DNA of 64,000 nt from NCBI GenBank assembly GCA_963736005.1, contig CAVTNB010000002.1, positions 32,001 through 96,000 of the forward strand. Reading direction: 5' to 3'. Source of the stretch: an uncultured Pseudomonadota bacterium (lineage in GTDB: Bacteria > Vulcanimicrobiota > Vulcanimicrobiia > Eremiobacterales > Eremiobacteraceae). The notes beneath the pieces were generated by a model that worked only from the letters and a program-made list of their open reading frames with translations, was not told the DNA's origin and searched no databases. The position numbers and the translations under genes are program-made. This document shows, one piece after another, positions 1 through 64,000 of this stretch (positions within the stretch are counted from its first letter, which is position 1; each line of letters begins with the position of its first letter).

Positions 1-249
1 GCTAAGGCAGCTCTTGACGATCGTCTTTGGCAGCGTCGTCGCGAGAAAGAAAGGCGCGATCTCCTGCAGATGTACGATGTGCACGTGCCCGCCACGGCGG
101 ATACGCGAGGCAAACCACAAGCAGCGGTCGGGGATCTGCACGTCAGCGCCTTGCGCGCGAAGCTCCTCCGCGAGCAGGTCCAGATAGGGATTGTAGGGCC
201 AGCGAAAGAGGAAGGCGCAGCGTAGCCATTGCCGCTGCGGATCAGACAT
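1..249 (-). CDS. Glycosyltransferase family 4, N-terminal part (runs off left edge)
   Basis: Manual translation from ATG at 249: MSDPQRQWLRCAFLFRWPYNPYLDLLAEELRAQGADV...HIVHLQ. The NPYxxLLxxxL pattern is typical of GT4 N-termini. The start overlaps the stop of the upstream gene. Confidence 0.65.
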   Translation of the reverse strand, partial: MSDPQRQWLRCAFLFRWPYNPYLDLLAEELRAQGADVQIPDRCLWFASRIRRGGHVHIVHLQEIAPFFLATTLPKTIVKSCLS

Positions 250-1208
250 ATTCACCCCCCTGCAACACCGAACCGCAAGCAACCACGGGGCGTGCTACCA
301 CCGCATCCTCGACCACCGAGTTGCGCTCGACATGAACGCCCTGCCAAAGAATCGACGATGAGATCGTGCTGCCCTCGTCGATGCGGCAGCCATCGCCTAT
401 GCAGGTCGGGCCGATCAGCCGCGCGCTGCTCGAAACCTGGGCAGCGCGGCCGGTAAGGACCCCGTCCACGACGTGTCGTCCTTCGCCGTAGCGCAGTTGT
501 ATGACGCCACGCAAGGCATCGAAGTGAAGGCGTCGATACGACTGTGGCAAGCCCAAGTCGCACCAATACACATCTTGGCGCATGCCGAAAAGGCGACCCT
601 TCGATGCCGCCATCGATGGAAACAGTTGCGTGCCGAAATCGTACACAATCCCATCGGGAATGCGTTCGAGCACGTGAGGTTCGAGGATATAGACACCCGT
701 GTTACCCCACGTGCTCTTCTCAGTTCCCTTCGCCGGTTTCTCTTGGAAGAGCTCGATGCGGCCGCGCGCATCCGTGACGGCGACGCCGCAACTGCTCGGA
801 TCGCTCGTCGGCGCGAGCACGATCGTCACCTCGGCACTTTTTGCCTTATGAAATTCGAGCGCCGCTGGGAGATCTGCCATCACGATGGTGTCGCAGGCCA
901 CGACCACGAAGGCCGCGTCAAAGTGCGATGCCGCTTTCTTCACGGCTCCTGCGCTACCACTTAACTTCTGCTCGCGTAGATACGCAAGGTGAACGCCGAA
1001 GCGAGATCCATCGCCTGCATACGCTACGATCGCATCGGCGAGGTAATGGACATTCATCGTGATGTCGCGGATAGCTTGGCGTCGAAAGCTGCTCGATGAC
1101 GTGCGCCATGACTGGCCGGTTAAGCAGCGGAACCAGCGGCTTCGGCAGGTTGCGAGTGAGCGGATACAATCGCGTGGACAGTCCGCCCGCCAGGATCATT
1201 GCTTGCAC
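242..1208 (-). CDS. Sugar-phosphate nucleotidyltransferase (mannose-1-P guanylyltransferase/HddC-like) with C-terminal beta-helix; one frameshift near 1075
   Basis: VQAMILAGGLSTRLYPLTRNLPKPLVP in one frame; FQEKP, NTGVYIL and WCDLG in ORF 242..1057. Confidence 0.88.
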
Positions 1209-1325
1209 GAGTGATGCGCCGAGCTCAGAGCAAGAAAAGGGCGCCGAGTCGGCGTCTTTTAGTAGGACCATGTTTAGTCCCATGGTCCCTTTATCCTCGA
1301 CCAGATCCTACGATACGCTTCCCGG

Positions 1326-1980
1326 GTGATAGTCCGCGATGACGACGCCGGTAGGGGCACTGCGCAGCTCGCCGTTATCGACGAGTATGTGTGCGCTGTG
1401 TCGCACGCGCTTGGGCAACTCTCGCGACAGCAGGTCTCCGACGTTGTGGATGCGCTCTTTGCGTGCTGGCAGCACGCCGGCTGCATTTACCTTGTGGCAA
1501 CGGCGGCAGTGCCGCCACAGCATCGCATATGATGAACGACTTGATTCGTGGCACGTGGCTGGAAGGAATGCGTTCCATTCGCGCGATTGCGCTGACCGAC
1601 AACGTTCCACTTATGACCGCTATCAGCAACGATACGCAATACGACCGCATCTTCTCCGACTTGCTCGAAGCGCTGCTGCAAACCGGACGACGTGGTCATT
1701 GCAATTTCGACTTCCGGCAACTCTCCCAACGTCGCTCCGGGCGGTGGCAGTCGCACAACGCCGCAAAGCGCGCGTGATTGCACTGTGCGGCAATAAGATC
1801 AGCCGCCTTTGGACGCAGGCCGATATCGCCGTGACCATTCCAGCCGACCTTGTGGGCCAACAAGAAGATGGGCACATGGTCGTCAACCATGCGGTCGCGC
1901 TCGCATTACGCCGGCGCATCGAACTGAGAGCGCGAGTAAGAGCGTCTGAGTGTTGCTTGCTTCCTAAGAGTATAGGGTAA
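1326..1980 (+). CDS. gmhA: Phosphoheptose isomerase (SIS domain), several frameshifts
   Basis: CGNGGSAATASHMMNDL, ALTDNVPLMTAISND, ISTSGNSPN (manual reading) and QQEDGHMVVNH are spread across three frames. Confidence 0.8.
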
Positions 1981-2744
1981 GACCGCCGTCCACGAAGACG
2001 GTTGATCCAGTCTGATAGCGCGCCGCATCCGAAGCGAGCCAAGCCACCAACGTGCCTATCTCTTCTGGTTGCGCCATCCGATGTAGTGGAATTTTTTCGA
2101 GAAGTTGGTCGCGCAACTTCGGTTTTTCCCAGAGGTTCTCGTTCATCGGTGGTTTGCACCACCCCGGGCGCGACCGCGAGGATCCGCACACCGTGCGGGG
2201 CCGCCTCAAGCGCGGCCGTTTTGGAAAGCATGGAGAGCCCGGCCTTGGCTGCGGCATATGCGCTGAAGCCTTTCCATGGCATCGTTTCATGGACTGACGT
2301 GACGTTGATGATCACGCCGCTGCGCCGCGCAATCATATCGGCGAGTGCTTGTTGCATGCAGTAGAATGCCCCGCACAAATTGACTTCCAGCACGCGCAAC
2401 CAGTCCGAGCGGTTAGCATCCCACACGAGGTTGGGAGGACCATCGATGCCAGCATTGTTGATCAGCACGTCCAGCCCCCCGTAACGGCTTCGGACCATCT
2501 GAAACATCCGCTCAACCGCATCCGCTTGCGAGACGTCCGCCGCAATCGAGAACGAATCCGAACCGAGGTCGCGACATCCTTGCACTACCGCCTCTGCTGC
2601 TTGCGCGTTCGTTACATAGTTCACGGCTACGTCAGCTCCGTTCGTGGCCAAACTCCGTGCGATCGCCGCTCCAATGCCGGTGTTGCCGCCAGTCACGAGC
2701 GCGCGGCGGCCTTTCAGACTGCTGCTGGTTGCATCGGGCGTCAC
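1964..2744 (-). CDS. SDR oxidoreductase (glucose 1-dehydrogenase-like), frameshift near 2150
   Basis: TGGNTGIG, NNAG and YAAAK motifs; C-terminus IPLHRMAQPEEI...TGSTVFVDGG in the alternate frame. Confidence 0.88.
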
Positions 2745-3649
2745 GGCGCTAGCCGGACCCGATGACGCAGCATGCTAAAGAACCCGCGCCAATACCAGAA
2801 TGTCCAAAAACGATGATAGGTGGCAAACTCGACTTGCTCAGACGTGGCAAGGCGCAATACGCGCGCTGCTCGCAAGAACGAAGGTGCGACTCCTCGGATG
2901 CCGAGGATCGCGGCTAGCGTACAGGACTTTCGGAAATCCCAGCGAGCGATGTCGGGATAGCGCAAGTACATGTCGGCTGCGCCCTGCCCGTACGTCCACG
3001 CCTGCCGAAGCAAGGCGCTGCGGTCGTTGCGATTTTTGTGAAACAGCACCGCATCGCGTGCATAGGCAATTTCACCTGGGTAGGCGCGTAACAAGCGAAG
3101 CGAAAAGTCAACGTCCTCTGCCGTGGGCATATCTTCCGCCCAGCCACCGATCGCGAGGGCGGCCCCTCGCCGCACCGCCATGTTGAGAGATGGCGCAAAC
3201 GGGAACGGCCTGCGTTCGATGGCGCGCTGGGAATAATTCAATCCCGCCGCGGCGCAGTAACGTTCCTCCGCTGTCTCTGGTTGAAAGACCAGCGTGTTAC
3301 CGACAGCAATCGTCACGTTGGCGTCGTCAAATACGCCGGCGAGGTGCGCGAGCCAGCGACGAGTCGGCAGAGTATCGGCGTCGAGGTACACGATGATGTC
3401 ACCGCGCGCATGCCCTAGGCCGCAATTCCGGGCCGCACCCGCCCCTGGCTTTTTCTCCTGCAAGAACGTCACAGGGAATGATCGGACGATGTCGGGCGTC
3501 TCATCGGTTGAATTGTTGTCAACGACGATGAACTCAAAGTCCCTGCCATCGATCCCGGTCTGGGCGAGCAAGCCGCCAAGTGTGTCAGCGATGGTCGCGG
3601 CACCGTTATAGACCGGCACCACGACACTAACGGAGCTCGCGCTTCTCAC
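2741..3649 (-). CDS. Glycosyltransferase family 2
   Basis: VSVVVPVYN, VVDNNSTD, ARNCG, YLDAD and EDVDF motifs. Probable GTG start overlaps the kinase TGA. Confidence 0.9.
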   Translation of the reverse strand: MRSASSVSVVVPVYNGAATIADTLGGLLAQTGIDGRDFEFIVVDNNSTDETPDIVRSFPVTFLQEKKPGAGAARNCGLGHARGDIIVYLDADTLPTRRWLAHLAGVFDDANVTIAVGNTLVFQPETAEERYCAAAGLNYSQRAIERRPFPFAPSLNMAVRRGAALAIGGWAEDMPTAEDVDFSLRLLRAYPGEIAYARDAVLFHKNRNDRSALLRQAWTYGQGAADMYLRYPDIARWDFRKSCTLAAILGIRGVAPSFLRAARVLRLATSEQVEFATYHRFWTFWYWRGFFSMLRHRVRLAP

Positions 3650-4628
3650 TGCAGGCAACGGTCGAGCGCCTCCAGGCATTCATCGTCGTGAAACGCGTTC
3701 TCCCCAATGGAAAATTCAATGCCTCGCACGTGTCCTGCGAGTTGCGCGACTGCTCGAAGAGAACGCGCAGCTTCGCTCCTCTCAGTGGGAACGACGGTTT
3801 GCTGCACGAGCGTGTGAAAAATCTCGTCCGGACCGAGGGGCCGCGAACTCGATAGCGCTTCGGTCCGAGTTTGCGCTGCAGGCGGACGACGTGCGTCGGA
3901 ACTCCATCGCGTTCCGTCCTGCCCGGCCAAATGTCGTGCAATGGACACCTTTCCGCTTTTCGGTCCACGCGGAATAGGCCGGCAACAACCAGAGGTCGCC
4001 AACTTCCGGGAACCACTGGCGCGTGCGCGGGTGCAGGTTCAATGAATGAAGCACGGCAGCAAGGCGGGGTCGACCATCCACGATGCGCAGCAACAGCTTG
4101 TCATCGCCCAGCGTGCGCCAGCCGGCTCGCATGAGGCCCGCGGTCAACGTGCTCTTTCCCCCTCCGCTCGGCGCGCACACGATGATGCAGCAGCCGCCAC
4201 GAGACAGAGCACCGGCATGCAGCGGAATCCAGTCAAGACAGCGCCAGCCTGTAGTGAGCACTAAGACGAGAAAGTCTTCCAGCTCTTCCAGATCGGCAAG
4301 TGAGGTCGGAACGTTCATGTGCCAGCGGTCGACGCTCGCACTCCGCACAAGCGTTAGATCCCCACCCGAACTCGAGGTTGCGATGAGTCCATCGGGGCTG
4401 CGGCAGACCGCCATGCGCGAGCACCGCAAGTACGAGCTGTCGACCATTGGGGTGCATTCGACGGTTTCGTGGACATGAGAGTTCGATGGAACGATGCGGC
4501 GGGTCCCAACGCACATCATACATGCCAAGTGTCGACGACAGCCGTTCCCGCAAGCGAGCGGATTCGCACTGAAGTCGTACATGTAATGGCCCGCAGAAGA
4601 ACTCGAGAACGGAGTGCGCAATGACCAT
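3646..4628 (-). CDS. HprK-related P-loop kinase, two frameshifts (about 4470 and 3950)
   Basis: LHAGAL...APSGGGKSTL...GWRTLGDD matches the HPr kinase-like His, Walker A and DD motifs. N- and C-termini lie in ORFs 4233..4628 and 3646..4002. Confidence 0.8.
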
Positions 4629-4646
4629 AGCCGCTCTTTGTTCGAA

Positions 4647-5042
4647 TTACTCCGCGAGTGGGATACTCGGGTCAAACGCGCTGATGATAACGCGCTGCAA
4701 CGGCTGCGGCTGCCGTTCGATGTGCGGCTTTTCCCACGGCCCCTCAAACTTCACAGCTGCGCCACGCCCTGTCACGTCGCGTCTTTCCAAGATAGCGTGA
4801 GTCGTGAGTTGACCGATAAACTCGTCGATAGGGGTATCGTCCTGCGAGCCCCATCGTCGGCACTGGTCCTTGACGTCTTGGAGCGCTGTGCCATCTTCCG
4901 CAAGTTGCAAAATCGCCCAGCCCGACGCGTTCACCCGATAAAAATACTTGGATCGAAGATCAAGCAGGACCGCCCCATGCCCGAGCACGGTCGCCACGAC
5001 GTCGGCGCTCATCCCTACATATTCTTTCAATTGCACAGACAT
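4647..5042 (-). CDS. PqqD-family / RiPP recognition element (RRE) protein with C-terminal extension
   Basis: GAVLLDLRSKYFYRVNASGWAILQLA...IDEFIGQLTTHAIL is the PqqD fold pattern, followed by about 45 extra residues. Confidence 0.85.
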   Translation of the reverse strand: MSVQLKEYVGMSADVVATVLGHGAVLLDLRSKYFYRVNASGWAILQLAEDGTALQDVKDQCRRWGSQDDTPIDEFIGQLTTHAILERRDVTGRGAAVKFEGPWEKPHIERQPQPLQRVIISAFDPSIPLAE

Positions 5043-5065
5043 TGTTACGAGCCCTTAAAGAGAAT

Positions 5066-5120
5066 GCGGCATCCGGATGCCGCTTCATGAGCCTGAGGAT
5101 TAGCCATTTGCATTGTACCA
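5066..5120 (-). promoter_or_regulatory. Extended -10 promoter (TGGTACAAT) and 18-bp perfect palindrome upstream of the PqqD gene
   Basis: TGGTACAAT on the minus strand at 5120-5112; GCGGCATCCGGATGCCGC at 5066-5083. Confidence 0.5.
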
Positions 5121-5253
5121 TTGGCCTTGCTGCTCAGGATACGACCTACGCCCTTCCTTGTGAGGCTTTCGGTCCCGCAGGGTGGCGGCGCGCCACGTAA
5201 GGACGCGGGCGATGAAGCCGACTGCACTGTGGAACGTGGCACGCATGAACCCT

Positions 5254-6738
5254 TCAGTTCCTGGGTGCAGCCAATGATCGGCTCGCGGGCGCTGTGCATA
5301 GCGCTCGGTCGTTTCCCGGCCAGCTTCGCTGCGAAAGCAAGTTTCGACCAGTCCCCGAACGACAGCGGATCGCCTCTGGCAGATCTTCTCGGCCTATCAA
5401 CCAGCTCACGTACCGCCGCACTGCTGGTGATTCGGGTTTTTGCATTCTACCGATGCGGGCTGCTAGAGCGAGGGCGCTCGACAAGCGCACGGGTTCCCAG
5501 GACTCCCGGGCACAGAATTCTTCCATTTCCTCAAGAAGTTCTGGCTGACTGCGCAACATCTGCGCAAGCAGGACCACATCCCGAAGTTTGTATACGCCTA
5601 TGGAATGTACGCACAGGTGCAGAGCCGATCCGAATGTATCGAGACAACCGGCTGTGCCCGCAGCTGTTGTTACGGAAGTGATGTGCGATTCAAGTGTGTG
5701 CCAATCCAATATCTGCGACAACCTTCGCGGTGGCGCGAGCGCGAAGTGCAGTTCGACGTTGAGGCCTTTGGTCGGTGGCACAAGCGGCGCGGCATGATGA
5801 TGATACGCAAGATACAGCGAGACATCTTGCTCGCACCCATATTGGTAACCGTGCCGGCGCAGCGCATCGGCACCGGCCGAAATCAAGTCAGCGGGAAGCA
5901 AGATGTCGATATCGGTGCTGGGGTGGAGCTCCATGCCTGGCAATCCAGCGAAAAGACGGGCCGAGCTTTTCAAAAGGGCGAAAGGTAGACCTTCGTTATT
6001 GAAAATGTGAACGATTTCTTCGATCTGCTTTCTGGTGCTGTCGCTCTCGTGCTCGATCCTGAGGGTTGAGGTCTCGAGGCCTCGAGCGAGCGGCTCGTAG
6101 TGGGAGAGATCGACCAACTTCCCGCAGCGCATGCCTTCTAACAAAATGCTCGTACAGCCGTGGCGCAACGCTATCCCGATGAGCGACGAGGCACTGCACG
6201 AGTCGATGGCTGCTCCTAGTGCTACCCAGTCGTCATTGACGATTGCGGTCATCGCATCCAAGAGAGCCTTGAAAGGGAACGACGCCGGATACACGCCTGC
6301 CAACTGCAATGCACCGTGACCCATACTCCGAAGCCGCACGGCAAGGGCCCGCAGCGAATGCGAACGCGCCGCAAGGGCGCTACGCGCGCTAAAATACTTG
6401 GCATTGAGCGGACGCGCAGTCGGTGAATCGTCGCTATAGACGGCGTCCAGCTCGCCAACTATTTGTCGCTCCTTTACGGCAGACACCGCAAGCGGATAAG
6501 CATCTCCGCAGACGATCCAACTCCCATTACGTTTCCCTATGATGCGACGGAGCACCACGTCCCCGCCAAGATCGAGCGCGACGATTGTGTTCTTTGCGGT
6601 GTGCGGATCAAAGGGGGCGAGCGACAGCACCATTGGCTCGCGCAGCAAGGGACACATCGCGCGCCCCCTCACAGCCACGCGCGGCCGCTGCTGCGCGATA
6701 GTCGCGAGCCGAAGCGCCGTGCTTTCGATACTCCCCAT
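5254..6738 (-). CDS. Nucleotidyltransferase family protein (NTP_transf_5-like) with N-terminal S24/S26 peptidase-like domain; may extend to about 5100 via a frameshift
   Basis: FALLKS...STDIDILL...VELHF in the C-terminal domain. N-terminal VRGRAMCPLL...VVLRRI...IVCGD...QIVGEL. ATG at 6738 overlaps the gmhB TGA. Confidence 0.8.
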   Translation of the reverse strand: MGSIESTALRLATIAQQRPRVAVRGRAMCPLLREPMVLSLAPFDPHTAKNTIVALDLGGDVVLRRIIGKRNGSWIVCGDAYPLAVSAVKERQIVGELDAVYSDDSPTARPLNAKYFSARSALAARSHSLRALAVRLRSMGHGALQLAGVYPASFPFKALLDAMTAIVNDDWVALGAAIDSCSASSLIGIALRHGCTSILLEGMRCGKLVDLSHYEPLARGLETSTLRIEHESDSTRKQIEEIVHIFNNEGLPFALLKSSARLFAGLPGMELHPSTDIDILLPADLISAGADALRRHGYQYGCEQDVSLYLAYHHHAAPLVPPTKGLNVELHFALAPPRRLSQILDWHTLESHITSVTTAAGTAGCLDTFGSALHLCVHSIGVYKLRDVVLLAQMLRSQPELLEEMEEFCARESWEPVRLSSALALAARIGRMQKPESPAVRRYVSWLIGREDLPEAIRCRSGTGRNLLSQRSWPGNDRALCTAPASRSLAAPRN

Positions 6739-7292
6739 CAAGGGTGCAGCGCGGTTGACACGCGCAGGTCTCCCACGATACCCAAAACGGCGGCGCTCAG
6801 ACTGTCGTCCAGTGCCGGATCGACAAAGTGTGCTTTGCAACCCGCGGCCCGTGCGGCCTCCATGTCTGAAAGCGAGTCCCCGAGGAGGTGACATTCAGCG
6901 AGGTCCAAACCAAAATCGCGTGCTGCTGCCTGCAACATCGCGGTCCCTGGTTTTCGACACGAACAAATAACTTCCGGTGCGTGTGGGCAGCAATACCACG
7001 CGGTGAGGTTGATGCCGTGGGAGCCAAGCGACCAGCGCATGCTCTCCATGATGCCCACCAAACCAGCTTCGTCAAGCATACCCTTCCCGACGCACGCCTG
7101 GTTGGATACAATGATGAGCGGAAAATGGGCAGCTTGCAGCAGCGATAATCCTGCGATGGCATCGCGTCGCCATCGGAACTGCTCCCAGCGCGTGACGTAC
7201 CCGCCTGGGATTTTTTCGTTGATCACGCCATCGCGATCGAGAAAGACGCACCGGTGAAGGACACACCGATCTGACGCTTGCCAACAAATCAT
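6738..7292 (-). CDS. gmhB: D,D-heptose 1,7-bisphosphate phosphatase (HAD IIIA)
   Basis: FLDRDGVIN, VSNQ, CPH...CSCRKP and GDSLSD motifs. Confidence 0.9.
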   Translation of the reverse strand: MICWQASDRCVLHRCVFLDRDGVINEKIPGGYVTRWEQFRWRRDAIAGLSLLQAAHFPLIIVSNQACVGKGMLDEAGLVGIMESMRWSLGSHGINLTAWYCCPHAPEVICSCRKPGTAMLQAAARDFGLDLAECHLLGDSLSDMEAARAAGCKAHFVDPALDDSLSAAVLGIVGDLRVSTALHP

Positions 7293-7445
7293 GAGCGACT
7301 GCTTCTCTAAATGCCACCCGAGTGTTGCTGCTTTCGACTTGGCGGCACGCTGCCGAACAGCCTTAGTACCTTGAGCGGCCGCACCAGGGCCTTGCGTCCC
7401 TATAGCATCACTTGCGCCGCTAGGGTAGGCAGTTTTGAGTGCACC

Positions 7446-8933
7446 TCAGGCGCGCTTTTTGTGCAATTGCGTGGCAACCACGATGAGCACTACCAGCACG
7501 ATCAGGAGCGTTATGTAAGCGTCTTCTCTCCTCAAGGGACGGCCAGGTTCGTCGACGGGCTGTTTCATAATCTCTGGCGCAGGCAATACGAAGTTGGTTG
7601 GGAGCAACATCGGCCGGATTGGCCGTTGCCGGAAATTGAATTCCTCGTACAAGTCCCCGAGTACTGGCTCTCGTTCGCGAACGCTCGGGCGTCGATCCGG
7701 ACGGCCATCCGTTTTTGGATCGAGCCGTTGCGAGCTCAGAAACACGTCTTCAATGAACTTAGCATATGCATCGAAACTGAGTACTTGGTGATCTATAAAG
7801 CCGCGTCTTGCATACGGACTAATGAGCAAGCCAGGAACGCGCGGGCCGTAACCATTGACATCGACGCGAGGTGGTGCAACGTGATCGTAAAAGCCTCCCC
7901 AATCATCCCACGTCAGAAAAATGGCGGTGCTATTCCATTGTGGCCCTTGCATTGCCGCGTTGATAAGGCTCGTGACATACGCTTGTCCATCCTTCACATC
8001 ATAAGGCGGATGTTCGCTGAAACGGCTGTTAGGACAAATCCAGGAAACTGCGGGCAAATGCCCGCTCTTTGCCGCCGCAAAGTAATCTGCAAGTCCGCGA
8101 ATACTTGCTAGCTCATGATCTTCTCTCACGGTTTCAAACCATGGCAAGGGATTCCAAATTGACGGCGTATCCGCTGATTGGGAAACGTGCGGCGTTGCCA
8201 TCGCATCGTCATCTTCTGTGTCGGGTGCGAAGCCGCCAAACACATAGTAAGCCCAGCTCACATGGTTCTTATGAAGCAGAAACGTCAAATCCGTCCACGA
8301 GTACGTCGGCGACGGGTTGTCGCTATTCACGTCGACCGCGTTGCTGCAGGACATGGGATCAGCAGAACCACACTTGGCCGACCACTCAGAGACGAGGAAC
8401 AGGTGCGCCGGTAAGCTCCAGCTTGCGATCGATTCGAACATGTGATCTTGCAGCACAAAATACTTGGCATATGCCCAATAATTGGGAATCTCTCGGCCGT
8501 CGTGATAGCCCATCACATCTTTCCCCGAGCCGCCACACGCCGGATCTAAGATTCTGCGGCAGCGCTTCAACCTGCGTTGGGCCTGCGCAATAAATCCATC
8601 CATCTTGCCGCCGTCGATGTCGGCCAAGGCTGCGTCATGCCCATGGGGACCGCCGTAATTCACAACGCTTGCGTCGTGGAAGGGTGGAGTGCACCCTGTA
8701 TTTTTTGGATCAGGTACACATTGCACGGGCTTGCCGTCTCGAAAGCGGATTCCGTCCGCTCCAGGATACGTTCCGAAATAGCTATCAAACGAACGGTTCT
8801 CTTGGACAATAATAATGATATGTTCTATCCTGCCTGTCGCGCTGTGCACCCCCGCGCCTTGGGCGGCAGAGCTCTCAACGGACCCACATGCAAAGAGTAG
8901 GGTCCCCACGAGAAGAGGTGCGACATATTTCAT
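7446..8933 (-). CDS. Secreted phosphoesterase (phospholipase C/acid phosphatase family) with C-terminal membrane anchor
   Basis: [35 protein letters not shown] and GPRVP motifs; N-terminal signal with LFAC. Confidence 0.9.
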
Positions 8934-8941
8934 TCGGCCCC

Positions 8942-9904
8942 TCAACGGTGCTGCTGCGCTAGGAGCGCCTGCGCCGCGGTTGTATCTGGCAGGACGCCAG
9001 TTGAGTAGATGGAGTCCAAACCAAAAAGCGCCACGAGATCGAAGGCCCGTTGCAGATCAGCTCCGCTAACTTCGTCTTTCCACGCACTCACTAAATTTGC
9101 TCCGGTTCGGATGGCGGAAGTCCGGCGCGTTGTGGATGACGGTTTGGCATACGCCATCTGGACGTTGTCACTCATCGGTTGACCAATGAACTCGAAGAGA
9201 CGGGCCATTTCTGCCTGCGGGTGGAGGAGCAGATTTTCATAGAACATGAGGTGCGTGTTGTTTGGCGTGAGCTCGCGCAGCGGCACGTAGTTCTGAATGC
9301 ACCAATTGAGAACGTGCTGGTCCCATTCCGGGCCCGATCGCGCAGCCACCATGCGGTCATAGAATGGTGCAAGCTGATCTTCGATGAGCTCTCGCTGCAG
9401 GAAGTATTCCTGAAAAACGTTCGGCAGTCGCCGTTGGATGGTCGAGTAGGCGACAGCGGCGGGGTGCCGCATGACAAAGATGATTGGTACTTCGGGATGC
9501 CGGTCGCGCAGCCAATGCAACCATAGGTTTGCCCGACATTCCTTGATCAGGCGCTTGTGAAAGACCAGGCGATTATACGGCTGCACCGAGCGATTGTACT
9601 CGTTCGAGCGAATCCAATTCCAAACGCGATGCCCACGCAGCGTGCGCTCAACGGGAACGACGTAGCGCTCTTCGCTGTTTCCTTTACGCAGATACAGCAC
9701 CGGTCGTAAGGCCGGCCATACCGCCGGGCCAAAAGGTTCATGGTAATAGCGGTAACTATGGTCGTGGTTGACCAATTGCGCTAGCCACGTGGTGCCTGAG
9801 CGGCCGCTGCCCGCGATGAACACTGCGTGCTGCGCGCCCAACCGTCGCTCGAATACTGGCAACCAGCCCCAACCTGGGCGGCGTTTCGTCCGTTTCACGC
9901 TCAA
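8942..9904 (-). CDS. Sulfotransferase family protein
   Basis: [12 protein letters not shown] (PAPS-binding loop), [13 protein letters not shown] and FYENL motifs. Confidence 0.85.
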
Positions 9905-10022
9905 CCGTCTTGTACTATAATGGCGAGGCCGTCAAAAAAACTTGACGACTTGGGTATCGTATTTGTAGTTCACCAGCTGATAGCAATCCACTGCTGGGGC
10001 AGCATGCTGATATGATTTCATA

Positions 10023-11186
10023 ATGCGCGTAGCTTATCTGACCCGGTTTGACGTTACGGATCGTGCCAGCGTGCCCGCGTTGGGCGGCGCGGGCTATGCC
10101 AGCTATTACATCGCCCAAACGCTAGAAACCATGGGTGTGTCCCTGACGCGTGTGAACGGTCTGCCATCAAGCCTCTCGCTCGCTACCCGGCTTACGTCCG
10201 CGTTTTACCGCCGTGTCTATCACCAAAACTACAACATCGCAGCCAACCCAACAATCATCAAACGCCAAGCGAAGTACGTAGCGCAAAAGCTGGCTGCGGC
10301 CGACTACGACATTATTCTGACGCGAATACTCTTACCACTTGCACACCTCCACGTGGACAAACCAGTTGTCGTGTGGACAGACGGAAGCGCGCGCGGCCTG
10401 TTCGATTTTTATCCGCAGCTTACAAACCTATCCGAGCGCAGCAAGCGTGAGACCCTTGCTATGGAATTGGCTGCCCTCGAACACTGCAGCCTCATCATTT
10501 ATAGCTCTGAATGGGCGGCAAGCCACGCGCCAGATCGCATCGACCGAAGAAAAATCAAAATTGTTCCTTTCGGCGCCAACTGCGAATGTGACCGCACGGT
10601 AAGTGATATTCAAGCCATCGCTGAGATGAAACCTATGCGACCGTACAGGTTGCTCTTCGTGGGCGGCGCATGGAATCGCAAAGGTGGTCTGATTGCGTGC
10701 CAGGTGGCGAAGGCTCTCTCTGACGTTGGGTACTCCACAACCCTCACCGTGATCGGCCGCAAGCCGGACATCCCGAAGGAGTTTGGAGGGGTTGTTAACC
10801 TTGTGGGCTTCCTCGACCAATCTCGCGCACAGGGGCAACAGCGGTGGAGTGAGCTCATGCGTGAGTCGCATTTTTTGATTCTGCCGAGCAGAGCGGACTG
10901 TTCTCCGCACGTGCTGGCGGAAGCCAACTCCTTTGGACTGCCCTGCTTGACGACGAACGTCGGCGGAATCCCCGGGATCATCCGTGATGGGGTCAATGGC
11001 AAGCTCTTCCGTCTTGAAGCCGATCCTCGGGATTACCGCGACTTTGTCGTGAGTCAGCTCGAGGACCCACAACGGTACCGGCGCCTCATGCTGGCTTCCT
11101 TTCAAGAATTCCAAACTCGCTTGAATTGGCGCGTCGCGTGCCAGCGAGTTGGGGCGTTGCTCGAAGGTTTGATGACTACGATGTAG
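10023..11186 (+). CDS. Glycosyltransferase family 4
   Basis: LLFVG...RKGG and ILPSRADCSPHVLAEANSFGLP..TTNVGGIP motifs. Confidence 0.9.
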   Translation: MRVAYLTRFDVTDRASVPALGGAGYASYYIAQTLETMGVSLTRVNGLPSSLSLATRLTSAFYRRVYHQNYNIAANPTIIKRQAKYVAQKLAAADYDIILTRILLPLAHLHVDKPVVVWTDGSARGLFDFYPQLTNLSERSKRETLAMELAALEHCSLIIYSSEWAASHAPDRIDRRKIKIVPFGANCECDRTVSDIQAIAEMKPMRPYRLLFVGGAWNRKGGLIACQVAKALSDVGYSTTLTVIGRKPDIPKEFGGVVNLVGFLDQSRAQGQQRWSELMRESHFLILPSRADCSPHVLAEANSFGLPCLTTNVGGIPGIIRDGVNGKLFRLEADPRDYRDFVVSQLEDPQRYRRLMLASFQEFQTRLNWRVACQRVGALLEGLMTTM

Positions 11187-11667
11187 CTTCGAGAGGTGTC
11201 AGCGGCACTTCTTTGATGCGGACATTGAAGATCTCGTCCGGCGCGTCGAAGTGTTGTCCCCCAACGGATATCCAGGCGTGCCCGCGCAATCGTTCGTGGG
11301 GGTTGGGTTGCTCTTCAATGCCAAAATGGATCTTCACCGGCTGATCGCCGGCGTCAAGAAAACGGTAGAGGGTCAGGGCACGGACGTAGCAGTTATCTCG
11401 CGAACGTAAAAACGGTAAGCGCAAATTCAGGGCACGCAAACGCGCGATGCGTTCTTGACTCTGCTCGATGCTGGGCGCTGCCGGCCGACGGCACTCTCGC
11501 AGATCCGCGAGAAAAGACCGGAGGTTTCGTCGCCTCAACAGAGCGGGCACACGCCACATGAAGTAGCCGATCTGCAAGGCGAGCCAAAGGTCGTCGGGTC
11601 GACGGACGAATGCGCGGTAGCGCTGCGCAAAACCACGTGGCGTCCACTTGGGCGCGAGCTTGTTCAC
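11176..11667 (-). CDS. Lasso peptide biosynthesis B2-like protein (transglutaminase-like cysteine peptidase)
   Basis: NCYVRALTLY...VKIHFGI...GHAWISVGG...D gives a Cys/His/Asp triad pattern. GTG start overlaps the GT2 stop (GTGA). Confidence 0.85.
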   Translation of the reverse strand: MNKLAPKWTPRGFAQRYRAFVRRPDDLWLALQIGYFMWRVPALLRRRNLRSFLADLRECRRPAAPSIEQSQERIARLRALNLRLPFLRSRDNCYVRALTLYRFLDAGDQPVKIHFGIEEQPNPHERLRGHAWISVGGQHFDAPDEIFNVRIKEVPLTPLEATS

Positions 11668-12551
11668 CACCGCGCACGCTCTCTTCGATCGAGCTGAGTT
11701 GCGACGAAGCCAACCCGCTGGGCAAGTTTCTTCACAAACATGCCGCGTGCATACAAGAACCGCTCGTTGTTGGGAACGCGCCATGCGGACAAACTCAGGC
11801 GGCCGATATCCGCCCACTCTTTGAGCTCATCGCCGATGGTCCATCGACATTCGTCGCGATGGTGCAAGACAAATTGTGCGTAGCCTTTGCCGTACGAATA
11901 TTGCTGCCGCCAGAAACCCTTCCAATCTGCGCGATGCCGATGAAACACGACAGCCCGCGAAGCATACACGAACTCGCCCGGCTGCGCTTTCAGAATGCGG
12001 TTGTGCAAGTCGCAGGCCTCGTACGATGTATATCGTTCGTCAAACCCGCCTGCGTCTTCCAAAACGCTTTTCCGATACATGAGGTTGCTCGACGGCGCAA
12101 AAGGAAACTTTGGATGAGAGAGATGACGTTGCGCGTCCAAGCTCCCGATGAGATCGCAAAAGTGTGCAGCATCAGTCGTTGAATCGAGGCCGAGCGTACG
12201 ACCGCCGGCGCCGATACACTGCGCGGTCGAGGTGGACGACTGCGCGACGGCGGCGAGGAGTGAACGCAGCCACGATCGGGAAGGCACGCAATCGGCATCC
12301 GTAAACGCGATCCACTTACCTCGTGCCACAGCGACGCCAGCGTTGCGCGCAGCTCCTGCTCCCTTGTTTTGCTGGCCGAGGACGCGGACATCAAAGGATT
12401 GCGCCAGTGTTTGTGTGCCATCACGCGACCCGTCATCGACCACGATGATCTCGTACAAGTCTTCGCAGTCTTGGTTGCACAGTGCATTGAGGCACTCGGC
12501 CAAAGTCTTTTCGGCATTGAATGCGGGAACAACGACGCTTGCCAGTGTCAC
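11664..12551 (-). CDS. Glycosyltransferase family 2
   Basis: ASVVVPAFN, VVDDGSRD, ARNAG, FTDADC and GGFDE motifs. Confidence 0.9.
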   Translation of the reverse strand: MTLASVVVPAFNAEKTLAECLNALCNQDCEDLYEIIVVDDGSRDGTQTLAQSFDVRVLGQQNKGAGAARNAGVAVARGKWIAFTDADCVPSRSWLRSLLAAVAQSSTSTAQCIGAGGRTLGLDSTTDAAHFCDLIGSLDAQRHLSHPKFPFAPSSNLMYRKSVLEDAGGFDERYTSYEACDLHNRILKAQPGEFVYASRAVVFHRHRADWKGFWRQQYSYGKGYAQFVLHHRDECRWTIGDELKEWADIGRLSLSAWRVPNNERFLYARGMFVKKLAQRVGFVATQLDRRERARW

Positions 12552-12622
12552 CGCGTTAGTATAGCCAATAGGACGTTTTGCCCGCGTGAAGCACGTGGCC
12601 CAAAGCGGGGGTCTTGGAAGTC

Positions 12623-13165
12623 CTAATCCGGGGGTTCGTCGGCAGCTCCGGTCGCGAGGTACGTTACGATGTCCCACGCATTGCGAATTCCGATGAAGAT
12701 CAATAACACGATACCGCCGGCGATAGCGAAGAGCGCTTTCGTTGGAACCGCGGGAAGGGTAATCGCACCTCCGAAGATCGCAAAGTAAGCGATAAATGGA
12801 AGGATATTATACCACGTCCAATCTTCGAGGTCGGGAATATACACGGTGAGACGCTTGGTTTGGTACATCACGCGCAGAATATACACAATGCCGAAGAGAC
12901 CGGCAAACCCGATGAAGACGGCGGCGTGAAACAGCAAGTGCCAAGGTGCGTTGAGCACCGCCGAGATTAATAATGCCGCGCTGAAGTGCATGACCGTCGG
13001 CGTGCTGAACGTCGCCATCCCGTCCGGGTTTTTTCGCACGCGTTCCGTTCGGTTCACTAGCGTGATCACGACGAACATTAATCCCGTCAGGGCTGCGGCC
13101 GACGAGCCGGTCATGACGTAGAAATTCGACCACGGGGTGAGAAACGATGATGCGGTCTCAGCCAT
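12623..13165 (-). CDS. Conserved integral membrane protein of unknown function
   Basis: About five hydrophobic segments; WSNFYVMTGSSAAALTGLMFVVI and GIRNAWD patterns. Confidence 0.75.
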   Translation of the reverse strand: MAETASSFLTPWSNFYVMTGSSAAALTGLMFVVITLVNRTERVRKNPDGMATFSTPTVMHFSAALLISAVLNAPWHLLFHAAVFIGFAGLFGIVYILRVMYQTKRLTVYIPDLEDWTWYNILPFIAYFAIFGGAITLPAVPTKALFAIAGGIVLLIFIGIRNAWDIVTYLATGAADEPPD

Positions 13166-13166
13166 C

Positions 13167-14489
13167 CTATCCCACCGTCGTGCCAAGTGAGGTTGCGACC
13201 TCCGCAGCGGCGCGCTCGCCAGTTTCCAGCGCTCCGTTTACCGTGCCGCCTTGGCCGTCGCCCGCCGTCGCCTCGCCTGCGAAAAATAAAGTGTTGTCGA
13301 CTGGCGCCGCGAGCATTGCTCGAGCATTTCCTCCCCCAACGACAACGTAACTATACGCCCCGCCCGCGAACTGGTCGCGGCTCCAATCATGCATGGCGCT
13401 GCCCTCGAACTCTTTGCTCACGAGCGTGGGCTCGTCCAACAATGCTCCAACGCCGTTCAGGGCGCGTTCGATGACTTCCGCCTCCGGGGCGTCGCGGAGT
13501 GCAATTGCATTCGGCCCTCCGGCCCACGCGACGATGAGCTCGCTGCGCACCGGCAATTGTGTCCAGTACGCCGTGAACGGCTGCCCAGGGCAGCGAAAGA
13601 AGGCACTGTCGCGGTAGCGCCCGTTGCGGATCCGCTCCCAAAACGCCGTTCGAAACCACAACATTACCTTGACTGCGTGGCCCATCTCAATATTTCGAAG
13701 CGCTTGACGTTTGGCCGCGGGCAGGTCGGGTTCGAATGCGACCCCTGTCTCGTTGCCACTCTGTCGGAGAACAGCCACCGGGAGCGTGACGACGACAGCT
13801 CGCGCATGAATGGTCCGCAATTCTCCGGATGGGCTGCTCACCTTGACGGCAACGGCACCAGCGCGCCAGGAAATACGCTGCACGATTGTCGACAAGCATA
13901 TCTGAACGCCCGCCGCAGTGCACGACGCATGCAAGTGCTCGAACATCGGCCCGTAGCCTCCGAGCGGCCGACTGCTCGTAGAATCGACGCCCGATCGCAA
14001 CTCATCTGCAATTGACTTCACGCTTGCAATCGCGGGATCAGCCGCTTCGAATCCCTCGACGAATGCTCGCGCCGCCTCCGCCATGTGGCGGGTGGCCTCA
14101 TCTCTCTCGAGGCGCCGCAGAAATTGATCGGCGCTCTCGTCCATCGCGAGCGACCGTGCTCCCTCCAAGACGCGAGAAGCCAAGCTAAACTCTCTATCGT
14201 CGCGTCGCAGGCCGCTGTCCTCGCTGCACCTCCACGACTCGCCGCCCGTGGCGACGGCTTTCATTCCGGCGTCGCGTAGCAGCGCCATCGTGTGCGGAGC
14301 CTCGCCATGGATAAACTCTGCGCCGAGTTCGGCCGGCATGGTTATTTGCGCCACCTGACGCGACCACACGCGGCCGCCAATTCGGTCGCGTGCCTCCAGC
14401 ACGATCGCCCGCAGCGATCGGGCAGCCAGGACCCGAGCGGCCGCAAGTCCGGCTGCGCCAGCACCGATGACGACGACGTCCGTGTCCAT
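13167..14489 (-). CDS. Flavin monoamine oxidase family protein
   Basis: VIGAGAAGL, EARDRIGGR, ELGAEFIHG, GAYSY and FFAGEAT...GTVNGALETG motifs. Confidence 0.9.
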   Translation of the reverse strand: MDTDVVVIGAGAAGLAAARVLAARSLRAIVLEARDRIGGRVWSRQVAQITMPAELGAEFIHGEAPHTMALLRDAGMKAVATGGESWRCSEDSGLRRDDREFSLASRVLEGARSLAMDESADQFLRRLERDEATRHMAEAARAFVEGFEAADPAIASVKSIADELRSGVDSTSSRPLGGYGPMFEHLHASCTAAGVQICLSTIVQRISWRAGAVAVKVSSPSGELRTIHARAVVVTLPVAVLRQSGNETGVAFEPDLPAAKRQALRNIEMGHAVKVMLWFRTAFWERIRNGRYRDSAFFRCPGQPFTAYWTQLPVRSELIVAWAGGPNAIALRDAPEAEVIERALNGVGALLDEPTLVSKEFEGSAMHDWSRDQFAGGAYSYVVVGGGNARAMLAAPVDNTLFFAGEATAGDGQGGTVNGALETGERAAAEVATSLGTTVG

Positions 14490-14540
14490 GACGGGGAGTA
14501 TACGGAGGGCGAGCGGCTTTCTCTTCATAAAAATAGGCGA

Positions 14541-14888
14541 ATGCCAACCGATTTTCGCGACGGTCGCACGTTCCCGCGTCGCGGTCGCCATCCGTTAGGG
14601 AGTTTCTTGTGGCTAGCCCGGGTTTTCGATAAGGCTCGAGCCTCCAAGGCGGGCACCATCTACGATTATATCTATCCGTGCCCCATGGACCTTGGCATGT
14701 TCGAACGGTGGGGGATCACCGTCGAGGAATTTGAGGGAGCCATGAGCGAGCATGGCGACGATCAAGCACTGCGCCAATGGGCTCAATCACGCATCGCTCA
14801 GCAAGCTTGCGACGCCGCAAACTCGTGGTTGGTCACGGAAAAGTTCGAAAATCTCGACCGCCAAGATCGCGAGGAGAACGTTTTCTGA
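14541..14888 (+). CDS. DUF5069-like small protein
   Basis: PR...LG..WLARVFDKARA..AGTI.DYIYPCPMD pattern. Confidence 0.7.
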   Translation: MPTDFRDGRTFPRRGRHPLGSFLWLARVFDKARASKAGTIYDYIYPCPMDLGMFERWGITVEEFEGAMSEHGDDQALRQWAQSRIAQQACDAANSWLVTEKFENLDRQDREENVF

Positions 14889-17310
14889 GACGATCGGCGA
14901 GAACGCTGGCTTGAACCGAGATCCCGTCGGAGATGACGGATACCCCACCGTCGAGATCTGTCCGATAGACTTGCGCCCCGGCAGTCTTAAGAGCAGCTAA
15001 TGTGAGCGGGCTTGGGTGTCCGAAGACGTTGTGCAAGCCGCATGAGATGATCGCGATTTTCGGATGCACGGCCGCCAGAAATTCTGGTGTCGACGAATAA
15101 GCACTTCCGTGATGACCGACTTTGAGGATGTCGGCACGCAGATCCGCGCCACCGTGCGAAAGCAGACGAGCTTCAGCCTCTGATTGCGCGTCACCGGTGA
15201 GCAGCATCGCAACCTGTCCGAAGGTCACTCGAAGCACGACCGAATTATTGTTGATATCCGACGATGTTCCAGTAATCAACGGCAACTCGGGTGCGAGTAC
15301 CTGAACGTGCGTAACTGTGCCGAGATCGAACGCCTCGCCCCGTTGCGCTCGGATCCACTTGATGTGACGGTCGTGTATGACTTCAAGTGTGCGATGATAT
15401 GCTGGACCCGAATAGAGTTGCGCTGAGTCGTACACCCTATCAACGCGCTCACGCGAGAGGATGACGGGGAGACCACCAACGTGGTCGCCATGTGGGTGCG
15501 TCAGCACGACTGCATCAAGATGCAACACCCAATGCCTCAAGAGAAATGGCATGACCGTCCGCGTCGCGAGGCGATCGCCGATGGGAGCGGCCACCACAAA
15601 ACCGGTGCTCGTGCGCTCGAGGCGACCTCCACTATCGACAAGCATCGCGTGACCTCCCGGAGCACGCACGAGCAGGCAGTCGGCTTGACCGACGTCGATG
15701 GCGTCAAGCCGCACGCGCTGATCGAGTCTTTGCGCGATTCCAGGAATGCAGTATATAAGGAAGAGCGCGAATGCGACTGCTACGCCCCACTTGGCTATGA
15801 GCCTCCGCGGAATTTGGTATTTGAACGCCGCGGCGAGCGCTCCGAGTGCCATCCAGTACGCAATCAGGAATGCGTGAGTCGGCGGCGGCACATCGATGTG
15901 GCTACCAGGCAGCGTCGCGAAAAATCGGACCGCGTCGATCACAAAGAGCAACCCCCACCACACGAGGTTGCTCAATGGAAGAGCAAGGGGCGGACAGGCG
16001 AGCGAGGCGGCACACAAGCTCGCTCCAACCGCCATGATGAGCGCGATGAGCGGAACGACAACGGCATTTGCCAGCACCGCGTAGGGCGTGAATGCGTTAA
16101 AGTAAAGCGCTTGAAACGGCCACAACGCGATCTGCACCGCCAGGCTCGTTCGCACGACCTCGACAACGACGCGCGGAAGTCTTCCATCCTCTCGTAATCC
16201 AAGCGAGCTCAACACTGGACTCACGAGCGCGATGCCGACGACGCACGCAAACGACATCGAGAACGACGGCGACAGAAGCGCGAGTGGGTGAGGCAACGCG
16301 ACCGCGCTCGCCGCCGCTGCAAAGATCGCGCTCGGCGTCCTCCCCCGGCCAAGTTCGAGGGCGACCGTTCCTGCGGTGAGCATGGTTGCCGCGCGCAGCG
16401 TTGGCAGATGCAGGCCTGCGAGCGCCGCATACAACCATGCGCCAACGAGCATGAATCCGATACGAGCGGCTCGAGCGATCGGAAAACGCGAGAGAATCCA
16501 AGCGAGCAACCCAGCCATGATTCCAAGATGCAGACCCGCCGTGGTCAGCACGTGGACGGTGCCCGTGTCCGAGAATTCCTGACGCAAGGCGGCCGGCAAA
16601 TTACCTCGGTCGCCCCACAGAATGCCTTCGAGCACCGTTGCCTCGAGAGGCGGGAGCCGGCTCTCAATCGCATCTGCGCCTGCCAGCCGTATCCGCGCCC
16701 ACCATGCTTCCCACCCCGTGCCGATGCCAAGCCTGCGTATATCCTTGGCACGGTGGGCGGCAATCACGACGTCGACGCCCTGTTCGCTCAGCAGGTCTCG
16801 CTCGGCTGGTTCACCTTCGTTTCGCGCGCCGCCGGGCAGATCGAGACGCCCCCGAATCGTCACGCGTTGTCCAGCCACTTGGCCAACGTCAGCCGCCGGA
16901 AATGTCACGAGAGCAACAGTCCCGACAAGATGGATGGCGGCCTCGCTCGCAGGCGAGCTCACGTGAAGGACACGTACTCGAAGCGAACCCGAGTCGGTAT
17001 ATCTTGGACGCTCGAGAGCAAGCGCTTCGATCACAACGTGATGGCCGTCAAGCGCCGCGTAAGGCCTATGCTCCACCCGCCATACCGCGAGCGTTGCAGC
17101 ACCGGCTCCAATGCCAAACGCGAGGATCAATGGGATGAGAAACCTTTTGATGCTTGTTTCCGTTAGAAAAACAAAGGCGACGGCCGCAGCAAGTGCTGCC
17201 GCTGCAAATCCCGCTGATACGCTCGCAGCTGCAACCACACCAAGGCCGTACAACGACACAAGCAACGCAAAACTGTGACCGCGCCACAGCGAGTCGAACG
17301 ATGCGCGCAC
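14833..17310 (-). CDS. comEC: DNA internalization competence protein ComEC/Rec2
   Basis: GTVHVLTTAGLH competence domain; DVGQAD, THPHGDH, NNNSVV and KVGHHGS in the MBL domain. Confidence 0.93.
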   Translation of the reverse strand: MRASFDSLWRGHSFALLVSLYGLGVVAAASVSAGFAAAALAAAVAFVFLTETSIKRFLIPLILAFGIGAGAATLAVWRVEHRPYAALDGHHVVIEALALERPRYTDSGSLRVRVLHVSSPASEAAIHLVGTVALVTFPAADVGQVAGQRVTIRGRLDLPGGARNEGEPAERDLLSEQGVDVVIAAHRAKDIRRLGIGTGWEAWWARIRLAGADAIESRLPPLEATVLEGILWGDRGNLPAALRQEFSDTGTVHVLTTAGLHLGIMAGLLAWILSRFPIARAARIGFMLVGAWLYAALAGLHLPTLRAATMLTAGTVALELGRGRTPSAIFAAAASAVALPHPLALLSPSFSMSFACVVGIALVSPVLSSLGLREDGRLPRVVVEVVRTSLAVQIALWPFQALYFNAFTPYAVLANAVVVPLIALIMAVGASLCAASLACPPLALPLSNLVWWGLLFVIDAVRFFATLPGSHIDVPPPTHAFLIAYWMALGALAAAFKYQIPRRLIAKWGVAVAFALFLIYCIPGIAQRLDQRVRLDAIDVGQADCLLVRAPGGHAMLVDSGGRLERTSTGFVVAAPIGDRLATRTVMPFLLRHWVLHLDAVVLTHPHGDHVGGLPVILSRERVDRVYDSAQLYSGPAYHRTLEVIHDRHIKWIRAQRGEAFDLGTVTHVQVLAPELPLITGTSSDINNNSVVLRVTFGQVAMLLTGDAQSEAEARLLSHGGADLRADILKVGHHGSAYSSTPEFLAAVHPKIAIISCGLHNVFGHPSPLTLAALKTAGAQVYRTDLDGGVSVISDGISVQASVLADRLRKRSPRDLGGRDFRTFP

Positions 17311-17471
17311 AGCTCACACTCACGTCATGTGCAGTGAGTGTCAATCGAAGCGCTGTTTGGTCGATGCGTGTTCTGGGAAAAAGTTATTCATTGCGGCGCG
17401 AGGAACGCCGCACCTCAGAAGGGAAAGAGTAAGTCCGTCATCAGGTTTTTGAGAAAGGGGTTGAGTGAAGA

Positions 17472-17540
17472 GTGGACGCTTTGGTCATCGTGCTTCTCGT
17501 GTTGATCCTGCTCGCCGTGACCGGCCATCTCCGCCTGTAG
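17472..17540 (+). CDS. Putative 22-aa single-helix membrane peptide (MDALVIVLLVLILLAVTGHLRL)
   Basis: Manual translation GTG..TAG in an intergenic gap, with purine-rich GAGAAAGGGG/GAAGA upstream. Entirely hydrophobic core with a basic tail. Confidence 0.55.
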   Translation: MDALVIVLLVLILLAVTGHLRL

Positions 17541-17589
17541 CATTCAGCTCAACTGAGATTAGGTTCGCCGCGAGCTTGGGAGTGCGGTT

Positions 17590-18516
17590 GTGCGCATCCT
17601 GGTAACCGGCGGTGCTGGGTTTATCGGCTCCCACGTCGTGGATGCGCTTATCGGCGCGGGCCACGAAGTCGCTATCGTCGACTCGTTCTGGGCGCAAGGC
17701 GGGGGACGGCGCACAAATCTCAACCAAAAAGCCCAATGCTTTGAAATCGACATCCGCGACGGTGCTCTCGCGGATGTTTTTGCGCGCTTTAAGCCCCAAG
17801 TTGTGAGCCATCACGCTGCCCAACACAGCGTCGCTATCTCTACCAAAGACCCGCCCTTTGACGCGGATGTGAATGTCAAAGGGCTGCTCAACGTCTTGAT
17901 GCTCGCTTCGAGCAATAAGGTCGGCAAGGTCGTTTTTGCGTCGTCGGGCGCAACCTATGGGACGCCGCAGTATCTTCCGATCGACGAGAAGCATCCGCAG
18001 TTGCCCGAATCCCCGTATGGCATCACGAAGATGGTTGCCGAACATTATTTGAGATATTTTGCGACGAGCAGTGGGGTACGCTATACGGCGTTGCGCTATG
18101 GCAACGTCTACGGACCGCGGCAGGATCCGGGCGGCGAAGCCGGGGTGATCGCTATCTTTAGCAGCCGGATATTGGCGGGGAGCTCCATCCGCATCGACTG
18201 GGATGGCGAGCAACAAAAGGATTACGTCTACGTTGGCGATGTCGCCCGCGCAAATCTGCTCGCCCTCGACCGAGGTGACAACGAAATCGTCAATATCGGA
18301 ACGGGCGTTGGGACGTCGGTGAACGCACTGCACAAAGCAATTGCGGGCGTCGTCGGCCGCGACGTTGCTGTCGTTCCTGCGCCCAAACGCGCAGGTGATG
18401 TCTATCGGTGCGCTTTCGCCATCGAGAAAGCGCGGTCGGTGCTCGGCTGGGAGCCGCAGACACTTTTGCCCGCGGGCATCGAGAAGACCGTCGCGTTCTT
18501 TCGCGCCCAAGAGTAG
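17590..18516 (+). CDS. galE: NAD-dependent epimerase (UDP-glucose 4-epimerase-like)
   Basis: VTGGAGFIGSH, SPYGITK, LRYGNVYGPRQ and DYVYVGDVA motifs. Confidence 0.85.
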   Translation: MRILVTGGAGFIGSHVVDALIGAGHEVAIVDSFWAQGGGRRTNLNQKAQCFEIDIRDGALADVFARFKPQVVSHHAAQHSVAISTKDPPFDADVNVKGLLNVLMLASSNKVGKVVFASSGATYGTPQYLPIDEKHPQLPESPYGITKMVAEHYLRYFATSSGVRYTALRYGNVYGPRQDPGGEAGVIAIFSSRILAGSSIRIDWDGEQQKDYVYVGDVARANLLALDRGDNEIVNIGTGVGTSVNALHKAIAGVVGRDVAVVPAPKRAGDVYRCAFAIEKARSVLGWEPQTLLPAGIEKTVAFFRAQE

Positions 18517-18598
18517 CCGCGACATTGCCCTTTCGCGAAGACATTCGCGCGACGACATTGCCCTTTCGCGAAGACATTCGCGCGACGACGCTGGCTAC
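18513..18598. repeat. GTAG-bounded REP-like element containing a 33-bp tandem duplication
   Basis: CGACATTGCCCTTTCGCGAAGACATTCGCGCGA twice (18520-18552, 18553-18585), flanked by inverted GTAGCC/GGCTAC. Confidence 0.9.
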
Positions 18599-21100
18599 AC
18601 GACGATATTGAGCAGCTTGTCTTTGACAAAGACGAGCTTGCGTACCGCTTTCCCGTTGAGTTGCGCAGCGACGGTGTCGACGTTTTTTGCCAGCTCGAAT
18701 GCGCGCGTCTTGATCGATGCCTGGCGGAGCCAAGAATAAACCGCGCCGCCTGCCATTGACTTGCACGACAATGGCAATCAAATTACGCTTGAGAGCGTCT
18801 TCATCGTATTGCGGCCACGCCTGCTCGTGAATGCTGCCCTTGCCACCCGTTCGCTCGTAAAGCTCTTCTGTTATGTGCGGCGCAAACGGAGCGAGCAACA
18901 GAACGAGCACTCGCAGCGCCTCGCCGAAGACAGGCGATCGATCCGCATCGGGATGTTTCGCAGCAAAATCCTCGATATCATTGAGCAGCGTCATGATTGC
19001 CGCCACGCAGGTATTAAGATGCATGCGATCTGAAAGCTCTTCACCGATTTGTTTAATCTTTGAGTGAACGCTCAGACGCAGCGCAATTTCGTGCTCGTTG
19101 AATGCCGCGCCATCGGCTGGGGCGATTTTCCAATCGCTCGCCACGTTGAAAGCGTTAGCATGTTTGAGGACAAGCCGCCAAATGCGCTGTAAGGTGCGCG
19201 TCGCACCGGCGATGCCGGTCGTCGACCACGGAAAATCCGATTCCGGCGGGCCGGCGAACATCTCAAAGATGCGCAATGCATCGGCGCCGTATGTCGCGAC
19301 CGCCTCATCAATCCCGATCGTGTTGCCGCGCGACTTGCTCATCTTCTCGTGGTTCTCGCCGAGGACCATGCCTTGGTTGAAGAGACGGGTGAACGGCTCG
19401 TCGCCCGGAACGAGACCCTCTTCAGCGAGCACCTTATAAAAGAAGCGCGAATACATGAGGTGCAGCACCGCGTGCTCGATACCGCCGATGTAGTGATCGA
19501 CCGGCGCCCAATACTTGGCGATGGGAACCTCCCACGCGGCTTTGTCATTGTGGGGATCGAGATAGCGCAAATAGTACCACGACGAGCACATGAACGTGTC
19601 CATCGTTTCAGGCTCGCGAGTCGCCGGGCCGCCGCACTTCGGACACGTCGTGTTCATGAACTCTGGGACGTGCTCGAGGGGACTGCCTTGCGTTCCCGTG
19701 ATGGGTGCATTGTCCGGCAAGCGCACTGGGAGCTGCTCATCGGGCACCGCAACGTAGCCCTCTTGCGCGCACAACACCATCGGAATGGGCGCACCCCAAT
19801 AGCGCTCGCGCGAAATGAGCCAATCGCGCAATTTGTAGTTGACGCTGGCGGTGCCCGAGCCTGCCTTGACCAGCTTTGCTGTCATTGCTTTCCGAGCTTC
19901 GGCGCTCGACATTTCCGTAAACTCACCGCTGTGCACGAGGGTGCCGTCATCGACGAATGCCGCGGGCAGTCTGCTCGCGCTTCGCGCACCGGCAGCATCC
20001 GTTGGTTTGACGACGGTCCGAATTTTCAAGTCATGCGCTCGCGCGAACTCAAAATCGCGTTGATCGTGGGCGGGAACACCCATCACCGCGCCCGTGCCGT
20101 ACTCAGCCAGCACGTAGTTGGTCACCCAAATCGGGATGCGCTCGCGGCTCAAGGGATTACGCGCGAACGCGCCGGTAAAAACCCCTTGCTTTTCTGTTAA
20201 TTGCGTGCGGTCCAACTTGTCCGTCACGGTTGCGGCGAATTCAGCAACCGCGGCGGCTTCCGATTTGCCCTTGACGATGAGCGGCAAGAGCGGATGCTCG
20301 GGAGCGATGGCAAGATAGGTCGCCCCGAAAATCGTGTCGATTCGGGTCGTGAACACCTCGATCGTTCCGATGTTGTCCTCAACCGCAAATGCAACCGTCA
20401 CGCCCTCACTGCGTCCAATCCAATTGCGCTGCATCGTCTTGACGCGCTCGGGCCAACCTTCAAGCCGCTCCAACCCCTCAAGCAGTTTGTCGGCATACTT
20501 TGTGATGCGGAAAAACCACTGGCTGAGCTTGCGGCGTTCCACCTTTGAACCGCACCGCCAACACACGCCGCCTTCGGCTTGCTCGTTCGCCAGGACCGTT
20601 TGATCTTGTGGGCACCAGTTCAGCGTTGCCTCAGCTTTGTAAGCGAGCCCCTTGCGATACATCAACAAAAAGAGCCACTGCGTCCAGCGGTAATACTCGG
20701 GCGACGAGGAATCGATTTCGCGGGTCCAGTCGTACGACGTGCCAAGCTTCTTCAACTGCGAGCGCATGTTGGCGATGTTGGCATTCGTCCACTCGCGCGG
20801 ATGCATGCCGCGAGCAATGGCTGCCTGCTCCGCAGGCAAACCGAATGCATCCCAGCCCATCGGGTGTAAGACGTTGAACCCACGCATGCGCCGATAGCGC
20901 GCGACGACGTCGCCCAACGTGTAGTTGCGGGCGTGGCCGACATGCAGATCGCCGCTCGGGTATGGCAGCATTTCCAGCAAATAGAATTTTTGCTTATCCG
21001 CACGCTTGCTGGTCACGTATTGAGCGCGGTCAAGCCAAATTTTCTGCCACTTCGGCTCTATCGTCTGTGGAGCGTAGACCGGAATTTCTTTGGATGCCAT
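18595..21100 (-). CDS. leuS: Leucine--tRNA ligase (frameshift near 18705; true C-terminus KLLNIVV)
   Basis: MLPYPSGDLHVGH, YGTGAVMGVPAHDQRD and KMSKS motifs. Confidence 0.97.
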
Positions 21101-21113
21101 CGGTTGTATTGTA

Positions 21114-22358
21114 CTAAATGCCTAGCGGATACGCCTCCTCGCCGTGGAGCTCCATGTCCAAACCGCGCTCCTCCGCCTGGGGATCGACCTTGGTTTGCGT
21201 GATGCGACTGATTAGCCACAACATGCCGTACGTGAAAACAAATGCCCAGAGGCTGCACACCGAAACCGCAACAACCTGCTTCCAAAAAAATGCCGTGCCG
21301 CCGAAGAACAGTCCATTCGATCCGTTCGGATTCCACGCCGCCGAACCAAGCGTCCCAAGGGAAACGATACCGAGGAAGCCGCCCACGCCATGCACGCCCC
21401 ACACGTCCAGCGCATCGTCCCAGCCCTGCTGATTCTTCACGGCCACCGCGAAGTAGCAGATCACACCGGCAAGAATTCCGATGAGGACTGCGGTGGTGGG
21501 TGAAACGTAACCAGCCGCGGGAGTAATCGTCGCAAGCCCTGCGACTGCGCCGGTGAGCAAGCCGACGAATTTTGGTTGTCTCCCGCGCGCCCATTCCACG
21601 AGGAACCAGGTCACCGCGGCGAAGGAAGCGGCGAGGTCGGTATTGAGGAATGCGGCGGCGGTCACGGGGTCTACACGTAACTCGGACCCAGCGTTGAAAC
21701 CATACCAGCCAAACCACAGAAGACCCGTGCCGAGGGCGATGAGCGGCACGTTATGCGGTTTGTTTTCCACGACCGCACGCCGCCCGATGTAGAGCACTGA
21801 CGCCAGCGCGGCGAATCCGGCCGACGCGTGGACCACGATGCCACCCGCAAAATCCTCTGCACCCCACTTTGCAAACAGACCATTGGGACTCCACAGCATG
21901 TGCACGAACGGGAAATAGACGAAGATGAGCCATCCGGTCAGGAAGAGGAAGTACGCCTTGAAGGTGACGCGGTTCGCAAACGCGCCGGTGATCAACGCCG
22001 GCGTGATGATCGCAAACATCATCTGATACGCGACGTGAACCACCAAAGGAATGCCCGCATCATTGCCGGTGAACATCGTGTGCAGCGTTATGCCCCGGAG
22101 AAAAGCCCAGTGGGTGGGATCGCCGATGATGCCGTGCCAATCCGGCCCGAAGCACTCCGAGTAACCGAACGCGAACCAAATAACCGTCGTCCAGCCGAGC
22201 GACATGAAACTTTGAATCATGATGGTCAGGACATTTTTGCGGGCGACCAACCCACCGTAAAAGAAGGCAAGACCCGGGGTCATGAGCATGACGAGGCTTG
22301 CGCAGATAAGCATGAACGCTGTGTTGCCGATGTTGAACGGTATGGCTGGAGTGCCCAC
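21114..22358 (-). CDS. amtB: Ammonium transporter
   Basis: MTPGLAFFYGG, DFAGGIVVH, WFGWYGFNAGS and DDALDVWGVHG motifs; GGAGG RBS before GTG at 22358. Confidence 0.95.
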   Translation of the reverse strand: MGTPAIPFNIGNTAFMLICASLVMLMTPGLAFFYGGLVARKNVLTIMIQSFMSLGWTTVIWFAFGYSECFGPDWHGIIGDPTHWAFLRGITLHTMFTGNDAGIPLVVHVAYQMMFAIITPALITGAFANRVTFKAYFLFLTGWLIFVYFPFVHMLWSPNGLFAKWGAEDFAGGIVVHASAGFAALASVLYIGRRAVVENKPHNVPLIALGTGLLWFGWYGFNAGSELRVDPVTAAAFLNTDLAASFAAVTWFLVEWARGRQPKFVGLLTGAVAGLATITPAAGYVSPTTAVLIGILAGVICYFAVAVKNQQGWDDALDVWGVHGVGGFLGIVSLGTLGSAAWNPNGSNGLFFGGTAFFWKQVVAVSVCSLWAFVFTYGMLWLISRITQTKVDPQAEERGLDMELHGEEAYPLGI

Positions 22359-22381
22359 GAGACTTCCTCCGGTGCGGAAGC

Positions 22382-22413
22382 AAAAAAGGCCCAGCGTTTC
22401 AAAACGCAAGCCT
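22382..22413 (-). terminator. Intrinsic terminator-like hairpin in the amtB leader
   Basis: AGGCTTGCGTT-TTGA-AACGCTGGGCCT followed by a T run, 24 nt before the start codon. Confidence 0.6.
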
Positions 22414-22543
22414 GACAGGCGCGAATCCTTAGCCGTTGACGTGAGGTTTCCCGCCACAATTCGCTTGCGGCGGCCGCTTGGCGGCGCGCGCCCGACGGAG
22501 CGATCCTCTTGACTCTTCGCGTCTCTCGCGTGAAAGACGCGCC

Positions 22544-23227
22544 GTGGAAAAAAACAAGCACCTTGGGTTTTTGATTGCGGCGATCGCTGCAGCGCTGCTG
22601 CTGGTTGGGTACTGGTTACCGCGGCATCCCGATTCCAATTCTGGCGCCACCACCGCAAGCGCTGAGGCGACGGTGCCGCCGGTACTCGTCACGGCGGATG
22701 CGCAGCCTTCGTCCGAATCGTCAGCGCCTGGCGGTCGGCCAACTCGCGTCGTTGTCTATCTCTGCGGGGATGTGCGTCGTCCGGGTGTCTACGACATGGC
22801 AACGGGCAATCGCGTGGCAGACGGCATTGCGCGCGCGGGTGGAGCTTTGGGCGACGCCGATTTGGAGCAACTCAATCTCGCCGAACCACTGATCGACGCA
22901 ATGAAAATTTGCGTACCGCACAAGGGCGAACATCTGGCGCTTTCAAGCGTTGCCGACGGAACGGCCAGCGGCGACCCACCCCGCCCTTCCCGTCGGCATC
23001 ACGGTGGCAGATCGAGTCACAAGTTGCAGCTGGGGCAAACGCTCAACGTGAACGCAGCGAGCGAGTCTGAGTTAACCCAGCTGCCTGGCGTTGGGCCGAG
23101 CTTGGCGGCTCGCATCGTTGAATACCGCACGGAAAACGGTCCATTCCAAAGCGTCGACGACCTGCAGAACGTCTCAGGGATTGGGCCTTCGAAGTTCGAA
23201 AAAATGGCTCCGTTCATCCGGCTGTAA
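22544..23227 (+). CDS. comEA: Competence protein ComEA (SLBB + HhH)
   Basis: N-terminal TM; VYLCGDVRRPGVY; LNVNAASESELTQLPGVGPSLAARIVEYR. Confidence 0.92.
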   Translation: MEKNKHLGFLIAAIAAALLLVGYWLPRHPDSNSGATTASAEATVPPVLVTADAQPSSESSAPGGRPTRVVVYLCGDVRRPGVYDMATGNRVADGIARAGGALGDADLEQLNLAEPLIDAMKICVPHKGEHLALSSVADGTASGDPPRPSRRHHGGRSSHKLQLGQTLNVNAASESELTQLPGVGPSLAARIVEYRTENGPFQSVDDLQNVSGIGPSKFEKMAPFIRL

Positions 23228-23253
23228 TCCGAGCCACGCGTTAGGCTGTCAGC

Positions 23254-23298
23254 AGGGAATACTTTGCCACGCAAAGTATTCCCTTTGCCATGCAAAGT
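23254..23298. promoter_or_regulatory. Tandem palindromic operator (CTTTGC-N3-GCAAAG twice)
   Basis: AGGGAATACTTTGC-CAC-GCAAAGTATTCCCT perfect 14-bp inverted repeat; second copy CTTTGCCATGCAAAGT 21 bp later contains the ATG. Confidence 0.7.
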
Positions 23299-24210
23299 AA
23301 GACGTGGGTGATACCTCTCGTTGTCGCGCTGTGCGTTTCCCTCACGTGCGCCGCCCTTGCGATCTGGTTTCGCGGCGAAGACGGGGCGCTGTTGCTCACC
23401 GTGCTCGCGGGGTTCGTGCTGGGATTTGTTTTCCCGAGAGGCGCCTGGCGCTGGGCTGTCATTTTGGCGTTATGGATGCCAGTTGCGGTTGCCGTGAAGG
23501 CACCTCTTCACGCAGGGCCATCGTGGTGTCCGGCACTTACCTTCCCTCCTCGAAATGTGCTCTGGGGCTTGCCGATCGTCCCCGTGGTTGCGGTTTTCTT
23601 GGGTGTGATTGCCGACTGGTTTGTGTCCGAGGCCCTACGCTGGCTCGGATTTCTCGGTTGGCGCTGGCTTGCAAATATGAAGCTGATTCTGCGCGCGGCC
23701 GTCGTCGCACTGGCAGCATTCTTTGTCCTTAGCTGCGCACTCATGCTTGCTCAACCGTTGCAGCCCTATGCCATCGGGCAGCGCTACTGCTGGGATGAAT
23801 CTTGCTTCTCGGTCACTTCGGTCAAGCGCACAAAAAGCATCGGTTCAGACGTGCATCGCGCCGTTGCACGCGGCACCTTTTACGTTGTCACGGCCAACAT
23901 GGAGACGCCATGGTGGGGCCGTTTCTACTGGAGCAATGACGCAGTCTATGCGACTGATTACTCGGGAACGGACTATCGGAATTCTTCTGCCGGTCAGCTC
24001 GCAAGCGATGCTCTCTTGCGCTCGAACCGTTCGCAATGCCATTTGATCCGAGGTGCGGGCGAAGCTGAAACGATCGTCTTCGACCTGCCGGACGACGCCA
24101 TACAGCCTCGTTTGCTTGTTCGCGATACGCTTGGCTTCGAGGGCCTGCTCGGAGGGTTGCGATCCAGTCTGTTCTACGTCAAGCCTGCATTCAATCTGCG
24201 TTACGATTAG
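23290..24210 (+). CDS. Membrane protein with C-terminal beta-rich extracytoplasmic domain, unknown function
   Basis: Five to six TM segments, then a soluble domain with a Cys pair (YCWDESC) and ETIVFDLP. Confidence 0.7.
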   Translation: MQSKTWVIPLVVALCVSLTCAALAIWFRGEDGALLLTVLAGFVLGFVFPRGAWRWAVILALWMPVAVAVKAPLHAGPSWCPALTFPPRNVLWGLPIVPVVAVFLGVIADWFVSEALRWLGFLGWRWLANMKLILRAAVVALAAFFVLSCALMLAQPLQPYAIGQRYCWDESCFSVTSVKRTKSIGSDVHRAVARGTFYVVTANMETPWWGRFYWSNDAVYATDYSGTDYRNSSAGQLASDALLRSNRSQCHLIRGAGEAETIVFDLPDDAIQPRLLVRDTLGFEGLLGGLRSSLFYVKPAFNLRYD

Positions 24211-24235
24211 CAGTGGCCACAAGGATTCCGGCCTA

Positions 24236-24254
24236 ATTGTCGACAATCGACAAT
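24236..24254. promoter_or_regulatory. Putative GntR/FadR operator
   Basis: Perfect palindrome ATTGTCGACAAT plus a direct CGACAAT repeat immediately before the gntR ATG. Confidence 0.65.
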
Positions 24255-24255
24255 C

Positions 24256-24921
24256 ATGGCTGGCTTGGCGAAAACCCTCCCCCTCGAACGCTCTTCAACC
24301 GCGGCAAAAGTTGCCGCCCTCCTGCGCCGGCGGATTACTGACGGTAAGATGAAGCCAGGGCAACGGCTCAACGAGCTCGCCTTGGCGGCCGAGCTCGGCG
24401 TGAGTCGCAGCCCAATCCGCGAGGCGCTCGCGCAACTCGCCGGCGAGGGACTCGTTCGCGTCTCACCGTACCGGGGCACGTTCGTCACCGAGTTGAGTCG
24501 CGAGCGTTTGCAGGACCTGTTGGAATTTCGCATTGCGCTCGAGCAGTTTGCCGTGCGCCGCGTCATCGAGCGCGCAACGCCTTCGCATTTTGCGCAGCTC
24601 GACACGCTGGTCGACCAGCTGCGCAAGCGTGCACGCGCTAATGATTTTAGCGGCGCAGTCGACACCGATTTGCGCCTGCACGAACTGCTCATCGAACTCG
24701 CCGGCAGCGCGCTCCTGGAGCAAACATTCAAGGAGTTGCTCGGGGAGTTTCGGCTGTACATCGCGGCAACCAGCCGGCACTACAAAGGCATCAATGAGCT
24801 GGCAAGCGAGCACGACGCGCTGCTGAAGGCGCTTCGCGCCGGTCGCGTCGAGTCCGCACTTTCCCTTATTGCCGATCATATACGGCATGGCTTTGCTCCC
24901 GCTTTAAAGGAAATTCAATAA
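24256..24921 (+). CDS. GntR family transcriptional regulator (FCD domain)
   Basis: PGQRLNELALAAELGVSRSPIREAL HTH; EH...HI in the FCD domain. Confidence 0.93.
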   Translation: MAGLAKTLPLERSSTAAKVAALLRRRITDGKMKPGQRLNELALAAELGVSRSPIREALAQLAGEGLVRVSPYRGTFVTELSRERLQDLLEFRIALEQFAVRRVIERATPSHFAQLDTLVDQLRKRARANDFSGAVDTDLRLHELLIELAGSALLEQTFKELLGEFRLYIAATSRHYKGINELASEHDALLKALRAGRVESALSLIADHIRHGFAPALKEIQ

Positions 24922-26249
24922 TGGTTACGACGCAACCGAAACCGCGCTCTGCGCACACCCGCTACGTCCTCACGCCTTGGTCTGCACAAGCAGCCCTGGA
25001 TATGCCGACGATCGATCACGCGCAAGGCTGCTACCTCTATGACACAGACGGCAAGCCCTATCTCGATCTTTCGGCCGGTCTTGTCGCGGTCAACTTGGGG
25101 CACAATCATCCAACGGTTGTGCGCTCGATTGCCGAGCAGGCGGCAAAGCTGTGCTATGCTGCGCCTTCCTTCTTTAATGACACGCGGACGCATGTTGCCG
25201 AAGAACTATCGCGACTTGCCCCATGGAGCGAAGGCGCTCGCACCTTCTTCACGACCGGCGGCGGCGAGGCAAATGAGGACGCGGTCAAAATGTCCAGGAT
25301 GGTGAGCGGACGCCACAAAATCTTGGCGACCTACCGATCCTTTCACGGTTCTGCGCCTGGAGCTGGAACGCTCAGTGGAGAGAACCGGCGCTGGCCAAAC
25401 GAACCAGGGATCCCAGGCGTCGTCCACTTTTTCGCACCCTTCCCCTATCGAAGCCCCTTTAACACAACCGACCCCGCGCAAGAAACACGCCGCGCGCTCG
25501 ATCACCTCGAACTTGTGCTCACCTATGAAGACGCGTCGAAAGTTGCCGCGCTCATCATCGAGCCGGTGGTGGGATCAAACGGCGTCATCGTTTACCCGCC
25601 GGGCTATCTTGAAGGCGTACGCGAGCTTTGCACGCGACACAACATTTTGCTCATCTTCGACGAGGTCATGACCGGGTTCGGTCGCACAGGGGCACCCTTC
25701 GCCGCGCAACGCTTCGGCGTGACGCCGGACTTGATCACGATTGCCAAAGGCTGCACGTCCGCATACGTGCCCTTAGGGGGCGTCATGGTGCGCGAGCGCG
25801 TGGCTGCTTATTTTGACGACCACGTTCTGAGCTGCGGGCATACCTATAGTGGACACCCCCTAGCAATGGGAGCGGCGCGCGGCGCCCTTCAAGCATATCG
25901 CGAAGGTGGATTGTTCGAACGAGGGCGCGAGATCGAGCGCTGGATGAACGAGCTCTTGGGCTCCTTGCGCGATCAGGTGCCCCTTGTCGGTGACGTGCGC
26001 GGTCTGGGCGCGTTCTTTGCGATTGAACTTGTCAAGGATCGCTCCACTCGCGAACCGTTGATCGCGTGGCAGGGCCAAAGTCAGGGCATCATGCCCACGT
26101 TGCTCAAGTCGCTGCGCGACCGAGGCGTGTATGTGTTCGGCCGCTACAATGTCATGCTGATCACGCCACCGCTGACGATCTCCCGCGACGAGCTCGCCAC
26201 CGGCGTTGGAGAAATAGCCAACGTTCTTCGTGAGGTGGCAAAGCCATGA
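24921..26249 (+). CDS. Class III aminotransferase (omega-amino acid/beta-alanine/taurine type)
   Basis: [15 protein letters not shown] (PLP lysine), GHTYSGHP and DVRGLG motifs. Confidence 0.9.
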
Positions 26250-27808
26250 ATCCGCGAACAGATGCAAGCGCGCTCACCCATGCGCACGAAGGGCGACTTG
26301 ACAGTCGCCCGCTACAGGAAGTTGGACACTACATCGGCGGACGACAAGTCAAGGGTGCCTCTGGCAACTTCGGCGACGTGTGGAATCCTGCATCCGGACA
26401 GCGCACTGCCCGCGTCGCCTTTGCATCGAGTGAGGAAGTTGCTGCAGCGGTTGCGTCCGCCAAGGCTGCTTTCCCATCGTGGGCCGAAACACCGCCACTG
26501 CGCAGAGCGGCTCTCTTGTTCAAGTTTCGCGATGCCCTGCTCGCCGATCGGGATCGCCTTGCCTCCATCATTACGGCCGAACACGGCAAGACGCTGGATG
26601 ACGCCAAAGGCGAGCTCACGAGGGGAATCGAGGTTGTTGAATTCGCTTGCGGCATCCCGCAGCTGCTCAAGGGTGAGTTCACAGAGAATGTTGGTCGCAA
26701 CATCGACGGCTTCACCGTGCGCCACCCGCTCGGTGTCTGCGCCGGCATCACACCGTTTAATTTCCCCGCGATGGTGCCCATGTGGATGTTCCCAATGGCC
26801 ATCGCGTGCGGAAACACTTTTGTCCTCAAACCCAGCGAAAAGGATCCGTCGCTCGCACTCGAGCTCGCGCGCATGTTGAACGAATGCGGCGCGCCTGATG
26901 GCATTCTCAACGTCGTCAATGGCTCGAAGGACGCGGTCACTGCCTTGCTCGATCACCCCGACGTCAAAGCGATAAGCTTCGTCGGCTCGACCCCCATTGC
27001 GCAGTACGTCTACACGCGCGGAACCGCCAGCGGCAAACGCGTGCAAGCGCTAGGCGGCGCAAAAAATCATCTGATCGTCATGCCGGATGCAGATCTCGAG
27101 CAAACTGCGGATGCAATCGTGGGCGCTGCGTATGGTTCCGCTGGCGAGCGCTGCATGGCGATCTCGGTCGTCGTTGCAGTCGGTGATGAGGTTGCGGACA
27201 GTATCGTCTCCCGCGTTCGAGAAAGACTTACGACATTGAACGTTGGCGATGGCACGCAATCGGGTGTCGACATGGGACCGCTGGTCACCCCGGAGCACCT
27301 GGATCGCGTGCGATCGTACATTGAGATTGGCGAGCAACGAAGGCGCTACAGTGGTGGTCGACGGCAGGCAGCATGCGTGCGCTCAGGGTCGCGAAGGATT
27401 TTTCTTAGGTCCAACGCTGCTCGATCGCGTCAGCCCAAGTATGCGGGTGTATCGCGAAGAGATCTTTGGCCCTGTCCTGTCGATCGTGCGAGCGAAGACT
27501 CCGCAGGAGGCACTTGACCTCGTCAACGCTCACGAGCTTGGTAATGGCGTTGCGATTTTTACTCGCGATGGCGACACGGCCCGCTGGTTCAATCACACGT
27601 GCAAGCAGGCATGGTTGGCATCAACGTACCCATTCCGGTTCCCATGGCGTTCCACAGCTTCGGCGGCTGGAAACGATCGCTCTTTGGGGATCATCACATC
27701 CATGGACCCGAGGGCGTCCGTTTCTACACGCGCTTGAAGTCGACGACCGTAACGTGGCCTTCGTCCATCCGCGGCGGCTCCGACTTCGTCATGCCCACAA
27801 TGAAATAG
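26246..27808 (+). CDS. mmsA: CoA-acylating (methyl)malonate-semialdehyde dehydrogenase, frameshifts near 27335 and 27600
   Basis: [43 protein letters not shown] and GINVPIPVP motifs. Confidence 0.92.
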
Positions 27809-27809
27809 T

Positions 27810-27895
27810 GTAGGGGGCGATTGGCAAATCGCCCCATGCCCATGTAGGGGGCGACTGTCAAGTCGCCCATGTAGCGGCGGACCTTTAGGTCCGCC
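27810..27895 (+). repeat. Cluster of three GTAG-headed REP palindromes
   Basis: GTAG-GGGGCGATT..AATCGCCCC; GTAG-GGGGCGACT..AGTCGCCC; GTAG-CGGCGGACCT..AGGTCCGCC. Confidence 0.9.
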
Positions 27896-27907
27896 TTACG
27901 GAGTCCG

Positions 27908-29806
27908 ATGAACGATCGCGATCTTGGCATGCAGTGCCGCATCACTCGTCGAGACTTTCTCGATGGGGTCGCCGCCAGCACGTTGGGTGCTGCAGCATTC
28001 GGCTTGCTCCCAGGCTGCTCGCATGCGGGAGGCGATCGGAATACCCTAATATCCGCGTATCCACCATCCACCACCGGCTTGTGGGGACAAGACAACACAA
28101 GCTACGCCGTGATGCACAAACTTCGCGACGGACAATTCTGGCAGAATAGCGGTACGCCGCAGGCCTCGGGCGAGCACTTTGATGCTGTGATCGTGGGCGC
28201 GGGGTTGAGCGGACTCGCCTGCGCGTACTTCTACCGTCAGCAGCGACCGAACGCCAGGATCTTGCTGCTTGAGATTCGCGAGGACTTCGGCGGCCATGCC
28301 GGTCGTAACGAGTTTGTGGTCGGCGATCGCTTGCTGCTCAGCAACGCTGGTACCCAGTCGATGGAAAGTCCCGCGGAGTATCTTCCCTCGGCAGCGCGAC
28401 TCGTTCGAGAGCTTGGCATCGATGTCAATCGCTTTTACAAGTATTTCGATCAAACTCGCTACGATGGCTTAACAACCGGTCTCTTTTTTAATAAGCAGAC
28501 CTTCGGCAGAGATGTGTTGGTGGCTGGCGCGTATGCCAAACCTTGGGACGAGGTCTTCAGCGCTGCGCCGCTGCCGGACAAAGCGAAGCGGGATCTCATT
28601 CGCATCCATAGCGAGCGCATCGACTACTTGCCGCATCTCTCGATCCAGCAAAAACTAGCGTACCTCAAGACCATCTCATACGCGAACTTCATTACCCAGC
28701 ATGCACACTGCGATCCCGCCGTGCTGCCGTACCTGCAAGATCGTACGTACGATCTTTTCGGAACGGGAATCGAAGTGGTGGCCGCGTTTGACTGTTACGA
28801 CAATGGCGACGATTATGGGCTTGAGTATCCCGGGTTCCTTGGCATGGATCTCGGCCAAGGCCTGGGCACGTGGCGGCGCGCAAAGCCCCAACCATACATC
28901 TTCCACTTCCCAGATGGCAACGCGTCCATCGCGCGCCTGCTCGTTCGCTCTCTGATCCCTGAGTCAATGCCGGGTTCGACTATGGAGGATATCGTGCTCG
29001 CACGATGCGACTACTCCAAGCTCGACCTTGCGTCCAACCAAGTCCGCATCCGCCTCAACGCAACGACCGTGAAAGTTGTGCATCGCGGCAATCCCGCCAC
29101 CGCGCGCCAGGTTGACGTCACCTACGCGAGTGGCGACCGCTTGACCACGGTGTCGACTGAGCATTGCATTCTGGCGGGCTGGCACGTCGTCACGCGACTC
29201 ATCGCTCCCGAACTGCCGGCTACGCAAAAAGCATCTCTCGAATATTGCGTCAAGGAGCCCTATGTCTACACGCACGTCGCATTGAACAATTGGCGCTCGT
29301 TCTTCAAACTTGGCATTCATCAGATTCTCGCGCCCACAAGCTACCACTACTTCACGATGCTCGATTACCCGGTCGATATGGGCGGGTACCGGTCTTCAAA
29401 ATCTCCCGATGAACCTATGATCCTCTTCATGCTGCGCTGCCCAACCAAACGCGGATTGCCGCCGCGCGACCAGTATCGGGCTGGACGCTGGGAACTCTTT
29501 CGAACGTCTTTTGCAACGATCGAACGCAATATCAGAGCGCAGCTTGCGACGATGCTCTCTGGCGCGGGTTTCGATCCGGCACGCGACATCGCTGGCATTA
29601 CCGTCAACCGCTGGTCGCACGGGTACGCCTACGAATACGACAAGTCACTGTGGGAACACGCCCCAGTTGGCCAACGGCCGTGCGATTTCGCGAAGAAGCC
29701 GCTCGGACGCATTGCGATTGCCAATTCCGATTCCAGCGGCGCCGCATACACAGACACCGCGATCGACGAGGGCTATCGGGCGGTCAACGAGGTGTTGCGC
29801 TCGTAG
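27908..29806 (+). CDS. spdH: Spermidine dehydrogenase-like FAD oxidoreductase, Tat-exported
   Basis: DRDLGM..ITRRDFLDGVA, FGGHAGRNEF, FHFPDGNASIARLL and DPARDIAGITVNRWSHGYAYEY motifs. Confidence 0.82.
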   Translation: MNDRDLGMQCRITRRDFLDGVAASTLGAAAFGLLPGCSHAGGDRNTLISAYPPSTTGLWGQDNTSYAVMHKLRDGQFWQNSGTPQASGEHFDAVIVGAGLSGLACAYFYRQQRPNARILLLEIREDFGGHAGRNEFVVGDRLLLSNAGTQSMESPAEYLPSAARLVRELGIDVNRFYKYFDQTRYDGLTTGLFFNKQTFGRDVLVAGAYAKPWDEVFSAAPLPDKAKRDLIRIHSERIDYLPHLSIQQKLAYLKTISYANFITQHAHCDPAVLPYLQDRTYDLFGTGIEVVAAFDCYDNGDDYGLEYPGFLGMDLGQGLGTWRRAKPQPYIFHFPDGNASIARLLVRSLIPESMPGSTMEDIVLARCDYSKLDLASNQVRIRLNATTVKVVHRGNPATARQVDVTYASGDRLTTVSTEHCILAGWHVVTRLIAPELPATQKASLEYCVKEPYVYTHVALNNWRSFFKLGIHQILAPTSYHYFTMLDYPVDMGGYRSSKSPDEPMILFMLRCPTKRGLPPRDQYRAGRWELFRTSFATIERNIRAQLATMLSGAGFDPARDIAGITVNRWSHGYAYEYDKSLWEHAPVGQRPCDFAKKPLGRIAIANSDSSGAAYTDTAIDEGYRAVNEVLRS

Positions 29807-30257
29807 GCGTGGTCGTTCCAACCAATTGCATGGATTGAAGTTGTATCATTGTGGTGTTCTTGATGCTGATAATCGTCACTTGTTTCTGATCGGATTTGTC
29901 GAAGAACTGAAACGCTACGTCTTTCGCAAAGCCCATCGGAATCACCATACGTCGCGCAGTTTTTGGTAAACGCTGGGCGTAGAAGTTGACGACGCGATCC
30001 ATATCGTCGTTCGTTATAAGGCTGACGGAGAGCGAATGGACGTGCGCGGATGCGATTCCCTGGTCGATTTGCGCTGCGTTTTCCGCCCTCGCACCTGGAT
30101 AGACAGGCAGGCCAATCTGCTCAAGTACTTGATGCGTTGGCCGAACAGGGTTCGCGTGCATCGAGCACCCAGCCACCGCCAACACGAACACCCCTGCAAG
30201 CCCTTGTAGTATTCGACTCACCGGATTCTTGGAATCTTGATCGTCTGACCGTCGCAC
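29784..30257 (-). CDS. Putative lipoprotein
   Basis: LAVAGC lipobox; GLPVYPGA motif. True start may be downstream of 30257. Confidence 0.65.
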   Translation of the reverse strand: MRRSDDQDSKNPVSRILQGLAGVFVLAVAGCSMHANPVRPTHQVLEQIGLPVYPGARAENAAQIDQGIASAHVHSLSVSLITNDDMDRVVNFYAQRLPKTARRMVIPMGFAKDVAFQFFDKSDQKQVTIISIKNTTMIQLQSMQLVGTTTPTSATPR

Positions 30258-30952
30258 TGCTTATAGATGTAGCCGATGACTTTGCCGCTTGCATCGCGAT
30301 AAAAAGTACCGACGCCCAGGTCATCTGATTGCTCGGTCTCTTCCGGCCCGACAAAGTAAAGCGGATCGGGTGGCCCGTCGAGAGCGGAATACAACACTCG
30401 CCCACGCACCGTCATATATTCTTCCATGCCCGGCGCCCACTGATAGGTACCAACGTATTGTTCGAGATTCTTCGGAAATTCGATGGGGCGGGCATAGTTG
30501 ATCTGAAGCGGAGTCACCTGCGCGCGGATCGCCACCCACCGTCCGTCTTCTTTCGCGAAAATCTCGGTTCGTTCGTAGCTATAAATCACTTTGCCACCCG
30601 GAAAGTAGTCGGTCTCTCCCTGCTTTCCGGTAACGATCGCCACACCGGCGACGAACTGGACTGTCGGCGATGAAATCCAATTAGCTGTGGCGGGAACAGG
30701 ACGATGCGCCGGGGGAAGGTTTGCAGCTTTCCCGCTCACCAGGCCGTCATCGCTAATGCGTTCATACGTAGCAGACGTGTCGCGGCTCCACGTCACCTTG
30801 TCGCTAGCGTTAAAGGCCACGAAGCGTTCGCGGCTCACGTCCAAGACGGCCTGCGTCTCGTCGGTCGCTGCGACGACGGGCGCCAGCGCCGCGTGATTCC
30901 AACCGAGGACAAAAAGAGAAATCGCAATAGTCGGCCATGCAAAGTTGCGCAT
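30218..30952 (-). CDS. Secreted NTF2-like (DUF4440-type) protein with C-terminal beta domain
   Basis: Signal peptide; TEIFAKEDGRWVAIRAQ NTF2-like end; LEQYVGTY; GGAGG RBS. Confidence 0.7.
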   Translation of the reverse strand: MRNFAWPTIAISLFVLGWNHAALAPVVAATDETQAVLDVSRERFVAFNASDKVTWSRDTSATYERISDDGLVSGKAANLPPAHRPVPATANWISSPTVQFVAGVAIVTGKQGETDYFPGGKVIYSYERTEIFAKEDGRWVAIRAQVTPLQINYARPIEFPKNLEQYVGTYQWAPGMEEYMTVRGRVLYSALDGPPDPLYFVGPEETEQSDDLGVGTFYRDASGKVIGYIYKQCDGQTIKIPRIR

Positions 30953-30985
30953 GCGAAACCTCCATCGGCGCTTCTTGGACGGGGT

Positions 30986-32500
30986 CTAGATGGACGTTCT
31001 GGCCACGCTCCGCAAGTCCCTTATGCGCAATTCCTTCATCTGCGTATCCAACCCCAAGTTCACTTCCACTTGGGCGAGCGGCAGCACTTCGATGCGGTTG
31101 GGCACAATCTCGATCGCTGCCAGCAAACGCGACGAGATCTGCTGCTTGACGCCATCGGCGTCAACGCCGGGTCGCAACGCAATATAGAGCAGAAGCTCGT
31201 CAAGATCATTTGGGTCGTCGTTGTGCTTCTTCACCACTAACTGCCATTCGATCACCTCGTTCGTCTGCGCCATGATTGGTAAGAACTCGTTGAGATCGAC
31301 GAGCGTACCCCGTATTTTTGTGAGGCGGAATTCGCCGACGTCCGAGCGCCGCGAAATAACGCTCGAGATACGCGGCACGATTCTTCCACAGCCCGGACAC
31401 GGATCATACACGATTCCTCCATCAGCGATGTCGCCCGTTCGATAACGAAGCACGCACGAACCCCGGCCGCTCAAGCTCGAGTACACGATCTCACCGCGCT
31501 CGCCGGGAGCAACCGGTTCCCCAGAGTCTGGATTGATGATTTCGAAAACGTCAAATTCGGGATACGTGTGGTAGCCGTACGACATCTCCGGGCTCGGCGG
31601 CGTGCACTCAGCCCATGCGTGCCGAGCTTCGGTAAACCCATACACGCCGTGCACGACGACATCTTTAGCGCCCATGAGATCGCACAGTGCGATGAGCCGG
31701 GCCTTGAGCGCGGAAGGCACTCGTTCTGCTCCGAGCGCAATGAATCGCAGCTCCTTCAGTTGCATACCCTGCTCGTACGCCTGACGCAACATGTGGTAGA
31801 CGTAGCCCGGCACGCCGATCAGCATCGCCGGCTGCAACCGTTCCAGCGCCGCGATGTTCCCCGCCGTGCCCATGACTTTGCCACCGCCCGTATGCACGAT
31901 AAGCATCGTCATCGCTTGCCCAACAGCAAACGTTTGCCAAAATGCGAGGTGCGGCGCGAAGGGAAAGACGTTGAGCCCTCGATCCCCGGGTTTGATCCCA
32001 CACAATTCAATGAGGCGCTTGCCAACGATGTGCAAGCGCTCGAAGTCCATCGATGCGTAAAGAAACTGGGTCGCAAGCGACGTGCGTCCGGTCGTGAAAG
32101 TCACGTGCACCGGAGAATATTCAAGCTCCAGCCTGCGCTTCACCGCCTCGCGGCCACGAGCTAACCTCTCGAGGAGAAGCTTGACAGCGACCTGCCGCGG
32201 CGCGAAATGACGGATTGCCTCTTCGCTTGGCTGCAGAACGAAATCGAGTGGGCGTTGCGGGTTTTCCGGTGTGGGTGCAACGTCGTGTTTGGTCGTAAAG
32301 GGCAGATGCCGCAAGTCTCCCACGCTGCGAATCGAGCTCGGCCTAATTCGATGTTGATCGAAAAGCTTGCGATAGAACGGGCTAAATGGGTAGAGCTGCT
32401 CGGTAATAAACCGGTGCAGTAACACATCGCGTTCGGCTTGCCAGTCTCGCCATGGACGTGTCGGGCGCCACTGCGGTGTGGCGCGCAGATTCTCGAGCAC
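30986..32500 (-). CDS. Phenylacetate-CoA ligase (PaaK)-like AMP-binding protein
   Basis: SPFYRKLF, LPFTTK, FTTGRT, YGFTE and LRYRTGD motifs; start approximate. Confidence 0.85.
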   Translation of the reverse strand: MLENLRATPQWRPTRPWRDWQAERDVLLHRFITEQLYPFSPFYRKLFDQHRIRPSSIRSVGDLRHLPFTTKHDVAPTPENPQRPLDFVLQPSEEAIRHFAPRQVAVKLLLERLARGREAVKRRLELEYSPVHVTFTTGRTSLATQFLYASMDFERLHIVGKRLIELCGIKPGDRGLNVFPFAPHLAFWQTFAVGQAMTMLIVHTGGGKVMGTAGNIAALERLQPAMLIGVPGYVYHMLRQAYEQGMQLKELRFIALGAERVPSALKARLIALCDLMGAKDVVVHGVYGFTEARHAWAECTPPSPEMSYGYHTYPEFDVFEIINPDSGEPVAPGERGEIVYSSLSGRGSCVLRYRTGDIADGGIVYDPCPGCGRIVPRISSVISRRSDVGEFRLTKIRGTLVDLNEFLPIMAQTNEVIEWQLVVKKHNDDPNDLDELLLYIALRPGVDADGVKQQISSRLLAAIEIVPNRIEVLPLAQVEVNLGLDTQMKELRIRDLRSVARTSI

Positions 32501-32589
32501 GCGTTGGTATTGTGCGCACCGCTCGGCACGCCCTGGGTAGGAGCGCGGCGAGCTCGCGCGCAAGGGACGACAACCGCCTTGAGGAGGTC

Positions 32590-33768
32590 ATGTCGATGAC
32601 GACCGTCGCTGCCGCACCTGAAGCATTGAATTTCGAACTTCCCGAAGATCTCAAACTGCTCAAACGCTCGCTCCGTGAGTTTGTCGAAAAAGAACTGTGG
32701 CCACTCACAGATCAAGTTGAAGAGTCAGATGAGATTCCGAAAACCGCCATCGACAAAATGCGGGAGATGGGACTCTTTGGCTTGCCCTTTGCCGAAGAAT
32801 ATGGCGGCGCGGGCATCGGCGAGCTAGGCTATTGCGTGGCCCTTGAAGAGTTCGGTCGCGCCAGCGCGGCATTCTCGAATCTTCTCGGTGCGCATTGCAG
32901 CATCGGCGCCATGGCCGTGCACCTGGATGGCAGCAAGGAGCTCAAAGCTCGTTACATGCCCAAGCTCTGCACCGGCGAGAAGCTTGCGTGTTTTGCGCTT
33001 TCCGAACCGGGCGCCGGATCTGATGCAGCAAATATTACGACCTCGGCAAAGCGCGATGGGGACAGCTACGTTCTCAATGGCGTCAAACATTTTATTACGA
33101 GCGGTGATATCGCGGATTTCGCGAGCGTCTTCGCGGTGACCGATCCGGCGCTGGGTACTCGCGGGGGCATCACCGCATTGTGGGTCGACCTCAATGCGCC
33201 GGGCGTGACGCGTGGACCCAAAGACCGCAAGATGGGCCTGTATGGCAGCCACACCTGCGAACTCATTTTCCAAGACGCCAAAGTGCCAGCTGACCACGTC
33301 ATTGGAAAAGTCGGCACGGGCTTTGTCACCGCAATGAAGACGTTGGATATGGGCCGTTTGTCATTGGGAGCAGGCTGCGTCGGCAGTTCGCAGTTCATGC
33401 TCGACAAGTCGATCGCGTATGCAAAAGAACGGGTTCAGTTCGGCAAGCCGATCGCCAAGCAGCAAGCAGTGCAGTTCATGCTCGCCGACATGGCGACGGA
33501 GATCTTCGCTGCGCGTAATATGGTCTACCATGGCGCATGGAAGGCGGACCGAGGCGAGCGTTTCAGCATGGAGGCCGCCATGGCCAAGCGGTACTGCTCG
33601 GATATGGCTATCCACGTTGTTGACCGGACGCTGCAGATTCACGGCGGCAGCGGATTCATGAAGGAAACCGGTATCGAGCGAGTCTACCGCGATTCGCGCA
33701 TTCTCGCCATTTACGAGGGGACGAACGAAATCCAGCGCATGATCATCGCCGAAGAGTTGTTAAAGTAG
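32590..33768 (+). CDS. Acyl-CoA dehydrogenase
   Basis: FALSEPGAGSD, R.QFGKPI, QIHGG and IYEGTNEIQR motifs; GAGGAGG RBS. Confidence 0.95.
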   Translation: MSMTTVAAAPEALNFELPEDLKLLKRSLREFVEKELWPLTDQVEESDEIPKTAIDKMREMGLFGLPFAEEYGGAGIGELGYCVALEEFGRASAAFSNLLGAHCSIGAMAVHLDGSKELKARYMPKLCTGEKLACFALSEPGAGSDAANITTSAKRDGDSYVLNGVKHFITSGDIADFASVFAVTDPALGTRGGITALWVDLNAPGVTRGPKDRKMGLYGSHTCELIFQDAKVPADHVIGKVGTGFVTAMKTLDMGRLSLGAGCVGSSQFMLDKSIAYAKERVQFGKPIAKQQAVQFMLADMATEIFAARNMVYHGAWKADRGERFSMEAAMAKRYCSDMAIHVVDRTLQIHGGSGFMKETGIERVYRDSRILAIYEGTNEIQRMIIAEELLK

Positions 33769-33769
33769 A

Positions 33770-34027
33770 TTATTTGGCGGCGGGAGCGAGGACGGTGATT
33801 GCGATCAGGCCGCCGACAATCGATACCGTGAAGATCACAAGGAATGCCCAGACAAAGACGCGGTACATTGCGTCCTTTTGCCGTTTCGTCATACGACGCA
33901 GGCCACTGCTCCACGACTTGCCCTTGGACGTCGGACGTTGCTTGCCTGACGGTGTGCGACCATTGCTCGGCTTGACGACGGTGCTTTTCACTTTTTCCTC
34001 TTGCGCGGACTTGTGGGTTTTGCCCAC
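33770..34027 (-). CDS. Small protein with basic N-terminus and C-terminal TM helix
   Basis: Overlaps the end of rsfS; VFVWAFLVIFTVSIVGGLIAI TM segment. Confidence 0.6.
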   Translation of the reverse strand: MGKTHKSAQEEKVKSTVVKPSNGRTPSGKQRPTSKGKSWSSGLRRMTKRQKDAMYRVFVWAFLVIFTVSIVGGLIAITVLAPAAK

Positions 34028-34458
34028 AGCCGCTCCAAATTGTAGAATTCGCGCGCGGCTGGCGTGAAGACATGAACGATCACCGAACCGTAGTCAACCA
34101 ATATCCAATTCCCGTCGTTATACCCTTCCGTTCGAACGGGTGCTCCATACTTCATTTCTGATGCTTCCACGACGCTGTCAGCAATGGCGCGTACTTGAAT
34201 CACCGAGCGTCCCGTAGCGAGGACGAAATAATCCGCAAAGTTCGCACGACCACGAATATCGATCAGCGCCACATTCTCAGCCTTTTTCTCGATTGCAGCC
34301 TCGCGGCAGCGTTGGGCCAGATCGTTGACTTCCCGGTCAGTCAGGAGTGTCACGTGCTCGCGCGTGGACGCGATGCCATTGCTTCGTAATGGCGTTACGG
34401 CGAGCGAGAGCGCTTTGCGACCCGTTGCCGGCTCGCGCTTTTTAGGTGCGCGCTTCAC
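33988..34458 (-). CDS. rsfS: Ribosome silencing factor
   Basis: KKAENV..DI, ADYFVLATGRS..QVRAI and WILVDYGSVIVHVF...REFYNLERLW motifs. Confidence 0.93.
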   Translation of the reverse strand: MKRAPKKREPATGRKALSLAVTPLRSNGIASTREHVTLLTDREVNDLAQRCREAAIEKKAENVALIDIRGRANFADYFVLATGRSVIQVRAIADSVVEASEMKYGAPVRTEGYNDGNWILVDYGSVIVHVFTPAAREFYNLERLWAKPTSPRKRKK

Positions 34459-35065
34459 GCCGCTCCACCAATTGCTGATGCAGCACGAGCGTCAACGGCG
34501 CAACCACGATGCCATTGCTCTTCAAGTGTTCCATCGAAGATTCGATGCACGCCAACATTCCCTCATCGAGCGAACGGTCTGCCGCCTGCTCGAGCGTAGC
34601 GCGACCGGCAAAAGTGCGAGATGGTTCTATTGTGTCTGCAATATAGAGAATCTTTTGAAGATCCGACATGCCCGTGACGGCCACCGTGTGCCGCTCGATG
34701 GCTGCTAGCATATCGGGGTCGTTGATGCCGAAGCGATCGTGCGCGATATGGGCGCCGATGCGCGAGTGCAACAAAACCGGCGCGCGGCGCTCCGCTTCCG
34801 AGATCGGCACGTCGTGCGCCCGCGCGTAGTCGAAGAGCTCGTCTGCAGTCCACATGCGCGCGATGTCATGAATCAATGCCGCCACGCGGGCCTTTCGCGG
34901 CGAGCTGCCATATCGGCGAGCCAGGCGCTCGGCGGTTCTCGCAACCCCGAGGACGTGTCGATATCGGTCTTTGGGCAAATGTTCCCGTACGGCGCGGCAG
35001 ATGGCGAGTAGTTCGCTGGCTCCAGTGGGTCCGCAGTCATCCCGGGCGACGGGTTGATTCAGCAA
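34442..35065 (-). CDS. yqeK: HD-domain Ap4A hydrolase
   Basis: RYRHVLGV, LIHDIA, LLHSRIGA, HT and YIADTIEPSR motifs. Confidence 0.9.
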   Translation of the reverse strand: MLNQPVARDDCGPTGASELLAICRAVREHLPKDRYRHVLGVARTAERLARRYGSSPRKARVAALIHDIARMWTADELFDYARAHDVPISEAERRAPVLLHSRIGAHIAHDRFGINDPDMLAAIERHTVAVTGMSDLQKILYIADTIEPSRTFAGRATLEQAADRSLDEGMLACIESSMEHLKSNGIVVAPLTLVLHQQLVERREART

Positions 35066-35571
35066 AGGCTCTCTTTCAGGGCTCTAAGTCGGTTTTGATA
35101 GATTTCGCCTTTGAGATTCCCGGCCCACATGACGAGCGCGTTCTCATCGTTGTCCGAATAGTAGCCTCGCCGAGTGCTGACGATGGTGAAGCCATACTTC
35201 TTATAAAGGTTCTGTGCTGCCACGTTCGACTCGCGCACTTCGAGCGTGATCCAGCGGGCGCCGCGCTCGATAGCTTCATCGATGAGGCGGATGAGGATTT
35301 GCTCGCCGAAGCGCTTTCGTTGGTACGTGGGTTCCACAGCAACCGTCGTGATATGCGCATCTTCCAGAATGACCCACAGGCCTCCGTAGCCCACGATGCG
35401 ATCGTCGAAGCGTCCGACGAAATAATGGGCGAGTTTATTATCGTTGAGCTCGTTGTGGAAAGCGTTGCGCGGCCACGGGGTGGTGAAGCACAGCGACTCA
35501 ACGTGCAACACCCTTGGAATGTCCTCGTTTTCCATGCGAGCGAGATCGAGGGTGCGCGGCGGGGCCTTCAT
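35059..35571 (-). CDS. rimI: Ribosomal protein S18 alanine N-acetyltransferase
   Basis: AHITTVAV and TLEVRESN..AQNLY.KYGF...RRGYY...EnALVM motifs. Confidence 0.93.
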   Translation of the reverse strand: MKAPPRTLDLARMENEDIPRVLHVESLCFTTPWPRNAFHNELNDNKLAHYFVGRFDDRIVGYGGLWVILEDAHITTVAVEPTYQRKRFGEQILIRLIDEAIERGARWITLEVRESNVAAQNLYKKYGFTIVSTRRGYYSDNDENALVMWAGNLKGEIYQNRLRALKESLC

Positions 35572-36257
35572 TGCGTCGTTGGTTCGCGGGCCAAAACTTC
35601 CGGCCCCCCTTGCGCGGACGCCCGGCGTTGCTCAAAACGTATGACCGCATTAGGTCGTTGGCCATAATCGATTGCGATGTTCGCCCAGGTCCGTTCCATT
35701 CCGAGTTCGAGCGCCCGGCGGGCAAGCTTGGCGACCGCTAAGGCAGCTTCACCCGGCGTGCGAACATTGAAATCCGGACCTACGATGGCGGCGGAGCGCG
35801 AAAAGCTGTGGGCCGCTTGCTCGATCGCCTCGCGACCTCCTTGCATGTAGTGGGGCGCTGAGTCTGAGTGGTCCATGGTGCGCGCGTAGTAGTATCCCAC
35901 CTTTCCGCGAGCGACGCTCACAAGCGGATAGGTCTGAACGCCAAAGGCGGCCACGTCGTATGACGAAACGCCAACGATTGGCACATCGCGCGCTTGTGCA
36001 AGACTTGTTGCAAATGCCACGCCTATCCGCAGGCCGGTAAATGACCCCGGACCCGTGCAAACCCCGATCAAGGAAAGGTCGGCAAGCGTCCCCTTGACTT
36101 CTTTGATACTGCGCGTGACAAGTTCAAGGAGAGATTCCAGCGCCGCGTCTTCGCTCGCGGCAGCCGTTTCCCGATCCCCTTGAAGCGCCGCCACTTCAAC
36201 GCCCGACGCAGTATAGATTGCCAGCACCATGCTCGTGGGATTGTCCGCTTCGCTCAC
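35568..36257 (-). CDS. tsaB: tRNA t6A biosynthesis protein TsaB
   Basis: GPGSFTGLRIG motif; lies between tsaE and rimI. Confidence 0.88.
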   Translation of the reverse strand: MSEADNPTSMVLAIYTASGVEVAALQGDRETAAASEDAALESLLELVTRSIKEVKGTLADLSLIGVCTGPGSFTGLRIGVAFATSLAQARDVPIVGVSSYDVAAFGVQTYPLVSVARGKVGYYYARTMDHSDSAPHYMQGGREAIEQAAHSFSRSAAIVGPDFNVRTPGEAALAVAKLARRALELGMERTWANIAIDYGQRPNAVIRFEQRRASAQGGPEVLAREPTTQ

Positions 36258-36264
36258 TGGACCT

Positions 36265-36316
36265 GTAGCGGGCGATTGGAAAATCGCCCCACGTACTAGC
36301 GGACCTTAGGTCCGCT
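36265..36316 (+). repeat. Two REP palindromes between tsaE and tsaB
   Basis: GTAGCGGGCGATT..AATCGCCC and AGCGGACCT-T-AGGTCCGCT; the tsaE TAA lies in the second hairpin. Confidence 0.85.
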
Positions 36317-36788
36317 TCCTTTGGAAGGCTTCGAGCAGCGAGCGCGAGCGCGGACCTCCGGCTTTCAGGAAAGCGCGCCTCGCCTCGCCTTCGATCGTCA
36401 ACTCGATGTCGAGGGCGTCACTCGGCCAGAAATTAAAAGCCCGTTCGGGCCACTCGCACAGGGTAATGGCAGTTTCGCTGAGGTATTGCGAAAGATCAAG
36501 CTCCGCCACTTGCCTTTCGTCTTCCATGCGGTAAAGATCCAGATGCCACACGGGATGCCTGCCGCCCTCATGTGAATGGGCGATAACAAACGTTGGACTC
36601 GTGGCAGACTGAGCGCCGAGCGCTTTGACAAACCCGTCAACGAGCGTGGTCTTGCCTGCGCCGAGCGGGCCTCGTAGAAGAATGACGGTACTAGGCTCAC
36701 ATACCGCTGCGAGCCGAGCACCGAGCTCGCGTGTTGCCGCGGGTTCGGCCAGCGTCACCGAGACCGTTGTCGCATCAGCCATCACCAT
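36306..36788 (-). CDS. tsaE: tRNA t6A ATPase TsaE
   Basis: GPLGAGKTT, TSPTF, HLDLYR and EW motifs. Confidence 0.95.
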   Translation of the reverse strand: MVMADATTVSVTLAEPAATRELGARLAAVCEPSTVILLRGPLGAGKTTLVDGFVKALGAQSATSPTFVIAHSHEGGRHPVWHLDLYRMEDERQVAELDLSQYLSETAITLCEWPERAFNFWPSDALDIELTIEGEARRAFLKAGGPRSRSLLEAFQRKRT

Positions 36789-36936
36789 CTTCGCTTACTT
36801 CAGCATCTACAAAACCCTCTCGGAGGGCGTTTTGGCGGGAGGCTAGCGCGCACGCAGCGAACTTTCTGATGTTAAGATTTTTCCTACTTCCAGTAGGGCC
36901 GATTGTCAAATCGCCCGTTGAGGAGACGTCCGGAAT

Positions 36937-39462
36937 TTGAGCCCGAAAGAAGGCACGCCACGCGACGGCCGCGACGGAAAAGCGCGCGGCGATATGACCT
37001 TCGAGACCTACGCCCACAGCACGCCATCAGAGCGTTTGCTCACCGTCAACGTCGAAGACGAAATGCGCCGCTCATACCTCGATTACGCCATGAGCGTGAT
37101 CGTCGCGCGAGCGCTTCCTGACGTCCGCGACGGCCTCAAGCCGGTGCACCGGCGCATCCTGTACGCCATGTCTCAGTTAGGGCTCAATCCCGACAAGCCG
37201 CACCGCAAGTGCGCGGGAACCGTCGGCGAGGTGCTCAAGAACTACCATCCGCACGGCGACATCTCCGTCTACGATGCACTCGTGCGTATGGCGCAAGACT
37301 TCAGCCTGCGTTACCCGCTCATCAACGGCCACGGCAATTTCGGATCTATTGACGGCGACCCGCCCGCAGCCATGCGATACACAGAGGCACGCTTGGCGCC
37401 AGTGGCGCTTGAAATGCTCGCCGACATTGACAAAGAGACGGTCGACTTTGTCCCCAATTACGACGCGTCGAGCCGCGAGCCGTCACTATTGCCTGCGCGC
37501 CTGCCCAACTTGCTCGTTAACGGCTCATCTGGCATCGCCGTGGGCATGGCGACGAACATTCCGCCGCACAATCTCACCGAGATCTGCGACGCAGTCTGCG
37601 CGCTCATCGACGATCGGGATCTCAAAGACAAAGAACTGCTTAAGATTGTGACCGGGCCCGATTTCCCAACCGGCGCGCTCATCTTAGGGCGGGAAGGAAT
37701 CCGCCAGAGCTATTTGACCGGCCGGGGCGCCATCACGATGCGCGCCAAGCATGAATTTGAGGAAATTCGAGGCGGTCGGCAAGCCATCATCGTCACGCAG
37801 ATTCCGTTCCAGCTTAACAAAACGAAGTTGATTGAAATCATCGCTGAATTGGTCACCAGTAAGCGCATCACGGGCATCGCTGACTTGCGTGACGAGAGCG
37901 ACCGCAAAGGCATGCGCCTCGTCATCGAACTCAAGCGCGAGGGACAACCGCAGCTCGTCCTCAACCAACTGTACAAACATTCGCCGCTGCAGTCGTCATT
38001 CGGGGTCAACAACGTCGCACTGGTCGATGGCCAGCCGCGCACGCTCACGCTCCGCCAAATATTGGATTACTACATCGAGCACCGCAAAGTGGTGGTCGTA
38101 CGGCGTTCGCAGTACGAGCTGCGCAAGGCCAAAGAGCGCGCGCACATTCTCGAGGGCTACCGCATTGCCCTCGACCACATCGATGCGATCATCAAGCTCA
38201 TTCGCGGATCTGAAACGACCGAAGAAGCCCGCGATGGCTTGATAAAAAAGTTCAAACTCACGGAGATCCAGGCCAACGCCATCCTCGATCTGCGCTTACA
38301 GCGCCTCGTCGCCCTCGAACGCCAGAAGATCGAAGACGAATATGTTGCCGTGCTGAAAACGATAGCCGGACTGGAAGAACTCTTGCGCAGCGAGCGCCGC
38401 ATCTATGCAGTGGTCAAAGACGAAGTTGTTGCGCTTAAAAAGAAGTACGGCGACAAGCGACGCACGCAGATCGTCGAGGCCGAAGGCGAGTTTGAGATCG
38501 AGGATCTCATCGCCGATACCGAAGTGGTCGTGACGGTCACCGCGGGTGGGTACATCAAGCGGGTGAACGCCGATACGTTCCGCGCGCAAAATCGCGGCGG
38601 CCGCGGCGTCATGGGGCTCGCCTTGAAGAAGGAAGACGTCGTGCGTCACATCTTCTCGGCGACGACGCACCAGCACGTCTTGTTCTTCACCAATCGCGGT
38701 CGCGTGCTGCGCTTGCGCGCGCATGAAATTCCAGATGCCTCCCGCCAAGCGCGCGGCACTGCCCTCGTCAACTTGCTGACGCTGCCCCCGGGCGAAACTG
38801 TCACGACGGTGTTGCCGGTGCGCAAGCTCGGCACCGAAGACTTCCTCGTTATGGTGACCAAGCGCGGCTACATCAAGAAGACGGCCTTGACCGAATTCGG
38901 CAACGTACGCCGGTCAGGACTCATCGCTATTAGCCTCATGCCCAACGATGAGCTTTTGAGTACCGTCCTCACGGACGGGAAGGCCGAACTCTTGCTAGCG
39001 ACCAGCGCGGGCTTCGCCATCCGCTTCGACGAGAAGACGGTGCGCCCCATGGGCCGCGCTAGCCGCGGCGTGCGCGCGGTCCGGCTTGGCCAGCGGGATG
39101 TCGTTCAGGCCCTCGACATCGTCGGCAAGGATCGCCGCGAAGTTTTGGTGATCACAAGCAAAGGATACGGGAAACGAACCGTCATCGATCTCTATCGAAA
39201 GACCAATCGCGGTGGCAAGGGAATCAAAGCATTCAACCGCACGGCAAAGAATGGGGAGATTGTCGATCAGTTCCTCGTCAAGCCGGACGACGAGATCATG
39301 CTCATCTCGGCGCACGGCATCGTCATCCGGATGAAGGTTTTTCAGATCCGCGAAACTGGGCGCTCAGCCCAGGGAGTCCGCGTGATGAAACTGGACGAAG
39401 GAGATTCCGTCATCGCGGCCGCGAATATCGGTCAACGGGCTGAAGAAGCCGAACGCCTCTAA
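36937..39462 (+). CDS. gyrA: DNA gyrase subunit A
   Basis: [30 protein letters not shown], GyrA box QNRGGRG and CTD repeats. Confidence 0.97.
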
Positions 39463-39482
39463 AGAATCAAGGAGAAAACCAC

Positions 39483-39818
39483 GTGAGTGACATGCTGCAA
39501 ATAGACCAAAATAATTTTCAAACGGAAGTGCTTCAGGCCGCCCCACCGGTGCTCGTGGATTTTTGGGCACCATGGTGCGGGCCGTGCCGCATGGTTGCTC
39601 CAATCGTGGATAAAATTGCCCAAACGTATGCCGGGCGGCTCAAAGTCGTCAAGCTCAACACCGATGACAGTCCGAGCATCGCCGGTAAGTACGAGGTCAG
39701 CGGGATCCCCGCGTTGATTCTCTTCAAGTCGGGCGAGCCGGTGGACCGAATTGTCGGCTACGTCCCTGAGAAACAACTCGCCGCGATGGTGGAGAAACAT
39801 CTCGCCCCCGTGGCGTAG
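39483..39818 (+). CDS. trxA: Thioredoxin
   Basis: DFWAPWCGPC motif; AAGGAG RBS. Confidence 0.97.
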   Translation: MSDMLQIDQNNFQTEVLQAAPPVLVDFWAPWCGPCRMVAPIVDKIAQTYAGRLKVVKLNTDDSPSIAGKYEVSGIPALILFKSGEPVDRIVGYVPEKQLAAMVEKHLAPVA

Positions 39819-39849
39819 CACCGACGAGTCGCGCGAATGTCTTCGCGCG
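39815..39849 (+). repeat. REP-like element after trxA
   Basis: GTAG (trxA stop) followed by CGCGCGAA-TGTC-TTCGCGCG, the reverse complement of the core of the 18.5-kb repeat. Confidence 0.75.
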
Positions 39850-39864
39850 CGAGATAACGCCAAT

Positions 39865-41235
39865 ATGGAAACGCCACAGCGCGACATCCCTCCGGTTCAC
39901 CGCTTCACGACGGATCCTGCCGTCGCAGCCTACGATGCCTTGCTTGGCCGCGCCAACGTCCGATCGCGCATTCAGGCAATCCTCGAAGAGGCGCGCACAT
40001 CGGCCGGCAGTGGCAATCGTATACCCACATTCGAAATGCTGCGCAGTGCGATGCTCGCGCAGCTCGCCGCGAGCCAGCTGAGCGATCTCGTTTCGGTCAT
40101 CAACGGCACGGGCGTCCTGCTGCACACGAACTTTGGACGAGCACCGCTCGCTGCGTCGGCACTCGCAAACGCAAGCGAGCTCGGCGCTGGCTACACGAAT
40201 CTCGAATACGACCTCGAGCAAGGCAAGCGAGGCAGCCGCTACGAGCGGGTCGCCATGCAGTTGCGCGAACTCTCCGGTGCGCAGGCCGCCCTTGTCGTCA
40301 ACAACTGCGCCGCCGCCATCTTGCTCGTGCTCGACACATTCGCCCACGATCGCGAGGTCGTCGTCAGCCGAGGGCAACTGATTGAAATCGGAGGCGGCTT
40401 CCGCTTGCCTGACGTTCTGCGCAAGAGTGGAGCCAAGCTCGTCGAAGTTGGTTCGACCAACAAGACCTATCCCCACGACTACCGCAATGGGTGGTCGGCA
40501 GCGACGGCGATGTTCATGCGCTCGCACCCCAGCAACTATCGCATTGAGGGGTTCACGGCGGACGTCGACTCAAAGACCGTGGCGGCGCTGGCCAACGAGA
40601 TGGGCATCATTTCCTTTGAAGACCTCGGCTCCGGAGCGTTCGTCAATTTCGAAGACTTCGGACTTCCACACGAACCAACCGTCGCCGAAGAAATCGCTGC
40701 CGGGTTCGATTTGGTTGCGGTTTCCGGCGACAAACTCTTGGGCGGCCCTCAGTGCGGCATCATCTGCGGCAAAGCGGACCTGGTCGAGACCATGAAGCGT
40801 AACCCGCTGCTTCGGGCGCTTCGAGTTGACAAGCTCACGCTCGCAGCGCTCTCTGCAACGCTGCGGCTTTACTTGGAACCCAACCGCCTGCGCGAGATTC
40901 CGCTCTTTGCGATGCTGCAGACGTCAACGACCGAGCTTCGCGAACGCGCCGTCGCTCTTTGCGACGCAACGCGAGCTGCGGTGCACCTCGAGCCATGTGA
41001 TACAGAGGCCACAACCGGCGGGGGGACGTTGCCGCTCGCTCGCATTCCTTCGGTTGGGATTGCCGTGAGCGCCGCCACCCACAAACCCGACCAAATCGCC
41101 GAGCGCTTGCGGAAGCACGTGCCACCAGTCGTCGGACGGGTGGAAGAAACGGCTTTGGTCATCGATCTGCGCACGGTATTGCCAAAGGAAGACCGGGCGC
41201 TCGCACACGCTTTGGGAAGTCTCTTTTCTGAGTGA
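39865..41235 (+). CDS. selA: L-seryl-tRNA(Sec) selenium transferase
   Basis: VINGTGVLLHTNFGRAPL, VVNNCAAA, EIGGGFRLPD and SGDKLLGGPQ motifs. Confidence 0.95.
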   Translation: METPQRDIPPVHRFTTDPAVAAYDALLGRANVRSRIQAILEEARTSAGSGNRIPTFEMLRSAMLAQLAASQLSDLVSVINGTGVLLHTNFGRAPLAASALANASELGAGYTNLEYDLEQGKRGSRYERVAMQLRELSGAQAALVVNNCAAAILLVLDTFAHDREVVVSRGQLIEIGGGFRLPDVLRKSGAKLVEVGSTNKTYPHDYRNGWSAATAMFMRSHPSNYRIEGFTADVDSKTVAALANEMGIISFEDLGSGAFVNFEDFGLPHEPTVAEEIAAGFDLVAVSGDKLLGGPQCGIICGKADLVETMKRNPLLRALRVDKLTLAALSATLRLYLEPNRLREIPLFAMLQTSTTELRERAVALCDATRAAVHLEPCDTEATTGGGTLPLARIPSVGIAVSAATHKPDQIAERLRKHVPPVVGRVEETALVIDLRTVLPKEDRALAHALGSLFSE

Positions 41236-41990
41236 AACACAGACCCGCTTTTTGCAGTAGACCTGCCGTGAAGTTTCTTCCTTGGCTGCTCGTCGCAATG
41301 GCTCTCGCGTCGGGTTGCAGCTCCGCAGAGCGCCTCTCGGGCGCCCCTGGCCCCGAGGCGCACTTTCAAACGCGGCTGAGCGCAAATCAAGCGGTCTCGC
41401 TCGAAATCTCTCCAATGTTGGGGGCGGACGTTGCCGTTGTGGGCTCGAGCGACCTACAGGTGCAACTCGACGCGGTCCCATTGAATGACTATTCAGGCGT
41501 CAAGCTCACGCCGTCGGTCAACTCCGGTTGGCTCCGGCTTCGACTCGACCCCTCGGGGTCTGGTCAACGCTCTTTCAACTGGTTGTTTCGCCATCACGCC
41601 GAAGCAAGAATAACGTTGCGCGTGCCGCATCTGGCCACCGTGGCGATCAATGGCGTTAACGGTCCGGTGCGAGTTGATGGCGTGAACGGACCACTCAGCG
41701 TCAAAATTGTCAACGGCGCGATCGAGGTGAACGGCGCCGGCACCATGCTCTCGCTTCATTTGGTCAATGGACCAATCGACGCGAGCATCACCGATCTCTC
41801 GCGCGTGCCAAATATTAGCATCGCGGCCACGAACGGTTCTATCGACGTCACAGTGCCTAGGGGGTTCAAAGCCAGGGTGAGTGCGCAGACCTTGCTAGGC
41901 CCGCTTGATCAACAGGTCAACGATGCCGCAGCGCCCGGAATCGTCAATATTCGTCTCGTCGCAGGTCCAGTCGCGATAGAAGAGCGCTGA
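41232..41990 (+). CDS. Lipoprotein with DUF4097-like beta-strand repeats
   Basis: LASGC lipobox; repeated vNG.i/v motifs. Confidence 0.75.
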   Translation: MKHRPAFCSRPAVKFLPWLLVAMALASGCSSAERLSGAPGPEAHFQTRLSANQAVSLEISPMLGADVAVVGSSDLQVQLDAVPLNDYSGVKLTPSVNSGWLRLRLDPSGSGQRSFNWLFRHHAEARITLRVPHLATVAINGVNGPVRVDGVNGPLSVKIVNGAIEVNGAGTMLSLHLVNGPIDASITDLSRVPNISIAATNGSIDVTVPRGFKARVSAQTLLGPLDQQVNDAAAPGIVNIRLVAGPVAIEER

Positions 41991-42037
41991 CCGCTTCTCC
42001 GGAAGAGGCGCTGCGTCGGAGCACGGTTTTTTTTCTT

Positions 42038-43930
42038 ATGCACATAATCGGAACCGCGGGTCACGTCGATCATGGGAAGAGTTCGCTTGTCATCGCGCTG
42101 ACCGGGCATAATCCGGACCGGCTCATCGAAGAACGAGAGCGCGGCATGACGCTCGATCTTGGTTTTGCCCCGTTACGATTTTTCGATGGCATTGAGGCCG
42201 GGATCATCGACGTCCCCGGCCACGAGCGCTTCCTGCACAACATGCTCGCGGGAGCGCTCGGTATGGAACTTCTGTTGCTGGTCATCGCTGCACCGGATGG
42301 TCCGAAGCGTCAGACCTTCGAACATCTGCAGATTCTAAATTTTCTCAACGTCTCGCGGGCGATCATCGTTCTGAGCAAGATTGACCTTGTTGCGTCTCAA
42401 GACCGCTCGGTTGCTGCGCAGCTCGCGCGCGCGGCCTGCGAGGGCACGGTCGCAAGCGATGCGCCAATCATCGCGGTGTCTACGGTTACGGGCGAAGGGA
42501 TTGCCGAGCTGAAGGCGGCCATTCATGATGCGCTCGCTGCCCTGCCGCAGCGACGAGATAAAGCGCCTGCTTTTCTGCCAGTCGATCGGGTCTTTGCATT
42601 ACCCGGTCACGGTACGATCGTGACGGGAACGCTGATGCAGGGCACGCTGTCGGTCGGTGACACCCTTGCATTACAACCGTCAGGGCTTGTCGCGCGCGTG
42701 AAGAGCCTGCAGATTTTCGGCGCAAAAGTTCAAACGGCCACGGGCGGTTCGCGCGTGGCGGTGAACATTCCGGGCGTCAACGTGGATCAAATCGCGCGAG
42801 GGGAAACGTTGGTCGCCGCTCGCGAGTTCGTGCCGATTCGAGAACTCAACATTGAATTCTCTGCCGTCCCTTCGGCTCTCACCATATTGCGCAAACGAAT
42901 GCCCGTTCGGGCACACATTGGGTCGGCCGAGATCCTCGGTCAACTCCGCTTCGATGAAGCCGTGCCCGAAAGCACGAATCCGGCGCGGGCTAAAATCACG
43001 CTCTGGCATCCGGCCGTCTTCTATCCAGGCATGCGCCTCATCGTGCGCGGGATGAGTCCCAAAGACTTGCTCGGCGGGGCAACGGCACTCGCCGCCGGCT
43101 CACCCACAGGGGCAGCGAAGGCAAAGACCGAGATTGGCTTCGAAGACGCGCCCGAATCGGCAGCAGAGCTCGCGCAGGCGCTCGCCGGGTCCGGGCTCGC
43201 GCCTCTGAACGCTGCCCAGCTCGCAGCGCGAACCAACGTGACCATTTCGATTGCCGAGAAAGCCATTGCTTGGCTGAGCGAACACGGGCTTATCATCGCA
43301 CTGTCCAGACCTGTGGAGTTCATTTCGCGTTTGAGTGGCGATGCGGCGCTCGAACGGACCACGTCGTTTTTGAGGAAGCGTCATGATGAGGTGCCATGGC
43401 GTTTGGGCGCAAGCACTGCCGATATCGCGAAGGCTATTTCCGTTCCCGAGGGGCTCGCGGCGCGATTGCTCAACATCTGGCAAGAGGATGGTCGCGTCGC
43501 GTCTCGCGCCCGCTCTTGGCATCTGCCTGATTTTTCTCCCTCATTGAGCAAAGAACAAAAAGTCTTCTTCGATAACCTGCTGGCGATCTCGCCTGAGGCA
43601 CCATACATGCCGCATTCTCTCGACGCCCTTTCGGCTGCTGCAGCGAAGCACTCCAATGTTATGACAGAGGCCTTGGAATCGCTGCTCGCGGCCGGGTCGC
43701 TCGTGCGCATCGGCGATGATGTCTATCGCCGTTCTCAAATCGAGAGCGCCCAACAGGCGATCCGCAAACTCATGGGTGGCCAAGGTCAAGCGACCATGGC
43801 GCAACTGCGCGATGTTCTTGGCACATCGCGCAAGCATGCTTTGCCGCTGATGGAGCACTTTGACAGCGTAGGATTCACAATCCGTGACGGAGATCTGCGC
43901 CGCCTTCGCCACCAATCGCGAGGCATGTAG
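42038..43930 (+). CDS. selB: Selenocysteine-specific elongation factor
   Basis: GTAGHVDHGKS, ERGMTLDLGF, DVPGHERF and C-terminal winged helix LGTSRKHALPLMEHFD..GFTIR.GD.R. Confidence 0.96.
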   Translation: MHIIGTAGHVDHGKSSLVIALTGHNPDRLIEERERGMTLDLGFAPLRFFDGIEAGIIDVPGHERFLHNMLAGALGMELLLLVIAAPDGPKRQTFEHLQILNFLNVSRAIIVLSKIDLVASQDRSVAAQLARAACEGTVASDAPIIAVSTVTGEGIAELKAAIHDALAALPQRRDKAPAFLPVDRVFALPGHGTIVTGTLMQGTLSVGDTLALQPSGLVARVKSLQIFGAKVQTATGGSRVAVNIPGVNVDQIARGETLVAAREFVPIRELNIEFSAVPSALTILRKRMPVRAHIGSAEILGQLRFDEAVPESTNPARAKITLWHPAVFYPGMRLIVRGMSPKDLLGGATALAAGSPTGAAKAKTEIGFEDAPESAAELAQALAGSGLAPLNAAQLAARTNVTISIAEKAIAWLSEHGLIIALSRPVEFISRLSGDAALERTTSFLRKRHDEVPWRLGASTADIAKAISVPEGLAARLLNIWQEDGRVASRARSWHLPDFSPSLSKEQKVFFDNLLAISPEAPYMPHSLDALSAAAAKHSNVMTEALESLLAAGSLVRIGDDVYRRSQIESAQQAIRKLMGGQGQATMAQLRDVLGTSRKHALPLMEHFDSVGFTIRDGDLRRLRHQSRGM

Positions 43931-43952
43931 GGGGCGATTGGTAAATCGCCCC
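43927..43952 (+). repeat. GTAG REP palindrome
   Basis: GTAG-GGGGCGATT-GGTA-AATCGCCCC; the TAG is the selB stop. Confidence 0.9.
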
Positions 43953-43958
43953 TCGCAG

Positions 43959-45071
43959 ATGAGCGCTTTGATTTTTGTTTGGCACTGGTTCTTCGCGTCG
44001 TTTGCAATGTTCTGGCAAGTGCTTTGGTCGCTTCTCCTCGGCTTTATGCTCTCCGCAATGATTCAGGCTTACGTGCCAAAAGGTGGCTTGAGCAAAATGT
44101 TCGGGCGCGCTGGCTTTCGGGAACTCGCGCTTGCAACCGGCTTGGGGGCGGCGAGCTCCTCATGCAGCTATGCCGCTGCCGCGACGGCCAAATCGATGTT
44201 CAAGCGCGGCGCGAATTTTACGGTCGCGATGGTGTTCATGTTTGCATCGACGAACCTCGTGATCGAACTCGGCTTGGTTCTCTGGCAATTGATGGGTTGG
44301 CCGTTTGTCGTGGCCGAGTGGGTCGGTGGCTTCGTGCTCATTGCCACCTTTGTTCTTTTCTCTAAGCTCTTGTTGCCAAAGCGCTTAGTTGAAGAGGGAC
44401 GGACGCACGTCGAAGAAGAGGACAACTCCGGGCACGATCACGGCGAGATGCTCGCTCCAGGCCGCACGCTCATGGACAAGCTGCGCTCGTCGACCGGTTG
44501 GACGTATGTGGCGCATTATTTTGCCATGGACTGGTCGATGCTGCAGATTGACCTGCTGCTTGGCTTTGTCATCGCCGGTTTTTTGGCGATTGCGATACCC
44601 GCGAGCCTCTGGCAGCACGTGTACGTGACTTCGGCGCCAGCCCCGGTGCGCGCGGTCGAGAACGCACTTGTGGGGCCACTTATCGCGGTCGTCAGCTTTG
44701 TCTGTTCCATTGGCAACGTTCCGCTCGCGGCGGTGCTTTGGAACGCGGGCAGCACGTTCGGCGGTGTGATCGCATTCCTGTACGCCGACCTTATCGTTTT
44801 ACCGCTCATCGACGCCTATCGTAAATACTATGGTTGGGCCCTTGCCCTCCGCATGGCGGGCGTCTTTTACATCTCGATGGTGGTTGCCGGACTGATCGTA
44901 GAACTTGCCTTCGCAGCGCTTCACGTTACTCCGCATGCGCATGGCTCATTTCTGATGCGCATCGAGACGATTCAGCTCAACTACACCTTCGTGCTCAATG
45001 TGTTCTTCGGAACCGCTGCCTTGGTGCTTGTGTGGTGGGGCCGCCGCTCGCCAATGCATCATGCAATGTAA
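43959..45071 (+). CDS. Permease (DUF318/ArsP-like), possibly metal or metalloid related
   Basis: SSCSY, FASTNLVIE and FVCSIGNVP motifs; His-rich loop and tail. Confidence 0.82.
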   Translation: MSALIFVWHWFFASFAMFWQVLWSLLLGFMLSAMIQAYVPKGGLSKMFGRAGFRELALATGLGAASSSCSYAAAATAKSMFKRGANFTVAMVFMFASTNLVIELGLVLWQLMGWPFVVAEWVGGFVLIATFVLFSKLLLPKRLVEEGRTHVEEEDNSGHDHGEMLAPGRTLMDKLRSSTGWTYVAHYFAMDWSMLQIDLLLGFVIAGFLAIAIPASLWQHVYVTSAPAPVRAVENALVGPLIAVVSFVCSIGNVPLAAVLWNAGSTFGGVIAFLYADLIVLPLIDAYRKYYGWALALRMAGVFYISMVVAGLIVELAFAALHVTPHAHGSFLMRIETIQLNYTFVLNVFFGTAALVLVWWGRRSPMHHAM

Positions 45072-45092
45072 CAGCGGACCACCCTAATCACA

Positions 45093-46001
45093 ATGGGCAT
45101 CATCTTGGGCTTGTTGGCCGGCATCACGTACGGCGCGGCCGATTTCATCGGCGGCCTTGCGACCCGTCGCTCAACCGTTTTTTCCGTTGTCGTCGTCTCG
45201 CAGCTGACGGGCTTACTCCTCCTCCTCGCGCTGCTGCCAATACTCCCTGCAGCGCACCCGCAGCGCGACGATATCGTGTGGGGATTGCTCTCCGGCGCCG
45301 CCGGGGCGCTGGGCATTTCGCTGCTGTATCGCGGTCTTGCAATCGGGCGCATGAGTCTGGTTTCGCCGATTACCGCAGTCATCGCAGCCATCATCCCGTT
45401 TGTGACAGGCCTCCTGCTGCGCGAACGGCCATCATCATTTGCAATCGCTGGCGTCGGCATCGCGTTGCTCGCAGTCGTGTTTGTGTCGTCCACCGAAATG
45501 CCTGGCCAGCCGGCGTCAAACGCAGCGCCGGGATTTGTTGGGACGCCTCTGGTTTCAAAGAATCCCAACGCCATGCGCACCTGGCTCCTCCAGCCCGGGC
45601 TTTTTGAGGCAGCGCTTTCCGGCATCGGCATCGGATTGTTTTATGTCTTCCTCGCGCACACGCACGCACAGGCCGGCATGTGGCCCTTGGCCGGCGCGCG
45701 CCTGTCGTCCGCGAGCATTCTCACGGCCATCGCGCTCATTACTCGTCGATCTGTGCTGCCGAATTCGGGCGGGTGGGGGCCAATCGCGATTGCAGGCGTC
45801 CTCGATATGTTTGCCAATGCCTGCTACCTGCTCGCCACCCGCCACGGGTTGCTTGCGATCGTTGCAGTTCTGGCTTCGCTGTATCCGGCGAGTACGGTGC
45901 TCTTGGCCCGCATCGTCCTACACGAAAAACTGAGCGCACTGCAGCTGGTCGGAGTTGCGTGTGCCCTAGTTGCAATTGCGCTCATCGCAGTGGGCTCGTG
46001 A
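45093..46001 (+). CDS. EamA/DMT family transporter
   Basis: About ten TM segments; YGAADF.GG and LASLYPASTVLLA...EKL motifs. Confidence 0.88.
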   Translation: MGIILGLLAGITYGAADFIGGLATRRSTVFSVVVVSQLTGLLLLLALLPILPAAHPQRDDIVWGLLSGAAGALGISLLYRGLAIGRMSLVSPITAVIAAIIPFVTGLLLRERPSSFAIAGVGIALLAVVFVSSTEMPGQPASNAAPGFVGTPLVSKNPNAMRTWLLQPGLFEAALSGIGIGLFYVFLAHTHAQAGMWPLAGARLSSASILTAIALITRRSVLPNSGGWGPIAIAGVLDMFANACYLLATRHGLLAIVAVLASLYPASTVLLARIVLHEKLSALQLVGVACALVAIALIAVGS

Positions 46002-46009
46002 GGAACCAA

Positions 46010-46507
46010 ATGCAGGACAGCGACCGAACTCGCACCGTCAGTTGGAAAGATCCAAGCCTTGTCGCGGATGCGGCCAAGACCAAAAGCGGCCTCGAGCGAC
46101 TCCAGGCGATCATGCGAGGCGAAGTCCCAGCGGCGCCGATGGCCATCCTCGTCGGCATTTCGCTTACCAGCGTCGAGCCTGGCGTTGTTGTCTTCGAAGG
46201 GCAGCCCGCCGAGTACCATTACAATATCGGGGGTGTTGCGCATGGCGGCTTTGCTTGCACGCTCCTAGATTCCGCGCTGGGCTGTGCGGTGACCTCAACG
46301 TTACCGGCGGGCCGAAGCTGCGCGACGACCGACCTGCACGTGCGTTTCATTCGACCCATCACCCTGAGCAGCGGACGGGTGCGCTGCGAGGCACGCGTTT
46401 TGCACGTCGGTAAAACGATCGCCACCGCGGAGGCGAACGTTACGGACGCGGCCGGAAAATTGTGCGCGCACGCGACGACCGCGTGCGCGATTTCGCAAGA
46501 AGGATAA
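46010..46507 (+). CDS. PaaI family thioesterase
   Basis: HYNIGGVAHGG..TLLDSALGCA hot-dog fold motif. Confidence 0.9.
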   Translation: MQDSDRTRTVSWKDPSLVADAAKTKSGLERLQAIMRGEVPAAPMAILVGISLTSVEPGVVVFEGQPAEYHYNIGGVAHGGFACTLLDSALGCAVTSTLPAGRSCATTDLHVRFIRPITLSSGRVRCEARVLHVGKTIATAEANVTDAAGKLCAHATTACAISQEG

Positions 46508-46520
46508 CGAATAAACCCGG

Positions 46521-46545
46521 AGCGGACCTAAAGGTCCGCTGCTAC
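46521..46545 (-). repeat. GTAG REP palindrome
   Basis: GTAGC-AGCGGACCT-TT-AGGTCCGCT on the minus strand, right after the sulfurtransferase stop. Confidence 0.88.
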
Positions 46546-46546
46546 A

Positions 46547-47414
46547 TTACGCGGGGGTGGGGGTCGCGACTTCTTTCACGATCGGCACATCGATGAGATT
46601 GCCATATTCCGTCCACGATCCGTCGTAGTTGCGAACGCTCTCGAAGCCCAGCAGATACTTGAGCGCAAACCACGTGTGCGACGAGCGCTCACCGATCCGG
46701 CAGTACGCGATAATGTCTTTCTTCGGTGTCGACTCCCTTGCCACCATACAAGTCCGACAGCTCATCCGCACTCTTGAACGTTCCATCGTCGCGCACCGCC
46801 TGCGCCCACGGGACGTTCACAGCGCCCGGAATGTGCCCAGCTCGCTGCGCCGTTTCCGTCATCCCCGGCGGCGCAATAATCTCGCCGTTGAATTCCGGCG
46901 CCGAGCGGACGTCCACTAAGTAATACGACTTGTCGGCAACCGCTTCCAACACCAGATCGCGCTTGGCCCGCAATTCTGGATTGACTTCGGTGACGCGATA
47001 CTGCGTCCGCGGGTACGTGGGCACGTCCTTGGTCAGCGGCCGGTTCTCGGCAACCCACTTCTTGCGGCCGCCATCGATGAGCAGCACCTTTTCGTGTCCG
47101 TAGTACTTGAGGATCCAAAACGCAAAGGCGGCGAACCAATTGTTGTTGTCGCCATAGAGCACGACAGTTGTGTTGTTCGCAACACCGCTCGCCGAGAGCA
47201 GCTCTTCGATTTCCTCGGTCGTCGGAATGTCGCGCCGAATCGGATCGTTGAGCTGCGTTTGCCAGTTGAAGCCAATGGCTCCCGGCATATGTCCTTGCTC
47301 GTAGGCGGTCGTGTCCACGTCTACTTCAATGAAGCGCAAATTCGGATCGTTCGTATGTTGCTGTGCCCAATCCGTGGTCACCAAAACTTCGGGGTGGGCG
47401 TAGTCTCGAGCCAT
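46547..47414 (-). CDS. Two-domain thiosulfate sulfurtransferase (rhodanese), frameshift near 46725
   Basis: [26 protein letters not shown] and NYDGSWTEY motifs; GAAGGAG RBS. Confidence 0.92.
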
Positions 47415-47533
47415 AGTGTGGGACTCCTTCGGTCGTACGTTAAGGGGCCTCAACTGTTCGTCGCCTCCCCGCCCTCTCCTCGACGGTAACCTAGAGGTAA
47501 GCGCCAAGAAACCCTTAATTTCGAAAACATCTC

Positions 47534-48956
47534 ATGTTTTTTCAGCAAGTCTATGACGAAGGGCTCGCGCAGGCTTCGTACGTGATTGGGTGCGAGTCGA
47601 CCGGCGAGGCTCTGGTCGTCGACCCGCGCCGCGATGTCGATGCGTATACTGCCCTTGCCGCTCGACACGACTTGCACATCGTGGGAGTCGCGGAAACGCA
47701 CATTCATGCGGACTACCTATCCGGCGGCCGCGAACTCGCAGCCGCCACCGGCGCAACCCTCTATCTCTCGGGGCTTGGCGACGAGGGCGAGGGATACGTT
47801 GCAAACCAGCCCGACGTTCGGGTCAAACTGGTGCGCAATGGTGATGAGATTCGCATTGGTGAAGTTCGCGCCCGCGTGCGCCACACGCCAGGGCATACCC
47901 CAGAGCACATTTGTTTTGAGATCTTCGATGGATCTGACAAGACCGTGCCCATGATGTTGCTCAGCGGCGACTTCATTTTTGTCGGAGATCTCGGCCGGCC
48001 CGACTTGCTCGAACAGTCGCTCGGTAAGACCGGGAGTGCGCAAGCCAGCGCGCGCACCCTGTTTGGGAGCCTGCGCCGGCGTGCTGCAGGACTTGCCGGA
48101 TTTTGTGGCGATCTGGCCGGCGCACGGTGCAGGATCTGCATGCGGCAAAGCCCTGGGCGCCGTGCCCAGTACGACGCTCGGTTACGAGCGTCGTTTTTCT
48201 TGGTGGAGTCAATTTCTCGAAAATGGCGATGAGGCTGGGTTCGTCAAGGCGCTGCTCCAAGGGCAGCCAGATGCCCCGACGTACTTCGCACGCATGAAGC
48301 ATGACAATCGCGGTTTCACGCCATTGCTGCATTCGTTGCCGCAACCTCCGCTGCTTGACGCGACAGCCCTGCGCGCGGCGCTCGACGCGGGCGCTGCGCT
48401 CGTTGATACCCGCCCGCGCGATCAATTCTGCTCGCTCCACATCAAGGGGGCCCTTTCGGTGCCGGATCGATCCCCGTTCGCAAGCCGCAGCGCCTGGTTT
48501 CTTTCCCCCGACCAACCCATCGTGCTGCTAGCGGACCAAGAGCGAATAAAGCCACTCGTGCGCGCGCTTGTGCGCGTGGGTTTGGATCGCGTGGTCGGCT
48601 ACATCAAAGACGTACAATCCTCGGGACTGCCAACCGCCTCGTTGCCACAAGTGAATCCGGAGGAGGCCAAGCGGCGTTGGTCCGCGCGCGAGGCGGTGCT
48701 CATTGATGTGCGCCAGCGTGCTGAGTTCGCCCTTGCCCACATCCCAAACACCACGCACGTCAGCGCGGGTTCGCTCGCAGCAAGCCTCGCGGTCATTCCG
48801 CGCAATCAGCCCATCCTTGTGTTCTGCGCCGGCGGTGACCGCTCGGTGGCTGTGGCCAGCGTTCTGCGTGCCTCGGGCTTCGAAAACGTCGCCAACATGC
48901 GTGGCGGCTTTGACGAATGGAAGTCACGCGGCTTTCCCGCCGAATCTGGGCTCTAA
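47534..48956 (+). CDS. MBL-fold persulfide dioxygenase-rhodanese fusion (CstB/Blh-like), frameshift near 48080
   Basis: ETHIHADY, TPGHTPEH, GDLGRPDL, PAHGAGSACGK and rhodanese loop CAGGDRS. Confidence 0.88.
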
Positions 48957-49061
48957 CGGGCTCCACTTCGTTCGCGATTTGTTCTAGCAGTGTAGGTCCA
49001 GTGCAACCCGAGTCGAACAGCCTAGCTTCGCTTTTTAACAACCTTTGTAAGGAGGTTTGCA

Positions 49062-49769
49062 ATGGCTTCTCGGAAGCAGTTTTTGGCGACAACTGCGCTC
49101 GGTGTTTCGGCTGCAGCTCTTTCCCAGGCGGGCATCGCGGCTGCGGCGCCAGCCGGCCGCACGCCGGTTCACTTTCACGTTGTCAAGCCTGGCGAATTCG
49201 ACAACGCGGCAATGACAAAAATCCTCACGCAAAACAATGACAACAAACAAGTCTTTCAATCTGTCGAGTTGCTCACGGTCGCCCCAGGCGTTGCGAGCCT
49301 CTACATCCACATGCAGAACGCCATGAACGCTTATCAGTTTTCCTATGGCTTAGGTGCGGGGAGCTTGGCGACGCTTGCCGTGCTCATTGGTCCATCGATC
49401 GTGCTGGGACTCAATGACGCGATGTGGCACAAGTATCACATTGGCGCGGCGTTCAAACTCGACTCCACCAACACGTACTACCAGGCGGATTCGAATCTCG
49501 ACCCATCCGCAAGCCCCGATGACCCCAATGGAATCTATCAGGACTGGAGCGCCCAAGCGTGCCTCAAACGCGGCGCTTCGTTCATGATGTGCCACAACGC
49601 CACGACGGCTGTCGCCGGGGTGCTCGGGCAGGCAGCCAACGTTGATCCGGCCACCGCGCTCTCGGACTTCGTCCACAATATGCTCCCAGGGTTTCTTATG
49701 GTTCCCGCGGGGGTTGCAGCGGTGCAAGCAGCGCAGTCAAATGGTTGGAAACTGTTTCCGATCATCTAA
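49062..49769 (+). CDS. Exported DsrE-like protein with Tat-type signal
   Basis: SRKQFL signal; KRGASFMMCHNA and VPAGVAAVQAAQSNGW resemble the DsrE fold; AAGGAGG RBS. Confidence 0.65.
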   Translation: MASRKQFLATTALGVSAAALSQAGIAAAAPAGRTPVHFHVVKPGEFDNAAMTKILTQNNDNKQVFQSVELLTVAPGVASLYIHMQNAMNAYQFSYGLGAGSLATLAVLIGPSIVLGLNDAMWHKYHIGAAFKLDSTNTYYQADSNLDPSASPDDPNGIYQDWSAQACLKRGASFMMCHNATTAVAGVLGQAANVDPATALSDFVHNMLPGFLMVPAGVAAVQAAQSNGWKLFPII

Positions 49770-50552
49770 ATGGCGTCGCTCGTCTTACTTGCGCTCTACG
49801 GGCTGATCGTTGGTATCTCATTAGGGCTAACTGGCGGAGGGGGATCGATTCTCACGGTCCCTCTCCTCGTTTATCTTGTCGGCCAACCCGTGCACGTCGC
49901 CATTCCGACCTCCCTTGTGGTCGTGGGCGCAACCGCATTCTCTGGCTACGCCCGCCGGATATCCCAAGCGAACTCATTCGACGGAATCGTGGTCGGTCTC
50001 GCGGGCATTTTTGGCGCCGTGCCCGGACGGCTCTTCGCGCAATCTTTTTCTGGTCGCACGCTGTTGCTGCTCTTTGCGGCGATCATGCTCGTGGCTGCAG
50101 TCTTGATGTTTCGCTCAAAGACGTATACCTCGCGGACTGGGCCAAGACCACATTGGGCTCTGGTCATCGCTGTCGGCGTGGCGATCGGATTCCTTACCGG
50201 GTTCTTGGGGGTGGGAGGTGGTTTTCTCATCGTTCCGGGTCTCGTGCTCTTGCTCGGCACATCAATGGAGATTGCGATACCAACCTCACTGCTCGTCATC
50301 GCCATCAACTGCGCCTCGGCCCTCCTCGGCCCGCTCTTGCTCGGACATGGCTCGGCGGCGATCGGAGCTATCGATTGGCGGGTTGCACTCCTCTTTGTGG
50401 CCGGCGGTATTGTGGGCGCGGTGTTGGGACGAGCGGCCGCCAGTCGGCTCGATCAGCGAATGCTCAAGCAGGTGTTTGCGGTCTTTATCTTCGCTGTTGC
50501 GCTCTTTGTGGTGGGCAGCACTACGGGAGTGATCCCGCTGGCCGTAAAATAG
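49770..50552 (+). CDS. Sulfite exporter TauE/SafE (TSUP) family
   Basis: GLTGGGGSILTVP and GFLGVGGGFLIVP motifs. Confidence 0.92.
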   Translation: MASLVLLALYGLIVGISLGLTGGGGSILTVPLLVYLVGQPVHVAIPTSLVVVGATAFSGYARRISQANSFDGIVVGLAGIFGAVPGRLFAQSFSGRTLLLLFAAIMLVAAVLMFRSKTYTSRTGPRPHWALVIAVGVAIGFLTGFLGVGGGFLIVPGLVLLLGTSMEIAIPTSLLVIAINCASALLGPLLLGHGSAAIGAIDWRVALLFVAGGIVGAVLGRAAASRLDQRMLKQVFAVFIFAVALFVVGSTTGVIPLAVK

Positions 50553-50566
50553 TGTTTGTTTTTCGC

Positions 50567-50908
50567 ATGGCTGACAGAGGCGGATTGCTTCACCCGGATA
50601 TCGACGACTACGATCCAAAACAGACCCAAGCCGAAGTAAGTGCCGGTGCGATGCTCGTCGACGTCCGCGAACCACACGAGTGGAATCTTGGTCACCTGCC
50701 CGGTGCCCAGCACATTCCAATGGGTGAGATCCCAAGTAGACTTGCGGAGCTGCCGCGCAACCGAAAGATCATCTTTACTTGCCGGTCTGGCAATCGCAGC
50801 GGGCACATCAAAGACCTGCTCATCGACGAGTTCGGCTATACCGACGTGCACAACCAACTCGGCGGTATTATCGCCTGGCAGCTCGACGGGTTGCCCACCG
50901 TCAAATGA
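50567..50908 (+). CDS. Single-domain rhodanese
   Basis: LVDVREPHEW..GHLPGA and CRSGNRS motifs. Confidence 0.9.
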   Translation: MADRGGLLHPDIDDYDPKQTQAEVSAGAMLVDVREPHEWNLGHLPGAQHIPMGEIPSRLAELPRNRKIIFTCRSGNRSGHIKDLLIDEFGYTDVHNQLGGIIAWQLDGLPTVK

Positions 50909-51720
50909 TTCGGGCGGCCTCGCTCATTTCGCTCGCAGCCGGGTGCGCGATCGTCGTTGCCTGCGCGGGCCAGATGCACTCCCAAACGCAGGCGCCCGCA
51001 ATCGATCCGGCGTCATTTGCGGCCAACGCAACGTTTCCGCCAGGACCTTCGGGTCAGCTGATCGCGTATGGTCACGACCTCATCGCGCAAACCCCCAAAT
51101 ATGCAGCTGAGAATATTACCGCACGCATGTCGTGCGCCGCGTGCCATCCAAACGCGGGGCGAACGCCTCACGAGGGGTCGCTGCTTGGCATCTACGCCAT
51201 GTTTCCCCAGTGGAACAAGCGTTCCAAACGCTTCATTGCATTGCAAGACCGCATTGCCGAATGTTTCCTCTACAGCATGAATGGCAAACCCCCAGCATAC
51301 TACAGCAAAGAGATGGTTGCGATCACTGCCTACATTGCCTTTCTTTCACGCGGTGCCAAAGTTGGCGAAGGTTTTCAAAATCAGGCTGCCGTCAAGGTCA
51401 AGGCCGGTGCCCCAAATGTCTCCAATGGAGCGCGTATTTACGCGGCGCGCTGCGTGTCGTGCCACGGCGCGACTGGCAACGGTGCCATGGATGGAGATCC
51501 TCCGTTGTGGGGCTCGGCGTCATTTAACGACAAAGCCGGCATGAGCCGGATGGATCGTATTGCCCCGTTTGTGCGGACAGCCATGCCCTTCAACGCTCCC
51601 GGCACGCTCTCCGACCAAGAAGCAACCGACGTTGCCGCATTCATCTTGACCAAGCCTCGACCGCATTTTGACAAGTCGAAGCTCGTGCAGTTTCCGTTAG
51701 AGAAAGCTTCTTATTTCTAA
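50905..51720 (+). CDS. tsdA: Diheme cytochrome c, thiosulfate dehydrogenase TsdA-like
   Basis: CAACH, RIAECFLYSMNG (Cys heme ligand), CVSCH and PPLWG.ASFNDKAGM motifs. Confidence 0.8.
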   Translation: MIRAASLISLAAGCAIVVACAGQMHSQTQAPAIDPASFAANATFPPGPSGQLIAYGHDLIAQTPKYAAENITARMSCAACHPNAGRTPHEGSLLGIYAMFPQWNKRSKRFIALQDRIAECFLYSMNGKPPAYYSKEMVAITAYIAFLSRGAKVGEGFQNQAAVKVKAGAPNVSNGARIYAARCVSCHGATGNGAMDGDPPLWGSASFNDKAGMSRMDRIAPFVRTAMPFNAPGTLSDQEATDVAAFILTKPRPHFDKSKLVQFPLEKASYF

Positions 51721-52277
51721 TGGAACCTACACGCGAACAAGCGTGGGACCTTGTTTGCCAGCACGTCAAAAACCCGGCGCTGCGCCGCCACATGCTGGCG
51801 GTTGAGACGGCCATGCGGTCGTATGCGCGTAAGCTTGGAGCCGATGAAGAGCGTTTCGCCATTGTCGGGCTGCTGCACGACTTCGATTGGGAAATTCACC
51901 CGAGCGTGCAGGAGCATCCCGAACTTGGCTGCCGCATGCTCGAAGATCTCGGGTATCCAGCCGATATCGTGAAAGCCATACGCGGCCATGCGACCTACCT
52001 GGGCGTGCCCCGAGATACCGATGTAGCGCGAGCCTTGTACGCATGCGATGAGCTCAGTGGCTTTCTCACGGCGGTAGCCTACATTCACCCGTCAAAGACG
52101 ATTCGTGAAGTGACCGTAGCATCCGTAAAGAAGAAACTGAAAGACAAACGGTTTGCCGCCAACGTCAACCGCCAGGAAGTTTATGAGGCAGCGCAGGAGT
52201 TTGGGGTGATGCTGGACGAGCACATCGCATTCCTTATCACGGCTTTCACCGAGAACTCCGCCGCTCTCAACCTCTAA
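51720..52277 (+). CDS. HDIG/HD-domain metal-dependent hydrolase
   Basis: RHMLAVE, GLLHDFD, ACDELSG and KKLKDKRFAANVNR motifs. Confidence 0.88.
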   Translation: MEPTREQAWDLVCQHVKNPALRRHMLAVETAMRSYARKLGADEERFAIVGLLHDFDWEIHPSVQEHPELGCRMLEDLGYPADIVKAIRGHATYLGVPRDTDVARALYACDELSGFLTAVAYIHPSKTIREVTVASVKKKLKDKRFAANVNRQEVYEAAQEFGVMLDEHIAFLITAFTENSAALNL

Positions 52278-52281
52278 TAAT

Positions 52282-52329
52282 GTAGCAGCGGACCTTCAGG
52301 TCCGCTTTGGAGCGCGAATTCATTCGCGC
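52282..52329 (+). repeat. Two REP palindromes
   Basis: GTAGC-AGCGGACCT-TC-AGGTCCGCT and GCGCGAAT-TC-ATTCGCGC. Confidence 0.88.
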
Positions 52330-52343
52330 GTTGGAGAAATAAG

Positions 52344-52817
52344 ATGGAACAAGCAACGTTCGGAGCTGGATGTTTTTGGGGCGTGGAGTCTGCCTTCCGC
52401 CAAATCCCCGGCGTGATCGACGCTAAAGTTGGCTACGAAGGCGGGACGCTCCCAAACCCAACGTATAAAGACGTGTGTTCGAACAAGACCGGTCATGCAG
52501 AGGTCGTGCAGATAACGTTCGATCCAAAGCGTGTGTCCTACGAGGCGCTGCTCGCTGCGTTTTTTGACCTGCACGATCCCACGCAGCTCAATCGCCAAGG
52601 CCCAGACTTCGGCACGCAGTATCGTTCGGTGATTTTCTACCACTCGCCCGCGCAGCAGGCGGCAGCGCAGAAAGCGCTCGCCGAACTCTCAGCCTCCGGC
52701 CGCTACAAGAAACCTATCGTGACGCAGCTCGTGCCGGCGACGACGTTCAACCTCGCTGAAGAGTATCATCAACGATATTTTGAAAAAATGGGGATCGCGC
52801 CGACGTGCCATACATAA
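52344..52817 (+). CDS. msrA: Peptide methionine sulfoxide reductase A
   Basis: [24 protein letters not shown] and AEEYHQRY motifs. Confidence 0.96.
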
Positions 52818-52997
52818 CACGCGCCGTGCCTCGGTAGCAAGCTGCCCGACATGTCATCGCCTACGAGTGCTGTATCGAAGGTTGAAGACACGAAACAACA
52901 GGCGCACGCCATATCTAGGTGATACTGGCAAAGCTGCAGAATATCCCGACCGTTTATGCGGAAGAGGGAGCACCTAAGTCATGAAAGCTCTCTATTC

Positions 52998-53324
52998 GTG
53001 AGCGACACGCCACAGGCCCGGCATATCTCCTTCGCGCAGGCAGGCGACCTCTCGTTGCTACGGCTGAAGCATGGCACGATGGCGATAGAGTACTATGCGC
53101 CGCGAGATGTCGACCACCAAACACCCCACATAAAAGATGAGATCTACATCATCATGCACGGGCATGGATGGTTCCGTCATGGCACCGAACGCGTCGCCTT
53201 CGCCGAGGGTGATGCGCTTTTCGTTCCCGCGGGCTTGGATCACAAATTTGAGGAATTTAGCAAAGACTTCGCGACCTGGGTGATCTTTTATGGAGCTGAA
53301 GGCGGCGAACAAACGCGGCGTTGA
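52998..53324 (+). CDS. Cupin domain protein
   Basis: QTPHIKDEIY...GDALFVPAGLDHKF motif. Confidence 0.85.
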   Translation: MSDTPQARHISFAQAGDLSLLRLKHGTMAIEYYAPRDVDHQTPHIKDEIYIIMHGHGWFRHGTERVAFAEGDALFVPAGLDHKFEEFSKDFATWVIFYGAEGGEQTRR

Positions 53325-53335
53325 TATTCCAGCGT

Positions 53336-55267
53336 CTATTTGATTGGTTGCGGTGTGTCCACGTAATCTTCGTACACAAGCCCTTCGGCAATTTCCATCG
53401 ACTCGCCCAGAAGATGGTGCGCCAGCGCCGCGTCCTCGCATGTTTGATTCGCGCTCTTGAGGTTCGCCAAGACATCACTGACCTGGGAGTGAGTGTCGAA
53501 CGCATACCAGGAGGCGCAGGCGATCTCGCCCGCCGGAATACCGAGATGGGTTGCTTGCGCGTAACTTGGTGCTCGTTGGCCGGGGAAGCGCGCCTCGAGC
53601 GCATGGGCAAAGGCAGAGTAGCGCTCCGGCGAGGATTCAACATCGAGCAGCGTGGTCTCCACGGAAAGACCGATGGTCTGGGCCGCGTACATTTCGTCTG
53701 ACGCCTGTTGCGCTTTGGCGAGCGCAGCGTCCCAAGCAGTCAAGGCCGGTCCAATATTGGGGGGTCTTGGTGACGCCGTGCCCTGTCGGTGCTCCTGATA
53801 CTGCGGGAGAGTGGCCGGAGTCATCACGTTGGAAAGAATCTGTGTTGCAATCAGCGCTTGCGCGATTGCGGCACGGCTCTGCGCGATGCTATCGAGCAGC
53901 TGATCGTTGGATCTGTTCAAACCGGCAGTCATCGAGGGATAGTATGGAAGCAGCGCTTGGTACTTTGGCGTCAGCGGTGCGTCGTCATCAAACGGCCCCG
54001 TCATCTCGCGCAGTGCATCCTGATTTGGGCCAATCAACCCGGGCGCGGTCGAGACCACATCGCTAATCGCGTCGGCAGTCCCCGACACGTCGGCGTCGAG
54101 GTGTGCCAACATTGCCGCCATCGCACCTCCGCCGCTCGGTCCCCCGGCGCCGCTCGGCTGGGGACCTTGGGGCGATCCTTGGGCCGTCGCCTCCATCGCA
54201 GTCGACACTCTGGTGATTTGCTGCTCTAAATTGTCGAGCTCGCCCGCTCCAATGCGCGCATCATTTTTTGCTTGCGTGAGCGCAGTTTGCGCGTTGGATT
54301 GGGCCACCTTCAGCGCGGCGCTCGCCTCTTTGCGTCGCGGATCGTCCGGAGAAATTGACACCAGCATCACGCGGCTATCGGGCGCCGCGAGGGCTCCGGA
54401 TTCGCGCAGCGCATAATCGAGTTGCGTGACATGCTCTGCCACAAGAGGGCTGCTCGCGTCTTTGAGCTTTCGCAACTTTGCCTGAGCGTAGCTGTAGCGG
54501 CCTTCTTGCTGGTCGTGGATTGCCTGCGCCGTAAGGGCAGCGTCCGTTGGGCGATCGAGCTCTGGATATCCAAGCAAATGCGCCACGCGGTCTTGGGGCA
54601 CGGGGTGATCGATAAAGGCCTTGTCTGCTTTGCTCTCCGGACCGGAGTCCATTGCGCCGAGTTTGGCCATGACGTCGACCGCTGCTTCGGGATCGAAGCC
54701 AGTCTGGTCTGCGAGGCGCATGCCGTAGTGGTCGGCTTGCAACTCGTCGAGGCGCGAAAACTTTTGAGTTGCCATTTCGCCGCCAATATCACCTAAAACG
54801 CCCGCCACCGGCGACACGATCGAGACAAGCGCGGTGAGAATGCCGATGATCGTGCCCTGGTTCGATGACTTCACGACGTGTCGCAGCTCGACGTGACCCA
54901 TCTCGTGCCCCATGGTGGCCGCGAGGTCGTCATCGGAAGAAACGAAGTTCAACAAGCCAATGTCGACGTGGATAAAACCACCCTTCATGGCAAACGCGTT
55001 GATGTCGGGTGTGGCCAAGATCGTGAAGGTGAAGTTGATGTCGCGACGCTGGCGGTGCTGCGCCAACTGGCCTCCGATCGAATTGACCCACGCGACGAGG
55101 AATGGATCCGTTATCTTGATGCTATGGGCATCGACTTCGGCGCTCTCTGCTTTTCCCTGCGCAACTTCTTGCGCTGTCGACAGAGCGAGCGCGGGTAAAG
55201 CAGAGGCCTGACCCAGCGCGGCGATGGCGATGAGAGCGGTAAGGTATCGAGCTAGATGGCGAAGCAC
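53336..55267 (-). CDS. M48 family metallopeptidase (BepA-like) with long helical C-terminal extension
   Basis: Signal peptide; INAFA..GG, HEMGH, FSRLDELQAD and DHP..DR motifs. Confidence 0.88.
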   Translation of the reverse strand: MLRHLARYLTALIAIAALGQASALPALALSTAQEVAQGKAESAEVDAHSIKITDPFLVAWVNSIGGQLAQHRQRRDINFTFTILATPDINAFAMKGGFIHVDIGLLNFVSSDDDLAATMGHEMGHVELRHVVKSSNQGTIIGILTALVSIVSPVAGVLGDIGGEMATQKFSRLDELQADHYGMRLADQTGFDPEAAVDVMAKLGAMDSGPESKADKAFIDHPVPQDRVAHLLGYPELDRPTDAALTAQAIHDQQEGRYSYAQAKLRKLKDASSPLVAEHVTQLDYALRESGALAAPDSRVMLVSISPDDPRRKEASAALKVAQSNAQTALTQAKNDARIGAGELDNLEQQITRVSTAMEATAQGSPQGPQPSGAGGPSGGGAMAAMLAHLDADVSGTADAISDVVSTAPGLIGPNQDALREMTGPFDDDAPLTPKYQALLPYYPSMTAGLNRSNDQLLDSIAQSRAAIAQALIATQILSNVMTPATLPQYQEHRQGTASPRPPNIGPALTAWDAALAKAQQASDEMYAAQTIGLSVETTLLDVESSPERYSAFAHALEARFPGQRAPSYAQATHLGIPAGEIACASWYAFDTHSQVSDVLANLKSANQTCEDAALAHHLLGESMEIAEGLVYEDYVDTPQPIK

Positions 55268-55377
55268 GGGGACTCTCCCGATTGCGCCATTGCGACGGCT
55301 AGTACCTGCACTTTACTTAATTCTAAAGTGTCAATCTGTGACTGGCCTTAGAAAAATGGCCAAGTGAGAACCAGGAA

Positions 55378-58300
55378 TTACTGCGAGACGATGAGCGTCG
55401 ACGTGCTCGTGCGCCCGAATTCCTCTGGTGCATATTGCAAATGGACGTCAGCACCTGGCCACAAATAACTTCCGGGTGTTACCGAACGCACCAAATAGTG
55501 CAAGGTGTAGACGCCTGCCTCCAGGCGCGAGGCGTACGCGACCACGCGATCTTTGTAAATTGTTTGGTAATCGATTTCCCAAGAATCTCCCATCGCTTCG
55601 AAATACGGCGTCGACGTCTTAAAGGTCGTGTCAACCGCTTCCAATCCTGCGGGCAATTCGTCCGTGATGACCGCATGATCGACGGGGTGGTCGGTGATGA
55701 TTTCAAGGCCCACGTCGTAGATCTCCCCGGGCGCGAGCGTCAGGGGATCGTTCGGCGCATTGAGTCCCATTTTTGCTAACACGGTATCTTTATTGGCCGG
55801 ACGAATTTCACGAGTAATACGCAAGCCGGCAAGCTGACCTGGTTGATTACCTTTCAAACGATAACTGTACGAGACAAAGTAGTGCAGCTGGCCTTTGCCG
55901 GATTTCGCCAACACGAGATCGTTCGAGCCTGCCGGTACGTCCGCCATCGGCACGGTGCGTTGATCGGTTGTGATCTTGTATCCGGTGAAAGATACCGATT
56001 GCAGGGTCTTGCCGCCAAGTGTGGACATCGCGTTGAAATTTGGGGGCTGTGGCATGAGCGCCCCATACGCAATGAGCGCCGAGAGCGCTTCCGCGGTGTC
56101 GTACGAATCCTGCCACGTGCCATTGTGGCGCAGCGCGAGCAAACTAGTCAGCAGCTTGTCAAGCAACGCGGGATCGCTGTTGCGCGCAACATACAAGCGC
56201 AGCGCTTGCGCGCGCATCACTGCCGGCGACGCGAGCCAACCCCACTCCTCTGGATAGTTGATCGTCGCAAAGCGGCCGGTCACATAGATCGTCTCTTGGA
56301 GTTTGTCGGCCATCGCTGTGCCTTGCGGCTGCCAGGCCGGAAAGCGCAACAGGTAGCGCGCCAGTTCCACTTGACCGAGCAAATCGAATCGCTCGCGGTT
56401 GTCGTAAATGTCCGAGAGAAAATCATCGCGGGCCTGGCCGAGGTCGCCAAGTGCGAGCAAGATGTCGAGCCGAACGCGACTCATGCACGGTTCGATGCCG
56501 GAGCACACGTCGGGATCGGCGAGCTTGCGCTTGAGATAGGTCTTGACGCGCGCGACCATTGCCGGATCGACGTTGAGTCCGGCCGCCTGCGCCGCAGCGA
56601 GGCTCTTGGCCGCATACGGGGTCACGAACACGTCGGATTCTGAAGAGCATGGACACCACCCGAAGCCACCGTCGGCCTTCTGCAGCTTCGCCAATTGCGC
56701 TAACGCCGCCGCCGCGCTCGCATTTGCGTTGAACGAACCGAGTGATTGCGCGTAGCGCTGGGCAAGCAGTTTGAGATCCGCACTGACCATGAGTCGGCTC
56801 GCCGCTGGCTCGAGGAATGGCAAGTCGTTCGCATTGAGCACTCCCATCGCGGGGACAGTAACTTCGGGGATCAGCGTGCTCGCCAAGTCAATCTGCAACC
56901 CGCCGCTGTCGCTCGCCACATGAGGATCGACGCGAATGGGAATTGTTGCGCTCGCTTGCGTGACGCCCGACTCGACAATGGACTCCATCACCGAACTCGG
57001 CGTGCGAATATCCAGCGGAACCTGGAAGGCGTCCGTGGCGCCACCGATGCCACTCTTAAAGGTTACCTGCGCCGTGCCAACGCCGGTTGCAAATATCGTA
57101 AAGCGATAGGCGGCGGTGCCTGCTTGCGCTGCGGTCGAAAAATTCGTGGAACTCGTCGCGTTGTTCGCGGACTGGAAGACGAGCGGGCCGGTCAGCGATC
57201 CCAAGATGTCGAGCGTCCCCGAACCCGCTGAAACGTTCGTGACGCTCACGCCCGCTTGCATCGAGTCTCCCGGCCGCGCGAACTGTGGCAACAGCGGATT
57301 GGTGACGAGCGGCTTTGAGGTCACAAAGGTCGTGTCGGCGTTGCCGAAGCGGAAGTCAGTGCTGTCCGATCCAGCAGCCACTGCCACCGCCATCACTCGC
57401 CACGTTGTGAGATCATCCGGTAACCGGAAACTGAATTGGGCACTGCCACTCGCGTCCGTATGCAGCGCGCCATTGTAGTAAGCAAGGGGAGCAAAGTTCG
57501 TGCGCACGCGCGTGCTCGCGGCTCCAGCCAGGAATCCCCCTCCATATCCCCAGCCCTTTTGCAGCGGGGATGCCATCTGCTGGAGGACGACATTCGGTCG
57601 ATTGTCCGCAAAGATGGTCGAGATGAACTGCGGCGCGTACACGGTCTGCACGAGATCAGGCGGCCGGTAGCCGGTGAGTTGCAGCACGGTCTCGTTCACG
57701 ACCATGACGGCAAGCTCTCCTTGGCGTGGCTTGCCTTGCGCGTCGCGCACGGAGAGTCTGACTGTTTGCTGCGCACCTGGTTCGAGGTTCGCGTGCAGCG
57801 GCGACAGCGTCACTTTCAGATACTTGTTGTCGAGATTAATTGCAAACGGAGCAAATCCGGTGCGGACCAAACTGTCGATGCTGCCCGGCGCGAGGCTTCG
57901 CAACGGTTTTCCGCGCCTCACGAGCACGGCTTCCACGGCCGCATTTGGGAGCATGTCGGCGGTCACGCGGAACTTGACCTCCGGTGCACTGCCGCTCACG
58001 CTTTGCACGGCGCTGTAAAGAATCTTATTACGGATCACTGCGAAATAGAGCTGCCCGCTGGGATAGGGTGACTGGATAAGCGCCGTGGCGATGTCGCCCG
58101 TGTGATACGTTGTCCTGTCGAGCTTGACTTGCAAGACGTTGCGATCGTACGCGCCCCAGTCCACCTCGCCGGGACCGGTCACCCAGACCTGGGTATCGGT
58201 GGCCGTTGTGTCATCTTTGGCATCGCCAAAGTTCGCCCGAATTCGATACGGTCCGGCGGCGCTCGGGGCGAGCATCACGCTTTGCGCTGAATCGCCAGAG

Positions 58301-61086
58301 GTGGCTTGCGCGCTTGCCACAGTTTTGTACTGCACCGCATTGACGTCCGTGTCGCTGCCCTCAACGACTTGCGTGGCGTTGCCGTACGTCATCTGCTGTA
58401 GTTCGAACTTGACATCGCGGCCGCGGAGCAACGATCCAGTCGCATCGGAAACGACAAACTTCACCGCGATCGGCTTGCCCGCCGTGCCGACCCAGTCACT
58501 CTGCAAGCCAATCAACGCATCGCCCGGCAACACCGTGAACGTCTTGGAATTTGCGACCGAGAGATTCGAGACATCTACCACTTGCGCGTCGACTTCGTAG
58601 GACAACGGATAGGGCACGCTTGCGTCAACCTTGATCTGCTGCTCGAACTTACCCGTGTCGTTTAACGCCTGCTTTGTTTGCACGACGTCGCTTGAAATCG
58701 ATGGTGGTTGCTCGGGCCAAAACCACTGCCGTCCAAAGGTGTAGTCGTCCCAACCTTTGGGAGAAAATGTTGTCTGCTGGCGCGTGACGTAATAACTGGC
58801 TTGACCTGCGGCCACCGGAGAGCCAAACAGATAGGCGCTCGTAGCCGAGGCAAGCACGGTATCGCCGGCGTAGGCGATATCTTTATCGAGCGTCAGATCT
58901 ACTTTGAAATTGGGCGGCTTGAACTCAGCGACGCGAAAATCACCCGTCACCGTCGCACCGTTGGCAGCCTTGGCAGATACCGAATAATACCCTAACGGCA
59001 AATTTAGGCGTAGCGGCAGCTCGAAAGAAAACATGCCGTAGGAATCGGTCGTGTGTTGGCCGAGATCGCTCTTGCTGCCATCCGGCGCGAGCAGGGTTAC
59101 TCGATACGGCGTACTGCGATCCTGATGCAACACGCCGTTTTGCACGTAGTAGGCGGCGCCCGTAAACTCGGCCTTTTCGCTGGGCTGATAGAGCGAGCGA
59201 TCGGAAAAAATCGCGCCGCGCGACTGAGGATCGCCGCGATCCCACTGGGCATCGATACCGTATCCATACGCACCAGCATAGGGATCCGTGCGCACGTAGG
59301 CCCAATCAGCGCCTTCGCGGGCAATGGCCACCAATGACGGCCCGCCGTAACTCCCGAGGCTGCCTGCGATGCAACGCTGCATCGCATCATAGGGGATGAG
59401 GAACGAGCCGCTCGCGTCCGTCGTACCGGTCGCGCACGGGGCCGCGGGCGAGCTGTAGACTTCGACCTGCGCAGCCGACACGTTCGAGCCATCGGAGAGA
59501 TGCTCCACGCGCACCAACCCTTGCGTTGGAAACCATTGCGCGAACACGCCGAGGTTCGTCAACTGGATGAATCCGTAAAACTTTATCAGCGGCGGGTCTT
59601 GCTGCGTCGTCGCCATGGCACCGTAGGCGAGCAAGCCGGTTGTGCCCCCGAGTTTCTGGCGCAGGGGAATGGCAATGTTCAGCACTTGATTTTTCGCCGC
59701 GTTGACGTGGAGGGCGGGCCAGCGTGAAGGATCAGGCAACATCGACCCATTGGAGTCGTCGGGATATGGGTTATCGTACGCGACGATGTCGCGAGGCTGC
59801 AGCACTCTGAAGGTTGCAAAATACTGAGCATTGACCAGATTCACGGCTGAAATATTTAACTGCAAGTTGTCGTCGGCCGGGAAGATATTCACACCATCAG
59901 GCATCCAAAAATTTGACGTCAGATCGCCGGTGGCGAGCGTGACCGCTTTGGTCGTGCCGAATGTTTGACCAAACGAATCAGTAACGCCCGGACCAACGGT
60001 AATGCGATAGGTCGTTCTTGGCGCAAGCCAGGCAGTATTGACCGTGACGGCGCTATCGCCGTCTGACACTTGCCACAAACCAGCGGTGCTCTGCGGCACG
60101 GGCGCCATCGAGAGATTCTTCTGCACGGAGTCTGCCACGAGCGGGTTGCTGAACTGCAACTGCGGCGAGCCGCCTACATACCGGTCGACGACTTGGGTAT
60201 TGCGACTCAGAGAAAAGTCGAGCACACCAAACGTTTTGATTTGACCGACGAACTGCTGTGTGCTCGGCAGGTTGCCGCGCGCCGGCATCAACCCAGCAGA
60301 TATGACCACGTTGTAGGTCGTGTTCTTGTCCAGCGGCTGCTTGGGAGTGACGAGATATGGCCACGCGCGGACCGAGGCATCGTAGCTCATCTGCGGTTGA
60401 TCTTCGTCATTCGGAGATGGCGTTTGCGATGTGTCCGGTACGATCGTCACGGGCGCCGTGGCTCTGGTGCGCGTGTTGACCAACGTGACGTGGTCGGCGA
60501 GCGACTGCGGATCAAGTTCGACATTTGATTTGAAACGGATCGTCGGCGTCAAACTCACTACTTGCGGTGGATTGCCGAGTGAATCCTGATTCGTCAAGCT
60601 GGGGAGATCTGTTATCTCGAGCGGCGCGGTGGTAAAGGTCCACGAAAGATCGCGGTCGAGCGTGTGACCGGATACATCGCCGAGTCCCGCGTGCACGGTG
60701 ATGCGGATGCGGGTTGCCAGCGGCAGCGCTTGGTCCTGCTGGAAGCCAACCATGCGCGGCGTCAAGAATCGAAAGCGACCAGCCAGTGCAGGATCGATGC
60801 TGAACTGCGCGAGTGCCTGCTGCTGCGACGGATCTTCGATTGCTTGCAGTGGAATGAGCGGATTTCGAAAAATGATGCGAATTTGCGCGAGCGATTTTGC
60901 TTCGCCTTGCGGGCTGATCTGCTCGATCCAGGCTGTCAGCGTGGGCGACGGAACGGGCGACACCGCGGGAAGCGCCCGCTCGGGCGCACCGCCCTTGACC
61001 GTCGCGCACGACGCCATGGCGCAACACAAAACAAGAATATGTAGTGTCGCGAATTTATTCGCGACTGCGCATCGCCTTGGTCTCAT
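55378..61086 (-). CDS. Bacterial alpha-2-macroglobulin family lipoprotein
   Basis: 1902 aa; FSDRSLYQP, VAEFKPPNF, LPDDLTTWR, DELPAGLE and YAPEEFGRT motifs; MASC lipobox. Confidence 0.93.
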   Translation of the reverse strand: MRPRRCAVANKFATLHILVLCCAMASCATVKGGAPERALPAVSPVPSPTLTAWIEQISPQGEAKSLAQIRIIFRNPLIPLQAIEDPSQQQALAQFSIDPALAGRFRFLTPRMVGFQQDQALPLATRIRITVHAGLGDVSGHTLDRDLSWTFTTAPLEITDLPSLTNQDSLGNPPQVVSLTPTIRFKSNVELDPQSLADHVTLVNTRTRATAPVTIVPDTSQTPSPNDEDQPQMSYDASVRAWPYLVTPKQPLDKNTTYNVVISAGLMPARGNLPSTQQFVGQIKTFGVLDFSLSRNTQVVDRYVGGSPQLQFSNPLVADSVQKNLSMAPVPQSTAGLWQVSDGDSAVTVNTAWLAPRTTYRITVGPGVTDSFGQTFGTTKAVTLATGDLTSNFWMPDGVNIFPADDNLQLNISAVNLVNAQYFATFRVLQPRDIVAYDNPYPDDSNGSMLPDPSRWPALHVNAAKNQVLNIAIPLRQKLGGTTGLLAYGAMATTQQDPPLIKFYGFIQLTNLGVFAQWFPTQGLVRVEHLSDGSNVSAAQVEVYSSPAAPCATGTTDASGSFLIPYDAMQRCIAGSLGSYGGPSLVAIAREGADWAYVRTDPYAGAYGYGIDAQWDRGDPQSRGAIFSDRSLYQPSEKAEFTGAAYYVQNGVLHQDRSTPYRVTLLAPDGSKSDLGQHTTDSYGMFSFELPLRLNLPLGYYSVSAKAANGATVTGDFRVAEFKPPNFKVDLTLDKDIAYAGDTVLASATSAYLFGSPVAAGQASYYVTRQQTTFSPKGWDDYTFGRQWFWPEQPPSISSDVVQTKQALNDTGKFEQQIKVDASVPYPLSYEVDAQVVDVSNLSVANSKTFTVLPGDALIGLQSDWVGTAGKPIAVKFVVSDATGSLLRGRDVKFELQQMTYGNATQVVEGSDTDVNAVQYKTVASAQATSGDSAQSVMLAPSAAGPYRIRANFGDAKDDTTATDTQVWVTGPGEVDWGAYDRNVLQVKLDRTTYHTGDIATALIQSPYPSGQLYFAVIRNKILYSAVQSVSGSAPEVKFRVTADMLPNAAVEAVLVRRGKPLRSLAPGSIDSLVRTGFAPFAINLDNKYLKVTLSPLHANLEPGAQQTVRLSVRDAQGKPRQGELAVMVVNETVLQLTGYRPPDLVQTVYAPQFISTIFADNRPNVVLQQMASPLQKGWGYGGGFLAGAASTRVRTNFAPLAYYNGALHTDASGSAQFSFRLPDDLTTWRVMAVAVAAGSDSTDFRFGNADTTFVTSKPLVTNPLLPQFARPGDSMQAGVSVTNVSAGSGTLDILGSLTGPLVFQSANNATSSTNFSTAAQAGTAAYRFTIFATGVGTAQVTFKSGIGGATDAFQVPLDIRTPSSVMESIVESGVTQASATIPIRVDPHVASDSGGLQIDLASTLIPEVTVPAMGVLNANDLPFLEPAASRLMVSADLKLLAQRYAQSLGSFNANASAAAALAQLAKLQKADGGFGWCPCSSESDVFVTPYAAKSLAAAQAAGLNVDPAMVARVKTYLKRKLADPDVCSGIEPCMSRVRLDILLALGDLGQARDDFLSDIYDNRERFDLLGQVELARYLLRFPAWQPQGTAMADKLQETIYVTGRFATINYPEEWGWLASPAVMRAQALRLYVARNSDPALLDKLLTSLLALRHNGTWQDSYDTAEALSALIAYGALMPQPPNFNAMSTLGGKTLQSVSFTGYKITTDQRTVPMADVPAGSNDLVLAKSGKGQLHYFVSYSYRLKGNQPGQLAGLRITREIRPANKDTVLAKMGLNAPNDPLTLAPGEIYDVGLEIITDHPVDHAVITDELPAGLEAVDTTFKTSTPYFEAMGDSWEIDYQTIYKDRVVAYASRLEAGVYTLHYLVRSVTPGSYLWPGADVHLQYAPEEFGRTSTSTLIVSQ
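61041..61065 (+). repeat. GTAG REP palindrome inside the 5' end of the alpha-2-macroglobulin ORF
   Basis: GTAGT-GTCGCGAAT-TT-ATTCGCGAC. Confidence 0.7.
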
Positions 61087-61157
61087 CGCCGTTGGCTCAC
61101 CCCTATACGCCGAAACCCAGGGAGCGATCGGCTCTTAGCCGACCGCGTTTGGCCTGC

Positions 61158-63458
61158 ATGAAGGTACGTCACTTTCTTGAACCTTCCCCCATGTTTTCGC
61201 GCCGGCGCATCTGGGGCGCCCTCGTCACCCTCGCGGGACTCGCCCTAGCGATCCGCCTGCTTCCTTATCTCGCACCCATTCGCGCCGGAGATATCATCCA
61301 GCACCAACAGGCGATTGAGTTTACCGATCGCAACGGTTTGCCGCTTGGCACGGTCCTCACGAGGGATCAAGAACACACAGTCGCGGTGCCACTCAGCGCG
61401 GTAGCGCCCAGCTTTCTGCACGCTATCGTTGCTGCAGAAGACAGCCGCTTTGCAAGCCACGGACCGGTCGACTACCTAGCGATGGCCCGTGCGTTGTGGC
61501 AGGACGTCCGCTACGGATATGCGGTGAGTGGCGCTTCGACAATCACGATGCAGCTGGCCCGGATGATTCGCCCCTCTCCGAGCACGATACCGGGCAAACT
61601 CCTCCAGGTCTGGACGGCCTGGCGTCTCGCGGCAGGCATGAGCCGCGCCGAGATCCTCTCCGCGTACGTCAATCGGGTGCCTATGGGCAGCAACCTCTAT
61701 GGCGTTGAGGCCGGCGCACGAACGTACCTCGGGCTGCCCGCCGCGCAGCTCGACCTCGCTCAAGCGAGCATGCTTGCGGCCATACCCAACGATCCAACCG
61801 AACTTTATCCGTACGAGAACTGGGGCGCACTCAAGGCGCGTCAGCGCTACGTGCTCGAGCGCATGCGCAAGGCGGGCTACATAGATCAAATGCAAGCACG
61901 ACGCGCAGCCGCGGAAGAAATCTCTCTACAGCCACGCGGAGAAGGCATCATTGCCGCGCCGCATTTCTTGTTCTGGCTTGCCGCCCAGCTGCCGGACGGC
62001 TCGGCGCGCGTGCGAACAACCATCGACCGCAATCTGCAGCAATTCGTTGAAGCCCAAGTCGCCCAAGTCATCGGCGATCTCTCTTCCCGCAACGTCCATC
62101 ACGCTGCCGTGCTTGTGATCGACAACCACAGCCGCGAAGTGCTGGCGTACGTCGGGTCGCCGGACTACTTTTCGGAAACCCAGATGGGACGCAACGACGG
62201 CGTCCAGGCTTTGCGTCAACCCGGTTCAGCACTCAAACCGTTTCTGTACGAATTGGCTTTGGAAACACACGCCATCCGTCCCAACACAATCTTAGCGGAC
62301 GTGCCAACCCACTACGCCATTCCGGGCGCGCTGCTCTACAGTCCCGTCGACTACAATGGATCGTACCTGGGTCCCGTCCGAGTGCGGGTGGCCCTTGCAG
62401 ATTCGCTCAACGTGCCTGCGGTTCGCGTGCTCTCGATGGTTGGCGTTCCTCAATTTCTCGATCGGCTCCACCAACTGGGCTTCGCTCATCTCACGCGCTC
62501 TCCGGACTTCTATGGCCTGGGCCTCACGCTCGGCGGTGGAGAGGTGAGCCTCTGGGAACTCACCCGGGCGTATGTGACCCTTGCGCACCAAGGCCAACCC
62601 GCTGACTTTGAAACGGTTCTTGGGATGGCCTCGGCCGGCCGAACTTCGTCGGAGCGCATCGGCGACATCACTTCATGGGAACTAGTGAGAGACATTCTCG
62701 CAGATTCGCATGCTCGTGCTCGAGCCTTTGGCGTCAATTCTGTCTTGGACATGCCGTTTTCGGCCGCGGTGAAGACCGGTACGTCATCTGACTTTCGCGA
62801 CACGTGGACTGTAGGATTCACAAATGACTACACCGTGGGCGTGTGGGTGGGCAACTTCAATGGCGATCCCATGCAGCATGTTTCCGGCGTCACCGGTGCT
62901 GGCCCGTTGTGGAATAGAATCCTGTTGCATCTGCATGAGGATCGAGACCCGCAGGCGTTCGCTGCGCCACAAGGTCTCGCACTAGAACCGATATGTGCGA
63001 CAACGGGTCTGCGGCCTACGCAATCTTGCAGCGCGGTTGTGTTTGAGTACTTGTATCCCCAAGACATGGCAGCGTATCTGGCGCCACCGCCTCCCGACCT
63101 CGCCCCGCTCTACGATCAGTGGATCTCGACCCAAGAAGCTGCGCAAGCCGAGCACTTGCGCATACTCTTCCCTCATAATGGGGACGTCTTTGTTTTTCAT
63201 CCGCGTGCGGCAGATTTTTCAAAGAACACACAGGCGCTGCGATTTCAAACAGCGGCCCGCACGGGTCAAGTGGTTCGGTTTTGGCTCAACGGCACGTCGA
63301 TCGGTAGCGATGCATCAAACGCCGCTTTCTGGCCGCTGCGCGTTGGAACGTGGACGCTCAAGGCCGCGACGAAGACGCAGAGCGATCGGGTAACCTTTAC
63401 GGTGCTTGAAGACCAAAGTCCGACATTGCGCCCTGGCTTTTCACTCGTCTCGCGCTAA
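61158..63458 (+). CDS. pbpC: Penicillin-binding protein 1C
   Basis: AEDSRF and GASTITMQLAR (transglycosylase); GSALKPF, SLN and KTGTS (transpeptidase); start at 61158 or 61191. Confidence 0.93.
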   Translation: MKVRHFLEPSPMFSRRRIWGALVTLAGLALAIRLLPYLAPIRAGDIIQHQQAIEFTDRNGLPLGTVLTRDQEHTVAVPLSAVAPSFLHAIVAAEDSRFASHGPVDYLAMARALWQDVRYGYAVSGASTITMQLARMIRPSPSTIPGKLLQVWTAWRLAAGMSRAEILSAYVNRVPMGSNLYGVEAGARTYLGLPAAQLDLAQASMLAAIPNDPTELYPYENWGALKARQRYVLERMRKAGYIDQMQARRAAAEEISLQPRGEGIIAAPHFLFWLAAQLPDGSARVRTTIDRNLQQFVEAQVAQVIGDLSSRNVHHAAVLVIDNHSREVLAYVGSPDYFSETQMGRNDGVQALRQPGSALKPFLYELALETHAIRPNTILADVPTHYAIPGALLYSPVDYNGSYLGPVRVRVALADSLNVPAVRVLSMVGVPQFLDRLHQLGFAHLTRSPDFYGLGLTLGGGEVSLWELTRAYVTLAHQGQPADFETVLGMASAGRTSSERIGDITSWELVRDILADSHARARAFGVNSVLDMPFSAAVKTGTSSDFRDTWTVGFTNDYTVGVWVGNFNGDPMQHVSGVTGAGPLWNRILLHLHEDRDPQAFAAPQGLALEPICATTGLRPTQSCSAVVFEYLYPQDMAAYLAPPPPDLAPLYDQWISTQEAAQAEHLRILFPHNGDVFVFHPRAADFSKNTQALRFQTAARTGQVVRFWLNGTSIGSDASNAAFWPLRVGTWTLKAATKTQSDRVTFTVLEDQSPTLRPGFSLVSR

Positions 63459-63467
63459 GTTCGCCCG

Positions 63468-63947
63468 TCAACGCCCTTCGACGCGTTTTCTATACACTTC
63501 GACTTCTTCTCGCAGCAACCCGGCGCTGAGTCCGACTTCAAAGACTAACGCCAGCGTTGCGAGCATGAGCACGAGTCCTCCCAGGAGCACGATAGAAGGA
63601 CCGAGCCATTCAAAGGGCGCGTGCGTCGCCTGATCGATCGCGAGCACGACGCTCGACAACAAGAACAACGCGATCGCGATGTAGTAGCCCCATAGGGCAT
63701 TACGGGCCAGTTCTGCCCGACGAAGTTGCCGATCGATGCGCTCTTCCACGAGCGCAAGGTCGACCATTTGGCCTTCCTTGCGCATTTGTTGACCCTGCAG
63801 GATGAAAGCGCGGGTCTGGTCCACAACGCGCCCAAGCCGGACAAGGGTGCTCGCGACAAGCGAGCCTGCCGCCAAGATCAAAATCGCCGGGGTGATCATG
63901 GCCGAAACCATGGACATGTCCGGGTTTATCAAAGGATAGCTTCCCAT
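63468..63947 (-). CDS. DUF2721-like membrane protein
   Basis: AMITPAILI...ST..RLGRVVD pattern; three TM segments. Confidence 0.75.
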   Translation of the reverse strand: MGSYPLINPDMSMVSAMITPAILILAAGSLVASTLVRLGRVVDQTRAFILQGQQMRKEGQMVDLALVEERIDRQLRRAELARNALWGYYIAIALFLLSSVVLAIDQATHAPFEWLGPSIVLLGGLVLMLATLALVFEVGLSAGLLREEVEVYRKRVEGR

Positions 63948-64000
63948 CGTCGGGACAGGATACGGTGCTTCGGGGACGCATCCATTTTGCCGGAGAATAC

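Follow-up and report, generated by a model that had tools for sequence, protein, structure and literature searches.

A 64,000-nucleotide stretch of DNA from an uncultured bacterium (the window) contains what is best explained as a rearranged version of a RiPP-type cassette that is conserved and self-contained. The cassette consists of an RRE with a C-terminal tail, an HprK-like kinase, one to five GT2s, a B2 peptidase, an NTP_transf_5 nucleotidyltransferase (NTase), and often an exporter. The original prediction found no free precursor at the locus. From sequence it appears that there is one, and that it is the C-terminal tail of the RRE itself. The product of the cluster is probably a linear phospho-glycopeptide RiPP, nearest to LPP, with its precursor fused to its own RRE.

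Results

The RRE and the putative precursor are encoded by one gene. This gene (4647..5042, minus strand) specifies 131 amino acids and was recognized by a PqqD match, a fold model, and homologue alignments. The RRE occupies residues ~5-91 and is followed by a variable linker (89-102), a leader (103-120), and a core (121-131). The PqqD match is 20 bits, below the cut-off (Pfam/NCBIfam), and the RRE fold is supported by the structure model of the product. Its best fold match is the TbiB1-leader complex 5v1u (Z 11.1, rmsd 1.9, 80 aligned), to which it also has a profile match with an E of 2.6e-7. In the model of the RRE with its tail, residues 101-110 have a pLDDT of 96 and residues 108-110 form a strand. 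Conservation and the model identify a lasso-type leader recognition motif, W103-x-x-P106-x-I108 (WxxPxI; 4719..4736, minus strand). The gene ends with the near-invariant core SAFDPSIPLAE and a stop codon (4647..4682, minus strand), assigned by conservation and by the spacing known from LPP.

The pattern of substitution shows that the tail is conserved as a peptide. Among 94 distinct homologous genes, amino acid identity is 0.89 in the core, 0.55 in the leader, 0.50 in the RRE, and 0.13 in the linker. The difference at four-fold third positions is 0.57-0.66 in all four regions alike, and since synonymous sites vary as much in the tail as elsewhere, selection acts on the tail peptide; this free variation rules out an RNA-level cause. 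The leader Trp is present in 120 of 120 close homologs. Ser121, the predicted phospho-acceptor, is present in 93 of 94, and the core Asp and Glu in all 94.

A wider set of homologues was collected by a search without word seeding, with tails chosen by a pattern that demanded DP and the final Glu. An FDP-type tail is found at the C-terminus of 45 of the 150 listed representatives. Outside the selecting pattern, the second core Pro and a leader Leu are present in all 45, and two leader Pro residues in 44 and 41. Among these representatives with a full-length tail, the leader motif has Trp in 28 and Pro in 41, and the position eight residues after the leader aromatic is His in 31 and Gln in 13. 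Ser121 is present in 34 of the 45, and eight have no Ser or Thr in the last 11 residues, so that only D-P, P, and the terminal E are strictly invariant in the core. The DP motif is common to the DPIHD and LDPP tails of sister families. An invariant core is atypical for RiPPs and would also suit a protein-binding motif. The genome has no free copy of the tail, and a tail profile matches only two fused copies.

Structure modelling is consistent with the tail being presented to the peptidase. A model of B2 with the RRE and tail scored 0.76 and the best control, with B2 replaced, 0.55, on a scale whose mark 116 of 157 solved pairs attain, compared with 2 of 215 mismatched ones; this job differs from the tool's calibration set, and the score may echo solved B1-leader structures. 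The runs share at least 61% of contacts, and the partner pLDDT is at least 69. WxxPxI is modelled in the beta3/alpha3 leader pocket of the RRE, with residues 114-121 against B2. The modelled interface includes B2 residues 90-99 and 128, either side of C94 and H131, and residues 122-131 fall outside its confident part.

The cassette is conserved around the fusion gene. As the original prediction expected, the RRE, kinase, GT2, B2, and NTase genes occur together in many other genomes. In the 41 homologous loci that extend 4.5 kb or more downstream, the kinase, GT2, and B2 were each found in 40 and the NTase in 38 (it was not found in three), using profiles built from the same loci in which members were counted. 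The kinase is immediately downstream of the RRE-tail gene in 62 of 68 cases, and the number of GT2s per locus ranges from 1 to 5. A Wzx/Polysacc_synt gene is present in 18 of the 41 loci and an ABC-2 permease in 11, never together, and 12 have neither. Of the 41, L137 alone lacks the cassette, and it alone has a coreless RRE. The loci are related, as 36 aligned ones form 31 groups at 90% and 17 groups at 60% RRE identity. The catalytic motifs are intact in the alignments. The B2 Cys, His, and acid are each present in 24 of 24 sequences (a wrong-frame row from L026 was left out), the kinase His, GK, and DD in 28 of 28, and the NTase DxD in 42 of 44. Named taxa are few because a single-query search of genome contigs gave only two loci; cluster look-ups added one Limnocylindria protein and one Anaerolineae protein. 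Plasmids queried with two distant relatives gave no full-length match of the FDP type and one of the DPIHD type.

All of the cassette enzymes are found in the window. The kinase gene (3646..4628, minus strand) has five single-base indels here and is intact, with 325 amino acids, in a close relative (locus L016). The kinase scores 45-46.7 bits against TIGR04352 (cut-off 200), and the fold of the intact copy matches HPrK/P 1ko7 (Z 14.7, rmsd 2.0, 129 aligned). One GT2 (2741..3649, minus strand) belongs to a cassette-specific, MftF-like group according to Pfam/NCBIfam matches and comparison of loci. The second cassette-type GT2 (11664..12551, minus strand) is coupled to B2. The best NCBIfam match of both is TIGR03965 (MftF), at 139.7 and 154 bits, under the cut-off of 280. 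B2 is a lasso-type cysteine peptidase (11176..11670, minus strand) with the triad C94-H131-D142, matching Transglut_core3 at 47.8 bits and NF033537 at 42.4 bits (cut-off 33). The NTase (5100..6741, minus strand; PF14907, 60.6 bits) has the DxD motif and an indel near 5349. Its N-terminus is an S26/SpI-like domain without the catalytic Ser and His, which are present in the C1 paralog and replaced here by Ala and Arg; such a domain was seen at three of 40 loci. In a quick tree (support 84) its nearest grouping is with an S26-fused NTase from the LPP-like cluster of the same genome. A short ORF in the gap between the NTase and RRE genes (5045-5299) was rejected as a precursor, as the intact NTase of L016 spans this stretch in another frame.

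The remaining genes are largely local additions. These are a GmhB-like phosphatase (6738..7292, minus strand), a frameshifted GmhA-like isomerase with an approximate end, confirmed on the intact L016 copy (1326..1940, plus strand), an NDP-sugar pyrophosphorylase with one indel (242..1283, minus strand), a sulfotransferase (8942-9904, minus strand), a phosphoesterase/PLC-like gene (7446-8945, minus strand), and a GT4 glycosyltransferase (10023..11186, plus strand). An SDR gene with one indel (1964..2744, minus strand) is also present, and an SDR of some kind is found near 15 of 40 loci, mostly those of distant homologs. The 5' part of a GT4-type gene (1..282, minus strand) runs past the left edge; the fragment in the window has no Pfam match, and the gene was called from the full ORF in locus L001. 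It leads into an EPS-type locus, in which an ABC-2 exporter is encoded 0.8-3 kb past the edge.

Pfam/NCBIfam matches, full ORFs, and the L016 copy place every gene that the original prediction listed about where it was reported, although the phosphoesterase, the S26-like domain, and the fused precursor had been left out. The overlapping stop and start codons that it described are likewise seen, at gmhB/NTase (6738-6741), kinase/GT2 (GTGA, 3646-3649), GT2/SDR (2741-2744), and GT2/B2 (11664-11670). The heptose and sulfotransferase genes, which it counted as parts of the system, are not supported as such: they are found in 2 of 40 loci, both from close relatives of this strain. Thirteen single-base indels disrupt the kinase, NTase, SDR, GmhA, and pyrophosphorylase genes. 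They are absent from the two close relatives L016 and L018 (92.7% and 96.0% DNA identity), so a pseudogene reading is disfavoured and the frameshifts look like sequencing errors in this assembly.

Searches argue against a lasso cyclase. None is present in the 32 kb to the left of the window, the direction in which the original prediction proposed to look; the leftmost 14 kb were covered by whole-genome searches and an AsnB profile. Full AsnB matches exist at just two places in the genome (C2:180498 and C4:11226), both far from the locus, and their best stretches score 249 and 220 bits against a lasso-cyclase cut-off of 525, in agreement with the view that an ordinary lasso cluster is not what is present here. 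The homologous loci gave no cyclase with a profile of these two AsnBs, nor did 73 neighbours scanned with Pfam, and PF00733 has no match at all in three of five carrier genomes, which are 92-98% complete. The core also has no Asp or Glu at positions 7-9 in any of three registers (Asp is at 4, 5, or 6, and Glu is last).

Free precursors are rare near the cassette. In C2:1-50000, two of 535 short ORFs fit a loose lasso motif, and neither is convincing. In 31 loci, 22 of 4843 short ORFs fit the motif, and three look real, in two loci (L026 and L138); a second motif gave a plausible free precursor in L095. The genome has eight scattered precursor-like ORFs of the YxxP type (MYxxPxI), which may be alternative substrates.

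Discussion

The proposed pathway combines conserved genes with chemistry taken from related systems. By analogy with LPP, Bsf, and pseudomycoidin, the kinase would (poly)phosphorylate Ser121. The NTase would then be required to place the first sugar on the Ser121 phosphate; the precedent for this step is PsmN alone, since LppN made no difference when expressed heterologously, according to the part of the LPP report available. The GT2s would lengthen the sugar chain, B2 would cleave between V118 and S121 to give a linear phospho-glycopeptide of 11-13 residues ending in FDPSIPLAE, and a flippase-family or ABC-2 protein would export it. Every RRE molecule would serve a single time. Of the originally predicted phospho-glyco(sulfo)peptide, the linear phospho-glycopeptide survives as the best reading; the sulfo part is not supported, with a sulfotransferase in 2 of 40 loci. 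Heptose and sulfate decoration is possible in this lineage and gets no support from conservation, and neither is supported as a defining modification.

The closest known system is LPP (lppA-K-B-S-D-N) of Paenibacillus alginolyticus, a RiPP with a kinase, an RRE, and an NTase and without a cyclase (Popov et al. 2026, PMC13381572). As far as the available part of that report goes, the two share an RRE, a kinase of the HprK-like type, an NTP transferase, the absence of a cyclase, and a frequent neighbourhood of polysaccharide genes. Their leaders are alike too, of the form [YW]xxP followed by His at +8 and by Ser at +18. The LPP consensus is YxxPxVLxHQxIxFETxxS, in which the Ser is the phospho-site, and here W103 is 18 residues from S121 with His or Gln at 111. 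However, in LPP the RRE is discrete, the precursors are separate and vary in their cores, the peptidase is an active SpI serine enzyme (Ser-His-Asp), and the exporter is MsbA-like, whereas here the precursor is fused, the core of 11-13 residues is invariant, B2 is the peptidase, the catalytic Ser and His are missing from the S26 domain, and export would be by a Wzx-like or ABC-2 protein. LPP is found mainly in Bacillota, and GT2s are fixed members only in the present cassette. As a cyclase-less LPP family is already described (PMC13381572), what is new here is the fused precursor, B2, and the GT2s, not the missing cyclase.

Other systems are less similar. An RRE (B1) and the B2 triad are found here as in lasso clusters, and the cyclase and a core with Asp or Glu at 7-9 are absent. 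The Bsf lasso cluster of Bradymonas sediminis shares B1, B2, the kinase, the NTase, a leader Ile/Val at -2, and a phosphorylated Ser near the core N-terminus (here predicted), but the available text describes a cyclase, a free precursor, and no GT2 in its seven genes (Duan et al. 2023, PMC10368454). Pseudomycoidin and paeninodin share split B1/B2, WxxP in paeninodin-type leaders, and a kinase followed by NTase-dependent addition of a hexose to the phosphate, as suggested here; in the portion available they differ in having a lasso ring, a cyclase, a C-terminal Ser acceptor, and a free precursor (Zyubko et al. 2019, PMC6993621). The HPr-rel-A cassette (TIGR04352/TIGR04353) also has a PqqD-like protein adjoining an HprK-related kinase. 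The TIGR04353 model has 74 positions and no tail, however, and does not match the RRE at E 0.1. Neither the HPr-rel-A pair nor MftF (TIGR03965) is found above cut-off. In the literature searched, which consisted of titles and abstract openings with few subscription papers, there was no natural RRE-precursor fusion like this one, and searching by the tail motifs gave no papers.

An unlikely alternative is that the peptide is a handle for glycan assembly. The phosphorylated tail would replace lipid-phosphate as carrier or primer, the NTase and GT2s would build an oligosaccharide on it in the cytoplasm, and the peptide-Ser-(P)P-oligosaccharide, freed by the lasso-type B2 protease, would be moved by the Wzx-type flippase or ABC-2 protein for a surface glycan, as a peptide counterpart of undecaprenyl-linked assembly. 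An invariant core beside a GT2 count that varies would fit this, as would the mutually exclusive exporters, the siting of several loci among glycan genes (L049, L059, L064, and the window), and LPP clusters that, in the available part of the source, also sit in capsule loci. However, many copies lie amid unrelated genes, where neither a polymerase nor a ligase was seen, a single-use ribosomal carrier is costly, and no precedent was found in the literature searched.

It is doubtful that the tail is instead a built-in pseudo-leader or docking motif that stabilises or gates the RRE and recruits enzymes to a true substrate encoded elsewhere. Some RREs (LppB) are insoluble without a leader, the eight free MYxxPxI-type ORFs could be substrates, the NTase groups with that of the LPP-like cluster, and the sister family with the DPIHD tail has no B2 in two loci inspected. 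Yet the best-conserved part of the tail falls beyond both the RRE-binding strand and the modelled B2 contact, and B2 with an intact triad accompanies the cassette almost everywhere. Plausible free precursors are limited to 2 of 31 loci by one motif and L095 by the second, and they are of the Tyr type, whereas the fused leader is of the Trp type, a difference that separates pathways in Bacillota.

Modification of the invariant acids is quite improbable. The kinase or NTase would activate Asp124 or the C-terminal Glu131 as an acyl-phosphate or adenylate, which would then either cyclise onto the amine freed by B2 or take up a sugar. This would give that amine a role, none being known for it otherwise, and it would fit the invariance of Asp and Glu in close homologs, the DP of the sister tails, and the representatives without Ser or Thr. 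Against it, the characterised HprK-like RiPP kinases act on Ser/Thr hydroxyls in the accounts available, Ser121 is nearly invariant among close homologs and sits at the spacing known from LPP, and the pattern selecting distant tails itself demanded D, P, and E. An ordinary lasso cluster with its cyclase in trans or lost from the assembly is largely refuted and extremely improbable: the genome is 84% complete and has two AsnB-family genes, but their low scores, the carrier genomes without PF00733, and the core without Asp/Glu at 7-9 all argue against it.

A precursor that forms the tail of an RRE escapes tools that look for short ORFs, so clusters that seem to be an orphan PqqD, kinase, and nucleotidyltransferase may be overlooked. 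With substrate, adaptor, kinase, sugar enzymes, and an intact B2 in one small cassette whose invariant core has 11 residues, the product of the linear phospho-glycopeptide pathway is predictable and can be tested by mass. The cassette offers a direct assay for the role of NTP_transf_5 proteins in phosphopeptide pathways, such as LppN and BsfN in the parts of the reports available, and for why these pathways travel with glycosylation genes. If the peptide were instead a glycan carrier, this would explain the frequent siting of phosphorylated lasso and LPP genes in polysaccharide loci. If the preferred reading is true, many uncultured bacteria would make a small linear glycopeptide from a fused precursor by an as yet unstudied route.

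A candidate precursor fused to the RRE

The candidate precursor peptide is part of the RRE protein. The original prediction held that the window has no free precursor; a candidate is fused to the C-terminus of the PqqD-like peptide-binding protein (RRE, 4647-5042, minus strand), whose 131 residues end in WEKPHIERQPQPLQRVIISAFDPSIPLAE*. This tail consists of a leader (residues 103-120) and a core (121-131). In the 120 homologs listed among 285 returned, W103, P114, L115, S121, A122, F123, D124, P125, P128, L129, and E131 are invariant. Since that word-seeded search favours shared words, it was repeated without word seeding, and the 150 representatives listed have this tail (45), DPIHD (14), LDPP (7), GE (3), short (62), or other tails (19). 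Over 94 distinct genes from homologous loci, identity falls from 0.89 in the core, an upper estimate since the search patterns for these loci cover it, to 0.55 (leader), 0.50 (RRE), and 0.13 (linker), while four-fold sites diverge by about 0.6 in all four regions. The set excludes one tail-less gene, L137 (G160:C148): in this RRE homolog the tail is broken off, and the 10 kb or so to each side contain none of the cassette genes.

Conservation of the cassette

The RRE with its tail is accompanied by an HprK-like kinase, a GT2, a B2 cysteine peptidase, and an NTP_transf_5 nucleotidyltransferase (NTase). Of the 41 loci that extend 4.5 kb or more downstream, 40 contain the kinase, GT2, and B2 and 38 the NTase, so the co-occurrence of these genes in other genomes holds; the loci are not independent, as 36 aligned ones collapse to 31 groups at an RRE identity of 90% and to 17 at 60%. 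Where 1 kb or more is available, the kinase is the next gene after the RRE in 62 of 68 loci, and the commonest order is RRE-kinase-GT2-(GT2)-B2-NTase. Exporter genes in the 41 loci are Wzx-like (18) or ABC-2 permeases (11), with both in none and neither in 12. The organism appears to fall within Vulcanimicrobiota (Ca. Eremiobacterota), judging from a named relative whose RRE is 78% identical; phylum-wide, 21 of 301 genomes have matches, 19 of them strong. A Limnocylindria protein has the same tail, and Pseudomonadota and Verrucomicrobiota are the commonest taxa in the few records of Atlas clusters of look-alikes. The heptose and sulfotransferase genes had been counted as members of the system, but among 40 loci GmhA, GmhB, the pyrophosphorylase, the sulfotransferase, the phosphoesterase, and GT4 occur only in two close relatives. 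In a sister family (L140, 8476-13287; L152, 5896-11857, Crinalium plasmid NC_019735.1), an RRE with a DPIHD/DPVHE-type tail adjoins a kinase, an NTase, and glycosyltransferases, and no B2 was seen there.

The genome has two copies of the cassette. In the window, which spans C2:32001-96000, all genes of the original prediction are present, as are the start/stop overlaps, and the order is rearranged, with GT2-B2 6.5 kb upstream. Thirteen single-base indels disrupt the kinase, NTase, SDR, GmhA, and pyrophosphorylase. They are absent from the close relatives L016 and L018, L016 encodes full-length proteins for the broken genes, and sequence comparison makes sequencing error the likely cause. The second copy (L008 7945-13352; contig C3, about 19950-25350) has an RRE tail ending in PSVPLVE, kinase, GT2, B2, NTase, and a flippase-like gene in the usual order. 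It is apparently frameshift-free and the better experimental template. Elsewhere in the window are a ComEC/Rec2-like competence gene (14833-17310, minus strand; by eye, from translation), a perfect 33-bp tandem duplication (18520-18589), and strong AT skew excursions (+0.13 at 38001-40000, -0.26 at 44001-46000).

No cyclase was found in 18 kb of leftward ORFs, 101 homologous loci, or 73 neighbour ORFs, in agreement with the original prediction. The leftward ORFs, read from translations, encode glycosyltransferases, sulfotransferases, and an ABC-2 exporter. Across the genome AsnB has two full matches (C2:180498, C4:11226) and a weak one, and all three fall short of the lasso-cyclase cut-off. 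A profile of the two AsnBs matched nothing in the 101 loci and flanks, Pfam Asn_synthase was absent from the 73 ORFs scanned out of 125 candidates, and PF00733 had no match in three of five carrier genomes, these three being 92-98% complete. A frameshifted gene in the glycan locus 3-4.5 kb left of the window (L001 13437-15269; 608 aa in L016) has no Pfam match at E 0.01, and its product looks glycosidase-like by eye.

Proposed mechanism

The tail is probably phosphorylated, glycosylated, and released. The catalytic motifs of B2, kinase, and NTase are intact, and the kinase fold is that of HPrK/PEPCK. In linear polyphosphorylated peptides (LPP; PMC13381572), the leader consensus places phospho-Ser 18 residues past an aromatic residue and His at +8. 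W103, Q/H111, and S121 fit this spacing, suggesting that Ser121 would be phosphorylated. A sugar would then be put on the phosphate in an NTase-dependent step, by analogy with pseudomycoidin (PMC6993621), the GT2s would lengthen the glycan, and B2 would free the peptide. The cut site is uncertain. In the canonical register, W(-17), V118 lies at -2, where 41 of 45 tails have V or I; an alternative that puts I119 at -2 agrees with the pattern of BsfA from Bradymonas sediminis (PMC10368454). A ring-forming acid at 7-9 is absent in every register. Against phosphorylation of Ser121, that Ser is missing from 11 of 45 distant tails, and 8 of 45 have a core devoid of Ser/Thr. According to PMC13381572, LppN was inactive in its test, which counts against the NTase step. 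That the tail instead serves as a carrier for a glycan seems improbable.

Structure models point to similarity with leader recognition. The RRE model has the RRE fold (match 5v1u, Z 11.1) and a confident extra strand at 108-110. A three-chain model of B2, RRE, and tail scores 0.76, the best control 0.55 (B2 replaced); 116 of 157 solved pairs attain the complex-score mark, as do 2 of 215 mismatched ones. Run agreement is 61% or more, with partner pLDDT no lower than 69. Residues 103-111 of the tail lie paired with strand 33-41 and helix 71-84 of the RRE, and the interface takes in tail 114-121 and B2 residues around C94. Because solved B1-leader complexes exist, the model shows likeness rather than binding.

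Relation to known systems

The window NTase was probably recruited from a third, LPP-like cluster of the genome, as its sequence groups with that cluster's NTase in a tree with modest support. The cluster (L141 9555-13770; contig C1, about 995.5-999.8 kb) has a precursor-like free ORF, two HprK-like kinases, an S26 peptidase-NTase, and a discrete 84-aa RRE. The S26-like domain on the window NTase is 37% identical to the cluster's and lacks the Ser and His present there. Eight precursor-like ORFs of about 30-35 aa (frame starts near 265271, 267355, 663704, 675244, 999829, 1522845, and 1659999 on C1 and 104562 on C3) share the leader MYxxPxIxASxD and have variable, Cys-containing tails. These free Tyr-type ORFs count against the fused tail as substrate; they probably represent scattered precursors belonging to the C1 cluster. 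L026, L095, and L138 have similar ORFs.

By analogy, we infer that the cassette works most like LPP systems, although it lacks their SpI peptidase, discrete RRE and precursor, and variable core. The lasso features missing are the cyclase and the ring acid. The literature covered, with supplements and most subscription papers outside its scope, and the accessible parts of PMC7470986 and PMC12710340 yielded no account of an RRE naturally fused to a precursor alongside B2 and GT2s; PMC12710340 gives 21% of PF05402 proteins as oversized with no second domain. Overall, the cassette is real and conserved, and it appears to be an uncharacterised variant of the phosphopeptide RiPP kind.

Follow-up and report, generated by a model that had tools for sequence, protein, structure and literature searches.

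The window, which is the whole 64,000-nucleotide stretch of DNA analysed here, encodes a 131-aa protein that we read, with slightly more confidence than doubt, as a self-contained RiPP-type substrate, in which a lasso-B1-type RRE would be fused to its own leader and core. The conserved tail of this protein appears to bind back and to reach the neighbouring kinase, so the protein is probably its own modification substrate. Judged from sequence comparison and structure models, it is probably a natural RRE-precursor fusion, a variant of the phosphorylated lasso/LPP-type pathways. No description of such a fusion was found in the literature searched.

RiPP genome mining presumes a separate short precursor gene beside the RRE, and clusters without one are shelved as orphans. 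If our reading is true, a class of ‘precursor-less’ RRE/kinase/nucleotidyltransferase clusters becomes interpretable, and the fusion would be a simple two-protein system in which to study the handover from an RRE to kinase and peptidase. The 18 near-invariant residues at the end, common to several phyla, point to a conserved glyco- or phospho-peptide.

Domain architecture of the RRE-tail protein

The gene and its parts are as follows.

4647..5042, reverse strand: RRE-tail gene, 131 aa, a PqqD/lasso B1-type RRE with a C-terminal tail; stop codon at 4647-4649
4779..5009, reverse strand: RRE fold, residues ~12-88, strands then three helices (AF2 pLDDT 92-97, Foldseek, profile matches)
4737..4778, reverse strand: variable linker DVTGRGAAVKFEGP, residues 89-102 (entropy 3.10 bits, 135 sequences)
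4704..4736, reverse strand: leader-like stretch WEKPHIERQPQ, residues 103-113, predicted to dock on its own RRE
4650..4703, reverse strand: core-like end PLQRVIISAFDPSIPLAE, residues 114-131, the extreme C-terminus, marked by conservation, codon use and predicted kinase contacts

The translated ORF ends in ...ERRDVTGRGAAVKFEGPWEKPHIERQPQPLQRVIISAFDPSIPLAE-stop, and the tail sequence quoted in the preliminary description of this DNA is identical to the translation of 4647..5042. The range given there, 4647-4775, comprises the stop codon and V90-E131 and begins one codon past D89.

Profile and model comparisons indicate that the N-terminal part is a lasso-B1-type RRE. A profile of 135 homologues matches TbiB1 (E 1.9e-11, profile positions 9-93), TfuB1 (E 3.7e-8, positions 5-87) and 9x90_B (E 2.3e-4, positions 20-89), and all three matches stop short of the tail. 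Foldseek ranks the structure of TbiB1 and its leader (5v1v; TM 0.81 by target, rmsd 1.4, 82 columns) first among the matches to the model. Pfam PqqD (PF05402) matches the window protein at residues 24-60 only (E 8.7e-4, 20.0 bits, under the 23.4 cut-off), and a precomputed PF05402 match is present in about half of the listed homologues. As a single sequence, the protein matches the NCBIfam model lasso_PqqD_Strm (E 8.1e-6, 26 bits, cut-off 70) and no other NCBIfam model. All clusters returned by an ESM Atlas search are labelled ‘PqqD family protein’. A scan for promoters and terminators gave no promoter-like site and one terminator-like hairpin, against 1.6 expected.

Conservation of the tail

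The preliminary description had proposed alignment of homologues, in which a functional tail should be more conserved than the linker. Across the 135 homologues, the top-residue fraction is 0.86 in the last 18 residues, 0.61 in the RRE and 0.29 in the linker, in agreement with that expectation. P114, L115, D124, P125, P128 and E131 are invariant in 135/135 homologues. In a set of 51 tails, W103 is always present, P106 occurs in 47, position 108 is I, V, L or M in 49, and P114, A122, F123, D124, P125, P128 and E131 are each found in all 51. The terminus ...[FV]DPxxPxxE-stop closes the protein in 50/52 genome loci and 50/51 metagenome loci (100/103 overall). The family occurs in Eremiobacterota-type bacteria, Chloroflexota, Proteobacteria, Actinomycetota and other MAGs, and such near-invariance of the product across phyla suggests a conserved cellular role, not an antibiotic.

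The invariant residues A122, F123, D124, P125, P128 and E131 are each written with 2-4 different codons in the 51 tails, and the near-invariant L115 and L129 with 6 and 8. This synonymous turnover indicates that selection acts on the protein. These data bear on the idea that an ordinary discrete RRE has merely been lengthened, by read-through or gene calling, with a tail that means nothing. Discrete RREs are typically ≤110 aa, according to the available part of PMC12710340, and the short Pfam match to residues 24-60 would suit this idea. It is refuted by tail conservation and codon use, as no part of the 135 homologues, which come from many phyla, is better conserved than the tail, and the tail shows synonymous turnover and a fixed stop position. 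We give it practically no weight.

No split forms were found among the 30-71 aa proteins searched, and in one longer form, a 267-aa protein, the extension is N-terminal only. Five short or tail-less matches of the representative search, considered as split genes (P0165, 33 aa; P0141, 56 aa; P0161, 60 aa; P0147, 70 aa; tail-less P0134, 112 aa; the check left out P0152, P0159 and P0160) were judged to be fragments. Four of the five have a contig on record, of 947-3125 bp. P0141 and P0147 fall into clusters whose members have 134 and 135 aa, and one of the five bears the label partial.

Predicted docking of the tail on its own RRE

In the AF2 model (135 rows), residues 101-110 reach a pLDDT of 96 with a strand at 108-110, after which the values are 70 and 58. 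The segment W103-E109 is placed on the RRE at a pLDDT of about 96, and the C-terminal end is floppy (pLDDT 58-70). The same strand is predicted in the model of a distant subfamily. Thus, the WxxPxI motif is modelled as an extra strand of the RRE, as had been anticipated. Sequence and models together show a variable linker that allows W103-x-x-P106-x-I108 to return to the RRE groove and add a strand there, and a most conserved stretch, P114-L115...S121-A-F-D-P-S-I-P-L-A-E131, that hangs free and is always the end of the protein.

Gene cassette and partner enzymes

The window holds the following partner genes, including two local accessories.

242..1057, reverse strand: sugar-1-phosphate nucleotidyltransferase (mannose-1-P guanylyltransferase-like), local accessory (PF00483, E 3.3e-27; NF052502, E 1.2e-44, under its cut-off)
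2741..3679, reverse strand: GT2, first of the cassette pair (PF00535, E 9.9e-32), matched in 41/41 genome loci
3649..4628, reverse strand: HprK-related kinase gene, beginning 19 nt past the RRE-tail stop, in three frames in the window
5254..6894, reverse strand: NTP_transf_5 nucleotidyltransferase, 546-aa ORF with the domain at 244-452 (PF14907, E 2.3e-16), in 18/41 genome loci
8942..9904, reverse strand: sulfotransferase, local accessory (PF13469 and PF00685), only in the window and the near-identical locus L004
11176..11817, reverse strand: lasso-type B2 leader peptidase, a transglutaminase-like Cys protease (NF033537, 42.4 bits, above the 33 cut-off)
11664..12677, reverse strand: GT2, second of the pair, adjoining B2 (PF00535, E 1e-35), matched in 41/41 loci

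In many phyla the cassette runs in the order RRE-tail, HprK-like kinase, GT2, GT2, lasso B2 peptidase and sometimes NTP_transf_5. Counting loci that have 3 kb or more of downstream sequence, we found the kinase in 40 of 41 genome loci, GT2 in 41, B2 in 39 and NTP_transf_5 in 18; among metagenome loci of the same kind (n=14), the kinase was found in 8, B2 in 5 and GT2 in 14. One locus, L008, has neither kinase nor B2. The window cassette is rearranged, with B2 and one GT2 about 6 kb from the RRE gene. Contig C3 of this genome has a second, compact cassette in which the pair of RRE-tail protein and kinase is intact. We notice sugar-nucleotide and polysaccharide-type genes among the window neighbours, and the nucleotidyltransferase at 242..1057 is a possible donor supply.

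The B2 family looks active from its sequences: C143 and H180 are invariant in 43/43, and with an acidic residue at 191 they form an intact catalytic triad. The kinase family likewise looks active, as H137, the Walker A motif and GDDK are kept in 23/23 orthologues. The window kinase itself matches TIGR04352 at residues 171-225 only (E 6.8e-12, 45.1 bits, below the cut-off of 200), and by tblastn its pieces lie in three frames, where the 94%-identical L004 has a single one. A kinase start was assignable in 28 loci, and in 25 of them it lies -34 to +19 nt from the RRE-tail stop.

Predicted complex with the kinase

The three-frame state of the window kinase led to the choice of the L004 orthologues for the complex prediction; their RRE-tail protein is 95% identical to that of the window. 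The pair of RRE-tail protein and kinase scored 0.82, against 0.00 for the best of three controls, on a scale where 116/157 solved complexes and 2/215 mismatched pairs reach the mark. At least 96% of the contacts are common to the runs, and the partner pLDDT is at least 83. With E values up to 0.01, the kinase profile has no relative in the PDB (0 matches), which makes it unlikely that the prediction merely reproduces a solved complex. For the docking in cis and for this complex alike, the structural support is the confidence that the models assign to themselves. In the predicted complex, tail residues 111, 113, 115, 117-126 and 128-129 touch kinase residues 135, 137, 176-177 and 221, and tail 117-126 lies against the catalytic His and Asp of the kinase.

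Based on this model, we propose that the HprK-like kinase, its C-terminal helices gripping the RRE sheet, takes tail 117-126 into its catalytic cleft and may phosphorylate S121, which stands in the register of Ser3 in LPP precursors, a residue that is (poly)phosphorylated there. Sugars would then be added by NTP_transf_5 and the GT2 pair, by analogy with the pseudomycoidin nucleotidyltransferase, which places a hexose on phospho-Ser. The Ser-containing end had been suggested as the substrate of the cluster enzymes; the modelled position of 117-126 in the kinase cleft speaks for this, and the serine itself is not universal.

The same docking would also fit a different role, in which the tail is an autoinhibitory pseudo-substrate that fills its own RRE groove and the kinase cleft until a free precursor or signal displaces it. 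High-confidence predicted docking in cis, the tail in the kinase cleft and the dispensability of the Ser in some lineages agree with autoinhibition. We nevertheless consider it improbable, as no competing precursor is conserved in or beside 52 loci, the short look-alikes are contig-end fragments clustering with full-length members, and neither the co-occurrence of B2 and GT2 nor the extreme conservation beyond the cleft residues is explained.

Missing precursor and cyclase

Clustering of 8362 ORFs from 52 loci revealed no conserved small coding-strand ORF and no conserved upstream gene; connected components merged overlapping-frame ORFs in these GC-rich loci, and the clustering is usable for the upstream absence and the downstream families only. 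An 84-aa ORF at 5045-5299 on the reverse strand, between NTP_transf_5 and the RRE gene, was rejected as a free precursor, being without family match or conserved counterpart. Scanning for free precursors with the bare motif [YW]xxPx[LVIAFY] was also abandoned, as the motif is too common (203/6099 small ORFs in related loci).

A tblastn search of 103 related loci for Asn-synthase-like genes was negative; its queries were the strong own-genome hits on contigs C4 and C2, which were not calibrated on a known lasso cyclase, so a divergent cyclase could escape. The own-genome PF00733 matches lie at C4:11226 and C2:180498, with a weak one on C1, and the nearest is at least 84 kb from the window. In agreement with the preliminary description, which had noted a missing free precursor, neither a cyclase nor a conserved free precursor was found with the cassette. 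The caveat of that description against a lasso product also holds; in the absence of a cyclase, the product would be linear.

Candidate cleavage site

With W103 numbered 1, V118 is at 16 and S121 at 19, and V118 falls at the register where lasso leaders have Thr/Ile(-2). According to the available text of PMC13381572, LppA has Y-16 and P-13, is cleaved after T-1 and is polyphosphorylated at S3. The corresponding positions of BsfA are Y-17, P-14, L-12, Ile(-2) and phospho-Ser3, and the kinase of that system works faster with its B1 (available text of PMC10368454). On the basis of gene context, the intact triad and the V118 register, we suggest that the B2 Cys protease would cut near V118-I119|I120, freeing a peptide of ~12 residues. 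This would be an Ile/Val(-2)-type site like that of Bradymonas BsfA. The V/I/L at 118 makes it a candidate by register only. The BsfA variants I(-2)V and I(-2)L are hardly cleaved, as described in the same part of PMC10368454, so the specificity cannot simply transfer to the RRE-tail protein. A cut after register 17 would make Asp124 residue 5 of the released tail.

Variation of the end and alternative roles

The candidate Ser has exceptions: L054 has N121 with T126, and L049 has G126. In the FDPQLPLAE subfamily, which is distant, kinase and B2 are absent from many loci. The kinase is present in 3/16 of its loci, and those three have no Ser/Thr in the last 15 residues; 7 of the 13 kinase-less loci do have one there. 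In the L059 kinase, the sole one inspected in this subfamily, H, GSGKT and DD are intact. Only the GT2s and P-L...F-D-P-x-x-P-x-x-E are universal across the family.

On the other hand, these features would suit an adaptor or scaffold, in which an RRE with a built-in pseudo-leader is permanently ‘loaded’ and the conserved C-terminal arm serves to recruit the kinase, GT2s and B2 or to activate them. Engineered leader-enzyme fusions exist, and the adaptor would be their natural counterpart. The enzymes would then act on another target, either a leaderless peptide whose gene lies elsewhere, or a sugar or a lipid-linked glycan belonging to the polysaccharide genes nearby. The GT2s are the sole universal partners (41/41 and 14/14 loci), the tail stays invariant where kinase and B2 are lost, and FDPQLPLAE members with a kinase offer no Ser/Thr for phosphorylation. 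The universal D, P, P and terminal E resemble a docking motif more than an acceptor, and sugar-nucleotide and polysaccharide-type genes surround the window cassette. In the available text of PMC13381572, moreover, the LPP nucleotidyltransferase is reported to show no activity on the peptide in a heterologous host. However, the tail follows the leader motif in the register of real precursors, and the complex model puts 117-126 in the catalytic cleft rather than on a peripheral surface. The active-looking B2 requires a leader-bearing substrate, and the cassette conserves none besides this one. An arm that only docked would have no need of the exact C-terminal position seen in 100/103 loci. We regard the adaptor as a serious minority possibility.

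Returning to the self-contained substrate, we notice that the phospho-Ser model leaves the invariant D124, P125, P128 and terminal E131 unexplained. A less probable form of the substrate reading, to which we give about the same limited credence as to the adaptor, is that the C-terminal peptide (P-L...F-D-P-x-x-P-L-A-E-COOH) of a self-presenting RiPP substrate serves as a glycan primer or carrier; given the invariance across phyla, the product would be a conserved glycopeptide of a cofactor, signal or envelope type and not an antibiotic. The glycan, phosphate-linked or otherwise attached, would be built by NTP_transf_5 together with two to four GT2s, and B2, where present, would then cut the peptide off. 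The always-terminal Glu and the invariant Asp would take part in chemistry new for these enzyme families. PQQ and mycofactocin are conserved peptide-derived molecules and offer an analogy.

Comparison with known systems

The closest gene set is that of LPP (Popov et al., 2026, Nat Commun, PMC13381572; compared here through its available text), where a stand-alone RRE, an HprK-like kinase and an NTP transferase form a cyclase-free system with a linear product, set among polysaccharide genes. This set is present in the RRE-tail family, with NTP_transf_5 in 18/41 genome loci and a frame-broken kinase in the window. The leader motif [Y/W]xxPx[V/I] is shared, and the modified Ser lies 18 residues past the aromatic residue, from Y-16 to S3 there and from W103 to the candidate S121 here. 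In contrast, LppA is a separate precursor of 35-200 aa with a variable C-terminus, whereas here the precursor appears to be part of the RRE protein, with a nearly invariant core. The LPP precursor motif is YxxPxVLxHQxIxFETxxS; ours starts with W in 51/51 and leads to the invariant end. A SipW-like signal peptidase, LppS, and an MsbA-like exporter belong to the LPP core, whereas a lasso B2 and two GT2s are core here; no LppS- or MsbA-like gene was found in the Pfam matches of 16 window ORFs or in the scanned ORFs of L018, L020, L006, L059 and L062. LPP is a Bacillota family, unlike the range of phyla given above.

The Bradymonas bsf system, a phosphorylated lasso with Ser3 and Ile/Val(-2) leaders (available text of PMC10368454), shares the B1 RRE, B2, HprK-like kinase and N gene, the kinase motif H...GxxGxGKS...DD and an aliphatic residue instead of Thr at -2. 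Its B1 accelerates phosphorylation of the Ser right past the cleavage site, which we count as a further likeness. The Ser register is 20 in BsfA and 19 here. A cyclase belongs to the bsf system, as does a free precursor in which Gly1 and Asp8 are present; in our cassette we find neither, no Gly1/acceptor spacing, and a precursor that would be fused.

In paeninodin and pseudomycoidin (available text of PMC8498205), a kinase phosphorylates the precursor Ser and an NTP_transf_5-type enzyme puts a hexose on the phosphate. In some cases the nucleotidyltransferase and B2 form one fusion protein, as suggested for L018, where NTP_transf_5 and B2 read as a single 596-aa ORF, and a sulfotransferase occurs in some clusters, as in the window. 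The C-terminal Ser is modified there, whereas here the C-terminal Glu is invariant and the candidate Ser lies 10 residues from the end.

Of the hallmarks of a lasso cluster, the family has the B1-type RRE and the B2 leader peptidase; an Asn-synthetase-like macrolactam cyclase was not found with the cassette, nor did the 52 loci show a conserved small ORF for a free precursor, which would have Thr(-2), Gly/Ala/Ser/Cys1 and, at 7-9, an Asp/Glu acceptor. In borosins, the core is fused to the methyltransferase itself. Borosin-type and engineered leader-enzyme fusions share with the RRE-tail protein, by analogy and not homology, the logic of placing recognition or catalysis and the substrate in one polypeptide; here, the core would be fused to a non-catalytic RRE.

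RRE fold of the N-terminal part

The RRE-tail gene, an open reading frame of 131 residues, lies at 4647..5042 on the minus strand, and its C-terminus reads ...ERRDVTGRGAAVKFEGPWEKPHIERQPQPLQRVIISAFDPSIPLAE-stop, identical to the tail sequence in the preliminary description. Searched as one sequence, the N-terminal part matches PqqD only weakly: PF05402 (PqqD) gives E 8.7e-4 and 20.0 bits, not reaching the cut-off of 23.4, and NCBIfam lasso_PqqD_Strm gives 26 bits, not reaching 70. A profile of 135 homologues matches lasso B1 proteins of known structure, namely TbiB1 (E 1.9e-11, profile positions 9-93), TfuB1 (3.7e-8, 5-87) and the PbaB1 entry 9x90_B (2.3e-4, 20-89), with the tail outside all three. 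The top Foldseek match of the AlphaFold2 model is leader-bound TbiB1 (5v1v; target TM 0.81, rmsd 1.4, 82 columns). By the homologue profile and the Foldseek comparison, the RRE fold is clear.

Upstream of the gene, a GC-rich 7-pair hairpin followed by a T-rich run is located at 5066-5083 (minus), 24 nt before the start codon and within the 210-nt gap between NTP_transf_5 and RRE-tail. No other terminator-like site was found, where shuffling predicts 1.6, and the hairpin is not significant on its own.

Conservation of the tail

A word-indexed search yielded 285 RRE-tail homologues at E <=1e-3 among 289 candidates; among the matches listed, they span 107-160 aa and nearly all extend to residue 131. 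Only 47 clusters came out of an exhaustive search against representatives at 50% identity, which makes the family small but distinct. Longer relatives are extended at the N-terminus only. Short relatives were considered as split genes and rejected: those looked up are fragments on short contigs, and two of them, P0141 and P0147, group with full-length proteins.

Conservation of RRE-tail by segment (mean top-residue fraction; entropy in bits; 135-sequence alignment)
Residues 1-11: 0.26; 3.17
RRE, 12-88: 0.61; 1.70
Linker, 89-102: 0.29; 3.10
Leader-like, 103-113: 0.62; 1.62
Core-like, 114-131: 0.86; 0.68

The alignment of homologues, which the preliminary description had suggested, thus finds the core-like tail more conserved than the linker. 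The invariant columns are L26, P114, L115, D124, P125, P128 and E131. Across 51 tails (50 loci and the window), four codons each are used at the invariant A122, P125 and P128, eight at the near-invariant L129, and GAG (27) or GAA (24) at E131. Several codons per invariant residue point to selection on the protein in the RRE-tail frame. The motif [FV]DPxxPxxE immediately precedes the stop in 50 of 52 loci from a scan of one genome per species, and in 50 of 51 from a metagenome scan seeded with distant members.

Gene context

The neighboring genes in the window are as follows.

Genes around RRE-tail in the window
242-1057, minus, sugar-1-P nucleotidyltransferase (mannose-1-P guanylyltransferase-like)
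1623-2744, minus, SDR
2741-3679, minus, GT2
about 3649-4628, minus, HprK-related kinase
5254-6894, minus, NTP_transf_5
6738-7292, minus, GmhB-like HAD phosphatase (heptose-bisphosphate phosphatase)
7446-8945, minus, phosphoesterase (PF04185)
8942-9904, minus, sulfotransferase
10023-11186, plus, GT4
11176-11817, minus, lasso B2 (NF033537, 42.4 bits, above the cut-off of 33)
11664-12677, minus, GT2

Just past the cluster lies a ComEC/Rec2-type competence protein (Competence, Lactamase_B and DUF4131 domains; 14833-17310, minus). The phosphatase, phosphoesterase and sulfotransferase genes (6738-9904) and the guanylyltransferase-like gene (242-1057) were seen only in the window, in the near-identical locus L004 and, as far as its 2.9-kb contig covers, in the likewise near-identical L005; these four flanking genes are local additions and not core.

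The 52 genome loci come from MAGs labeled Eremiobacterota/Vulcanimicrobiota, Chloroflexota, Alphaproteobacteria (Defluviicoccus), Desulfobacterota-type, Acidimicrobiia and other Actinomycetes, Gemmatimonadales, Binatia, Phycisphaeraceae, Chromatiales and Terriglobia. Most often the genes run compactly in one direction, in the order RRE-tail, kinase, GT2, GT2, B2 and sometimes NTP_transf_5. Where the tail bears the motif and at least 3 kb follow downstream (41 loci), the kinase is present in 40, GT2 in 41, B2 in 39 and NTP_transf_5 in 18. The kinase starts -34 to +19 nt from the RRE-tail stop in 25 of 28 loci with an assignable start, and at -43, +153 and +446 nt in the remaining three. B2 and NTP_transf_5 apparently form one ORF of 596 aa in L018 (10871-12661), a fusion that PMC8498205 also describes in lasso clusters, and B2 apparently shares a 502-aa ORF with the second GT2 in L020 (10242-11750). 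These ORFs suggest that the enzymes may work together.

No conserved upstream gene or small coding-strand ORF was found at the 52 loci, in line with the earlier claim that a free precursor is missing. Matches to PF00733 (Asn-synthase-like cyclase) in the window's own genome are at C4:11226, at C2:180498, at least 84 kb from the window, and weakly on C1; tblastn with the two strong ones as queries, which could miss a divergent cyclase, matched 0 of 103 loci.

Within the window's phylum, RRE-tail occurs in 27 of 401 genomes searched and in 14 of 247 of high quality (one unpublished genome, G344, included), so the cassette is patchy and accessory. The window's genome holds a second, compact cassette (G000:C3:20052-24000; about 5089-8907 of locus L109), with an RRE-tail 50% identical and ending ...SAFDPSVPLVE, a kinase in one frame, one GT2, B2 and NTP_transf_5. 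The genome holding L004 likewise has two copies, L004 and L043.

Compared with the 93%-identical L004 locus, the window has 23 indels over 12.6 kb, 20 of them single-base and 17 of them insertions in the window; the kinase (3649-4628) takes five, the SDR (1623-2744) four and RRE-tail none. Alignment of a related kinase runs through three frames of the window but only one of L004, whose kinase orthologue is 94% identical. This pattern likely reflects long-read sequencing error; the window kinase could still be a real pseudogene. The SDR ORF (1623-2744, minus) exceeds its domain by about 120 aa.

Predicted docking in cis and presentation to the kinase

The AlphaFold2 model of RRE-tail (135-row alignment) has a mean pLDDT of 87.2 and a pTM of 0.79, with pLDDT 92-97 in the RRE blocks, 96 at residues 101-110, 70 at 111-120 and 58 at 121-130. 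It places the W-x-x-P-x-I stretch on the RRE with confidence, with a predicted strand at 108-110, and leaves the conserved end free. The extra strand anticipated in the preliminary description thus appears in the prediction, and since the fold resembles leader-bound B1 structures, we infer that it would occupy the leader groove. The extra strand recurs, at 112-115, in a second model, built from a 13-row alignment for a family member that shares about 27% identity with the window protein; there, too, the end is floppy.

The 23 orthologous kinases compared keep H137, a Walker A motif (C-A-x-S-G-G-G-K-S-T) and G-D-D-K. Their counterparts are H148, G163-S170 and D186-D187, residues that matter by mutagenesis in BsfK, the kinase of the Bradymonas phosphorylated lasso cluster bsf (PMC10368454). 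Among 43 B2 sequences, C143 and H180 are invariant and residue 191 is acidic.

Because the window kinase is frame-broken, the complex was predicted with the L004 orthologues, whose RRE-tail is 95% identical to the window's. RRE-tail and kinase scored 0.82, and the best of three controls 0.00; 116 of 157 solved complexes attain this mark, as do 2 of 215 mismatched pairs, a rough calibration since the input consisted of purpose-built 23-row alignments. The three runs share at least 96% of contacts, with a partner pLDDT of at least 83. In the modeled interface, the RRE sheet (13-36) packs against kinase helices 265-297, and tail residues 111, 113, 115, 117-126 and 128-129 contact kinase residues 67-74, 117-126, 135, 137, 176-177 and 221, including the catalytic His and Asp. 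The model seats tail residues 117-126 in the catalytic cleft. The kinase profile has no PDB relatives at E <=0.01, so a known complex structure is an improbable source of the score, which expresses the model's confidence and is no measurement.

Register against known precursors

Precursors of the linear polyphosphorylated peptide (LPP) family have Y at -16 and P at -13, are cut after T-1 and are (poly)phosphorylated at S3 (PMC13381572). The lasso precursor BsfA has Y -17, P -14, L -12, Ile -2 and a phosphorylated Ser3; Ile/Val(-2) recurs in phosphorylated lasso precursors, and BsfB1 accelerates the kinase and aids B2 (PMC10368454). Counting W103 as 1, P106 is 4, I108 is 6, V118 is 16 and S121 is 19. 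Register 16 (V 29, I 17 and L 5 in the 51 tails) corresponds to T-1 of LPP and to Thr/Ile(-2) of lasso leaders, and register 19, Ser in 50 of 51, to the phospho-Ser of LPP. By our analysis, this match is the strongest literature-based argument for reading the tail as leader plus core.

Exceptions and the distant subfamily

The distant subfamily ends in ...K-H-D-E-P-L-H-E-V-x-x-x-P-F-D-P-Q-L-P-L-A-E. Its two long loci (L059 8001-15914, L062 8001-15878) carry four consecutive GT2 genes, NTP_transf_5 and a D-2-hydroxyacid dehydrogenase; between RRE-tail and the GT2 row lies a kinase in L059 and a GFO/IDH/MocA oxidoreductase in L062, and B2 was found in neither stretch. A kinase occurs in three of the 16 loci with at least 700 nt downstream, and the one examined, in L059, keeps H, G-S-G-K-T and D-D. 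Ser/Thr within the last 15 residues is present in 0/3 kinase-bearing loci versus 7/13 kinase-less ones. With window proteins as tblastn queries, which are insensitive at this distance, the metagenome loci with at least 3 kb downstream have a kinase in 8/14, B2 in 5/14, GT2 in 14/14 and NTP_transf_5 in 1/14, yet the last has a Pfam match in both loci scanned. Among genome loci, L008 lacks kinase and B2, L054 has N121 and T126, and L049 has G126.

Given these absences, S121 phosphorylation and B2 cleavage are not the universal logic, and may hold for the window's subfamily. The universal features are the RRE, the docked x-x-x-P-x-[LIV], P-L, the terminal F-D-P-x-x-P-[LI]-[AP]-E and GT2 enzymes; phosphorylation of S121 does not account for D124, the conserved prolines or the terminal Glu. 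The main rival holds that the tail is an adaptor arm and not a substrate. With loci lacking kinase, B2 or Ser on one side and the phospho-Ser register on the other, we regard it as rather unlikely. On balance we lean slightly towards a natural fusion of RRE and precursor, in which the kinase, and probably B2 and the sugar-adding enzymes as well, would receive the tail in cis. The original proposal is partly supported: a substrate-like tail offered in cis to the kinase stands as a modeled result; Ser is not universal, and some loci lack kinase or B2.

Comparison with known systems

Among known systems, the cassette comes nearest to LPP clusters and to the phosphorylated lasso clusters (paeninodin, pseudomycoidin and bsf types), with which it shares a toolkit of B1, kinase, NTP_transf_5, B2 and sulfotransferase. 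Unlike lasso clusters, it has neither a cyclase nor a lasso-type core and is therefore not one of them, as the earlier caveat against a lasso product had held. Nor is it LPP as defined, since a SipW-like peptidase and an MsbA-like exporter are absent among the scanned neighbors and there is no separate precursor. A full-text literature search found no natural RRE-precursor fusion, and the available passages of the RRE surveys PMC12710340 and PMC7470986 describe none. Two traits set the cassette apart: the fusion of a probable leader plus core to the RRE, and the pair of GT2s among its core genes.
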